Shown in pieces: positions 1 through 64,000 of a stretch of 64,000 nt of DNA. A program made the translations under genes and the position numbers. The notes below the pieces were generated by a model. That model was given only the letters and a program-made list of their open reading frames with translations, did not search any database and was not told where the DNA came from. Each line of letters starts with the position of its first letter. Positions within the stretch are counted from its first letter, which is position 1. Source of the DNA: Octopus bimaculoides (Eukaryota); contig NC_069000.1 of assembly GCF_001194135.2 (NCBI RefSeq), forward strand, positions 7,550,885-7,614,884, given 5' to 3'.

Positions 1-208
1 TGATTCATACTTCCCTCACAGATCAAGTTTCATAAAAGAGTGACAAAAGTCTGGTCCATGTGAATATTTTGTCACAGATCTTGTTAATATGATATTGTAA
101 TATAAAGGTGCAGCTAGCTGGCAGAACTGTTAGCATGCCAGGCAAAATGCTCAGTAACATTTTGTCCATCTTTATGTTCTGAGTTCAAATTCTGCTATGG
201 TTAACTTT

Positions 209-578
209 ACATTTGACGGATATTTGTCCTCATCTTGTTTGTTGTTAACACAACGTTTCGGCTGATATACCCTCCAACCTTCGTCAGGTGTCTTGGGGAA
301 ATTTCAAACCCGGGTTCTCATTCCTAACGATGTTACTATTATTATTGTATTATTATTATTATTATTATTACTATTATTAATCAGGTCGCTGCCGTGAATC
401 GAACTCGGAATCTTGGGGTTAGTAGCCCGCGCTCTTAACCACTACACCATATGCCCTGACGAAGGCTGGAGGGTATATCAGCCGAAACGTTGTGTTAACA
501 ACAAACAAGATGAGGACAAATATCCGTCAAATGTAAATAATGTAAATAATTCCTCATCTCTTAAATATAGAACTGTGA
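209..578 (-). mobile_element. tRNA-headed SINE with (AAT)n linker, Penelope-like hammerhead tail and an inverted tail copy
   Basis: tRNA-like head 384-456 (A box TGGTGTAGTGGTT, B box GAGTTCGATTC), tail 209-325, inverted tail 455-578, flanked by duplicated GGTTAACTTT (199-208, 579-588). It interrupts another SINE. Confidence 0.7.
247..292 (-). ncRNA. Minimal type-I hammerhead ribozyme of the Penelope-like type
   Basis: Minus strand reads GACAC-CUGACGA-A-GGUUG-GAGGGUAUAU-CAGCC-GAAAC-GUU-GUGUU: intact core, 5-bp stem II, 5-bp stem I, palindromic AACGUU helix III. Confidence 0.7.
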
Positions 579-612
579 GGTTAACTTTGCTTTCATCCTT
601 TTGTTATTTTAA

Positions 613-832
613 CCCTTTAACATTCAGATTATTCTGCCAAATGTAATGCTTATTTATTCACATTGTTTTGAATTAATCATGTATTGTCTCATAGCTTTGA
701 GATATCGATGAAGTGATTGTATATTTCTAGAATAACACTGTTGGGTAGATGTGAGTGGTTGGATCTGGCCAGTTTGAACCTAAAATAGGTAGAATATTTG
801 GGTCTGATATAGCCAGTTTAAATGCTAAAGGG
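613..832. mobile_element. piggyBac-type MITE (TTAA target, CCCTTTA...TAAAGGG ends)
   Basis: TTAA at 609-612 and 833-836; terminal inverted repeats; homologous copies at 10030 and 12135. Confidence 0.75.
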
Positions 833-1292
833 TTAAGGGTCCATGAAAAGCTTTGGTTTATATGTATAGCAAGAAACAATTATGTTTCTTTCTCTAACAT
901 TTTACATAGTTCAGCCTATACAAGTGAATGAGCGAATAACGAAATAGGAATTTTGAAAGAAGTATCTACAAAATTAGTTTTTAAATATCGAATGGCTATG
1001 GGGGTCCACCAGAATAAAATGGTAATCAAAGGGGTCTAAAGGTAAAAAATGGTTGAGAATTACCATCATCACCATTTAATGTCTGTTGTCCATGCTGGCA
1101 TGGCTTGGATGGTTTGACCAGAGCTGGAAAGTTAGGGAGCTGCACCTGCCTCCAGTCTGGTTTGACATGGGTTTTACAGCTTGATGCCCTTCCTAACGCC
1201 AACCAATTTACAGAGTGTGCTGGGTGATTTTATGTGGCACCGCTTACTCTAAAAAATAAAAGTGATGTAAATAAACCAGAACTTGAACTCAC

Positions 1293-4200
1293 CTTCACCA
1301 GCTTCTCTCAGATCTTCAACAATGGCATTAGACAAGGAGCCATTATACACAGCAAGAAATCCTTCATCAGAGATTATCCTCAATGTTTTTGCTAGTTTTG
1401 GGTGTTTCATGAGATCTCCTTCTTGATAAACACGTCTTGTTGCCTCATTGACATACAGCTCTCTGATTGGACAAAATCAATGCAACATATTGATATTACT
1501 TATATCTTCAACACTACTATCAATAATATCAAATATCAGGTGATATTATGAATGCATATAAGCTAAGAAGATGAAAATATATTTAATATTAGCTAATATA
1601 AGTAGGGTATTATTGTTTACAGGTTATATAGGGCTTATATAATGAGAAAAGCTGCATGTATAATGAGAAAAGCTGTATATAAAACGATAAAACCCTTGAA
1701 ACAAAAAGATCCCATAAACAATAATACCAGATCTCTATTTCACTTACCTGAGTAGGGGCTGATCCTTAATTTCAGACTCCATTTCTTTGAGGGTATTAGC
1801 CAATGAATGCGACACATTAAAACCTTGTGTTGCAAGTTGTATCACAGGAACAAACAAGTGTTTCCATGGTAATGAGCCATACATCTGATGTGCCTGCCAT
1901 AAACCGTACAGTTGCCCAGGAACAGTCACTGATGAAGGACCTACATCGATTGGAAAGGTCATAGGAGTAAGAGGTGTACTGAGAGGGGGAGATTCTGGCT
2001 GAGATGGTCATGTGACTGTGTATAATTCAGAAAGTATTGTTGTGGTTGCTAAGGGAACACTCTAGTCAGTTGGTATTATTAAGGGGAATAGAGTTGGAAA
2101 ATCAAATATGTGGCATCATTTCACAGATCCATTGCATTGACATATATATGACATAGTTTGGTCTCTATATTGACCATCAGGTTGTGTTTAGGCTGTTGGG
2201 TGGTTGTAAAGGCATGCTGTGTGGTAGTGAGAGCATGATGGTGTGTGTTAGTGAAGGAAAGTTGTGCTGTGTGTGAGGGCATGTTGTGTGATACCGAGGG
2301 TATGTTGTACTGCAGTGGAGGGTAGCTTGCATGTTAGTGAGAGCATGTTGTGCATAGAGAGGGCATGCTATGTGATATCGAGGGCATGTTGTACTGGAGT
2401 GAGGATATCTTGTATGGTAGTGAGATCATGTTGTGTGGTTGTGAGGACATGGTGCTTTGTGGTGAGGGCACAGTGCTTTGTGATGAGGGCACGGTGCTTT
2501 GTGGTGAGGGCACGGTGCTTTGTGGTGAGGGCACGGTGCTTTGTGGTGAGGGCACAGTGCTTTGTGGTGAGGGCACGGTGCTTTGTGGTGAGGGCATGTT
2601 GTGCGATTGTAAGATCATGTTGTGTGGTAGTACAGTATAGTGTATGGCAGTAGTGTTACAGAATAGTGTCTAGGGACGTTAGCATTAGTGTTTAATCACA
2701 TGTCTGATCTATGATGAAAGGTGTCCCAGTCATGGCCATCCCATTTTTGTTTAAAACATTACATTATTCTAGATGCACATGACACTTTGAGAGGGGTAAA
2801 TAGATTGCTGGATACAGAGAGAGAGGGGGAGGTGGAGAGAGAGAGGCAGACACACAGATAGGTAGAGGGGTAGAAGTAGTGTAGTTACCTGTCGGACGAG
2901 ACATATTCTTCAGGCTAGTCACATGATACGGTGATTTACCAGAGGCATCTATGATGACATTCTTCTGAGATTTACTGCAACAACGACAACATCATGATCA
3001 GAACAATGCCTTTTGAGGAAATTTGGCTGATGGAAGCACACACACACACACACACTTATATACACAAATAATGGGCGTCTTTCATTTTCTGTCTACCAAA
3101 CCACAAAATTTTGGTTGACTTGGGGGTCATAGTAGAAGACATTTCTCAAAGTCCTTTTTTTAGTGATGATGATGATGATGATGATGATGACAGTATCGAT
3201 TGTGATGCTGCAGCAGATGATAGTAGTTGTGATGATGATGATGATAATGATTGTGATGATGATGTTGATGATGGTTGTGATTATGGTGATAGTGATGGCA
3301 GCAAGGACAATGATAGCAATAGCGATGAGATCACAGAAACAATAACCATAGCAACAACAAAACTGAAAATGAAAAAGAAAAAAAAAGTATATTTTAAGAC
3401 TAACCTCTCCCTCCCCCATCACCTCAGGTCCAAGGGAAGGACACAGTACACTTGATAGGTGTTGTGTTAGTAGTTATCGGTTCAAGATTCTGACAGTGAT
3501 CTTCGAACAGAACCAGAAGAAGAAAAGAAGATGAAATGAGAGAATATTCTTGGACAGAGCAAGAATGGTTTGGAGTTAGTTTGTGGTAAAAGTAAGGGAA
3601 ATGTTGAACTGACCTGTCATAGATATTCATAATCAAACTGCCTCCGATTCCAGTGGACATTGGTTGGTCGAGTGCCATACAGACCAAAGTGACAATCACA
3701 GAATCAATTGTGCTTCCGTTCTTCTCTCTCAGAATTGACCTGTTAAAACACATGTAGAATTGGAGATATTTTAAGGATGTTGATACTGTAGATATATATC
3801 AATATTTAAATATATACTGGTGGTGCCCCAGCATGGCCGCAGCCTCAAAGCTGAAACATAGAAAAGAATAAAAGAATAGTACATATACAAATATTGTCGG
3901 TCTGTTAGATAGTATGTAAAACAAATGATAGAGATGGAAAACACAGGAAACTGTCATTTGTTTTATACTCAATGTATACAGAGGAATTCCTGAGGTAGAT
4001 CCAACAACAGTTGTGTAATTACCGTGGGTGACGTCAGGTAACCATAAGCAGTGAATGTGCTTCATTAGTGTACTACAAGGAACATAGCCAACACTCAAAT
4101 ATTAACTTATATTCATCATCATCACCACGATCATTTAATATACATTTTCCATGCTGGCATGGGTTGGATGGTTTGACAGGAGCTGGTAAGGCCAGGAACT

Positions 4201-5368
4201 GCACCAGGCTCCATTATCTGTTTTGACATGGCTTCTATGGCTGGATGCCCTTCTTATTGCCAATATTGTAAATATGTAATATTTTATGCATACTAAAAGC
4301 ACTCTGTACATTCTGTAAAGTGGTTGGTGTTGGGAAGGACATCCAGCCATAGAAACCATGTCAAAACAGACTGCGGAGCTTGGAGCAGTCCTCTGGCTCA
4401 GCAGCTTCTGTCAAACCCATGACACTATGGAAAACAAATGATAAATGGTGATGATCATCATCATTGTCATTGATATTGCACATATTCCAACAATGTAGAT
4501 ACATAAATATTGCAAGTATATGAATATTATAAACACATAATTATTGTAAAGATGTAAACATTGTAAATGTCAATATTATAAAGATATGTTTGGAAGATGA
4601 AATTACTAGTGTAGGGAGGCAAAAAGATAATCTTAACAAGAGAGAATTACTTACATGCCAAGTTGGGAACACATAGATGAATCACTTGTGATTACTGCCT
4701 GGTTGTATTCCAACAATTTGGAACTAGATATGGCAAAGTGGAATCTGCTCTTTTGGATCAAGTAGAAGTAACAGACGAGGATCATAGCAACCAACACTCC
4801 AATGGAGAGGACAGCCAACTTTCCTCTGTAAGTCGCATAAATAAATAAATAAATATGAATGCATACATAAACACACACACACACATGTATTCCAGCAGAG
4901 GTACATGACATGAATTTGAGACCAAATATGTAAGAACATTACTTTTTTGTATGTGGTTATAATTCATATATTTTTCATAGTAAGGCAGATACATGTCTAA
5001 AGTTAGAATATTCCATGTTTCTCTTATGCATAAACCGTTTTGAGACTGTGTTTATTGATAATCTTAACTGGTTGCAGCATGAAAGCTGCAGCCATACAGG
5101 GGCACCAACGTTGGCTTTGCTACACCTTCATTATTTGAAACCTCCTCTCAAAAGTGGCATTTGGTGAATGAGGGAGTTTGATGCTGCTGCCCTCCTCTGT
5201 GTTTCCTGCCATGTGGTAGGCTCATCCGGAACCCTTGACAGGAAGAGATCCAGTTTGGTGCATGTGTGTGCATGCATGTGTGTGTCCGTGTCCGCACTTA
5301 ACAATATAATAATCCTATTTAGAGACAGTAGAGCTAAAACATAAAACTTACCTTTTAGTACAATGCAT
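1293..5368 (-). CDS. Gamma-glutamyltranspeptidase (glutathione hydrolase)-like type II membrane protein, N-terminal part; 3' exons lie outside the window
   Basis: Exons 5352-5368 (MHCTKR), 4655-4825 (GKLAVLSIGVLVAMILVCYFYLI signal-anchor...AVITSDSSMCSQLG), 3614-3739 (SILREKNGSTIDSVIVTLVCMALDQPMSTGIGGSLIMNIYD), 2889-2974, 1748-1994 (SVTVPGQLYGLWQAHQMYGSLPWKHLFVPVIQLATQGF), 1293-1462 (HPKLAKTLRIISDEGFLAVYNGSLSNAIVEDL). GT-AG junctions with matching phases; motifs align by eye to the GGT large subunit. The acceptor at 1994 was chosen by phase among nearby AGs. Confidence 0.88.
2451..2597. repeat. 21-bp minisatellite, ~7 copies, in a GGT-like intron
   Basis: Unit GGTGCTTTGTGGTGAGGGCAC, with degenerate flanks from about 2215 to 2640. 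Confidence 0.9.
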
Positions 5369-5906
5369 GCTGATAGGAACAATATGCCTCCAGTGTTGTA
5401 GGGGTTATTTGGAGTTCTTAAAGACACTTGCTGTTGTTGTTGTTGTTGTTGTTGTTGCTGTTGTTAAAGTGCTAATTCTTCAGTTGTCTTTGGAGGTCAT
5501 AAAACAACTAGAATGCAATGCAAGTCTAATGATCTCTCCCACCAACCACCACCACCACCACCACCACTTTCATTCATCATCATCTCTGACACAACTATCA
5601 CCATCAGCGAGATTCCTTCATCATCAGTGCCACCATTATCGACTACCCCCTGGCGCTGCCAATACCATCACCCCCATCTCCAAACTTCTTCATTGCTACC
5701 ACCACCAATTGCTACCCCCACTCGACACTACCACCATCTGAAACATCACTGCCATCATCATCAACAGCAGCAACACTGCAGTCTCTTGATTTTTCCTCAT
5801 TACCACCACTAATGCAGCTGATATTCTATATCTTATATTTGTACAGATTTATATATATATATATATATATACATACACACACATATATGTATACACACAC
5901 ACACAC

Positions 5907-5939
<33 letters not shown>

Positions 5940-6023
5940 TATACATATGTATATGTATATACATATACACATATATATATACATACACACACATATATAT
6001 ATATACACGTACACACACACACA

Positions 6024-6218
6024 CAGAGTCTACCAAAAAAATGTATACACACTTCAGGAAATGAAAACTCTGTATAAACATTTTAATTCAGTGTTATTGC
6101 AATTTATTCAGATTTATTGCAATTTGATAAAACATCAAAAGAGGTCTTTATATTTATAGGGGTACTTATACAAGTTAAATATTTAAGCAGATTTTTCCTC
6201 TCCTGGAGTGTGTATACA
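6024..6218. mobile_element. Tc1-type MITE fragment, right end in a gap
   Basis: CAGAGTCTACCAAAAAAATGTATACACACT...AGTGTGTATACA inverted termini within a TA microsatellite. Confidence 0.5.
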
Positions 6219-6244
6219 NNNNNNNNNNNNNNNNNNNNNNNNNN

Positions 6245-6292
<48 letters not shown>

Positions 6293-6774
6293 ATATAGGT
6301 TTTGTCATGCAAACAGGGAAAATGGAACTCAAAACATAACTAGATATATATTTTTATTAATATTTAACAGAAGTAAGAGAGAGGCTCAAGTTTGGTAAGT
6401 GCCAATGCATGAAACTCTCGGCCCTTGAGTCACTCTCTCGCTTCTGGTAAATATTAATAAGAAAAATATATATGTATATATATATATGTATACACAGCTA
6501 TACTTTATGTGTGTGTTTGTATGTATAGATTCACCTGTGTGTCTTGTGTGTGTACATGTGTATTTACGTGCACAGGTGTGTATTAGACCTATCCAACCCA
6601 TGCCAGCATGGAAAAACAGATGTAAAATGATGATGAATGTACAATGAAAATAAATGTGCAGATGAGTGCGTATACACACACACGTATGTATATTTAATAT
6701 TGTACTAATTTGGCAGTGTTCTTTTCTATGGTCTTACTGCTGCCACCGCCACCACCACTGACCCCCACCGTCAC

Positions 6775-6992
6775 TACCACCACCATCAATCTGATTCACC
6801 ACTGCCACCACCACCACCACCACCATCAATCTGATTCACCACTGCTGTCACCACCACCACCATCAATCTGATTCATCACTGCCGCCACCACCATCAATCT
6901 GATTCACCACTGCCGCCACCACCATCAATCTGATTCACCACTGCCGCCACCACCACCACCATCAATCTGATTCACCACTGCCACCACCACCA
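6775..6992. repeat. ~31-37 bp minisatellite (CCACCACCATCAATCTGATTCACCACTG)n
   Basis: About 6-7 copies differing in the number of CCA triplets. Confidence 0.85.
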
Positions 6993-7379
6993 TGGTGCTG
7001 TAAACCATCACCTACCCCCACCCCCACCCACTATCCTTAATCTGATGAAATAAAATGTAAAACAGATCAGATCCCTGACTTCCATTGTTCTAATAAAATT
7101 TCTCTCATAATGCCACCACCTGTACTATTACCCCCACTACTACCATTGCTGTGGCTGCTGCTGCTGCTACTACTACTACTACTACAGCTGCCATACCACT
7201 ACTGCTACTATAACAACTAAAGTACCATCTGTACAACTACCACCATACTATTACAACCATACCACTAACACTACTACCACCACAACAACCACTACTATTA
7301 CTACTACAATAGCAGCTATACCACCAACTGGACTATCACCACCTCCACCACCACTAATCAGTTACTCGGTATATATATG

Positions 7380-7431
<52 letters not shown>

Positions 7432-7461
7432 TATAATCAAATATAGACACATGTATACATG

Positions 7462-7656
7462 CATCATCATCACCATCATCGTTTAACATCCACTTTCCAT
7501 GCTGGCATGGGTTGGACGGTTTGACTGGAGACTGGCAAGTCAGGAGGCCACACTCGGCTCCAATCTGATCTGGCAAAGTTTCTACAGCTGGATGCCCTTC
7601 CTAACGCCAACCACTCCGAGAGTGTAGCAGGTGCTTTTTATGTGTCACCGGCACGT
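7462..7656 (-). mobile_element. RTE-type 3' tail/SINE ending in (GAT)n; representative copy
   Basis: CATCATCGTTTAACATCCACTTTCCATGCTGGCATGGGTTGG...GCTGGATGCCCTTCCTAACGCCAACCAC. Related copies at ~1065-1245, 4112-4460, 13140-13335, 28212-28395, 30540-31270, 42630-42930, 56467-56600 and 60405-60570. Confidence 0.7.
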
Positions 7657-8343
7657 AAATATATATATATATAGACAGAAAAACTAACTAAAATAGACTA
7701 CCATATTTGCTGGTATATAAGACACACTCTTGCAGAAGATGCAACCTTGCTTTTACAAGTATATTTTCATCGTACACTCACACACTCAGTCTCTCACCCA
7801 AAACACAGTTGAAGTTGACACATGGCAATTTTTTGTTACATTTAAGAGTTTGAAAAGTGCATCTTAAACGCCATCGTATACAATAGCAATACAAAATTAA
7901 AAGAAAGATACAGGAACGTTTCAGACATGTTATCCTTTATTAAGAAAAACAGAGAAGGAAAAAAAAACGTATCTTAAAAATACAAGGAAAATAAAGATAT
8001 TTATCTGTTACTTGTTTTAGTCATTAGAATGCAGCCATGCCAAGACACCGCCCTGAAGAATCTTAGTCAAACAATTATATTTCAGGCCATCTAATCAATT
8101 TCTTACAACCCCAACTGTTTGCTAAATAATTAAATATATTGCTTGTCTATAAACATTTTAATAGTTTAAATATATTCACTCACATTCAAATATTTCCAGT
8201 CTCTTTCTTCTCGTCTATGTAATATTTATCTCCAGCATATATTCATTTACTTCACACATACTCTTTTTTCCCCTCTTCCTATCATTAAACATGTACATAT
8301 AGATATATATAATATACAAATATATACAATATTACACACACAC

Positions 8344-8386
<43 letters not shown>

Positions 8387-8405
8387 CATACATATTGTGT
8401 GTGTG

Positions 8406-8443
<38 letters not shown>

Positions 8444-9129
8444 CACACACACGCACAATATTTCTTTCCAATAGTTCTTCTGTTACAATTTCGATGATTT
8501 GATAGATGAAACTACAGTAAATTGTAGTTATAGATTTTTCAGTTTTATTAATTAAATATGTGTGGGTGCGAGTACACAGGTGAATGTATATACAACATAC
8601 AATACATATATATATATACATGCATATATCTATATATACACACACACACAAGCACACGTAATACAAATCATAAACAAGTTATGAAGATTGATACCAATTA
8701 TCAGTACTAATCAATAAATTTTCATTAATCTAACAGTAGACAGAAGTGGTGGTTGGTGTTAAGCTGTAGTGATGGTGGTGAAGATAGTAATAATAGTAGC
8801 AGTAGTAATAGAAGTGTTTGCTAACTCTTTTAAATATTAGATACCTCATACCAGATACTCACCGTTCTACATGGTGAAAGTACATGGCCTAGAGGTTAGG
8901 GAGTTGCACTCACAATCGCAAAATCAGGGTTTCACTTGCTGGACTGGGCAGTATGTCCTTGAGAAAAACACTTAAATGAATAACTCTGCAATGGACTGCA
9001 ATCCAGTGTTGTGACTTCAACCACTTATAGGCCATTGAAACCGGCCCTATAGGGTTCCAGGACTTGAGTCAGTAAATGCTTAGGGATTGATGCTAATGAC
9101 TGTTGTTCTAGATGTGTTGTTGATGAAGG

Positions 9130-9445
9130 TACATGGCTTGATGGTTAGGATGTTCAACTTACAATTCTAAGGTCGTGAGTTCAATTTCTGATGGCGTGTT
9201 TTGTCTTTGAGCAAGACCCTTTATTCCATGTTGCTCCAGTTCACTCAGCTGGCAAAAATGAGTAGTACCTTCATTTCAAAGGGTCAGCTTTGTCATATTC
9301 TGTCTCATGCTGAATCTCCCTGAGAACTATGTTAAGAGTATGTGTGTCTGTGGAGTGCTCAGCCACTTGCACATTGATTATTTGAGCAGGCTGTTCTCTG
9401 ATCAGATCAACCGGAACCCTTGTCATCGTAACTGACAGAGTGCCA
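9130..9445 (+). mobile_element. SINE family C (tRNA-derived)
   Basis: CATGGCTTGATGGTTAGG...GTGAGTTCAATT...CAGCTGGCAAAAATGAGT...GGAACCCTTGTCATCGTAACTGAC; homologues at 38994, 57428 and 58243. Confidence 0.75.
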
Positions 9446-9606
9446 GTTATGTGTTGTTGACATACCACACACAGCCCTCCAACCACTGTCCAATCCAATA
9501 ATATCACACAATCCTCTGATCACTGTCCACTACAATAACATCACACACCCCTCAGACCATTGTTCATCCCAGTAACACCAAAACAATATCGACTGACAAA
9601 ATTAAA

Positions 9607-9612
9607 TTTATT
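9607..9612 (-). terminator. Likely polyadenylation signal of MRPL39
   Basis: AATAAA on the minus strand about 130 nt after the stop codon. Confidence 0.5.
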
Positions 9613-9742
9613 CAAATATCTACAAAAGAATATAAAACTGAACTGAAATATCTTGAGTGGAGTCGGAGGATTACCACTGTAAAGTTGAGTGTTCAGGATT
9701 AACAAAAGAATATCATTGGGTACAGTGTAGCAAGGCTTGACA

Positions 9743-12700
9743 TTAGGGTAGCATCTGGGTGTCTTGCTGTACAGGTTCTGGTTGGCTTTTCTCTGCTTCT
9801 ATCTTTTTCCGTACATTTGGGTAAGTACACCAGTTCTGAAAATGAATAGGAAAATAATCTCATTAAATATTTTGTTACCATATTTTTGTTGAGATACTCT
9901 GCGTTTACTTCGAGTGATTGACATTAAATGTAATGAAGAATTTAGTAAAATAACTTAGTTATTTCGTATGTAGGAGTGTTTGTGATACATAAATCAATAC
10001 AGTAGTCATCTAAACTTAGTTATTATTAACCCTTTAGCATTTAAACTGGCCTTATCCGGTCCAAATATTCTTGTTTAATGCTTAAGCAGCCAGATCTGGA
10101 TTCTCACACCTACCCTACTATGTTATTCTAAAAATAAACAATCCCATCATCAAAATCTCAAGATAATGCATGATTAATTTAAAACAATGTGAATTGATAA
10201 GCATTACATTTGAGAGAAAAATCTGAACACTAAAAGGGTTAAGCTGGTATTAGGAACAAATTAACACTAAGTTTTGGTGGGAGATTTGAGGTCAAGTTAC
10301 AAGATAATAAGTAAGGGTTACATTACAGAACAATCATTTGCTTGTTTGATGGCTCCAGTTAAGAAGTATTTAGGGACTCTATCTTGTGAAAATTAGGAAC
10401 CATGTGATAATTAGGGATCATAAGAAGATAGCATTAATAATTCTGTATTTATTCATGCATAGCAAAAAACCCTTTTCAGAGTAGACCCCTTATAACCAGG
10501 AGTGTATTATACTGGTTTTGTGTATTTTGTGATGGTCAAATATCTATCTATCTATCTATTTACACACACACATCCATAGTGTGTTTGTGTTTATATATAA
10601 AACAATCTGCAATTACTTTAGGACCAACCAGCTGGACACATTACATACAAATAATATTTTTTTCTGTGATCTATTTACTAAAAGCTAGGAGTGTTTGTGA
10701 TACATAAATCAATACAGTAGTCATCTAATACAGCTGTGGCTGAAGTAAAGACTGTCCTACACTAACAGCCAATGTTACAGTGAGCTGACAGTGAACTTAC
10801 CAGTTTCTGGGACTGTTTCTCCAATAAATTGTATGTCCATTGGTGGAGCTGGCAATGAAACAGAAAGACAGAGGAATTCAGATGGATATTGTTGTTTTTC
10901 TCAAATGCAACTGACCAACGCTACAGACTCGCTTGTACATTACTGACTAACACTACAGTCTCTTTCAAACACAACTGACAAACATCAGTCTCTCTTACAC
11001 AATTGGCCAATGTTAGCCTCATTATGAAACTACAGACCAATCATTCATTTCATCCACATATATTGTCAGTTACTCCTGCCTGTGTGAAATCTTCCTCTAC
11101 TCATGTAAGTCAACAATAATTATGTTTCTTTAAGGATGATGATGATAGAGATGATGATGATGGTGATGTCAATGAGGACAGCTACAATGAAACAAGAAGC
11201 AAGGGCATGTTACCTACCCAGAACTGGTTTGGTATCGCTACTCCTTGTACTCTTTGTAACTTTCCATAGTCAGGACATTCAATATTATGTATCTGAAAAT
11301 ATTTAAGAGTAGTAGTAATCAGTGTATTCTACTAGGGTGACAAAAGATCAATATAACAGAGATTGAACAGTAGGGTCCCCCAGCATGAGAGGGACTAAAC
11401 AGTAGGGTCTTGCAATATATATGTATAAAACAGGGGCTGAATTTTAGGTTATCTTGACATGACAGTGGCTGTTATATGGTTTCAAAATGAGAGGCTGGCA
11501 GCAACTGTGAAGTACCTCAAAATGACAAGGGGCTGAAATGTTGGTCTCTGAAGATGATAGGAGTTGAACTCTATGGTCTGTTAATCATGATAGCAAGGCT
11601 GAAGTGTAGGGTCTTTTAACATGATAGAAGCTGTTATAGGGGGTTTTCAACATGAGAGATGCTAAACTAATGAATCCTTCAGTGTGTCAGGGGGCTAACT
11701 TATAGGATTTTGACATGACAGGAAATTTACAGTGAGGTTCGCTCCAGAAGACAGGGACTGAACTGCAGGGTCTCTCAACATAATATAGACCTTTGGACTG
11801 TAGGGTTCTCTCAATAAGAGAAAGTTTGATAAAAATGATAAGAAAGTGAAACATACTGCTGTAAGTGAAAATCTACACAGATGGGCTGTGGAGGATATCA
11901 TGGGTCCCTGGCTGATATCAATATGATCACCAACACGATACAGGTTTATACTATCTCCGGTACTGGATTGAGATGCAATGCTGGGAATCTGCTGCAATTT
12001 GAATCTGAAAATAAAGTTGTCATTTCTCATATATATTTTACATCAAGGTTTCAATTTCAGCTTTGGCTTTGTTTTCATAAATATATATACGGTTGTCATA
12101 ATTATATTTATAACTCAACACACAAAATACTCAACCCATTAGCATTTAAACTGGCCATATCCGGCCAAAATATTCTCCTAATTTTATGTTCAAACTGGCC
12201 AGATCTGGTCTAAGCAATCATGTCATTGACATCTCAAAGCTACAAGATCATGCATAACTAATTCAAATGGATGTGAATAAATAGGCATTACATTTAACAG
12301 AATAACCTGAATACTAAATGGTTAATTGTGGTCGTCTTTTTGTTAGCCAGACAGACTGTGAGGCAAGCAAAGTAAGCTGCCTTGCTCTAAAACACTCCAT
12401 ACACTGAATTCACCACTATGAGACCAATGACACCATTCAACCTCATATTACAAATGTGTATGTGTGTATCTACACGTACGCATTTGTACACACAAGAGGT
12501 TAAGAAATTTACTTCACAACCACATGGTTTTTGGGTTCAGTCTCAATGTGTGACACCTTGAACAAGTGACTTCTACTATAGCACCAGGGTGACTAGTGCG
12601 TTGGTAGATAAAAACCAACAGAATAACTCCCATCCAGACACAACACAACTTCTGGACAACACAGATGTTATCCATACATCATACAACAGCCACACACACA

Positions 12701-15700
12701 AGGTATAGATAGACAAGTATGTACTACTAAATAGAAGTAAATAAAGCTATGAACCTGTTGTGTTGGAACATTTCTCTTGCTGTCTGTTCGTTGACTGTTA
12801 GAGGTTCAAACCTGTAATCCTGGTACTGGAGCTTAGAACCAATAGAGCTGAGGGCGTATAATTCTCTCTGCAGATAAATAAAAGATCTGTACTGTAGTGG
12901 TGGTGGTGTTAATGGTGTTAGTGGTGAGGGTGTCAGTGGTGTAGTATGGTTGGTAGTGTACATCAAGTTATCACAACATAAGATTTTACATTAATATTTA
13001 TGCAAATCAGTTTACCAAATCCCTTGTCAACATCGACAACAGTAAGAACAAGATCTTACTTACCCACAACATATTTAAGACTTTATAATATCATGGCTAT
13101 GACATATGTAGACATCCTAGACTGTACCTTAGCTTACCCATGATGATGATCATCATCGTCATCATTTAGCATCAGCTTTTTATGCTGGCATGGGTTAGAC
13201 TGAAACTGGTAAGCTGGAGAGCTGTACCAGGTTCCAACCTGATTTGGCAGGGTTTCTATGGCTGGACACCCTTCTTAATGCCAACCATTCCAAGAGTGTA
13301 ATGGGTGCGATTCACATGACACCGGCATTGGCCCTGACTATGATTTCACTTACATACTTAAGACAACAGAGCTATAACATACATAGACGTCTTAGATTAT
13401 GACCCTGCTATGGGTGCTTTCATGTGCCACCAGCACCTATTACTTGATATTAATTTCTTTTACAGTTCTGTACACTGCACCATGCCACAGCTACCCCCTG
13501 TTTCTGTGAGCTACTCCTTACCACAGGTACTCACTAAATCTTCGATGTAGACACCTAATCTGTTAGAAATAGCAACTAAATTCTGTTGGCTCAAATGCTA
13601 ACATTTCAAATAAACAGGGATACACTGGTTAATGTAGTTCTACATTGAAATCCTTAGAGAAAAAAAGACGTGATGGTCATGACTGGGTTGTCATTGATTA
13701 TAAATCAGCTGATTGAGTTGATCTATACACAATACCTATTTCTTTAAACAAATATATGCCTATGTATGTATGTATGTATATATAAATGTATGCCAGTAAA
13801 AATACACATATACACACACACAAAGCATATACAGATGCATGTGAATATATTTGTGTGTGTGTGTGTAAAAGACAGAGATGATGTAGGAGACATACCAAAG
13901 TTGGCTTCCAGTTCGGTAAATTCAGGTCAGCATCATATACAAAACTGCCACTTTTTACTGCAGACAAAGAACAATGTTGTTAATTACAGCAACGAGGTGG
14001 AAGATGTTGGAAGTGGGAGAAGAAGAAGAGCAAATATGAAGTATTGATTAAAATATATACACATATAATGTGTTTGTGTGAGTGCATGTATACATATATA
14101 TAAAATTATATTTGGAGAGACAGACAGTCGCATATATTTATGTACACACACATCGAGAGAGAGAGATATGCGTGTATGTGTTTATGCATGTACATGCATG
14201 TATATAAACATGCATACATACAAATATGCATATGCATATATTATATGTATGACATGCATTGTTGAGAATAATGTATGACCACTCAGTCAAAATGTAAAAC
14301 AAATATGTTGTTAGTCAATAACCAGCACACAAAGAATTTGTTTGAAATGTAAAAAGTCTATGCAGAGTCTACCCCACTTTCTCTCGTTAATTGTGTAACC
14401 TGAACTGGTACACCATGTACCACATGCCAGACACATAAAAGAGACACATGGCAAGAAAGGTAGGGGACGTAAAACCCAAATAAGTCATTGCTGATTCCAC
14501 CTATTGTTGCACTCCGCACTTATGAGGGGGTGCTGAAAAGTTCCTGGCTTTAAAGAGGCCCACATACCTACACACACACATGCATACATATTTACAGACA
14601 ACCATATATCCATACACACACATGCATATATACATACAGAGACATATTCATAACACATTCAGTGTTGATGTAAATAAATATTTGACTTCGGGTATGAAGG
14701 AAGAACAAAAGGTTAACAACTCGAATTGCGTAAAAAGCCCCATGATGGGGTTATTCAATCTACAAAGGATTTAGGGCCAGAGTAAAATTGACAACTATGG
14801 TAATAACTTGCCTTTTGAAGGCTTTACTGACCACAGGCAGGTTAAAAGTGAAGGTTGGTATTTAAAGTTGACACTCACCATTAGGGGATGGGAAGCGACA
14901 CAGCTCCACATGGTAGTCATCTTTAAATGCTGACATTAAAACGTAACCCAGTATAAAAGAGCAGGACCTCCAAAATGCCTGAAAATATATAAATTACATT
15001 TGATAACTGTGGCTGATATCAGGAACACACACATATTATATAAACACACAAACACACTGTATAAACACATGCATACAGATGAAAAAACATGAACACATGC
15101 ACAACCCTGGAATCAAGGAGGGAGCCATTATATAGCCATTTGACCTGCTAGAAATTTCAACCAAATCTACCTCAATTCCACTGAACCTTATTAAAAACAA
15201 AGGAAGGAAATATTAGATAATGTAATCCTAGATACAGTTTTTCTGAATAATAGATGGGATGGACACATCTGGAATGTCTTTGATCATAGAAATGGTGGAC
15301 CAAAGCTGAGTTGAAGTGTAGAACAACAACAACAACAATATATTGAAGTACTTACTCTGTTGACTTCTTGACAGTCATCCTCTTTGAAATGAAGGAAGCT
15401 GAGTTGACAGTCTTCAACAAGAGGTCGATGCATGTCCCATATCTGACCATTAACACATGCCACTACTGACCGCTTCATTAACAACTCTGCTATGTCTGTA
15501 GGCAGAACATAAAACAAATTTAGAAGAAAAGCTTAATATATGTATACATATGTATGTAAATATATATATATATATATATATGGAAAAAAAGTCAAGGTAA
15601 AAAATGCTAAAATAATTTTATCAAAAACATTTCAGTTTCGGTTTCAGTCATTGAGACATTTTCAACCTTAAGAATGGAAAACAATTAAATTTTGGAAAAA

Positions 15701-18700
15701 TTAAATGAAAAATTTTTTAAAAGAATATTTGCATAGTATTTAAATACAAGGGGCATTTTCCTTGTTTCTGCCTGTCTCTGTCTCTCTTGTTTACTCTTGT
15801 AACCCACAAGAGTAAACAAGAGAGAGACAAGGAAAATGCCCCTTGTATTTGAATACTATGTAAATATTCTTTTAAAAAACTATCCTTGGATAGTTGCCAG
15901 TTACTTGTGTGTAACATTCTCAAAAGCTGTGTGTTCAATCTAAATACTCAAGGACACACTAGCAGTAGATTTGGACACATAACCTTTATCCATCTGTCTG
16001 ACCTTTGACATGATAGAAGGTCAACAGTGAAACCTAGAGGTCATTGTTAAAATCTACCTACATAGAAGGGATGTAGGACTTCTTGATGGGGGAAGTTAGA
16101 AAGAAAGACTACTTACGCATGGCACAATTAAAGGGTGTTGACAAACCCTTGTTCATGATTAGAGTACAATCCTCAGGAGCACCCACATGTTCCACTCGGA
16201 TCTTCTCAATCCTTTTGAAAAAGGACAGCTGCCGTTTCTTCTCCTCATCAAACAATTCATTTTGTCTCTTCCGGATCTCAGCTGGGTTCTTCTTTTGGGA
16301 GCAGTAGGTCTGATAACCTGAAATATGACATATTTAGGGATCTCAGAACTGGAATGACACAAGGAACAGGACTGGTATTGTAGTATTAAACAGGGGGTGG
16401 GGTGGCAGTGTATCATAATGTGAGTGGGGATGGGGAATATACAGTGTAGGTGGGATGGGTCTTATGTAGCACTGCAGCCTTCACCACTTCAAACTAAGTC
16501 TTCCTTGGTTTTCCTCATCAGTGAGTTCCACTAACTTGGAGTGTTCAGTACTTTCTCATGCAACAGTTATCCTCCATGCACATCAGATGCCCATTTCAAT
16601 GTAGCATTCTCTCTTCTACACCTGATTCCTCACACATACAGTTTTTCTCTCAACTCATTTGTACTCTGGTATTCAGGTGCACTAACATTACACACGCATG
16701 GCTGTGTAACAAGAAGTTTGCTACCCAAGCACATGGTTCCAGGTTCAGTCCCACTGCATGGCTTCGGCAAGTGTCTTCCACTAAAGAGATACATTAAGGT
16801 AAAAAAAAACAAAAAAAAAACACTGGGGTCAATTTGTTGACTAAAACCTCTTCAAGGCAGTGCCCCAGTATGGTCAGAGTCTAATCATTGAAACAAGTAA
16901 TAAGTAAAAGGTATCCATCGAAGTATGCCGCTTTCATTTCTTTATAGCTTTTGCAATCAAGGCTTTTGTCTCATTACCATGCATTATTGCAGTTGTGTCT
17001 ACTGTCTGCTCTTCACTCTGAGGAAGAAGGCATTTGTAGCCAAATGAGGTAATATTGATGATTAAATTTCAATTAAATATAACATTTGATCACTTGTTTT
17101 CTTTATTCAAAATTCGGACAGAACTTATGGAATGACCTGATATATATGAGTATATGTGTGTATAAAACAGACACAGACACACACAATAGGCTTCTGAACA
17201 GTTTCTGTCTAGCATTTTCACTAACAAGGCATGGGTCAGTTTGAAGCTATAATAAAAGACATTTGTCCGGGGTGCCACACAGTGGAATAGAACCTGAGAC
17301 CACAAGGACCTGAAGTGAATTTCATAACCACACAGCTACGTATGCACCTATATTATAATTAATTACTCATAGTTTCCTTTTATTGAATGAGCTAGAAAAC
17401 ACCCATATTAATATTGATGGATGGTTGGGAAAGGAACTATTCAAATACTCCCACACTATTTATCCACCTTTATGTTTGCTAATGTTTGGAATGTACAGAT
17501 ATTCACTGGTAACATGTCAAAATCTTCACAAAAAGAAGTGGTTATCATTTTAGTTGTATGAATTACAAATCGGATAACGGGATACATTCCTGAAGTCTTT
17601 ATTCAACAGTTAAAGGAATTCTTGAGTTCTTGCAGCTCCCTTCTTCACAACATTACAAGCGGGTACTGAAAAGTTCCTGGTTTTGGGTAAAAGAAAATAC
17701 AGGAGGATCAGTTAATTATGATTTTATTCAACATAATCCCCTCTCAGATTCACACACTTATTGCGGTGGTCCTTCAGTTTTTCTAAGCCCTGTAAAAGAA
17801 CTCGGGAAGTTGGACCATCAATCAAGCCTTTTGGGATACGCTTAAAGTCAGGAACTTTTCAGCACCCCCTTGAATAGTCAGTATTTCCATGGCAAATACT
17901 AACACTTATTGAGCTTGTTAGGTGCTATCTGATGGTCCATCTGCATGCAAGAGTTCCATGGGGACTTTACAAAGGACCCCAATACTTATTATTATTATCA
18001 ATATTATTGTTATAAAGGCAGCAAGCTGACAGAATTGTTAGCATGCCGGGCAAAATGTTTAGTGATATTTTGTCTGTCTTTATGTTCTGAGTTCAAATTC
18101 TGCCGAGGTCAACTTTGCTTTTCATCCTTTTGGGGTTGATAAAATAAGTATCAGTTGAACACTGGTGTCGACGTAATCGATTTAGCCCCATTCCCCCTAA
18201 ATTGCTGGCCTTGTGCCAATATTTGAAACCATTATTATTGTTATTGAGATGAAATGTCAAGGCAAACATTATATCCGATCCCTTTAATGATATAATAGTT
18301 CCTTCAGTTGTTGTTTAGTCTCGGGTCCAAACCTTGATCTAGCCGACCTATGATCAAATGACATGCCAGCCACGACTATCCTATCTTTTTTCCAGGCATT
18401 ATGCATCTAGATCACATAATTCGATGTGTTCTTCCTCTTTTTTTTAAAGATGGTAGAGATGCTAGAAAGCGTAGCCAGATCTTTCAGAGAGATTTCGCTG
18501 CTATTTTTAACAAGTTAAATGATAATTTAGAACAGACACAGGCAACCTTTTTCGAGAAGGCTCATCATCCGTTCAAAGTAATTCTTTGTTCGGTTTGTTA
18601 TTTAGAAAGTCCCACGGGCCGCAGTTTGACCTTTTCTAAATCTGAGGATGCCCCATTGAACAATGAGGGGAGGGAGCTGTGCCGTCCAGTGCATCCCTTT

Positions 18701-19098
18701 AGCGATAGGAATGGATAGAAGCGGGACAGGAGAATCTGCGATAGGGTTTCGATTTTCAGCAGTGTTTCTGACTTGCATTTATTTACATCACTATACTCAG
18801 TGAAAGAGGCATTAACACTTCATAGTCAAAGTACTCCGTCCTCTTCATTCGCTTATAAATAAGAATAACCATAAATAATCTTTGTTGTTACCACACTGTC
18901 TTAAATGAACAACGTTCTGTCGAAAGACAACGAACACAACAAGCTATCAAATCCCCCTTGCTAACAGACCAATCATTACTAAAATAATAATTATTATTGT
19001 AACTACAATATTCAATCAATATATATATACTCACGAGAGAAACTGCTCCATGCAGAGAGCCATCGTAGAGGTCGTCTGTTAACACACAGAGCAGCCAT
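9743..19098 (-). CDS. MRPL39: 39S mitochondrial ribosomal protein L39 (mL39), complete, 347 aa
   Basis: Exons 19035-19098 (MAALCVNRRPLRWLSAWSSFS, presequence-like), 16117-16317 (EIRKRQNELFDEEKKRQL...NKGLSTPFNCAM), 15356-15495 (VNGQIWDMHRPLVEDCQLSFLHFK), 14879-14978 (AFWRSCSFILGYVLMSAFKDDY), 13896-13957, 12755-12867, 11857-12004 (LYRVGDHIDISQGPMIS), 11218-11292 (RVQGVAIP), 10801-10848, 9743-9835. Total 1044 nt, all phases consistent. Motifs match the ThrRS-derived mL39 sequence. The last exon was assigned by phase and the downstream polyA signal. Confidence 0.95.
10030..10238. mobile_element. piggyBac-type MITE, same family as 613-832, opposite orientation
   Basis: TTAA-CCCTTTAGCATT...CACTAAAAGGG-TTAA. 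Confidence 0.75.
12135..12321. mobile_element. piggyBac-type MITE, diverged copy
   Basis: TCAA-CCCATTAGCATTTAAACTGGCC...TACTAAATGG-TTAA. Confidence 0.65.
16693..16905 (+). mobile_element. SINE family B (tRNA-derived, OK/OR-like), internally deleted
   Basis: GGCTGTGTAACAAGAAGTTTGCT...CATGGTTCCAGGTTCAGTCCCACTG head and GAAACAAGTAA tail. Confidence 0.7.
17165..17348 (-). mobile_element. SINE family B, diverged, inverted relative to the 16693 copy
   Basis: Reverse complement similar to the family B head. Confidence 0.6.
17656..17872. mobile_element. Mariner-type MITE (internally deleted)
   Basis: TIRs CAAGCGGGTACTGAAAAGTTCCTGG / CAGGAACTTTTCAGCACCCCCTTG; TA at left end; a lone TIR of the same family at ~14522-14550. 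Confidence 0.7.
18015..18232 (+). mobile_element. SINE family A
   Basis: GGCAGCAAGCTGACAGAATTGTTAGC...GAGTTCAAATTCTGCCGAGG...GGCCTTGTGCC, ends in an (ATT)n tail. Confidence 0.75.
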
Positions 19099-19707
19099 TG
19101 AACACATGTAAGTGTAGCATGCCACTTACCGATGTCACCTAACTAACCGTTCCTTCTAATAAAAAGGCCGCTCTTAGTATTCTTAATATTCTTAATATTC
19201 TACATTCTTACTCAGGTATTGCTTTAATGTTTATTCGAAGACTTGAGTTTTGCACCTACCTCTAAAGCATTATCAGAGAATATTTGAGAAAAAAAGAAAA
19301 CATGTTCCATGTAACTTCGGAATCACGCATAAACATATTGGTCAAACTAAAGGGTTTAACCCGAGCAAAAAAAAAAGAAAAAAGAAAAAAAATAGTGTAA
19401 TAGGTGTAAAACAACTTGCTCTAAACGAATATGAAAAAAAAAAAAATGCGCGCTCGCGAACGGGGGTGGGTGGTGGAGGAGAGGACACGGAACATTCACA
19501 TCGTCAGACCTTGACCTTTAAACTCCAGTGTTTGACCCGAGCAAAAAAAAAAAAAAGTGTAATAGGTGTACAACAAAGTGTAGTAAACGAATATGAAGAA
19601 AAATGCGCGCTGGGGGTGTATATGCATACACACACACATGTCTGAGTGATTTGCATGCAATGTACATATATAGAGAGTGGGCTAGAAATAATTATATATA
19701 AATAAAT

Positions 19708-19739
<32 letters not shown>

Positions 19740-19746
19740 TGTGGTA

Positions 19747-19790
19747 TGACGTCAGCAACTCGGGAGCTGACCGCTGACCGGAAGAGGAAG
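19747..19790. promoter_or_regulatory. CRE palindrome and ETS/GABP-type site upstream of MRPL39
   Basis: TGACGTCA at 19747-19754 and ACCGGAAG at 19777-19784 in a locally GC/CpG-rich patch about 650 bp upstream of the MRPL39 ATG. Confidence 0.4.
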
Positions 19791-20222
19791 AGGGGCAGAG
19801 GGACCCTCGATTGGGATTTCGTGCCTTTNNNNNNNNNNNNNNNNNNNNNNNNNNNNNNNNNNNNNNNNNNNNNNNNNNNNNNNNNNNNNNNNNNNNNNNN
19901 NNNNNNNNNNNNNNNNNNNNNNNNNNNNNNNNNNNNNNNNNNNNNNNNNNNNNNNNNNNNNNNNNNNNNNNNNNNNNNNNNNNNNNNNNNNNNNNNNNNN
20001 NNNNNNNNNNNNNNNNNNNNNNNNNNNNNNNNNNNNNNNNNNNNNNNNNNNNNNNNNNNNNNNNNNNNNNNNNNNNNNNNNNNNNNNNNNNNNNNNNNNN
20101 NNNNNNNNNNNNNNNNNNNNNNNNNNNNNNNNNNNNNNNNNNNNNNNNNNNNNNNNNNNNNNNNNNNNNNNNNNNNNNNNNNNNNNNNNNNNNNNNNNNN
20201 NNNNNNNNNNNNNNNNNNNNNN

Positions 20223-20367
20223 ATCCTCTTCCTCCCCCTCCTCGGAACTTTCCAGGAATGAAGTAATACCCTCACCTTCCTTGGAACTTTCCAGAAAGTA
20301 ATTAATCCCCCTCGTCCCCTTCCTCGGAATTTTCCAGGAAGTAATTAAATCCCTCCCCTTCCTCCCC
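20223..20367. repeat. ~40-bp tandem repeat next to an assembly gap
   Basis: Three to four copies of CCCCTTCCTCGGAACTTTCCAGGAAGTAAT. Confidence 0.7.
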
Positions 20368-20667
20368 AAATAAAAATAGGAAATACACTACATAACAACA
20401 AGTAAAGAAACTGATCAGCCAAAACCTACTTATATTCTTTTGTGAACCTCTAAAAAATTGCATTACAAAAAATGTTGACGCACCTGACTATTAAAGTCTT
20501 TAAGATTGGATTTTGTACCTTTGACCATTACAGTATCAAAGAAGCAAAGGATTAAATCTAATCAAACCAAGACTAAACTCCTAACATCCTGTGCCCACCT
20601 AACAAAGGGACACACCTGAACATACTCATTTACAAAGCTCTACATACGTGAATAAATTCTAAACAAT

Positions 20668-20886
20668 AGGTGCAGGTGTGACTGTGTAGTAAGAAGCTTC
20701 CCAACCAAAGGGTTCCGGGTTCAGTCCCACTGCGTGGCACCTTCGGCAACTGTCTTCTACTATAGCGTCAAGTTGACCAAAGCCTTGTAAGCGGATTTGG
20801 TAGATGGAAATTGAAAGAAGTCCATTATATATATGTTAATGTATATGTTTGTGTGTCTGTGTTTGTCCCACCACCATTGCTTGACA
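20668..20886 (+). mobile_element. SINE family B, 3' truncated by Tc1 fragment
   Basis: GGTGCAGGTGTGACTGTGTAGTAAGAAGC...GGGTTCAGTCCCACTGCGTGGCACC. Confidence 0.75.
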
Positions 20887-21606
20887 ACAAAAGAGGTCAA
20901 ATTATTGGTGCTCGTATGGCAAGTGCTAGCGTAATGAAAACAGCCAAAATGCTTGGTGTATCAAGAAGTACTGTCTCGAAAGTAATAACAGCCTTTGAGA
21001 AAGAAGGAAAAACCTCCTCATCGAAACGAAACTCCAGAAGAAAACCAAAACTTTCAGATAGGGACCATTGGACTCTTATGTGAAACGATCACAAAAAAAC
21101 AACTCCCAAAATTCCTGCAGAGCTTAATGACCACCTCAAGAACCCAGTTTTCACAAAAACTGTTCGCTGGGAGCTGCACAAAGCCAGATTTCACAGGAGG
21201 GCTGCAATCAGAAAATCACTACTTTCAAAAACAAACATTGCAAAACGTTTTACTTCATGGCAGAATTAATAGTGAAGACTATTTAAGCATTTTATCTGAT
21301 CAAATTCATCCTATGGTTGCGGAACTGTTTCAGTATTATTGAACATTCTCGAAATTATTGAACATTTATGGTGCATTTTAGAAAAACAAATAAGGAGTTG
21401 ATATCCTCCACCGTCATCACTACAAGAACTGGAGACTGTTTTAGCTGAAGAATGGACAAAAATTCTTTTGGAAACAATTCAAACTTTGTATGAGTTCATA
21501 CCTTGTAGAATTCATGTTGTAATTACTGCCAAAGGTGGTCTTACCCCATATTAAAATAAATTTGTTTGAAATTTTAAGGTGTTTCCTTTATTTTGTCCAA
21601 CCCCTG
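20887..21606 (+). mobile_element. Defective Tc1-like transposon with internal deletions
   Basis: KRGQIIGARMASASVMKTAKMLGVSRSTVSKV paired-HTH; GRINSEDYLSILSDQIHPM; ends in TIR ...TTATTTTGTCCAACCCCTG. Confidence 0.85.
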
Positions 21607-21614
21607 AATATGTA

Positions 21615-21645
<31 letters not shown>

Positions 21646-22655
21646 TTCCTTGTTTGATAGTTTAAGCATGTGTCACCATCATTGAAATGGGATTGCTTGT
21701 TTTGAATATTCTGTGTAAACACATTCACATGTTCAGCCATGGGCCATGGGGAAACTTTACTTTGCTTGGAAATATGTAGGTATATATGTGTTTATAAATA
21801 TGTGTGTGTGTGTATATATATATACATATACATACATATATGTATGTATAGACACATACACACACACTCACGCACAAACACATATTGTAAGTTACCATAT
21901 GAGACTGAAAAGAGAAAATGTTATCGTTTATGTCTTACATTGTATATTACAACACAGACAGCCATAAAATAACTTTACTCAGTGAGAATAAAAAAGAAAG
22001 ATACATTCCATATTGATAGAAAATCTGAGAAGAGAGACCCATTTACCTTTGAATATAAAACCTTTACAGACAAACAACTGACAAGATTATATTGCATTCT
22101 TTTTGTCTCCTTTCTATTCTTTTCTTGTTTATTATTTTCATGTGGTCCATCATGCTTCTATAATAGCAGCCCTCCCTTTTTCATTGACTAACTGTTTCTC
22201 TATTGTCCTTTTTGACACAGAAACTTATATATATGGGAATAAGGGCAGCATTTTCTTTATACTTGGAAACCACCCATTTTTTTCAAAGAAAGGAGTGAAT
22301 GCTGTAGTTTCAGGATGTTTCACCATTCCTCCTCCTCCTCCTCCTCCTCCTCCTCATCATCATCATCATCGTCATCACCATTTAACATTTCATGTTCCAT
22401 GCTAGCATGGGTGGAATGGTACCCCAAGTGCTGGCCAGGCCGAAGCCTGCACCAGACTTATGCTTTTTTTTAATAATCTTTTCTTTTACTTGTGTCAGTC
22501 AATAGACTGCAGCCATGCTGGGGCACTGACTTGAAGAATTTTTTTTTAGTTGAATGAATCAACCCCAGTACTGATATTTTTTTTTTTTATAAACATGGTA
22601 TTATTCCATTGATCTCTTTTATTGAACCACTATAGTAGAATAATAATAATTATTA

Positions 22656-22702
<47 letters not shown>

Positions 22703-22910
22703 TACAAATGCCATTGTTTTCGTTACAATCATTGTGGTTTTTGGATATGTCACGTTGTGTAGTGGCAACATTACAACAGTTAACAATAGTAACATTACAG
22801 CCTGAAAAACTTCAGGTCTTTCCTATTGACTTCCTCTGCCTGCCTTGTTTTTATCACTCCTTTAATTTGCATACAGATAACACTTTTACACCACACACAA
22901 TCATGCACGT

Positions 22911-22955
<45 letters not shown>

Positions 22956-23558
22956 TATGCACACACACGCACATCTACACCACACAAGCGTAAATACATT
23001 GCCACTTGGCATGGTCATTCGATATCCTCAAAAAGGCAAATAGGAAACCCTCAAATCACACCCTTTCATCTTAGAACAGGACATGTCTGATAATGTATCT
23101 TTGAAGAAAAGTAAGTGTGAAGGGGCTGATAGAAAGAATGAAAGAATAACAGAGTCATACAAAATTTATATATACAATTATAAATAAGGGCAAAAGAAAA
23201 AATTTCTATGCCAATATGCTATTTATATATATATAGATATATATATATATAGATAGATAGATACACACACACATATATATATGATGTTTTAGTCTTGTCA
23301 GGGACTAAATAACTGCTTTAGTGGTGTGCATGATAAAATACATTCAGTAAAGAAAGATTTGGCATAAAAAATGGCATCCAGACCTTAAAGCCCTGCTCTA
23401 AAAAGAAGTACCCAAGAGACTTGAGACCTGTCACGTCTACCAAGAGCAGTAACTCCAAATAAGATCTGTATTGGATGATGATGATGCAATAAATTTACGC
23501 CAGCATGTGGATGTAAAATGATGTTGATGATGATGTATATGTATGTATATCTATATTC

Positions 23559-23599
<41 letters not shown>

Positions 23600-23617
23600 T
23601 AGATATTTATACATATG

Positions 23618-23648
<31 letters not shown>

Positions 23649-24116
23649 GTCTATATATATATATATATATATAATGTCGATACACACACACACACACACA
23701 TTTATTTATTTATGATGTCTGTATATTGAAACAACTGAATGAGAGCATCAAATCATTATATTGGAGTTGCTTTAGTGTCGCTTTTGTCAAACCATCATTG
23801 TTTTAGAGTCACGTTTGATAAACATATGCTGCGTTGTGAAGGGAATCCTGAATTTTCTCTTTCTTCCTCGCTTTCACTCCCTGTCTGTCTGTGTGTCTGT
23901 CTCTCATTTCTCTCTCCCTCTCTAGTATTAAATTTTCTCACCAAACAACTAACTTCCTTCTCTGTTGGAGCAGGTTTCTGTTCATAGAAACAACCTGTGT
24001 GTGTGTATGTGTACATACATTATGTCTCTGCACAAGTGTGTACATTTATGAGTACGTGTATGTGTGTATATATATGAGTATGTATGTATATGTGTGTATA
24101 TATGTGCATGGATGTG

Positions 24117-24159
<43 letters not shown>

Positions 24160-24195
24160 TATATACATATACACATGCACAAATATGTATATATA

Positions 24196-25415
24196 CAGGG
24201 ATTGGACAAAATAATGGAAACACCTTAAAATTTCAAACAAATTTATTTTAATATGAGGTAGGACCGCCTTTGGTAGTAATTACAGCTTGAATTCTATGAG
24301 GTATGGACTCGTACAAAGTTTGAATTGTTTCCAAAGGAATTTTTGTCCATTCTTCAGCTAAAACAGTCTCCAGTTCTTGTAGTGATGATGGTGGAGGATA
24401 TCAACTCCTGACTTGTTTTTCTAAAATGCACCATAAATGTTCGATAATATTCAGATCTGGGGACTGTGGTGGCCAGATAAGATGTTCAACTTCCTAAAAT
24501 ATTCCTAGAATGTTCCTTGAGCCATTCAGTAACAACTTTAGCTGTGTGAATTGGTGCATTATCATCCTGAAAGATTGTGTTTCCCTCCGGAAACAGTTCC
24601 GCAACCATAGGATGAATTTGATCAGATAAAATGCTTAAATAGTCTTCACTATTAATTCTGCCATGAAAGGAAACCATTGGGCCAGTGGATTTCCAAGATA
24701 TAGCCCCCAAGATCATTACAGATCCTCCTCCATGTTAAACAGTTGGAAAAAGGCAGTCTGGGTCAAATGCTTCTTTTGGCTGTCTCCACATGTATACTTG
24801 GCCGGTGGTCGGAAATACGATAAAAGATGACTTGTCCAAGAAAATAACATTCTTCCACTGCTCTAGGGACCAATTCTGTAGGTTTTTACTCCACTCTAAA
24901 CGCTTTGCAATGTTTGTTTTTGAAAGTAGTGGTTTTCTGATTGCAGCCCTCCTGTGAAATCTGGCTTTGTGCAGCTNNNNNNNNNNTTTTGAAAGTAGTG
25001 GTTTTCTGATTGCAGCCCTCCTGTGAAATCTGGCTTTGTGCAGCTCCCAGCGAACAGTTTTTGTGGAAACTGGGTTCTTGAGGTGGTCATTAAGCTCTGC
25101 AGTAATTTTGGGAGTTGTACTTTTGTGATCCTTTCACGTAAGTGTCCGATGATCCCTATCTGAAAGTTTTGGTTTTCTTCCAGAGTTTTGTTTTGATGAG
25201 GAGGTTTTTTCCCTCTTTCTCAAAGGCTGTCATTACTTTCAAGACAGTACTTCTTGATACGCCAAACATTTCGGCTATTTTCATTATGCTAGTGCCTGCC
25301 ATACGAGCACTGACAATTTGACCTCTTTGAAAGTCCGATAGATCTGTCATTTTAACAAATTTTAATTACCTTTTTCTGATGATATCTGGAAAGAAACAAC
25401 AATTTTAGCAAACCA
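24196..25415 (-). mobile_element. Defective Tc1-like transposon (DD34E-type), same family as 20887-21606
   Basis: TA-CAGGGATTGGACAAAATAATGGAAACACC TIR; MTDLSDFQRGQIVSARMAG, MILGAISWKSTGP...IFQDDNAPIHTAK; frameshifted. Confidence 0.88.
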
Positions 25416-26010
25416 TTAGCAAACCAGGATCAATTGCACAACACCATAACAATTGAGTGGTCTGCTTATAAACCAGGTGATGTCCCACATCTCATGAAAA
25501 CTAAGTTTCCCCAAATTGTGATGGTCTTTGTGTGTGTCTTGAGTGAGAGCAATGTCATACTGCCCCACATCTTTGAACTGGGATTTGGGGTCAATCCAGA
25601 TGTCTGTGTGAAGCTGCTGGAGATTGTGGTCTAACTCTGACTGGAGAGGGTTGCTGGTGGAAGGCCATATGTGTAGTAGCAGGATTTGACTCCTTGCCAT
25701 ATCTCAGGAAAGAGTCGGAAGTGGTTGTTGGAGAAATCCTGACTTCACCAACTCCAATTTCTAACCTCCTAATTTCCCCAGTTGTAATCTCATGTATTTC
25801 TATGCATGGGGCCTGGTAGACAAAGAAACCAACCACTCTGTCTGCAAAACCAAGTTGAAGCTGGTGACCAAGTTTAAGGAGGTGTTTTCAGTTCTTCCCA
25901 GGGATGCAATGAGGAACACATGCGCCAGGTTTCAGAGCTGTCTTCAGGTCATGGTGGAAGCTACTTTGAGTAAAATGTTGTCTCCCAGCCATAATCTAGT
26001 TGATATTTTT
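25416..26010 (+). mobile_element. Decayed Tc1/mariner transposase fragment (maT/DD37D-like)
   Basis: MKTKFPQIVMVFVCVLSESNVILPHIFELG; GRPYV*QQDLTPCH; YAWGLVDKETN...CARFQSCLQVMVEA, with stops and frameshifts. Confidence 0.65.
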
Positions 26011-26223
26011 TGATTTTTTGATGAGATATTGTATTTTCTTTTCTTTTTATGCAACCTGTCAAATTTAGACACTCAAAATATCAATTTTTCCCAAAATTTT
26101 GAAAGTAATTTTGCTCTTTTTAAAAATATTTCTCTCGCTTTCTCTAAGTATGTACCTGTCTCTCTGTCTGTTTATTTGTCTCTCTGTCTATCAGTCTCTG
26201 TTTACCTGCCTGTCGGCCTATCA

Positions 26224-26274
<51 letters not shown>

Positions 26275-26520
26275 AGTTTGTCCTCTTTTTCTCACCATTT
26301 TCACTCCTACTCTCCTCTCACTCTCTCATTGTCCAGTTATTTTATTCATTCCGCTCATTTTCTTATTGTCTCTCTTTATATTATTTCCATTGTCTTCTGT
26401 AGTCACACACACACTCACACACAGCCACACACACATACAGCTATATGTTCTCATGCATTGCCTCTGTATCGATATACACTTCCCTTACACTGTCACACAG
26501 ACACCCCCTCACATCCACCT

Positions 26521-26577
26521 CACGTGTCTATATACATGTATAAATAGGAGCAAAAATCTCACTCTTTACGATTCATT
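26521..26577 (+). promoter_or_regulatory. Core promoter of the peroxidase-like gene: E-box CACGTG, TATA box and Inr-like motif
   Basis: CACGTG at 26521-26526, TATAAATA at 26539-26546, TCATT at 26573-26577, ATG at 26592. Confidence 0.6.
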
Positions 26578-26591
26578 AGACAAGTAAACAA

Positions 26592-27246
26592 ATGGATACA
26601 AGAATGTTGAGGTAAGTCATTATTATTATTATTATTATTAGGAAAAATTTTCCTTGATATCTGCTACATTTGCACATTATCCACTGGAAGCTACCCAGAT
26701 ACTTAAGGTAGATAATGAATATGATGTTCTTAATACATTGGATGATTATATGAAATTGAGATGTGCTAGGACCCGACAGATTTAAGAAAAAAAACCAGGT
26801 GCACACATGAGCGCATGATAAAAATGCAATGAAGCTTTGAAATTGAAGGTGATAGTGTTCTTCATAAACTGCGCAATTAGGGTTATTCTCTATATTTCTT
26901 TTCAAGTATAATTTTCCTGGTATCATACCTATCAATGTTTCTGTTCCTTTCTTTGTTACCCTGAGTGCCTTATGATTACAGGTGTTGTAATGGTTTCCAT
27001 TTTCAACATTTTGGTGGTCTCTATACCCAGGCATCTGTACCTCTGTATTTTACTGAGCTCTCTGACTGCAACATTTTTATCCGTGGAGACAGTCATATGA
27101 ATTAGGAGATGAGTTTTATCAATATGCTTTTTAACTGTTATATCTAGGTTTATATCTGGTTATATCTGATAGTTAAATATCAGAAGATCGTGATATGACT
27201 AGTCTCAGGTGACTGGTCAGAGATAGTGTTCATATTTTTCTTATCA

Positions 27247-27299
<53 letters not shown>

Positions 27300-27902
27300 G
27301 GTGGTGAGCTGGCAGAGTTGTTAGCGAGCCGGGCGAAATGCTTAGCGGTATTTCATCTGCTGCTATGTTCTGGGTTCAAATTCCGCCGAGGAATTACTTT
27401 CGGGGTCAATGAAATAAGTACCAGTTGAGTACCAGGGTCGATGTGAACAACTGTCCCCCTCTCTAGAAAATCCAGGCCTTGTGTCTGTAGTAGAAAGGAT
27501 TATTATTATTATTATTATCATTATTATTATTGTTACATTTTAAAAAAGGATTGACGTAACTCTTCACAAAGGTAAACAGTCAAGACGAAGACTGCGATTC
27601 GATTGTAATAGATATTTTTATTGGTTGAACGATATTTCAACAGTAAGTCTGTCTTTGTCAAGTTCAAAATAAGAAGTGATAAAAATTCAAAATTATAGAA
27701 ATTTAAAGTATGAATGAGAGCAACCAGCGTCCACACGTTGATGGAATGACATCATCAGTCTTTAAGGTTCAATTTTATAACAGGCGAAAAGAAAAAGACA
27801 GAAAAAAGAAGACAGAACTTGATAAAGACAGATTTACTGCTGAAATATCATTCAACCAATAAAGTATTTATTACAATTGAATCGCGCTCTTCATCTTGAC
27901 TA

Positions 27903-27955
<53 letters not shown>

Positions 27956-30091
27956 ATAAAGGTGGCAAACTGGCAGAATCATTACTATGCAAGACAAAAT
28001 GCTTTGCAACATCTCTTCTGACTTTCTGTTCTGTTCTGAAATGGATGAAAGGCAAAGTCTTGACTTTGCCTTTCATCCATTTCAGGGTTGATGAAATATG
28101 TACCAGTTGAGAAGTGGGGTAGATGTAATCAACTTAACTCCTCTCCCGAAATTGCTGGCCTTGTGCCCAAATTAGAAAGAATTATTATTAATAGTAGTAG
28201 TAGTAGCAACAGTAGCTCCATACTGGCATGAGTAGGATGATTTGACAGAGAGCCAGTGAGCTGCAGGACTGCATCGAGTTCCATGCCAAAATGCAGCAAT
28301 GCCATCTTTAGCATAGTTTCTGCAGATGGATGCCTTTCCTAAAGCCAACCGTTTTACAGAGTGTACTGGGTGCTTTTTGAGTGCCACCAGCATTTGCGGG
28401 GTTGCTGTATCACCAAATACTGTGTGTTTGGAAATAATCATGCCATTTTTTCTAACAATAACATTATATTTATTTGTTCACCATTTGGACTTTATCAGAT
28501 AAAAACTGAGATTATTTCTATATTGTGTTTATCAAAATGAGAAAAGTGACACTGCAAGTGAGAGGTGTAAACTGCTATTTTTGGATTAAGTTCGTTAGCA
28601 AAAGTATTTTACCCTAATTGGAAGTGAATGACTTATCTGAGCCAAACACGAAATCTCATTCTAGATTCTCACATGGACAATTGTTGCCAGACACGTGAGA
28701 GATTAAAGTCACATGATTGTGTGGAAGTAGATGTGTGAAGAATAAATGGTGGCGCAAAGTTTGAGAAAATGTGGAGTGGTGAGGTGAGGGGTTCATACAT
28801 CACTTTCAGGGAAAATTCTTCTCTTTATGTCTCACTACCTTTTCTTGTGTATAAGTTTATGTGTGTGTACATGAATGTGTCTATATGTGAAGATGTGTGG
28901 GTGAGAGTATTTACCTATGCATACGCATGTGTGTGTATTTAGCTCTCACTCTCTCTCAGTGTCTCATTGTCTGTCTCCCCACTATCACTCCATATATGTA
29001 TATGTAATTGTGTGTGTATGTATGTGTGTCTATCTATCTGTCTGTCTGTCCATCTGTCCATTCGTCCACCCATATGTATGTATGTATGTATGTGAGTACA
29101 TGTATGTGGTTTCTTAAGACTGTAGGATGTAATTTGAGAGAGATTTGAGAGAGAGATTGTCATGAAGAAAAAAAATTCTTGCTTAAGACAAAAAGATGTT
29201 AAAACACCACAGACAGCTAAGAGCACTTTCTACTGGACCAACGGAGGCAAGCATTTTGAATCCTTACTGCTCATCAGCACCAGATACCAAAAGACAGGCA
29301 ACTCTGATGTAGCTAGAAAGTGAAGCTCCCTTTATAAGGAAACAGTCAATATTAGTGACTGATGCTATTAAGCTGGTATTTTGGAATATTAGTTAACATG
29401 AAATATTGTCAGAAGGCTTTAATTTAGATCACTTTAAAATAGAAGTTCTTGTATCATAGAACCATTGTCGTTGTTGTTGTTGTTGTCGTTATTAACATTG
29501 TCATGTCACCAAATACTTGTTAAGAATCAATTATACTATGTTTCCTAACAATAGCATTATATTTATTTGTTTGCCACGGGCCTTCTAAAATAAAAAATCA
29601 AGATTATTTCTGCATTATATCTATAAAAACAAGTCAGACTACACTGCAAGTGAGAGGTGTAAACTGCTATTTTTAGATTACGTTTCTTTGCTAAAGTATT
29701 TCACCTTAATTGGAAGTGAAAAACTTATCTGGGCCAAACACGAGATCTCATTAATGATTCTCACATGGACAATTGTTGCCAGACATGTGAGAGAATAAAG
29801 TCACATGGGTTGGTATTGTGTGGAAGTAGATTTGTGAAGAATTAATGCTGAAGCAAAGTGTGAGAAAATGTGGAGTGGTGAGGTGAGGGGTTCATACATC
29901 ACTTTCAGGGAAAATTCTTCTCATTAAATCTCACTTCCTTTTCATAAGTCTACCTTGGTTATTGTGTATGTGTTTATGTATATGTGTATACAAGTCTTTG
30001 CATACTTGTTTGTGTGTTCTTATATATGTGTGAGAGACTGCACAAAGGAATCTATTTGACATATCTCTATAAAACAATCTCTCTCCCTCTC

Positions 30092-30172
<81 letters not shown>

Positions 30173-30450
30173 GCTTATATACATATACACATATATAAAT
30201 AACAATTTATGTAAATATATATTTATACAGTCACACACAAACCACATATACACATATGTGGAATAGGTACAATGTATCGAATATTTTTTTTAGTTGTAGT
30301 CTTCCTGATTTTTATTCAGATATAATGAATATATACATGCATACACACATACATCATACATATATACATACATAGATACATAGATACATACATACATGCC
30401 TGCACACACACATATATATAGCTTTTCACTGCACAACCATGCCTGCGCCT

Positions 30451-30500
<50 letters not shown>

Positions 30501-33173
30501 AAAGAGATGACAGAGGATTGATATATGTGGTGCATTGCTGTATTTGAGAAGACCCACCCACCACAACAGAATTGAGATCCTAAAACCTTGGGTCTGTGTA
30601 AAAAGCACTGGTGCTGGTGCCATTTAAAAAGCACCTGTGATGGTGCCACATAGAAAGCATCCAGCATACTTTGTGGAGTGGTTNNNNNNNNNNNNNNNNN
30701 NNNNNNNNNNNNNNNNNNNNNNNNNNNNNNNNNNNNNNNNNNNNNNNNNNNNNNNNNNNNNNNNNNNNNNNNNNNNNNNNNNNNNNNNNNNNNNNNNNNN
30801 NNNNNNNNNNNNNNNNNNNNNNNNNNNNNNNNNNNNNNNNNNNNNNNNNNNNNNNNNNNNNNNNNNNNNNNNNNNNNNNNNNNNNNNNNNNNNNNNNNNN
30901 NNNNNNNNNNNNNNNNNNNNNNNNNNNNNNNNNNNNNNNNNNNNNNNNNNNNNNNNNNNNNNNNNNNNNNNNNNNNNNNNNNNNNNNNNNNNNNNNNNNN
31001 NNNNNNNNNNNNNNNNNNNNNNNNNNNNNNNNNNNNNNNNNNNNNNNNNNNNNNNNNNNNNNNNNNNNNNNNNNNNNNNNNNNNNNNNNNNNNNNNNNNN
31101 NNNNNNNNNNNNNNNNNNNNNNNNNNNNNNNNNNNNNNNNNNNNNNNNNNNNNNNNNNNNNNNNNNNNNNNNNNNNNNNNNNNNNNNNNNNNNNNNNNNN
31201 NNNNNNNNNNNNNNNNNNNNNNNNCATGGAAAGCGGACGTTAAACGATGATGATGATGATGATGATGATGATGATATATATATATATAGATATATATATA
31301 TATAGATATATATATATATATAAGGAGAGAGAGAGATAGACAGCTATCCTATAACAATACTATGAGAATGGTATGTCTATAAAAAAATTAAAGAATCAGG
31401 AAAAACCTAAGAATTTTCCCAACAGCAAAAATATTTTATTTTAAATGAACTAAAAATAGTAACAACAACAGCAACAAGGAAATAAACAAATTTATAAAGA
31501 ATAATAGAATAACAAACAGCATTAAAGTGCAACAATAAGAACAACAAAGGTGAAACAAGATATCACCATCATCATCATCATCATCATTGTTGTTGTTGTC
31601 GTTGTTGTTGTCATCATCGTCGTCATCATCACCACCACCACTACTGTCACCAGTACCACTGCTGCCACTGCCACTACCTCTACCACTGCCACCACCTCTA
31701 CCACAGACACCACCTCTACCACTGCTACCACCTCTACCACTGCCACCACCTTTACCACTGCCACCACTTCTACCACAGCCACCACCTCTACCACTGCCAC
31801 CACCTCTACCACTGCTACCACCTCTACCACTGCCACCACCTTTACCACNNNNNNNNNNNNNNNNNNNNNNNNNNNNNNNNNNNNNNNNNNNNNNNNNNNN
31901 NNNNNNNNNNNNNNNNNNNNNNNNNNNNNNNNNNNNNNNNNNNNNNNNNNNNNNNNNNNNNNNNNNNNNNNNNNNNNNNNNNNNNNNNNNNNNNNNNNNN
32001 NNNNNNNNNNNNNNNNNNNNNNNNNNNNNNNNNNNNNNNNNNNNNNNNNNNNNNNNTACCTCTACCACTGCCACCACCTCTACCACAGACACCACCTCTA
32101 CCACTGCTACCACCTCTACCACTGCAACCACCTCTACCACTGCCACCACCTCTACCACAGCCACCACCTCTACCACTGCAACCACCTCTACCACTGCCAC
32201 CACCTTTACCACTTCCACCACCTCTACCACTGCCACCACTTCTGCACTACCCTACCACCATCATTGCCACTGCTTTCCCCGTTGCTGCCTTTGTCACCAC
32301 TGCCACTACCACCACCAGCAATACCGTTACAATTGAAGAAAACTTGTAAAACCAGTTTAAAGAGTCTATATACATATTTATATATATGCAATGAGCACCT
32401 ATATAAATAAATTTAAGTCGCTGCAGCTTTCCTGTGCCCACCACCACCACCACCACCACCACTTCCACCTCTACCTGTCTACTCATTTCCGCCACTCCTG
32501 GCAACATGTGCACCGACATGTGATTTTGTCAAGCTGGACATAAGATTATGCTCATGTGACTCTGTCTCTTTTCCCATCCATTGTATGTACCCTACCCAAA
32601 TGCCAACCAGCATGTGTACTGGCATGTGATTTGGTGTGGAAACATAACAGATGAGAGTGCTTGACTGATCTGCTTGAAATATCAGTCAAATCTCCCTCTG
32701 TCTCAAGGAACCCAAGACCACTTAACCCCTTTTGATACCAACTCGGCTGAAACCGGCTCTGGCTCTGTAGTACAAATGTCTTGTTTTCATAAGTTTTGAA
32801 TTAAAATCTTCCACCAAACCTTTGTCACAATTTATGTTCCTAACACCAACTTAATGACAACTAAGTTATTTTACTTTGTTATATTCAAAACGAATTGAAA
32901 GAAACGCAGAGCATGTCAAAATAAATACGGTAATTAAAGGGTTAATGGAGTTAAGAGGTCTTGGGTTCCTTGTACATAGGGAAAAACACTTGATAGGCAT
33001 AGGTGGAATGTTTTTGGTCTTAGCTTTGTTTGATCAGGAATGACCTGGGGGCGAAACAACAGCTACAACAACAACTACACATAAATCTGCGTCTGGTGCA
33101 TTTTGTATTTGGTCTATATCCATGTATATCTACTTCATCTATTGCTATATACATACATACGTGCATACATGCA

Positions 33174-33204
<31 letters not shown>

Positions 33205-36200
33205 GTACCTACATACATACATGTTGAGCTGAGGTCAGCAATGCCTGTGCAGAGTTTTAGGTCCAATAAAACTTGCACGACACCTCATAGACCCTCTCCA
33301 CTCTATTGACATAATCTTCGTATCATACAAGGATGGTTGGGAATAACTGGATTGGAGGCAAAGTTGGTGGTGATGAGGTGTCAGAACCATAGGACAAAAA
33401 ACTGAAAATAACAAACTAATTTAATCTTTCTTATATTTTCCAGACTGAAATTATTTGTGTTATTTATAACGGGAACAAGTTACCTTACTCTTGTGTCTGC
33501 CCTGTCAGTTGAAAAGAAATATGTGGACAAGACACTATTACAATCAACAGGGAAGGCTCACAGTGAAATTCAGGAAATCACAACATTACACGAATATGTC
33601 TCCGACCGTGAGTATTTCTTTTAGCTATTTTATATATTTTATATAAACTTTTCTCTTGGTGGTTGGAGAATTGGAAAGGCATTATTTAGAGACAACTTCT
33701 AAGTTCTAACTTCAAATCTTGTTAGAGTCAACTTTACGTATGATCATAATTATTTTATTGACCAACCAAGCACTGTTATTGTTTTAAGCAATTTCTTCAT
33801 TGAAAGGATTGATCCTTTTGGGGTCTATAAGGGTTGATCCTTTCAGGGTCCATAAGGGTTGATCCTTTCAGGATCTATAAGGGTCGATCCTTTTGGGATC
33901 TATAAGAGTTGATCCTTTCAGGGTTTATAAAAGTTGATCCTTTCGGGGTCTATAAGAGTTGATCCTTTTGGGGGTCTATAAAAAAAGGTACCAGTTGAAC
34001 ATTGTAATTGACTTACCCCACCTCCATCAAAATTTTAGGCCTTGTGCCTATAATAGAAAGGATTATCATTTTTATTATTATTATTATTATTATTATTACC
34101 TTCATCATTGTGAAGGGTGTGATGAGAACGGGGAATTTATTTAATTAGTTATCCACTTCCACACAAAGTTCTCTCTCTGGATCTGAAACAAGCCACTATT
34201 GTAATTGAGGTTGTAGCTGATGTTGTTATAGTTGTTGTTGTTGATGTTATTGTTGTTTTTATTGTTATTGTTGTTGTATTGTTGTACAGTGCCATGATTG
34301 GAATTATTCTGCTCCAACTTGGAACACGTAGCTCAGTGTAAGCATTTCATATACCTCCTCTCCCCCATCACTATCACCACTACTACTACTACTACTACCA
34401 CCACCACCACCAAAACCACTAAAACCACCACCACCACCACTAACCACCACTACTACCACCACCATCACCACCACCACCACTAACCACCACCACCACCACC
34501 ACCACCACCACCACCACTACTACTACTACCACCACCACCAACACCACTGTTGCACAACACACTACCACCGACACTAGTACCTATACATCACTGTTTTTCT
34601 ATACGACAGGCTTCAGTGAAATGTCTCTAAAATACCGAGATTCCATGACAGTTCTCTCCAAGAAAGGTTCTGATATTTCAGTGAAAGGGTTGATCTATGC
34701 TGCCACAGTCAGTCAGTTCTACAAGAAGTGAGTATCACCTGTTAGTCTCTGTCTGTCTGTCTGCTTGTTTGTTTGTCTGTCCGTCCATTCGTCCGTCTGA
34801 TTTTTGCCTGTGTCTACTAGATCGTCTGTCTGTCTCTCTGTCTGTATGCATATACGTATGCATGCATGTATGTATTTGTATCTGTCTATCTGTCAGATTG
34901 TCTGTTTGTGCTTGTGTGTCTACTCGCCTGCATGTGTCTATCTAATTGTTTGCCTGTATCTGTTAGATTGTCTACGTGTCTGTGTATCTTTGTATCTGTC
35001 TGTATGTGTGTGTCTGTATCAAATTGTTTGTCTGCCTATCTAGCTTTCAGTGTCTGCCATGTGTCTTTCTGTCTCTCCTTCCTTTCTCCCCCTCCGTCTC
35101 TCATATCCTCCCCTCATTTACTCCAATTCCCATTTCACAAACTTCCTCTCACTTTCTCTTCTTCATTCCTCACACTCTCAATCTTTCTCCTGCACGTCAT
35201 CAAACCAATCATCACTTTCCCATCATCCATCCTCTTCTCACCACCTAACTGGTCACTCCTTAATAATATTCTGTCCAACTTCAGTTTCAGTCGAAATGTT
35301 GCTGAAGAACTGATACGCTTTGTGAGCACTCCAGAGCTTTTGCAATACTCATGTCCTTTCCGTGAAGCAATTACCTGTGACAAGAACTCCATATATCGGA
35401 CAGCTAGTGGTTCCTGCAACAATTTGAATTATCCTTACTGGGGCAAGAGTTACACACCACTGCTACGAATGAGGCCTCCATATTATGAAGATAGTGAGTA
35501 TTAGTAACAAATATGATGATTAGTTGATCTAATTGGATATCTGGAAATTAAAATATCTGGGGATTAAGATATCTGTTGATTAGATTATCTGGATGTTAGG
35601 ATTTTTGGAAATTTAAATTTGGGTGTCTGGATATTAGGTTATTTGTCAAGGGACAAAGATTTTCTAATAGGATAACTGAGGATTAGAGCATCAAAGGATG
35701 AAAACATCTGGAGAATTTGGACATCTGGACGTAAGTGAACCTGAGTATTAAGAACATCTGAGACATAAGTGAACCTGAAGGATTGGGTAATCTTGAGTTC
35801 AGGTAAGCTGAGAATTTAAGAAATCTGGCAAAGGTGCTACACAGTGGGTCTGACCCTGAAACCATGTACTTTGGAAGCAAATTTCTCAACCACAGACCAC
35901 AACCATACATATATTAAAGTGGCTTCTAACATGCATAACGATGAATAAAGATGTTTTAATTAATTAACATCTCAGTCATCGTAAGGAGAAAGAATCCTTA
36001 TGTTAATGACTAATTGATATAATTGTAGCCATAGTGAGAACTAAACATTATGTTAATTCTGGTCAAGAAAGGCAAAGAAGACAACCATAGAAGTTAAAAT
36101 TAATTAAAGTTAATTAAATATAGAATCCAGTCTATGCATGTGTATGTGTGTTCATACAAATGCACATGCATGCACACACACATAAATATATATAAAAAAT

Positions 36201-36630
36201 ACTACACATGAATGCCTCATACTATGAGGGACTCTTAAAGTCAAAATTACCATAATAAATACAGTGTACTGAACACGAGGGAATGCAGCTCATTGAAACT
36301 GACCAGTCAGTACAGGGAATTCTTGATCAGTGTTTTGGGGTGACTATAGTCTCCATCAGTGTATATGTATACAATTATGTACTTTGGCTGCTGCATTAGA
36401 GCATTTTAGCTCTTATTTCTAGCATTCCCTCGCGTTCGGTACACAATATTTCTTATAGTAGTTTTGACTTTACAAGTCCCTCACAGCGTGAGGCATTTAT
36501 GTGTAGTAATGCCCTTCATATAAATAAATATATTTAAAGGGAATGATTATAATTTTTCCCTTATGAGGTTTTTTTTCATGTTGACTACTTGATAAATTCT
36601 TATAAAGATTTCACCCTATCTTTAAATTTT

Positions 36631-36703
<73 letters not shown>

Positions 36704-37712
36704 ATGATGATGATGATATATATATATATATATACATATATATACACCTACCTGTACACACACACACACGTATGTATTGCTACTTTAATATATTTCCTCA
36801 TTTAACAATCTCTCTTTCTTGCTGTCATAGCTGTCTTTACACCCCGTAATATTAGTGTCCAGAACGCTGCATTACCCGGAGCAAGGGATATCAGTGTATA
36901 TTTCCACCAGAAGATAGAAGATCCACTCATGGACCACGACACCACACACCTGGCTGCTGTGTTTGGAGAGTTCCTAATGAGAGACATTGCCTATGTCCCC
37001 ACTATGCAAGGTATGTGGCGAGAAGATATTTCATTGCCCCCTTTCTTTTCACCATTACACCATCACACACACCCAACCAAACACCCCCACACGCACACAC
37101 GAACACATGCACACAAATACACATGTACATACATGCACATACATATACACATACACACATATACAAATATACGCAGACATGTACACACATTCATAGATTT
37201 ACACTCACTCATGTACATATGTATATGGATACCCAATCGCAGCTGTCCCACAAGTAGCACTGTTCTTACCGGCTGTATCCCACCTTACTTCAGTTGCAAT
37301 TAATTATATATCTGATGATGTAGTAACGATGTTAAAAGTCGTAACTGATTCATTTTCTATTTTCTATTTCAGCATCAAGTGGCAAGAGATATGACTGTTG
37401 TAAATTTGGATACATGTAAGTAAAATATACACTTACATACATACATGTAAAAATATACACATTACATTCACACATACATACATGAATGCATTCCTACACA
37501 CATGTGTATAATATGATTTATATTTCGATAGTATCAGTCTCTTGCTACTTTGAGTCTCACTTGTAGATGCACTATACACCTAGAAGTGAAACTCAGAGTA
37601 GCAAGAGACTGGCTTGACCAAAATAGAATCATCATCATCATCATCATTATTATTATATTTTAACATCTGTTTTCCATGATGGTGTTCCAACAGTTATCAC
37701 TAAATATGCATA

Positions 37713-37775
<63 letters not shown>

Positions 37776-39988
37776 TGTGTAATGGGTAAATTGTCGCAGT
37801 TTTGTATTATTAAATTTGTGCATGTGCATTGTTTGTTTTTGATTTTGCTAACTATACAGTATAGTAGGGTCAGTTGGGCACCATCATGTATATTTATGTA
37901 TAATCTTTTTTAGAAATGGCAAATCTTGAAACAAATAAAGCTATAAACAATAGCATGAAAATATTAGGTTGAAAAACCCTTTTAGACAGAGAAAGTTGAA
38001 GGCAGCCTATGGGACTTGAATCCACATCTCCTGTAAACACGACAGGCATTCTGCCATTGGACTTTTTCTATCCAAAGGGGTTTTAATGCAATAATTGCAG
38101 AGGATGTAACTGTATTGAATATATGAATTAGCTTCATAGTATTTTAGCAAACTCACTGTTTAATCTCGATATTTTTATTCCTCAGGTCAGGTCACATGTG
38201 CATGCCCATTCAAATGTGTAAAGTCGACCCCTTCTTTACACCCTACAATAGGAAGTGTTTGTCATTTGCTCGCTCAGCCACATCTCCTCCACTTAATTGC
38301 AAACTTGGTAAGTCTTGTTTTCCTACAAATCTGAAGATCTGTTTTATTCTGAAGTCAACAATTTTTGTAAAACTATAGAAGGATGTCCACATTAGCAAAG
38401 AAAATGTCCAGCTGGTGGTGGTCACCCTGTTGATGACACAAGTCGTTAATGATTAAGGCATACCTCAAATAATTGATAGATTCAGAAGTGAAGTTCAACA
38501 TCCCCAGTTTGATCTGGTAACTTGAGTTGAAGAAGGATGGTCAGTACTGAAGCATCTTTACGGGTCTGTAGGCCCTTTCAGACTGGTTAGAAAGGCAAAG
38601 TCGACCTCAGATGAAAAACCGCTAAGCATTTCGCCTGGCATGCTAACAATTCTGCCATCTCATTGCTCTTCTCCCAGATATAATGGCATCATAACATAAC
38701 TGTATTCTAGTTAATGATGTTGTCATGGTGTTGTAATAGTGTCGTGGGGGTGTTGTAGTGATATTGTAAGGGCTTGGCAGTGGCGTTTCACTACTATCAC
38801 ATTAACACCATCATGTTTTTCTCTTCAAGGTCCCCGAGAACAACTTAACCAAAACACTCACTACATCGATGTCTCACAAATCTATGGCTCAGATGAGGCA
38901 ACCACAAAATCACTGAGGACAATGGTTGCAGGTCAGTTGGTTTTTTTTATTTCTTCCTAATTTACTTCTAGCAGCAGTAGTAGTAGTAGTAGTGAAGGCA
39001 TGTGGCTTAGTGGTAAGGGTATTCAGCTCATGATCATAAGGTCATGGGTTCAATTCCCAGCAATGTGTTGTATCCTTAAGCGAGACACTTTATTTCATGT
39101 TGCTCCAGTCCATTCAGCTGGCAAAAATGAGTAGTACCTGTATTTCAAAGGGCCAGCGATATCACACTCTGTGTCACACTGAATCTCCCTGAGAACTACG
39201 TTAGGGGTACACGTGTCTGTGGAGTGTTCAGCCACTGGAATGTTAATTTCATGAGCAGACTGTTTCATTTACTGGATCAACTGGAACCTTTGCCTTTGTA
39301 ACTGACAAAGTGCCAGTAGGTAGTAGTAGTGGTTGTAGTAGTGGTACAACCACTACTGCTGCTATTACTGCTGTTGTTGTTGATGTAAATATTACAACTA
39401 TTGTTACCACATCCGTAAACACTATTACCATTACCAACACCACCACCACTAATACTATCACTTCCATCACTAACACCCTACCACAATCTCTAATATCCTA
39501 CACCACTAATACCCCCGCCACCACCACCACTAACACACTATCACCACCAATATACCACCACCACCACCACCATTCAAACAAGTCTCTCTCTAATCACCAG
39601 GTAAGATGAAGACCTCTGACATAGGTGATGGAATGATGCCTTTGGATCTGTTCAATGTTGCCAACTGTAAACTGAAGAATGTCAATGGGAATATCACTTA
39701 CTGTTTCACAGGAGGTAAGAACTTTTGTCTTTCTCTAATCATAAGGTCAGAGGTGAAAGGTTGAACATGTTTGAGAAGCATTAATTCAAATGAGACGCTC
39801 TATCCTTGAGTGCTGGGGTCTCCAACCATCAGGTTGTGGGCTAATATTGAGCAGCAGATTATTTGGTCCCAGGACACACAGAAAGAATAAATTTTAAAAT
39901 TTTACTTCTATTTTATTGCCTTCTGTTTTATTGCCTATGTTAATGTCTGTCTGTGTGTATGTGTTTATCTACATATATACATGAATAC

Positions 39989-40021
<33 letters not shown>

Positions 40022-42962
40022 TGCAGACACACATACATTTATATTATGTACCATTTGATTCTGCTTAACTCTTAATTAAATATGTCTCTCTTTCTCTTTT
40101 CTCATCCTTCATTAAGGCGATGATCGTCTGAATGAGAACCCATTGATCTTGTCTCTACATGCTGTATTCCTCCGTGAACACAACCGTATTGCCACACATC
40201 TGTCAAGCATGCACCCAACATGGGATGATGAGAAAATCTTCCAGGAGAGTCGTCGTATTGTTATTGCCGAGATGCAACACATCACATACAATGAGTACTT
40301 GCCATACATTTTAGGTCCACAGCTGATGGCCAAACATGATCTGAATGTCCAAAACAGTGGCTATACAAGCTATGATAGTCAAGTAAGCGCTGGTATATAT
40401 AATGTCTTCTCCGTAGCTGCTGGTCTATATTCCACTTCGATGATAAGATCAAACTTCACCATTGACACCTATCACAAATTGAGTTCTACATTCTTGCGTG
40501 CAGACATGTTCTACCGCAATGAGGATGTTGCTAGTAAAATCATTAAAGGAATGCTCACAGACTCCAGCCAAACAGTTGATCGGTAATTTGACTTAAAACA
40601 TACTCATCAATACCATCATATTTCATAATTGTTGTAGAGGCCACATTTTCTGCAGTTCCTTTTCCCACAAGTCATGCTTTCCACAAACTTCTTTCCCACA
40701 GACTCCTTTTCCACAGACTTCTTTCCCACAGACTCCTTTCCTACATTTTCCGCAGATTGTACATCCTACAATTTCTTTTATCATAGACCACATAGTTCTC
40801 TTCACCATTGGCCATAATTTCCACAGTATCTTTACTGCTGGCCACCTTTCCCACAACCTCACTGGCCACATTTTCCACTGACCCCTTTACCATAAGTCAC
40901 ACTTTCTACAGTTCGCTTTTGCCACAGCTTGGCCATAAATATCACACCTATCTGCACCAACAGAAACTCCATGTGGTTACTCAATTTACAAATCACAGTG
41001 AACATATCAGTTAATAACCCTTTTGTCTATTTTAGATATGTAACAGATGAATTGACCAACAAATACTTAGAAAGTTTTCCTGGAACAGGGATTGATCTCG
41101 CTGCTGATCACATCCAACGAGGACGGGACCATGGTATCATGTCGTACCCAATGTGGACCATCAAGACTGGGGAGCCACGTTGGTCAAATTTCAAATCTTT
41201 GACAAACCATTCGACAGACAATCAAGCCCGCCTTTCACAGATTTATAGGTGAGTTTCATCTTGATTCTTTCCACTGTAGTGGTGGCCTTGGAACAGCAGT
41301 AGCAAAAGGAGTAGTAATAGTAGAAGTAGTAGTACTAATGGTAGGGGTTGTAGAAGTGGTAGTGGTAGGGTAGTATATNNNNNNNNNNNNNNNNNNNNNN
41401 NNNNNNNNNNNNNNNNNNNNNNNNNNNNNNNNNNNNNNNNNNNNNNNNNNNNNNNNNNNNNNNNNNNNNNNNNNNNNNNNNNNNNNNNNNNNNNNNNNNN
41501 NNNNNTATATATATATATACAGGGGGTCCACAAGGTCCAGGTACATGGAGTAAATAAAATCATAACATAGACAATTAAATATAAGAAACAATAATTTCTT
41601 AAAGTATGTGTTAATCCCAATGTACCCAGACTTTGTGGACACCCTGTGTATATATATATATATATATCTGTATATGTATATACATATATCTATATGTACA
41701 CACATACACACACACATATATAATTTATATTTTTGTTTATTCAACAGGAATATCTATGACATTGATTTGTGGACTGCTGGAATTTCTGAGATTCCTGTCT
41801 TAGGTGGGAAAGTTGGTCCCACATTTGGCAACATCATTGCTAAGCAGTTCGAGGTTCTGAAAAATGGAGACCGATTTTGGTATGAAAACAACGACAAGGG
41901 AGCATTTAGCAGAGGTAATTTTTTAATTAATTTCTGTTTTTATAATCATTATCATAATCATCATCGTCATCATTATTGTCATCATCATTATCAACAATAT
42001 CATCATCATCATCATCACTGTTTTAACCTTTGGTGTACATGAAATTCAACATCATCCCAACCCATCACCTGGTGTCATCTCAATAAGGTTTTACACCTTA
42101 ACTGTGTGGCCAGGACAAGGACAAAACTGACCCAAGGGCAAAACAGCCACATGTTCACATGGTTTCAATTTCTATTTCCCCCTGTTGATATGTGAATATA
42201 TATTATTCTCTAAATGTTCCTGCATGATTGTATGCCATACTTTTTGTTGTCATTGCCACTGTGTATTATGTTAGTGATATCTCCCTGTGATGACAGTGTC
42301 TATGATATTCTGAGAGATCACTAATTCTATTTTTCAGTCCAACTCCAGGAAATCAGGAAAGTTTCACTCACGGAAATCTTATGTCGAAACACACGCATAA
42401 CAGAAATTCAGAAGAACAGTTTTGTTGCAGCAAGCGAAAGGTATGTTAGCAACATATTCATCACCATCACCATCAACATCACAATACACATTATTAGCAG
42501 TCTTCTTATCATTGGCAACATTATTATTATGCTGCTTCTGCTGCTGCTGCTGACGATGATAGTGGTGATGGTCATCATCGCTGTCGTCGTCGTCATCACC
42601 ACCATCATTGTTGTCATCATCGTCATCGTAATCATCATCATTTAACATCCTTTTTCCATACTGGCATGGGTTGGAAGGTTTGATAAGAAGAGATGAGGTT
42701 CTATGTCTGTATGATTTCTACAGCTGGACGCCTTTCCTGATGCCAACCACTTAACAGAGTGTACAAGGTGCTTTTCACATGCCACCAGCACTGGTGAGGT
42801 TGCCAAGAACCAGCAAGATAAGAGCCCTCGACTGAGCAGGGTACAGACAGGAGGAATAAGAAACTATGATAGAGGGAGAGCAGCAGGTGTCTTGCTGAAG
42901 AGGTGAATACATGGTTAGCCCACCTGGAAAGCTATATACATAAATATATGTATATGTATATA

Positions 42963-43001
<39 letters not shown>

Positions 43002-43162
43002 AATTAAATAATGAGGGTAGAAATTGATATTAATCAATTAAAACCAGTGGCTTAGCATATTTAAAAAATCCAATTTAAGGCGATTTGACATCTACCGTTA
43101 GCATATTAGGAGTCCACTTTGGTAGTCATTCATCTTAATTTTGTATGTAATATATATACCTA

Positions 43163-43201
<39 letters not shown>

Positions 43202-43760
43202 AGAGAAGTGGGGTAAGAAGATAAGGCAATAATATTTTCATTTACCTTGGTGTAAAGTTTAAATTTAACATTTATGCTTTTTGTCAACATCTCACATCTA
43301 TGTTTAGTGCTTACATTGTGTCTATATTTCACATCTATATTTCATGTCTATAACATGTCTAAAGTTCATACAAAGATAATTAGATAATTAATACCAAACT
43401 GTTTCTTTCTTATTTTTTTTTCTTTTTCATTTACACAGCAACCCATTGGTAAAATGTGGGACCCTGGCAAAAATAGATCTATGCAAATGGGGCCCCCCAA
43501 GTCACTGGCTTGCATGGGGCAGCTGGAGTTTGTGTTACCAAGGGACAAAACTTCGACGGCGCATCTGTCAGAACAACTCAAAGATTGTTTGTCCATGTCA
43601 AGGTTCTTCAATGGAAATCCGTCCATGTCAAAACCGGTATGTACCACCAGTACAGCAAAAACAACATCAACAACCAACACAACAGCCCACAGAAAGAGTT
43701 ATGCAACAAACCACCAAAGTATTCTTATCTCACCGGCCAGCACCTGTGATGGTAGCTTGA
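26592..43760 (+). CDS. Secreted animal heme peroxidase-fold protein (peroxidase-like, catalytic His residues absent) with C-terminal TSP1 repeat, 778 aa
   Basis: Exons 26592-26611, 33444-33607 (signal peptide [26 protein letters not shown]), 34610-34727, 35291-35493 ([17 protein letters not shown]), 36831-37010, 37373-37415, 38186-38307 (CLSFARS), 38830-38931 ([19 protein letters not shown]), 39601-39714, 40117-40582 ([45 protein letters not shown]), 41036-41248 (IQRGRDHG), 41748-41914 ([18 protein letters not shown]), 42338-42440, 43439-43760. Total 2337 nt, no stops, all phases consistent. Confidence 0.93.
27298..27500 (+). mobile_element. SINE family A
   Basis: AAGGTGGTGAGCTGGCAGAG...GGGTTCAAATTCCGCCGAGG...; flanked by (ATT)n. 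Confidence 0.75.
27959..28176 (+). mobile_element. SINE family A
   Basis: Homologous to the 18015 and 27298 copies. Confidence 0.7.
28549..29944 (+). repeat. Local direct duplication of ~300 bp (28549-28845 and 29641-29944)
   Basis: Both begin ACACTGCAAGTGAGAGGTGTAAACTGCTATTTTT and share GGAGTGGTGAGGTGAGGGGTTCATACATCACTTTCAGGGAAAATTCTTCTC. Confidence 0.9.
31660..32240. repeat. 18-bp minisatellite (ACCACCTCTACCACTGCC)n spanning a gap
   Basis: Direct inspection. Confidence 0.9.
32726..32941. mobile_element. piggyBac-type MITE, second family
   Basis: TTAA-CCCCTTTTGATACC...GGTAATTAAAGGG-TTAA; a related fragment lies at ~9860-9963. Confidence 0.65.
33806..33980. repeat. 25-bp minisatellite, 7 copies, derived from a SINE A segment
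   Basis: GATCC recurs at 33811, 33836, 33861, 33886, 33911, 33936 and 33961; followed by the SINE A 3' end. Confidence 0.9.
37535..37611. repeat. 77-nt hairpin (28-bp stem)
   Basis: CAGTCTCTTGCTACTTTGAGTCTCACTT / AAGTGAAACTCAGAGTAGCAAGAGACTG. Confidence 0.85.
38994..39314 (+). mobile_element. SINE family C
   Basis: As for the 9130 copy. Confidence 0.78.
40655..40765. repeat. Degenerate ~15-bp tandem repeat (TTTCCCACAGACTCC)n
   Basis: About 6 copies in peroxidase intron 10. Confidence 0.7.
41520..41646. mobile_element. Short Tc1-type MITE
   Basis: TA-CAGGGGGTCCACAAGGTCCAGGTACAT...ATGTACCCAGACTTTGTGGACACCCTG inverted termini. Confidence 0.7.
43499..43634 (+). other. Thrombospondin type-1 repeat (TSR) domain in the last exon of the peroxidase-like gene
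   Basis: Translation [43 protein letters not shown] contains WxxWxxWxxC, RxRxC and C-x-G...E...C. Domain boundaries approximate. Confidence 0.8.
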
Positions 43761-45778
43761 GCAACACTTTCATGGGTTTTCTCATCTCGAAAGATTGACT
43801 TTTTAAAATACATATTAAATCAAAGTTTTGTTTTAGCTGAAGGTGACCAAAGAAGGCAAGGCTATCAGCTGCCTCAGTATTGTGTAACCGACTGTTGGTT
43901 ATCAACACTCTTGGCCTTGCTGTCACAACAGAAGCTAGAGATAAAACGAAAATCTCTTTGTCATGAGACTAGAAATATGTTTAAATATATTTACAAGTAT
44001 CAAATCTAATTTAATTTAATGAATATTTATCTATTTTTGTGATTTAAAAAATTTTTTGCTTGTTCTGGTAAAATGATAGAGTAACTTCATTAATGTGGAA
44101 AATTAAAAAGAATTGAAAGACTATCAAGATGGCTACTCAGTTGACAATACTTATCACTTGCTGCTCTCAATGACTTCTCCATATTTGGGCAAAAAGATCT
44201 AAATCAAAAACTGTTTAGATGCTGTGAAGCCTAACTAGATTTCAAAATATTCCTGAACTGGAATTAGAATTGTTATTATTAAGAATGTCAGAGAAGTAAA
44301 TATCCCAGAACCAATTTTATGGTGACATGACAGTGACGACGATGACGACGATGATATTGATGGTGAGATAATGGAAAGGAAATGAATAGCATTGTATCTC
44401 TAAATGACTCTAAATGAATGTTAAATGAATGCTAAGTTGGTTAGATAATGTTAAGTTTGTAGATGAATGTTAGATGTCCATGTGATGAATATTAAAGATT
44501 AAAATGACATGAACACTACACATATAATGTATATATACATATGTGTGTATGTATGTGTGTGTGTGTAGATACCTCTGAAATAGATACATATTTCTTGACC
44601 TATTTTTAGGTTTGGAGACTTAAAATTGGTGGGTTACATGTAATAATTTTTCTGTAAAACCACAATAGAACATTAATAAACATAGCCTCATCTAAAGACA
44701 AAATGATTAAGAACAAATTTTGTAGACTAGTGGTAGGCTAGATGATTTAAGTTCTTATTTGTATAAAGTATTCTTTCATTAAGCTTTCAGAAAGTGCAGA
44801 ATACATTTATCTAAATTTAAGGTAATATCCAGAAAAAATAGTTAAACTGAAGATTGTATAAATTAACCATAGTCCTTAAGTATATTTCATTAAATAATTT
44901 TATGAGGTGTTTTTTTGTAAGATACCTAGTCCATGATCATTTATATTGTCCAGGACCGTAAGTCTGTCATCATTATGTAAACCTCTTTGTAAGGTAGGCG
45001 ATCTTTTATACAAAGAGTCTAAAATATAGATTCCAATAATTTTGCATAATTCAACCCCATTGTGAGATCCCATGCAAACACCAAACAATTTGTTTTCATT
45101 TTTTTAACCAATAGAAAAAATTTATGGTGAGCATAAAAAGACCAAAAACAGTCTCCATGATCTTAATATTAGATTCATTATATGATAGAATGCTGTTGGT
45201 GAAAGTAAATGCTTTGAGCAGAAGGGGTTTAGAGAATTTTACATTATCATATTTGGTGAATTTGAAGTGTTGCTTGACATTAATACTACACAGTCATTTC
45301 ATTATAAATGAAATATTATTCTATAATGAAAATTGTGGACCAATACTATGTATAGGGATACTAGAGATATTTACTTGTGATCTTTAAGTGTAATGTATGG
45401 TCTGCATAGATTTAAATATTTTACTATGATGAAGATAATGGCAATTTCTTTGTTTGGAAGGTTTATGAACTGAATGCGTTTGTGCCAGAGTCTTTGTAAA
45501 TGTTAGTCATGTTAGATAATAGCTTGTTATTTATATTTCTGTCAATGCCATAAAGAATTTCTTTGTCTTGTCCAATCATACATAGAGTGTGTCTAAAGAC
45601 TTTTGAAAACTGTCATGAATTTTCCTGAAGTTGATTATTTTTACCAATATGTAAAGTTTGTTTTAAATGGTTCCAGTTCCTTGTTTGTAAGATGTTTCTT
45701 TGTTCAAACTCCTAATTTATTATTTGTATGGATTCTCAGTATAACTTTGTCAAAACAATATGCTTCTTAACTGATTTG

Positions 45779-45784
45779 AATAAA
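45779..45784 (+). terminator. Candidate polyadenylation signal of the peroxidase-like gene
   Basis: AATAAA at the end of a ~2 kb AU-rich tract, nearly free of repeats, following the stop codon. Other AATAAA hexamers occur earlier, e.g. near 44675. Confidence 0.35.
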
Positions 45785-46145
45785 AAAAAAACTTTCTGAT
45801 TTCTAAATTAGATGTTTTAGGTAGTGTTTTTGTAAAGGAATGGAGATATTTTTGGTGGAAAAATTTAATACTTACTGTTCCATAACCGACTGCTTTTTCT
45901 CCATCTGCCTACAATACACACCACACCACACACACACACACACACACNNNNNNNNNNNNNNNNNNNNNNNNNNNNNNNNNNNNNNNNNNNNNNNNNNNNN
46001 NNNNNNNNNNNNNNNNNNNNNNNNNNNNNNNNNNNNNNNNNNNNNNNNNNNNNNNNNNNNNNNNNNNNNNNNNNNNNNNNNNNNNNNNNNNNNNNNNNNN
46101 NNNNNNNNNNNNNNNNNNNNNNNNNNNNNNNNNNNNNNNNNNNNN

Positions 46146-46203
<58 letters not shown>

Positions 46204-46539
46204 GACATAAGAATTTGTTTATATGTATTTATCTATATGTGTATGCGTGTTTGTCTATTTATCAGTTGTAACATTTCAATGGTTTCCATGAAAGAAAAGG
46301 ACCTGTTGTACATATTGTATCATCTAATAAACGCATTTTTATCAAAGTCAAACAGATGTTTTTCTCCAGTTTTTGTTGTTATTTTCTATGTAGCATGTTT
46401 GTTGTGTTTATAAGGAGGGTGGTTGTGGTCAGAGGAGGTGATCAGAGGAGGTGAAGAAGAGAGGAGTGAGATGAAAAGAAAGGAAGAAAGAGTGGTTCTA
46501 TTGCATTAAACAAGGGAATTTATTGTATCTGACTGTGGA

Positions 46540-47895
46540 TGCAAAGCCATGACAATATGGTCATGTCAGTTGATATCAGTGGAATCCTCATAAGGGCAAA
46601 TGGAGGATATATTAGTATAGCGATGTAATATTGCATCGAATGTTGAGCAATCGCTTGGAAAAAGTATGGCGAAGTGGAGGACGGAACTGACAGCATATGG
46701 AAGAAGTTTAGGGACAATAGAAATCAGAAGAGGCATCTTCCGAGAGGACTACCTGTTCCCACTGATCTTTGTACCACTAACACTGATTCTGAGGAAAGCA
46801 AAGGCTGGGTATGTATTCAAGAGCCCCCAACAAAAAGTCAACCACTTGTTATTCATGGACGACCTCAAACTTTATGGTAAAGATGAATCCCAAGTCAGTT
46901 CCCTCGCTGATACTGTGTATACTTACAGTGCTGAAATCAGAAAGGAGTTCAAACTGAAAAATGTGGTGTGTTAGTCTTGAAGAGAGGCAAAATCAAATAT
47001 ATGGACGGACTAGCGATACCATTGGGGGAGGTTATGAAGCAGATAGAAGAGACAGGCTGTAAGTACTTGGGGATATTGGAAATGGATAAATTGATGGAGA
47101 AAGAAATGACAGAAAAATTTAAGGTAGAGTACTTGCGCAGACTGAGACTGATCCTTAAGTCGAAATTAAACGGATAGAATAAGATTGAAGCTATCAACAC
47201 CTGGGCGGTTTCACTACTTAGATATGGAGTAGGGGTAATGGCATGGACAGTAGACGAACTAAGCAGCTTAGACAGAAAAACAAGGAAAAAAATGTCACAG
47301 AACTACTTTTATTGGAAGTAAGAAGGTCAGACTTGTGTAGGATGGAAGATTGCAAAGATAAAGCACTGTACAAAGACTTGAGAATGAATGAAACTGAAAA
47401 TAGGTGGATAAAGAAAAAAATGCATAGACAATTTCGTAGGGATGTTGAAGATAAGACAGACAAAGAAAAAAGATGGTTATAGATGACTAAACGTGATTTA
47501 AAACCGGAAACGGAGGCTCCCAATCTGTGCTGCCCAAGAGCAAGCATTAAGAACCAATTGCATCAGAAATTGATAAGTACAGAAGTTGTGGACAAAATGG
47601 CGAAACTGTATGGCATATTACCAGTCAATGTACGCCACTAACCCAGAAAGAATATAAGAGATGTCATCACAATATAGCAAGGATTGTCCATTGGACGCTT
47701 TGCAACAAGTATGGACTTGACAGAGCAAAAGAGTGGTACGAACATAAATCCGAAAGCATCATCGAAAATGATAATGCAAAGATCCTATGGGATTTTATGA
47801 TTCAGTGCGACCATGATATGGGGAATAGGAAACCAGACATAGTGTTAATTGAGAAAGAAAACAAACGATACTGGATCATAGATATAGCATGCCCA
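46540..47895 (+). mobile_element. Decayed Dong/R4-clade non-LTR retrotransposon (RT plus restriction-like endonuclease)
   Basis: IRRGIFREDYLFPLIF, NHLLFMDDLKLYGK, KYLGILE, NRKPDIVLIEK...IIDIACP; many stops and frameshifts. Confidence 0.82.
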
Positions 47896-47896
47896 G

Positions 47897-50613
47897 TGTG
47901 GATTTATCGAAATCGAAGCTCATTAACCGGATCCCTAAGGGAGCTCGGGATAGCTTTACTTGCGTGCTCTCCAGCTTGTTGAAAAACGTATGTTTATCCA
48001 ACAATGCGTCCGACTGGCAGAAACTGTATCTGTTCCTTCGCATCTCTCCCCACGTGCACGATGTGAAATCGGGCTCCCTTACATCTTCTCTCAAGCAACA
48101 GTTCCAGCTATTTGAGTCCACCCCGACCATTTCTCACTTTAATTTGACATCGAACACGGTACCTACCGGTAGGCAACCGATTCGCCTCAAGCGCGCAGTC
48201 AATGCCAAATTCCGTGAATTTGACATAAAACGGGCTGTCCGTCTCCTTTCTTCTCTATCCTCTATCGCTCCGTGTGACTCTGAGTCTCTTAGACGTTTGA
48301 AAGAGAAGCACCCACTGGCACTCCCTGATAATCAACTAAACTGGCCTTAGGCTAGTCTTCACCTCTGATAACAGATGGTTATCAGATGCGGGAATTGTTG
48401 GCCTTTGGCCTTATAGGAAAGTTGGTTTTACATCATTAGATGTATACCTGACTTTCCTATATGAAATTAAGAATATAACGGAACGCTGAACTCCAGACTA
48501 TCAACTTAAACAACATTTATTCAGGTGGTAAATATATACATCTTTAGCTCTTGTTTGTTGTTACAGCTTCCCTGTGTGTGAGCATAGTTGTTGGGACGTT
48601 GTTATGTAGATGTGAGCGAGCTGTCTAGCGTAAGTTCGAAAGATGTAGAAAGACAGCTAAACACGTCTATGCTCATTCGCTGGCCAGCAAGAAAGAGACT
48701 GTCTCCAGAGTTGGAATGTTGGAGACACTGCTTGACACGTCCATGCTCATGGCCGGCCGACCGAGAAAGAGAGAGATCAAAGCGGGAAAGCTTGGTATGT
48801 TGAATCCCACGCATGCGTGAGACTACGCATGCGCCGGCGTTACTACAGCCTCAACATATCAAGGATGGTACCTCCTTGTCGGCCAGTGACGCTGGACTTG
48901 AGCTCTTGGAGAATTTTACTCAGTTTCTGAGCCAGTTCTCTTCAGTGAATGTCCTCCCTTATATCCGCCCACTATTCTTCGGTGTAAAATTATTCGGTTT
49001 CACTAAACCCAACGGAGACCTGCGTCCCATTGCGGTCGGCTGCACCCTTCGCCGTCTCACTGCAAAGGTGTGCTTACAATCGGTCTCTAACTTATTGGAA
49101 GAGGAATTTTCCCCCACCTAGGTAGGAGTGGGCACCAAATTGGGATGTGAAGCTGCTGCCCACGCTACCAGAGTCTATGCCAACTTGCCCTCCTTGTCAT
49201 CCAAGGTCATCTTCAAACTTGACCTTAAGAATGCCTTCAACTCGATCAGCTGCGATGCTGTCTCCAGCTCAGTAAGAGAGAAGGTCCCACAACTGTACCA
49301 CCTTGCATGGCAGGCTTATCGGGAGCCCTCCTATCTCTCTTTCGGTGACCAAATCATCACCTCCACCTCAGGAGTTCAGGAGGGCGACCCACTCGGTTCG
49401 TACTGGGCATTAATGACATCACGAAGATAGGGGTCGAGCTAGACCTCAACGTCTAGTATCTCGACGATGCTTGTTTGGTGGGGTGGGGGACCTCCGGACA
49501 GGGTTCTCGCCATTGCAACAATGGTGGTTGGGGAGCTTGGTCGCCGGGGTCTTCCAGAAAACAGCTCCGAATGTGAGCGCTGGATCCTCAGCCACCCGAC
49601 TCCTCACCATCAACCAACTACTAACTTTTTGTAGAGTCCTTCCCTTCCATTGCAGTCCCTCCCCCATCGGCTTGGTGCTCCCTAGGAGCCCCAATCACTA
49701 ACCTTGCCTTTGAGTCCATCTTCCAGTCGAAGGTGGCTGCCCTTGAGCAATTGCTGAAAAATACTGAAGCTATCGAGCCCCATCAAGGTTTTTTCATACT
49801 GAGGAATTACCTCTCGATCTCTAAGCTTCTATATTTACTCAGAGCCAGCTCATCTTATCGATTCCTATCATGCCTCCAACGCTTGGAGAACCTAATCTTT
49901 GAGAGACTCGAATGCTTAGTCAATGTCAGACTCACTCCAACATCCCGCAATCAGGCTGCATTGCCCAAACGATTTGGAGGTCTTGGTTTTCGTAAGTGTT
50001 CGTCCCTCTTTCTTCTTTGCTTCCTTTCCTCCACCCACGCCTGCTTCACCTGGGTGAGCAACATCCTCTCCTCTCCAACACGGACCAATTCCCACAGGGA
50101 GTTGGATGAAGCTCTCCAACACTGGAGAGAATTGGGCTTGTCTGCTCCTGAGAAGGTGGACGACTGTCGGAGTCAGAGAGCTTGGGACAACATAATTTTG
50201 AAGACCACCTTCGACTCCCTCTTCAGCCAGTCGGACCAGTTTTCAAAGTGCTGCTTACTGTCTCCTAGTGCCAAATACTCAGGTAACTGGATTGATGCCA
50301 TCCCCGTGGCTAATGTTGGTGGCCTACTCAGCTTGGACGAACTTCGTGTCTCCATTGCCCTCAGAGTGGGAGCTGACGTATGCACGTGCTTGATTTGTCG
50401 TTGTGGCAGGCTCATCGACTCCATAGACTTCCACGACCTTTCTTGCCGCCTGAATGCTGGTTGCTTCGCGCGTCATACGGAGTTGAACCTGATACTCAAG
50501 AAGATCTTGGTCCGGGTAAACATCCCCTCCAATTTCGGAACCATCTGGACTGTCCAAAAATGATGGGAAGAGACCTGACGGTCTCATTCTGTGACCCTGG
50601 TCCCACGGCAGAT
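47897..50613 (+). mobile_element. Decayed CRE-clade non-LTR retrotransposon, truncated by a gap
   Basis: RIPKGAR, PQHIKD, LRPIAVGCTLRRLTAK, GTKLGCEAAAH, KLDLKNAFNS, GVQEGDPLG, YLDD, LPKRFGGLG, CRCG...HDLSC...RH zinc knuckle, PDG. Confidence 0.78.
48441..48847 (-). mobile_element. Putative solo LTR (~407 bp) inserted in the CRE element
   Basis: Minus strand starts TGTAGTAAC and ends GGTATACA, with internal TATA-like and AATAAA motifs. It interrupts the CRE frame just before PQHIKD. No clear target-site duplication found. Confidence 0.45.
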
Positions 50614-52148
50614 ANNNNNNNNNNNNNNNNNNNNNNNNNNNNNNNNNNNNNNNNNNNNNNNNNNNNNNNNNNNNNNNNNNNNNNNNNNNNNNNNNNNNNN
50701 NNNNNNNNNNNNNNNNNNNNNNNNNNNNNNNNNNNNNNNNNNNNNNNNNNNNNNNNNNNNNNNNNNNNNNNNNNNNNNNNNNNNNNNNNNNNNNNNNNNN
50801 NNNNNNNNNNNNNNNNNNNNNNNNNNNNNNNNNNNNNNNNNNNNNNNNNNNNNNNNNNNNNNNNNNNNNNNNNNNNNNNNNNNNNNNNNNNNNNNNNNNN
50901 NNNNNNNNNNNNNNNNNNNNNNTTTAGTTTCTTTCTTTTTTCTTCTTAATTTTTTTTAATTGTGTTCTTTATTTTGTCCAATTTTCTAATTTAATATTTT
51001 GTAAAATGGTAGACACTGTGAAGGCAATAAAAGTTTATTGCTATTAACAGAAAAAAAAAGAAAAAGAAACAGAGAGCTTAATTGTAGCAGTCCAAGATCA
51101 AGAGATAGAAACAAACAACTTGAGAAAAAAATATGTATGGAGAGAATGTGTGAGAAAATGTAGAGCCTGAGGGAAAAAAAAAAAAAAAAAAGATTTTCCC
51201 CAGGAAAAAAATTTTCCCACAATTTTTTTTATAATCTTAATCTATGCCGTTTGAAAGGTATTTATATAAAATTTCATTAAAAGATATCCATTTTCCTGAC
51301 AGTTATGAGGGGAAAAATCGGGGGTGTGAATTTTCCGAAAGTCCTCTTCCCGCCCCGGTTCGTTTGCGCAAATTTTCGTTTTCAGATTCGTTTACTACAC
51401 ATTTTTTTTGTACACCTATTACNNNNNNNNNNNNNNNNNNNNNNNNNNNNNNNNNNNNNNNNNNNNNNNNNNNNNNNNNNNNNNNNNNNNNNNNNNNNNN
51501 NNNNNNNNNNNNNNNNNNNNNNNNNNNNNNNNNNNNNNNNNNNNNNNNNNNNNNNNNNNNNNNNNNNNNNNNNNNNNNNNNNNNNNNNNNNNNNNNNNNN
51601 NNNNNNNNNNNNNNNNNNNNNNNNNNNNNNNNNNNNNNNNNNNNNNNNNNNNNNNNNNNNNNNNNNNNNNNNNNNNNNNNNNNNNNNNNNNNNNNNNNNN
51701 NNNNNNNNNNNNNNNNNNNNNNNNNNNNNNNNNNNNNNNNNNNNNNNNNNNNNNNNNNNNNNNNNNNNNNNNNNNNNNNNNNNNNNNNNNNNNNNNNNNN
51801 NNNNNNNNNNNNNNNNNNNNNNNNNNNNNNNNNNNNNNNNNNNNNNNNNNNNNNNNNNNNNNNNNNNNNNNNNNNNNNNNNNNNNNNNNNNNNNNNNNNN
51901 NNNNNNNNNNNNNNNNNNNNNNNNNNNNNNNNNNNNNNNNNNNNNNNNNNNNNNNNNNNNNNNNNNNNNNNNNNNNNNNNNNNNNNNNNNNNNNNNNNNN
52001 NNNNNNNNNNNNNNNNNNNNNNNNNNNNNNNNNNNNNNNNNNNNNNNNNNNNNNNNNNNNNNNNNNNNNNNNNNNNNNNNNNTCCACATTCACTCTTCAG
52101 GTGTCCTCTAAGCGCATGCGTCCTCCTCCAACAGGTATTTCCTATAAA

Positions 52149-52297
52149 ATGGAGAACCTGCGAAGGTTGACCTATATTTTATTGCTCTATTCTTTTACAC
52201 TTTCTCCAGGTAAGTCTGTCTTCCTACGGCTACTCTCTTAATGATATCTTCTCACCTTTATTCATTTATAGTTTCACTTGAAAGTTAATTGCGTTTA

Positions 52298-52340
<43 letters not shown>

Positions 52341-55300
52341 GGTATGTCTGTATTATCTTGTATATGACCTCATTATAACCGTCATGAAATTGTTTTACAA
52401 ATGTATGAGACCAAATAATCCTGATATGAACGCCCAGTTATTTTATAAATTTGATGGTTTAAGTTTACTCTAGAAATGTTCTTAACGTTGATATTATTGT
52501 GTATTTTGTGTGGTCTTGATGTGACAGGTGTATAGAAGGTCTAACGCTATTCATCACACCTTTTAGCTCTCTCAGTACATCTTTAGCTTTTTTGTATGGC
52601 TTAACTATTCAACTTTTGATGTTAAGAAAGCTTTTTATTATTACCGTTGTGGTCAATAAAGAGGGTATGTTGTTATTATTATTCGCATGGTGGATTGACA
52701 GAATCGTTAAGGTGTCAAAGAAAATTACCCGCAGTATTTATTTCAGTTATATTCTAGGTTAGCTTTAGTTTTCATCCTTTTGGAGTCAATAAAATAAAGT
52801 GCCAGTCAAGCAACTGGGTCGATGCAATTGTCTAAACCCTTCCCAGAATTTGAAACCATTATTATTATTATTTGTTGAAAGATGGGTGGATGTCGGAAAA
52901 ATGGTCAGTAGGTATGGACCAATTCTCAGAATACACCTGTATTTATGAGTTTTTCCATAAGTAACCTTTAAAGTGTCTTCCCCTAACACGAATGTTTTTT
53001 TTTTTTTCGCAAAACCCTTTGTATCTTGTCTTGTGTTGTCCTTTAATGTTTTGACCTATATTAGCCCTTATGGCCAATAAAAGAATTTATTATTATTATT
53101 AGACGGTGGCATAGCAATATCGTTATGGCGTCGTAGGAAATATCTCGCGATATTTGTTTCAGCTATTTATAGGTTCTGAGTTCAAATGTCGACGAGGTCA
53201 ACTTTGTTTTTCGTCTTTTTGGATGAAATATTGGGATCGTTATAACTCTTCAAAATTTCTGGTCTTGATCTAAATTGGAAATATTTTGATAATTTTATTT
53301 TGTGGTCGTAGTGGGTTTATGTCGAGAAGTATTAGCAGGGTCTCTATGATTGGAACTCTAAGTTGCTGGTTCTAATGCTTGTAAGTTAGTGGAGTTCGAT
53401 AATGGCCTAAAGATGTGTTACATCGAGTGACGAAATTTAGCACCCAAGAGCATGTTGCGTCTCTCAGATGGCTATCTATCTACTTTCACAAAACTTTTGT
53501 CAACCCAATGCGATGATAGGAAATATTTACCTAAATAAAGTATAACGTATTGGAACCAAATCCACAACTACACATTGTAAAGCAAACGTATCTCCGTTAC
53601 TGTATACAAACTTACCAAATTTTAAGAAGTTACTATGTCGTAAGGAGACAGAAGTTTAAAGTTCCCTATATAAGCAGAAGTTCTAAGATCATTTCGGAGA
53701 AAATATAGTTTAACTCTCGTAGTTCTTGAGTTCTCTGATCACTTCATGGTTTGTTAATCTAACATCTTTGTCTCAAATGTCACAGCTATTCGTGTATCCA
53801 AAAGACTTTCAGTGTGTTTGTGTATATTATTTTTCGTTACCGTCTCTGCTTTTTTTTGTTTTATATATTTCCTGTTGTCCTCATAACTCGCCCTTCTTAC
53901 TGTTCAGTCTACAACTCCGTCCATTTTTACTCGTTTCATTCTGTCCTTTTTGTTCGTTCATTTATATGTGAGAAATGTTTTTGTTGTTGACGCCACCAAA
54001 TTGAACAATATTATTGGTAAGGTATCGAAATTATGATTTTTGGTCGATAATTGATGGAAAGATGAATGTTTCTACGTTTGTTGTATTTTTTCCTGTTTTC
54101 CATATGTTCCATTGTCAGCTTTGTATGCAACATTAAAAGCATCCAGCACACACTGTAAAGTGGTTGGCGTTAGGAAGAGCATCCAACCATACAAACCATA
54201 TCATGGCTGTTCACACACAGGTATCATACAATCTGCCTTTCTCTCTGAGGGAGAGGCCCTTTGTTACAAACAAAGATAAAAGCTCCCTGAACTTTACCCA
54301 CCCGAGCAGTTACACTCTCAGAGCATCCCTCTCCACTGCTGACTTGTTCAGCTAGATAAAGCTAAGGTGAATTACCTTAAAGAAGAGTAGATTAGATAAT
54401 ACAGTCCTACAAGCCTCTGACAGAATGGTCACCATTGGAAGCTTTTGACCATAAGCTTGTTTAATTAAGGTTGACCTGAGGCTAAAAACAAAAGCTTATT
54501 TATTTAGGTGGCCAAGATACAGTAGTGAACTGTGCCACCATCATGTACCTTGTTTATGACTAAATGATCTGTGCTAATGAATGCTGAAAAATCTCCATTG
54601 TTTGAAGGTTTTTCTCCACTGGTGTCTTACAGTGTGTGCCCCCTTGTGCTAAAAGTTATTGTGATTTGAACCTAGAACCTGCTGGTTTTGACATCCTTCA
54701 CCTATGCTATTGATCTTCTACCTCCATGTTTGGAATGGTGTTGCTGTTGTAGTGGACAATTGGATGACGGCCATCAAGGCAGGCCTTACACTGACTACAG
54801 CTCCAGGCATCTAAGGTCTTAGTTGGTAAGATGTGTAGGCTGGGTTCAAATCAGATCTGAAAACAGTTGATGGGAGAGGTTTTGGACACAAGTTTAACAT
54901 GTGGAGTTGATTATTGATAAGCACCAACTTCAAATACCATCTTGGATATGAACCTGTAAAGTTGTTCCGCTAAGGTAAGTAAAGTATATTGCTTAAACAT
55001 TCTGTCAATAAATCCTTGAACTAGAATTAACTTTTTCATTTCTTTGTAGTTATTTCTGTTGATCCAATTGTGACAATTAAGCAACCTGAAGATAAGTTTG
55101 GAGATAGAACGATTACTGCTTTAAAAAATGATGATGTCGCAATGGTGTGCGTTGTCATGAACAAAGATTCAAATACTCCGGTAAGGGTTAACCACCATCA
55201 TTGTCAAAATCACTACAATAACAGTCTCTGTTCTTCTGATCTCACTTGAAATCTACTTTGTTCACTTGTTTCTCAGTAGAGACTTACATTCTCAACCTTC

Positions 55301-57963
55301 CTCCTCTTAAAAGCATACCTCCTTCGACTACCTTTCTGGTTTGTTCCCCCCGCCACTCAAGTTGGATGAAATGGGCTGTAGATAGCCAGTTCATTTAGTC
55401 AGATGAAATTACATGTTTATAGAACAGCAGTTGTCCATCTGTGTTGAATTCAAGACATTCCTTACCTGTCTAACCTACTGCTAAAGCCCTTTCCAGCTCA
55501 CTCGTCTCCCCGACATTCTTTCCCTGCGGCTTCCCAACGCAAAAGAAGACCATGTTGGTGCTACTTCCCTCACTTTCTCACTCACCCTTCCTCTTTCGGT
55601 AGGGCCCATCAGCCATTGACATCACTGCCCTTTCCTTCCAGTTCACCTCATCCCCACGAAACTCTTTGGAAAACTTAAGACATTAATTCTGTCTGTCACT
55701 TTTGTATTTAGATCATTATTGTTATTGCAATAAATATTTTTAATAGAAATACTTAGGCTGTTGTTGGCTACAGCACATCTGTACTGTATGAGCCATGCTT
55801 TATTTTTTTCTTGAATGTAACAAAAAATTACTATGCATCTAATGTGACCATATTATGGATAGGATACCAAGTGTATGATGAAATGTATTGAATTTGCTTT
55901 TCCACAAAAACGTAGAGGTTTGTCTTGTGCAAGAGAGTATGTCTTACACATTGGCAAATGCAGCATATTGAGATGGGAGACAGTTTTTATTATCATCATC
56001 AGCTTCAACATCATAACTATCATTATCCTTCATCATCATCTTCATTAATATCTTTATTGATTAATACAATAATTTAATGTAAAACTGATTGATATTCACA
56101 GGTGAAGTGGAGTCGTATCGATGGCAAAGTTAGACATGATGTTGGCACTGACACCAGTTCGTCAAACACCCAGAAATACATTATTGTCCAGGTGACTGCA
56201 GTCTCCTGGCGTTTGACCATCCAGAATATCCAAGAGAGTGACAAAGGACAATATGTGTGTAAGGTCCAAATAGATGAGAAACAATATAGTTCTGACTTTC
56301 GCTTTGTGAGGGTCGTAGGTGAGTACATGCATGTATACGCCCCCCCCCCCCCAGCACCCACATTCTTAGCCAACCAGAGTCATTATGAGGTTATTCAGAG
56401 TACTACAAATAGCAGTCACAGATCTCTCAAATCATACTTTACTGTCTAAAAAACAGAAAAAGACCCATCATCATCATACATCCTACTGGCATAGGTTGGA
56501 TGGTTTGACCAGGCTAGCATGCTGGAAGGCTGCACCAGACTCCAATCTGATTTGGCATGGTTTTCTACAGCTGGATGCCCTTATTAATGCCAACCACTAC
56601 TAACTTGGTCACCTAGATAACGGAAGCTATCTACTACCTCTAACTTGTCCCCCTCCCCCCCAGTAGTTGATGGAGTCTTTTTCTGCACATTTTCTGCATT
56701 TATTGTAGCTGTGCATCTTTCACATACAAAAGTTAGTTTCCCTGTTAACCTTTCACTGATATTGCTTCATCTTTTATGTGTTCAAAGCTTACACTAGGTG
56801 TATCTTATGGAGTTTCTACCTACATCTTTTCTACAAATTGAGCAGGGCCATCTACCTGAAGGTATTTACTAAGACTTTGAGATGCAATTTGGTTTTATGC
56901 CAGGGAGAAGTGCTACTAATACTATCTTAGCCAGACAACTGTAGAAGTATTGAAGTTAGAGAAAACCACTGTACTTGGCATTTTTTGACCTGGAGAAAAC
57001 CTTTGATAAGATCCCTTTGTCAGCTCCTGTCAAGCCACCCAACATATATCAGCATGAAAAGCAGATATTAAATTATGTTGATTATGATTGCTGTAATGGC
57101 GATGCTTTCTATTTGTAGAAAAACCTCAAATCCTTGACATGAGAACAAGTAGTGACACCAGTATTGATTATGGAGAGAAACTGACCCTATCTTGTAATGC
57201 CCAAGGAATGCCCCCTCCAAAGGTCATCTGGTCACGAATGGCTGGAGCTGATTTACCAGACGGTGGAATGGAGAGATGGGTAAGTGTCTATCTGTATGTA
57301 TCTTTATCCTGAGGTAAGGAGTTCAAGTTAGCATCACATCGTATCATAAAGCATATCTGTTGACATGGAAAAGTCATTAAAACATCCACAGGCCATCACC
57401 ACAATCTGTGCTCCCTGTTTTTCTTTCACTCTGTCGGTTACGACGACGAGGGTTTCAGTTGATCTAATCAATGGAACAGCCTGCTTGTGCAATTAACATG
57501 CAAGTGGCTGAGCATTCCACAGACGTGTACCCTTAATGTAGTCCTCAGGGATATTCAGCATGACACAATGTGGCAAGGCTGACCCTTTGAAATACACGTA
57601 CAACTCATTTTTGCCAGCTGAGTGAACTAGAGCAACATAAAATAAAGTGTCTTGTCCAAGGACACAGTGTACCTCCTGGAATCGAACTCTCAACCTTACA
57701 ATTGTGAGCTGAATTCCTCTAACCACTCAGCCATGCACCTTCACATCACTATCACCCACTTATTTATAATTTGTACACTATATGAAATACCTGTTATAAT
57801 CAAACATTGAAATTATTTCCATACATTTGTGTGTGGCTTGTTTTGTATGTGTCAATGTACCTGTGTATCTGTTTTTGTGAAAAGTATTTGTGTGTGTATG
57901 TACTATGACTGCTGTGCACACACATACACTGTGCTGTTTAGATATGACTACTTACATGCACCA

Positions 57964-58009
<46 letters not shown>

Positions 58010-61000
58010 TATATATGTATGTATGTATGGAAAGAAAGGAGATGAAAAATATATATATTACAAACACCATGGCTGGATTACAAGCTTGTCCTATTTTCAT
58101 ATATTGAACTCCCCACACAACTCCTCTAGTTTATTAAACTCATTTGGAAACATAGTTTCTTCTGATTTCATAGAAAGAATGCTTGCTGTCATAAAACTCA
58201 ACCATCCATGAATCTACCATGGTAAGTGATAATGGTGCGAAGGAGCATGACTTGATAGTTAGAGGTATTTAGCTCACAATCATAAGGTCATGACTTCAAT
58301 TCCTGGTGGTGTGTCGTGTCCTTGAGCAAAACACTTTATTTCACATTGTTCCAGTCCACTCAGCTGGTAAAAATTAGTTGTACCTGTAATTCAGAGGGCC
58401 AGCTTTGTCACATTCTATGTAAAGTTGAATATCCCTAAGAACTACATGAAGGATGTGTATATCTATGGCGTACTAAGCTACTTGCACCTCAGAAATTAAA
58501 ATTACAGTTTGGTTTCAAATTCTATTGGAGGGTCAGTTATGTCTTTTATCATTCTGAGATTGATGAAATAACTGTTAAGCATTAAGTTTAATAGTCAGTT
58601 ATATGATGAAAAGATGGTGGGCCAATGTGGTCATAACTGAAAGCAGGATAATAAATAAATGACAAAATTGTTTTAGGGAAACAATTGTTTATTTTTATTC
58701 TTCCAGAATACGCTGCTGCCAATTAACAAGATAACACCCAAAGATCGAGGCAAATATATTTGCCAAGCGGTCAATGAAGCAGGTGTTGATAAGAGAGTCA
58801 TCTCAGTCCTTGTGCGATGTGAGTATCTTTCTGTTTTAATTTTTTTTTTTATCTAGTTTAGCCAGGCATAAGGTGCAGTGCCCATGATTACTGTAGGGCT
58901 TTTGAAGTTGTGTGTGATGAGGGTTAGTTGTGAGACAGGAAGAAGTGGTTTGGGGTCCATTCTCACATTGGAGACATTAATGCTCTTGAGGAAGTATTGT
59001 ATGCCATGTTTGGATGGCAGAAGATTGAGGAGGGCCTTGAGACATTTTGAGAAGAAAGGAAAGAAGGTAGGTTAATGCAAAGGCCTTGGGAATGAGTGAG
59101 ATACAATGGGGAGGATATGAATTGGGAAAACCAGCATATTGGGTGAAACTATCAAGTTCAGAAGAGCAAAAGTTGTTGGAGCAGAGGTAGGACTCTTTGT
59201 GAAGTGTAGCTTTGTGGTTGTCGAGTACCCTCATGCATCTAAGTTTTCTCTACCTCATATTCATATTTATTTAATTTATTTAAAGAAAACTTCATAGGCG
59301 CAGGAGTGACTGTGTGGTAAGTAGCTTGCTTACCAACCACATGGTTCCAGGTTCAGTCCCATTGCGTGGCACCTTGGGCAAGTGTCTTCTACTATAGCCT
59401 CGGGCTGACCAAAGCCTTGTGAGTGGATTTGGTAGACGGAAACTGAAAGCAGCCCATATTTACATAAGTGTGTTCATGTGCATGTTTGTGTATCTGTGCT
59501 TTTCCCCCCAACATCGCTTGACAACCGATGCTGGTGTGTTTACATCCCTGTAACTTAGCGGTTCAGGAAAAGAGACTGATAGAATAAGTACTAGGCTTAC
59601 AAAATATGTCGTGGGGACGATTTGCTCAAGTGGAGGTGGTGCTCCAGCATGGTCGCAGTGAAATGGCTGAAACAAGTGAAAGAAAGAATACTTACTGCTA
59701 CAATAGAATTATGTGTTTTTCTATTATAGAATTTTGTCACTTACTGGTTATGCAACTAAAGAAGCTATTGACCATTTTAGTGTTTGGCCAATTGCATTTT
59801 CTGATAAGCTGTAAGCTTCATGTTGAAAAGGCATATGGCTTAACGTATAGTAAGCACATTGTAACCGAGTGAATTGTGATGTGTCTGGAGCCATTAGAAT
59901 AGCAGTTGGGAATTTTTCAGTATAACTTCCAGTATGATGTACATTACATGCAATTGTTGCTCTGGGGTGACTCTCATTTGCACGTAACTCTCCAGCCTAA
60001 CTCCCATCTGTACATGCGACTCTCCAACCTGACTCCCATCTGCACATGTGACAGTCCCTACTTCCACATAACCGCTTCACAATGGGTTATTTCTGATGTT
60101 CACAGTAAAAAATTTTCTAGAGTCAATTAGGTTAATCATTTATCTTAATTATAAAATAATCACTCATTTTAAAATTTTGTTTTTAGTTCCTCCTCAAATC
60201 AATCCTGAGAAAAGTCGTGTTGCACAGGCACTTGGTTATCGAACAGAATTGGTATGTTTCATTGAAGCTTTCCCTGATGTTACCAAAGAACTAATTACTT
60301 GGACCAGGATTGGAACCCCTATAGACAGAGATTCTGACCGGTATATCTATCTATTACTAATATTAATTTATGTTCAATATGACCTATGCATCTGTATTCT
60401 TCATCATTATTGTTTAATGTCCATTTTCCATGCTAGCATGAGTTTGACCAGAGCTGACAAGCTGTCCAGATTCCAATTGTCCAGATGCCTTTCCTAACAC
60501 CAACCACTTTACAGTGTGTTGGGTGCTTTTTACATGCCACCAGCATGGGGAGCATTTATGTGGCACTGGTACCTGCAAAGGACATGTATTACTAATGTTT
60601 AATTCATATTCTATATATGACTGTTATCTTTTATGTATTACTGATGGTAATTTATGCTCTGTGTTTAATCTATATATTTGCCATTTCTGCTGAAGTGGCA
60701 ACGGTCAGTTTGGTCCACATTCAGCCATTATGAAAGACTGCTGAATGTGGAGAATGAATGGGAGGAAGAGAGTCAGCCAAAGGTTGATCCAATGGAGGGA
60801 CCAGCTGGTGACATGTAAAATGCACCATCTGAACATGTTCGTTGCCAGGCTCCGGTGGCATGTAAAAAGCACCATCTTAGGATGACCTTGTCTACCATGT
60901 CATTTTAAAGACATTTGGGTATATTTGAGGGCATTTAGCTGCTAATTTATATTAGTTTGAGAAACCACATAGTGGCATCCACACTGGTTTGTCTCAGTAA

Positions 61001-62239
61001 GTGTCAAATAGGGAACCCATAAACCTTTGCAATAATTGCTTTGTAAAATAATGTTCAATGTTGATAGTGTACAGTAACTGTTATTTGACAGGTATAAAAT
61101 TGTGTTCATTTCTGGAGCATTCAACCGTGTCACCAGTAAACTGATCATCAAAGGAGTACAAAGTGTTGATTACGGAAATTATGTGTGTAAAGCAACTAAT
61201 ACTAAAGGTTCTAATGAAAGACAGATTTCTCTTGAAAGTAAGTCATTTAACATTGCACTTTTCTCTACTACTCACTCCACTCTTTAACATCTTGGCCACA
61301 ATTTTTGGTCATACTCACTCCAGTGCAGTTTCCCTATTAATATTCCAACTGTGTTAACTATTGACATGCATGCATGCATACGTACATACATATAGGTGCA
61401 GGTGTAGCTGTGTGGTAAGAAGCTTGCTTCCCAACCACATGGTTCCAGGTTCAGTCCCACTGTGTGGAACCTTGAACAAGTGTCTTATTCTATAGCCCTT
61501 GGCTGACCAAAGCCTTGCAAGTGGATTTGGTTGATGGAAACTAAAAGAAACCCAGTGTGTGTAATATGTACGTATGTTTGTTCCCCCATCACTGCTTGAC
61601 AACTGGTAACTCAGTGGTTCAGCCAAAAAGACTGATAGAATAAGCACTGGGCTTAAAGAATAAGTCCTGGGGTTGATTTCAACTAAAACCCTTCAAGGCA
61701 GTGCTCCAGCATGGCTGTAGTCTAATGACTGAAACAAGTAAAAAAAAAAATACTTTCATAATTTCTGGTTGGCTTGGATGAATTGTCACAGCTCAAGTGA
61801 GTTCTTATTCACAGTTGCTGTTATCTTGAGACAAGTCAGTTTTAGTTCACTTAATATCTTCATATTTTTTACATCAGTTGATATATTCGCATAATGTGCT
61901 CATGTATGTTTGTTTCCGTTCATATAATGCATTCACATATTTTAACTGGGAATATTAGCATTCAAACATTTTACCCAAAACAATCTGTCCATTTAGTTTC
62001 TTTCAGATAAGGATTCCATTAAAATGAAATAGTTAACATGTTCACATATTTTAGTTAACATGTTCACATATTTTAGCTCTATTGAGATGTTCACTTAATC
62101 TGTTCATTTTTCTCTTCCAGAATCCAGCGAACCTATAAGAGACCGTACTGGTTCCTTGACATCATCAGCATCGTCTCTTGGCACTTCCAGTTTCTTTCTT
62201 TTCTCTTATTTTATTCAGCGTCACCTAATGAACCGTTGA
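52149..62239 (+). CDS. Lachesin/IgLON/DIP-like cell-adhesion protein: signal peptide, three Ig domains and a GPI-signal-like tail, 366 aa
   Basis: Exons 52149-52209 (MENLRRLTYILLLYSFTLSP), 55050-55180, 56102-56318 (VKWSR...DKGQYVCKV), 57119-57279 (LSCNAQGMPPPKVIWSR), 58707-58818 (DRGKYICQAVNEAG), 60187-60340 (ELVCFIEAFP...ITW), 61092-61237 (DYGNYVCKATNTKG), 62121-62239. Total 1101 nt, phases consistent. Confidence 0.9.
54190..54360 (-). mobile_element. RTE-clade LINE fragment
   Basis: Minus strand VKFRELLSLFVTKGLSLREKGRLYDTCV. Confidence 0.6.
56830..57030 (+). mobile_element. RTE-clade LINE RT fragment
   Basis: EMQFGFMPGRSATN...FFDLEKTFDKIP, resembling QFGF...DLEKAFD. Confidence 0.6.
57428..57740 (-). 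mobile_element. SINE family C (minus)
   Basis: Reverse complement of family C. Confidence 0.75.
58243..58490 (+). mobile_element. SINE family C, 3' truncated
   Basis: Family C head and body. Confidence 0.7.
58860..59235 (-). mobile_element. Decayed Penelope-like RT fragment
   Basis: Degenerate ...SLIPKAFALTYLL... and LTLITHNF...MG segments resembling PLE RT motifs; heavily mutated. Confidence 0.35.
59297..59690 (+). mobile_element. SINE family B, full length
   Basis: GGCGCAGGAGTGACTGTGTGGTAAG A box, GGTTCAGTCCC B box, central CA/TA linker, GAAACAAGT tail. Confidence 0.82.
61394..61745 (+). mobile_element. SINE family B
   Basis: Homologous to the 59297 and 62553 copies. Confidence 0.8.
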
Positions 62240-62552
62240 TTGTTATTTTTATACCCTCGACCTTTCCCACTCCACATGTATATATAGCCCCTTCCTCTAA
62301 GTGATGGCTCTGGCCTATTAAAATGTTCCTAAAGTGTTCTTATATATACCCTGAAGTAGTATTAGAATCAGTTAAACTGTGAGTCATCCTTGCTAACTCA
62401 TAACTCCCCTACAAGCTAAAATTCAAATACTTATGAATTATTTTGATACCTATTTTACTCAAATATATTTTCCTAGCCATTCGATGTTTCGAAAAAAAAG
62501 TTATTCTTATAATTAAATATTATTGGGAATTGTATAAAAAAATTTGTAATAT

Positions 62553-62930
62553 AGGCACAGTAAGTAGCTTGCTTACCAACCACATGGTTCCAGGTTCATT
62601 CCCACTGCATGGCACCGTGGGCAAGTGTCTTCTACTATAGCCTCGGGCCGACCAAAGCCTTGTGAGTGGATTTGGTAGACGGAAACTGAAAGAAGCCTGT
62701 CGTATATATGTATATATATATATATATGTGTGTCTGTTTTTCCCCCCCAACATCGCTTGACGACCGATGGTGGTGTGTTTACGTCCCCTTAACTTAGCGG
62801 TTCGGCAAAAAGAGACCGATAGAATAAGTACTAGGCATCCAAAGAATAAGTCCTGGGGTCGGTTTGTTCGACACAAAAGGCGGTGCTCCAGCATGGCCAC
62901 AGTCAAATGACTGAAACAAGTAAAAGAGAA
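62553..62930 (+). mobile_element. SINE family B, near full length
   Basis: Homologous to the 59297 copy. Confidence 0.82.
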
Positions 62931-64000
62931 TATTTTGTAAATTGTAGAAGTATGACCAAGTTATTGCAGATAAATTTCAACAGCAAAATCCCTCATGCAC
63001 CCACAAGGGCCATATTGACCCTAGTTGGGAACCATAGGTTTAAATGAACGTCAGCCAAGCAGTGGAATCATTTCAGTTGACTGAATTATGAATGCTACTA
63101 CATTGCTGAAGACAATAAAGAACAAATCTATTTTTGTCTTCTGGGAAATAAGTGTCATCAACAAAGTAGCCAGGTATGACAATGTTCCCTTCTGAGATTA
63201 ATCATAAAATAGCTGTACTTGTTGAAAACCCCATATCTTCAGTTTTGATCAGGTACGTGCCATCTAGGTAGGCAGCTTGGATAAAATAGATTGATAACAT
63301 TCTCCTTCATGGCAAAATATACACCTAACTCAATAATTCAATAAACACAGACGCATTCACATATAAAACTATAAAGTAGATAAACCGTTGCATTAATAAG
63401 ATAGAATAATCATCCAATAACTATATAACAAAGTACATTAAATGATTTTACTATTGTTTATGAAACTTCTGTTTCTCTATTTGCAATTTTTATATTTTTC
63501 TAAAAACTCTGAACATTTATATAATAAAATTTTTTTTAATTTTAAATGTCTCGCATTAAATATTGTCAGTATGACTTATAGAAGGGGTAAAGACTCCGTT
63601 TGATCATGAATGCCATGGGATTGCACCTAGAAAGGTTAATGGAAGACCAGCAGTTGCTTATGCATAATGACTCTCATCCCCATGCCACCGATGTTATCCA
63701 AAGCAAAGGCCGATACAGTTTGCAGAAATGAGTTGCTACATCACTAATACCAGAGAAGTGAACTGGAGTGGTTCGGCAATGAAGATCGATAAAATGCCCC
63801 CCCCCCCGAACTTAGCGGTTTGGCAATGGATATCAATAAAATTCATCCCCCCACGTAACTTAGCTGTATGTATGTATGTATATATATATATAGCACTATA
63901 TATACCCATAAAAAAAAAAATATATATATGTATAGCACTACATATACGCATAAAAAAAAAAAATATGTATATATAAAAAAAATATATATATATATATATA

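What the first reader, a model, noticed from the sequence alone, without database searches (positions are those of the whole stretch)
36962..40439. Intact secreted peroxidase-fold gene that has lost both heme histidines: candidate pseudoenzyme
Seen: a 14-exon, 778-aa uninterrupted ORF with a signal peptide. The distal motif WGQxLDHD reads FGEFLMRD (36962-36985: MPO Q91>E, D94>M, H95>R). The proximal motif AAFRFGHS reads AAGLYSTS (40416-40439: R333>L, H336>T). R239/E242 (GDDRLNE), the Ca-site (D96, THYIDVS), QRGRDHG and many Cys are retained. Known: both His are essential in MPO/LPO/peroxidasin/peroxinectin; His-less precedents are PXDNL and mammalian DUOX peroxidase-homology domains. A-to-I recoding of AGA or ACT cannot restore His. 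Inference: the fold is kept for a non-catalytic role (matrix scaffold, adhesion, porphyrin/pigment binding or dominant-negative partner).
Basis: partly seen in the sequence, partly recalled or inferred. Interest (0 to 1): 0.85.

Follow-up and report, generated by a model that had tools for sequence, protein, structure and literature searches.

The report
Conserved heme-histidine-less octopus peroxidase homologue
An intact, secreted octopus gene with the complete fold of a heme peroxidase has lost both iron-binding histidines; octopuses and cuttlefish have kept it under selection since before they split, so it is most likely a non-enzymatic "dead" peroxidase, wrongly labelled "chorion peroxidase" in databases.

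Summary
The window is Octopus bimaculoides chromosome CM046620.1. It carries a 14-exon + strand gene (26592-43760) that encodes exactly XP_014771227.1, named "chorion peroxidase", 780 aa (not 778). The protein matches Pfam An_peroxidase end to end (526 bits) and has a C-terminal TSP1 repeat. The AlphaFold model is confident (pLDDT 90.5) and superposes on MPO/LPO (TM 0.88).

Aligned to MPO, the heme site reads Q91E, D94M, H95R, R333L, H336T and N421H. R239, E242, the Ca2+ site and nearly all cysteines are kept.

It is not an artefact or a decaying pseudogene:
- O. sinensis and a gapless O. vulgaris locus carry the same lesions, with all splice sites kept.
- A Sepia esculenta larval mRNA (48% identical; FGEFIARD / AVSRFPAS) and a second decapodiform transcript are orthologues (NJ bootstrap 96%).
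- dN/dS is 0.53 between octopuses (P = 2e-4 against neutrality) and about 0.14 between the decapodiforms.
- Neither locus holds an alternative exon with His motifs.

The orthogroup keeps 99 of 120 columns conserved in canonical peroxidases. The losses cluster on heme-contact residues. The new distal residues (Glu, Arg) are fixed, while the proximal replacements vary.

The best reading is a conserved secreted pseudo-peroxidase. His-less peroxidase homologues already exist (DUOX, several uncharacterised arthropod lineages), so this is a new member of a known kind, of moderate interest.

The parts
26592..26611 (+). Exon 1: start codon, MDTRML + 2 nt; donor GTAAGT
   Evidence: The 14-exon model reproduces P0013 / XP_014771227.1 exactly.
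33444..33607 (+). Exon 2. The hydrophobic core of the predicted signal peptide ends at 33501 (VSA|LS); the N-terminal pro-region follows.
   Evidence: Exon conserved in O. vulgaris at 90% nt identity.
34610..34727 (+). Exon 3 (N-terminal helical region)
35285..35493 (+). Exon 4. The An_peroxidase domain starts at 35394 (residue 138). Contains [17 protein letters not shown].
36831..37010 (+). Exon 5: distal helix. FGEFLMRD lies at 36962-36985: E217 (MPO Q91) 36968-70, M220 (D94) 36977-79, R221 (distal H95) 36980-82, D222 (Ca ligand D96) 36983-85.
37373..37415 (+). Exon 6 ([15 protein letters not shown]), 43 nt; missed in my first model
38186..38307 (+). Exon 7 (SGHMCMPIQ...LNCKLG)
38830..38931 (+). 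Exon 8: Ca2+-site loop [20 protein letters not shown] (T295, D299, S301 retained)
39601..39714 (+). Exon 9
40117..40582 (+). Exon 10. GDDRLNE: R361 (MPO R239) at 40125-27 and E364 (E242) at 40134-36, both retained. Proximal helix AAGLYSTS at 40416-40439, with T464 (proximal H336) at 40434-36 and L461 (R333) at 40425-27.
41036..41248 (+). Exon 11. Y523/L524 (MPO L406/F407) at 41064-69. [13 protein letters not shown] with H538 (MPO N421) at 41109-11. T557 replaces a conserved Cys.
41748..41914 (+). Exon 12 ([11 protein letters not shown]...GDRFWYEN). N612 replaces the partner Cys.
42338..42440 (+). Exon 13. The An_peroxidase domain ends at 42423 (residue 668).
43439..43760 (+). Exon 14. TSP1 repeat at 43500-43634 ([10 protein letters not shown]...), a low-confidence Gln/Pro-rich tail, and stop TGA at 43758-60.
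   Evidence: TSP_1 scores 22.9 bits against a cut-off of 21.6 on the isolated C-terminus. pLDDT is below 50 for residues 747-780. Coordinates.

Best explanation
This is a real, selectively maintained gene for a secreted protein of about 86 kDa. The protein keeps the whole animal-heme-peroxidase fold plus a C-terminal thrombospondin type-1 repeat, but it can no longer ligate heme iron in the canonical way or run the peroxidase cycle. It is a pseudo-peroxidase.

Shown:
- The distal catalytic His is Arg, the proximal iron ligand His is Thr, its H-bond partner Asn421 is gone, and distal Gln is Glu.
- The same state is present in three Octopus species, in a cuttlefish and, for the part its partial transcript covers (the distal motif is not covered), in a second decapodiform.
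- The loss therefore predates the octopus/decapodiform split.
- The gene has since evolved under purifying selection, with the Ca2+ site, disulfides and helical core intact.

Inferred:
- The former distal heme cavity was remodelled rather than left to decay. Glu217, Arg221, Tyr225, Val226, Met229, Leu362, Tyr523 and Leu524 are fixed across the orthogroup. Glu217 and Arg221 are i/i+4 on the distal helix and sit opposite the retained Arg361/Glu364, which suggests a salt-bridge plug or a new polar binding site.
- The proximal side is merely relaxed: Thr/Ala, Ser/Pro, Leu/Gln/Arg and His/Leu/Phe/Tyr at the former ligand positions.
- The protein works extracellularly as a non-catalytic binding or scaffold protein. 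The TSP1 repeat would tether it to matrix or cell-surface glycoconjugates, and the dead peroxidase domain would bind a partner or ligand, possibly one shared with the catalytically active cephalopod paralogues (ink-gland melanogenic peroxidase, light-organ halide peroxidase).
For: - Exact gene model and identity to XP_014771227.1.
- Full-length An_peroxidase match, 1-530 of 530 profile positions, 526 bits.
- Residue-by-residue MPO alignment.
- AF2 model with pLDDT 90.5 and pTM 0.89, and Foldseek TM 0.88 to MPO/LPO.
- Orthologues with the same lesions: O. sinensis P0133, the O. vulgaris locus L001 (all 13 compared exons intact, GT-AG kept, no N), Sepia esculenta P0015 (mRNA from larval RNA-seq run SRR19578103) and P0281.
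- An NJ tree puts the octopus and Sepia proteins together at 96% bootstrap, inside a cephalopod-only clade at 95%.
- dN/dS is 0.53 over the whole gene and 0.46 over the peroxidase domain between O. bimaculoides and O. vulgaris (bootstrap CIs exclude 1; Fisher P 2e-4 and 5.5e-4). For Sepia against P0281, dN is 0.17, dS 1.22 and omega about 0.14.
- 99 of 120 canonical conserved columns are kept; the losses shared by all three proteins are mostly Q91, H95, G335, H336, L406, F407 and N421.
- 8 of 13 orthogroup signature residues lie in these distal elements (residues 217-229, 362, 523-524).
- No conserved alternative ligand: position 538 is H, L, F or Y and position 462 is Y or F.
- No alternative exons.
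Against: - No biochemical data exist. Absence of heme binding and of activity is inferred from sequence only.
- Expression of the O. bimaculoides gene itself was not verified here. The model is a RefSeq prediction, and mRNA evidence exists only for the decapodiform orthologues.
- Omega of about 0.5 between octopuses is relaxed compared with typical enzymes, so part of the protein may be under weak constraint.
- R239 and E242 equivalents and the GDDRLNE motif are perfectly conserved in the orthogroup, which could hint at residual pocket chemistry.
- The active cephalopod paralogues already have an unorthodox heme pocket (no ester-bond residues, no Gln91, no Asn421). Rules derived from MPO may therefore transfer imperfectly to this clade.
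- The orthologue was not among the 361 proteins of the O. vulgaris ink proteome, and no tissue of action is known.
Confidence: 0.72

Rival explanations
1. The protein is still a heme protein or enzyme with rewired ligation. A new ligand set (for example Tyr523 or Tyr462 as a tyrosinate ligand, with Glu217/Arg221 as the acid-base pair, by analogy with catalase Tyr or chloroperoxidase Glu) would support peroxidase, catalase-like or other heme chemistry.
For: - Glu217, Arg221, Tyr523 and Leu524 are invariant in octopus and Sepia and essentially absent from canonical peroxidases.
- Arg361 and Glu364 (MPO R239/E242) are retained.
- The active paralogues in the same clade already use an atypical pocket.
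Against: - No candidate proximal ligand is conserved. Position 464 is Thr or Ala, 462 is Tyr or Phe, and 538 is His, Leu, Phe or Tyr.
- Asn421 and Gly335 are lost together with His336, as in the other His-less lineages.
- By established knowledge of MPO, L406/F407 lie on the distal side. A distal Tyr with no proximal ligand has no precedent in this superfamily.
Confidence: 0.1
2. The remodelled cavity is a new cofactor-independent ligand-binding or catalytic site, for example for melanin precursors, a lipid or a microbial molecule. The protein would then be neofunctionalised rather than a passive scaffold.
For: - Conserved substitutions cluster around the former distal pocket, while the proximal side drifts.
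- Selection is strong in decapodiforms, with omega about 0.14.
- Heme ligands were lost repeatedly in the sister lineages P0021 and P0020/P0159.
Against: - This is purely sequence inference.
- No ligand is suggested by any search.
Confidence: 0.13
3. The gene is a recently inactivated pseudogene, or an assembly or annotation artefact in which the real transcript uses other exons or the codons are mis-assembled.
For: - The window has N gaps inside introns 1 and 11.
- The O. vulgaris annotation splits the gene into two models.
- Omega of 0.5 is fairly high.
Against: - The ORF is intact, with conserved splice sites, in three Octopus genomes. The O. vulgaris locus is gapless and has no extra peroxidase exon.
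- Full-length mRNAs with UTRs exist in Sepia esculenta.
- Omega is significantly below 1 in two independent lineage pairs.
- The lesion is shared across a split conventionally dated at more than 250 Myr (that date is from my own knowledge).
Confidence: 0.03

Closest known systems
Cephalopod melanogenic / halide peroxidases: Sepia officinalis ink-gland peroxidase O18504 and Euprymna scolopes light-organ peroxidase Q24926
   Same: - Same cephalopod-specific clade (95% bootstrap).
- 41-43% identity.
- Same architecture: signal peptide, N-terminal region, An_peroxidase domain and a C-terminal TSP1-like W..W..W..C repeat.
- Shared departures from MPO at Q91, G335 and N421.
   Different: - The active paralogues keep both histidines (FGVF[LF]NHD, AGIIYSHS). 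The window protein has Arg and Thr there.
- They lack E242 (Val), whereas this protein keeps it.
DUOX peroxidase-homology domain
   Same: It has the peroxidase fold without the distal and proximal histidines. This is stated for Drosophila Duox in PMC4654585. DUOX1 structures are recovered by both the sequence and the fold searches.
   Different: - DUOX carries the domain as the ectodomain of a membrane NADPH oxidase. This protein is free and secreted, with a TSP1 repeat.
- Identity is only about 24% and the loss was independent.
Human PXDNL (peroxidasin-like)
   Same: It is a secreted paralogue of an active animal heme peroxidase that lacks peroxidase activity and is presumed to act through other domains (PMC8533639).
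   Different: - PXDNL's reported lesions are Gln->Trp and Asp->Glu, not the histidines.
- It has LRR, Ig and VWC domains.
- It is restricted to vertebrates.
Uncharacterised His-less invertebrate An_peroxidase homologues (mite P0072; braconid wasps P0123/P0130; aculeate P0101/P0132; cephalopod P0020/P0159 and P0021)
   Same: They show full-length PF03098 homology with one or both heme histidines replaced, and Asn421 is lost wherever the proximal His is lost.
   Different: - The losses are independent and the replacement residues differ.
- No named member outside molluscs was seen to combine the peroxidase domain with TSP1.
- None was found described in the searchable literature.
Insect chorion peroxidase (Pxt/Pxd), the source of the database name
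   Same: It belongs to the same Pfam family, at roughly 33-36% identity.
   Different: - The insect enzymes are active heme peroxidases that cross-link the chorion. The name was transferred here by similarity only.
- The 'chorion peroxidase' studied in the O. maya oviducal gland is a different gene: its qPCR primers do not match the window.

Membership tests
Animal heme peroxidase fold (Pfam PF03098, peroxidase-cyclooxygenase superfamily) | Full-length sequence homology to the family profile | tested here: met
   An_peroxidase covers 1-530 of 530 profile positions, 526 bits, E 1e-157. Best PDB match is MPO at E 8e-76.
Animal heme peroxidase fold (Pfam PF03098, peroxidase-cyclooxygenase superfamily) | Predicted 3D fold superposes on solved members | tested here: met
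   AF2 model pLDDT 90.5, pTM 0.89. Foldseek TM 0.86-0.89 (normalised by target) to MPO/LPO, E about 1e-41.
Animal heme peroxidase fold (Pfam PF03098, peroxidase-cyclooxygenase superfamily) | Ca2+-binding loop (MPO D96, T168, D172, S174) and conserved disulfide cysteines | tested here: met
   D222, T295, D299 and S301 are retained, as are all conserved Cys columns except one pair (T557/N612), which is lost only in octopus.
Catalytically competent heme peroxidase (MPO/LPO/peroxidasin/chorion peroxidase type) | Distal catalytic His (MPO H95) | tested here: not met
   It is Arg221 (AGA, 36980-82). Arg also occupies this position in O. sinensis, O. vulgaris and Sepia.
Catalytically competent heme peroxidase (MPO/LPO/peroxidasin/chorion peroxidase type) | Proximal iron-ligand His (MPO H336) with its H-bond partner Asn421 | tested here: not met
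   The His is Thr464 (ACT, 40434-36), and Ala in the decapodiforms. Asn421 is replaced by His, Leu, Phe or Tyr.
Catalytically competent heme peroxidase (MPO/LPO/peroxidasin/chorion peroxidase type) | Distal Gln91 and Arg239 | tested here: inconclusive
   Gln91 is replaced by Glu217 (lost), while Arg239 is retained as Arg361.
Catalytically competent heme peroxidase (MPO/LPO/peroxidasin/chorion peroxidase type) | Ester-bond residues Asp94 and Glu242 for covalent heme | tested here: inconclusive
   Asp94 is Met220 (Ala in Sepia), while Glu242 is retained as Glu364. The active cephalopod paralogues lack both, so this feature is not decisive in this clade.
Catalytically competent heme peroxidase (MPO/LPO/peroxidasin/chorion peroxidase type) | Heme binding and H2O2-dependent substrate oxidation | not testable with these tools
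   This needs recombinant protein, spectroscopy and activity assays.
Pseudoenzyme (dead homologue maintained by selection) | Catalytic residues lost while the ORF stays intact in orthologues of distant lineages | tested here: met
   Three Octopus species, Sepia esculenta and, for the proximal site only, a second decapodiform share the state. The orthogroup has 96% bootstrap support.
Pseudoenzyme (dead homologue maintained by selection) | Purifying selection (dN/dS < 1) | tested here: met
   Omega is 0.53 (CI 0.40-0.76; Fisher P 2e-4) for the octopus pair and about 0.14 for the decapodiform pair, where dS is near saturation.
Pseudoenzyme (dead homologue maintained by selection) | Expression as mRNA or protein | tested here: inconclusive
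   Full-length transcripts with UTRs occur in Sepia esculenta larval RNA-seq and in a second decapodiform. O. bimaculoides expression was not checked, and the orthologue was not detected in the O. vulgaris ink proteome.
Thrombospondin type-1 repeat proteins | TSP_1 profile match at or above the gathering score | tested here: met
   22.9 bits against a cut-off of 21.6 on the isolated C-terminus, but 19.5 bits in the full-length scan, so the match is marginal. Sepia scores 21.6 and paralogue P0027 22.8.
Peroxinectin (cell-adhesive peroxidase) | Integrin-binding KGD/RGD motif together with an active heme site | tested here: not met
   There is no RGD or KGD in the O. bimaculoides or Sepia proteins. 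A single KGD in O. sinensis is not conserved, and the heme site is lost.
Peroxidasin / PXDNL | LRR + Ig + peroxidase + VWC domain architecture | tested here: not met
   Pfam finds only An_peroxidase and TSP_1.

The most novel reading that the evidence does not exclude
The cephalopod-specific peroxidase-TSP1 clade has shed heme ligands in at least three patterns: distal only in Sepia P0021, proximal only in P0020/P0159, and both in this orthogroup. In this orthogroup the replacement distal residues (Glu217, Arg221, Tyr523, Leu524 and others) have been fixed since before octopus and cuttlefish diverged. The most novel reading not excluded is that the fold carries a second, heme-independent activity: a conserved ligand- or partner-binding site built in the old distal cavity. 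Such a site might bind melanin or ommochrome precursors, matrix or microbial ligands, or might regulate the active ink-gland and light-organ peroxidases. The heme chemistry became dispensable more than once because that second function is the selected one.
Probability: 0.18. Interest if true: 0.65.

Novelty: new member of a known kind. Interest (0 to 1): 0.42.

Why it matters
1. Annotation. RefSeq and UniProt call this protein and its orthologues "chorion peroxidase(-like)". Gene-family counts of cephalopod "heme peroxidases", such as the expansions discussed for the squid light organ (PMC6386654), and transcriptome interpretations that treat such hits as enzymes, would mis-assign it.

2. Biology. 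It is a clean natural experiment. A dead, free-standing peroxidase has been kept for a very long time next to active paralogues with known roles (ink melanogenesis, symbiont control). It can show what the peroxidase fold does when heme chemistry is removed.

3. Practical use. It supplies a short list of residues for reversion and ablation experiments: E217, R221, T464, Y523, L524 and H538.

It does not open a new category. His-less peroxidase domains are known (DUOX), and several uncharacterised invertebrate lineages show the same kind of loss.

Tried and rejected
- My first hand-built 13-exon model had a wrong exon 1 (ATG at 33241, weak donor) and lacked the 43-nt exon 6. It was replaced once P0013 was available. 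A search for a spliced 14th exon downstream of the TSP1 exon found nothing credible. The true last exon simply reads through to the stop at 43758-60.
- His538 (at the Asn421 position) as a relocated proximal ligand was rejected. The position is Leu in O. sinensis and O. vulgaris, and Phe, Leu or Tyr in the decapodiforms.
- Tyr462 as a ligand was rejected. MPO also has Tyr there, and Sepia has Phe.
- Adhesion through RGD or KGD is not supported, because no such motif is conserved.
- A link to the O. maya oviducal-gland "chorion peroxidase" was rejected because its qPCR primers have no match in the window within 3 mismatches.
- A link to the octopus ink proteome was rejected. The detected "chorion peroxidase-like" protein, A0A7E6FFI6 (peptides QWCGLSFPR and DCLPFTR), is the canonical paralogue of the P0027 type, and this gene's orthologue accessions are absent.
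- Literature searches for described His-less or pseudo-peroxidases in cephalopods or invertebrates returned nothing specific.
- Species identity could not be obtained for SRA runs SRR27666077/79, SRR29271465/77 and SRR25158143/53. Weis et al. 1996 (PMC19390) is not held in the library.
- The chromosome-level O. bimaculoides record is identical to the window, so it gives no independent check of the codons. Independence comes from the other species.

Full report
**What is there**

The window is eukaryotic, AT-rich and rich in microsatellites, with N gaps. It is identical over 19,169 bases to Octopus bimaculoides assembly GCA_001194135.2, chromosome CM046620.1, positions 7,576,476-7,595,644.

36962-36985 encodes FGEFLMRD and 40416-40439 encodes AAGLYSTS.

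I rebuilt the gene by hand from stop-free segments and splice sites. That first model used a wrong first exon and missed a 43-nt exon. A protein search returned XP_014771227.1 / A0A0L8HLX2, "chorion peroxidase [Octopus bimaculoides]", 780 aa.

The corrected 14-exon model has these exons:
- 26592-26611
- 33444-33607
- 34610-34727
- 35285-35493
- 36831-37010
- 37373-37415
- 38186-38307
- 38830-38931
- 39601-39714
- 40117-40582
- 41036-41248
- 41748-41914
- 42338-42440
- 43439-43760

It has AG/GT at every junction and reproduces that protein exactly. The N gaps (30684-31224, 31849-32056, 41379-41505) lie in introns.

**Fold and domains**

- Pfam An_peroxidase matches end to end (profile 1-530 of 530, 526 bits, E 1e-157).
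- A C-terminal thrombospondin type-1 repeat scores 19.5 bits in the full-length scan and 22.9 bits (cut-off 21.6) on the isolated C-terminus.
- The N-terminus, [26 protein letters not shown]|LS, has the shape of a signal peptide by hydropathy and the -3/-1 rule. No dedicated predictor was available.
- An AlphaFold2 model built on a 122-sequence alignment has mean pLDDT 90.5 and pTM 0.89. Only the Gln/Pro-rich tail (residues 747-780) is disordered.
- Foldseek places the model on myeloperoxidase and lactoperoxidase with TM 0.86-0.89 (normalised by target) and E about 1e-41.

**The active site**

The phmmer alignment to human MPO (5mfa, E 8e-76) gives the following:

| MPO motif | Window motif | Changes |
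|---|---|---|
| WGQLLDHD | FGEFLMRD | Q91E, D94M, H95R; Ca ligand D96 kept |
| GDTRSSE | GDDRLNE | R239 and E242 kept |
| AFRYGHT | AAGLYSTS | R333L, G335S, H336T |

I then audited 120 alignment columns that are at least 85% conserved in 198 homologues carrying both histidines.
- The octopus and cuttlefish proteins keep 99 of the 120 columns.
- Ten columns are changed in all three proteins. Seven of them are the equivalents of Q91, H95, G335, H336, L406, F407 and N421. The other three are G171, A357 and N390.
- The Ca2+ loop (T295, D299, S301), R239, the RGRDHG motif and all conserved cysteines are kept, apart from one pair.
- That pair (T557 and N/K612) is lost jointly in octopus only.

This pattern is a targeted loss of heme-contact residues on an otherwise conserved scaffold. 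It is not general decay.

**Artefact, pseudogene or real gene?**

- *Independent assemblies.* O. sinensis XP_029647729.2 (773 aa) reads [16 protein letters not shown] and [13 protein letters not shown]. In the O. vulgaris chromosome assembly, exons 2-14 lie in the same order at 89-97% nucleotide identity. Every acceptor and donor is conserved, the ORF is uninterrupted over 770 aa, and the locus contains no N.
- *Alternative exons.* tblastn with seven paralogues finds each peroxidase exon once in the window and once in the O. vulgaris locus. No reading frame in either encodes a G[QE]x[LIVMF]xHD-type or [FY]R[FYILM][GAST]H[ST]-type motif.
- *Selection between octopuses.* Nei-Gojobori analysis of O. 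bimaculoides against O. vulgaris gives dS 0.128 and dN 0.068, so omega is 0.53 (bootstrap 95% CI 0.40-0.76). For the peroxidase domain omega is 0.46 (CI 0.29-0.70). Fisher tests of nonsynonymous against synonymous proportions give P = 2e-4 and 5.5e-4. Alignable intron sequence is 82-92% identical, consistent with dS.
- *Orthologues outside Octopus.* The best non-octopus relative, P0015 (804 aa, 48% identity), is assembled as full-length mRNA with UTRs from two RNA-seq runs. One of them, SRR19578103, is cited in papers on Sepia esculenta larvae. P0015 reads FGEFIARD, GGDDRLNE, AVSRFPAS and [13 protein letters not shown], so it also has no histidines. The hit is reciprocal.
- *Phylogeny.* A neighbour-joining tree on 516 columns groups the octopus proteins with P0015 at 96% bootstrap. 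That group sits inside a cephalopod-only clade at 95%.
- *A second decapodiform.* An exhaustive representative search added P0281, a partial transcript from another run. It is 71% identical to the Sepia protein, shares its C-terminal extension and reads AAGRFPAS. Over 430 codons, Sepia against P0281 gives dN 0.17, dS 1.22 (near saturation) and omega about 0.14.

The double loss therefore predates the octopus/decapodiform split. That split is conventionally placed more than 250 Myr ago, a date taken from my own knowledge rather than tested here. The gene has been under purifying selection in both lineages since then.

**Remodelled or just broken?**

Thirteen positions are invariant in octopus and Sepia (and in P0281 where it is covered) yet occur in no more than 3% of canonical homologues. 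They are E217, R221, Y225, V226, M229, L362, L369, Y523, L524, P551, M552, S567 and C689.

Eight of the thirteen lie in elements that line the distal cavity. These are the distal helix and the loop after it (217-229), the residue next to R239 (L362), and the L406/F407 equivalents (Y523, L524).

The replacements on the proximal side are not conserved. The His336 position is T or A, Gly335 is S or P, Arg333 is L, Q or R, and Asn421 is H, L, F or Y. This argues against any conserved substitute iron ligand, and in particular against His538 or Tyr462 in that role. It suggests that the distal face acquired a new, constrained configuration.

Glu217 and Arg221 are spaced i/i+4 on the distal helix and face the retained Arg361/Glu364. 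A salt-bridge network that fills or re-purposes the cavity is a reasonable inference. I could not inspect model coordinates to test it.

**Family context**

The clade contains the biochemically known cephalopod enzymes: the Sepia officinalis ink-gland "melanogenic peroxidase" O18504 and the Euprymna scolopes light-organ peroxidase Q24926.
- Both keep the two histidines (FGVF[LF]NHD, AGIIYSHS).
- Both already lack Q91, D94, E242, G335 and N421.
- Other decapodiform members have lost only the distal His (P0021, whose cluster contains a Sepia pharaonis fragment: FGLFLSTD).
- Others have lost only the proximal His (P0020 and P0159: VMDMT[LI]AT). These share Tyr523 with the window's orthogroup and are its sister group at 69% bootstrap.
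- All these members carry the C-terminal W..W..W..C repeat.

Expansion of heme peroxidases in cephalopods has been described (PMC6386654). I found no mention of histidine-less members there.

Outside cephalopods, loss of both histidines occurs in a mite protein (P0072) and two braconid wasp proteins (P0123, P0130). Loss of the proximal His alone occurs in several insect lineages and in domains of multi-domain proteins. In almost every case Asn421 is gone too. Dead peroxidase domains are therefore recurrent, though essentially uncharacterised.

**Comparison with known cases**

- The Drosophila DUOX peroxidase-homology domain lacks the proximal and distal histidines (PMC4654585). It is the nearest described analogue in kind, but it is the ectodomain of a membrane oxidase.
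- PXDNL is inactive because of Gln->Trp and Asp->Glu changes (PMC8533639).
- The protein is not a peroxidasin (no LRR, Ig or VWC domains).
- It is not peroxinectin-like in its adhesion motif (no conserved RGD or KGD).
- The database name "chorion peroxidase" is a similarity label. The gene of that name studied in the O. maya oviducal gland is a different gene.
- The "chorion peroxidase-like" protein found in O. vulgaris ink is the canonical paralogue A0A7E6FFI6, not this one.

**Verdict**

*Shown:*
- an intact gene and fold;
- both heme histidines and their partner residues lost;
- the lesion shared by octopus and cuttlefish orthologues;
- purifying selection in both lineages;
- no alternative exons.

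*Inferred:*
- no heme ligation and no peroxidase activity;
- secretion;
- an extracellular non-catalytic binding or scaffold role, with the TSP1 repeat as a tether.

*Unknown:* tissue, partner and ligand.

I rate it a new member of a known kind, namely catalytically dead animal-peroxidase homologues, and of moderate interest. Its value lies in correcting the annotation and in offering a well-defined system next to active paralogues. It is not a new principle.

Noticed in passing
window 24489-25365 (-) and about 20766-21339 (+): Tc1/mariner transposase remnants lie just upstream of exon 1 (HTH_Tnp_Tc3_2 52 bits; DDE_3 24.9 bits, below its cut-off). The minus-strand copy is interrupted by a 10-N gap at 24977-24986.
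   Followed up: partly
window 46621-50560 (+): A run of long ORFs with a reverse-transcriptase-like FMDDLKL motif lies about 3 kb downstream of the gene. It is probably a non-LTR retroelement, but no Pfam hit reached E <= 0.01.
   Followed up: partly
window 56093-56446 (+) and 60072-60494 (+): There is an immunoglobulin I-set exon (25 bits, above its cut-off) and a second Ig-like ORF. Together they indicate a downstream Ig-superfamily gene on the same strand.
   Followed up: partly
P0021 (loci L007/L008); P0020 (L005); P0159 (L006): Paralogues in the same cephalopod clade have lost heme ligands in other combinations. P0021 has lost the distal His only (FGLFLSTD with AGVFHSHS). P0020 and P0159 have lost the proximal His only (FG[NI]FLNHD with VMDMT[LI]AT). 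All three are assembled as full-length mRNAs.
   Followed up: partly
P0151 (Sepia officinalis O18504) and P0017 (Euprymna scolopes Q24926): The cephalopod peroxidases known as enzymes lack both residues that form the covalent heme ester bonds in MPO/LPO (D94->N, E242->V). They also lack Gln91 and Asn421. Their heme environment is therefore unorthodox even where activity is documented.
   Followed up: no
window 41166-41168 (T557) and 41830-41832 (N612): A cysteine pair conserved in 97-98% of canonical homologues, and in the Sepia orthologue, has been lost jointly in the Octopus lineage (T557; N or K at 612). This looks like the coordinated loss of one disulfide.
   Followed up: partly
L001 (O. 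vulgaris OX597833.1, 60115241-60148695): The O. vulgaris annotation splits the orthologue into two gene models (412 aa and 182 aa, with an 88-aa minus-strand call between them). The exons in fact form one intact 770-aa ORF that is colinear with the O. bimaculoides gene.
   Followed up: yes
window 35285 / 35291: Exon 4 has two in-frame acceptors 6 nt apart (ttcag|tttcag|). The RefSeq model uses the upstream one. Using the downstream one would delete Phe-Ser.
   Followed up: no
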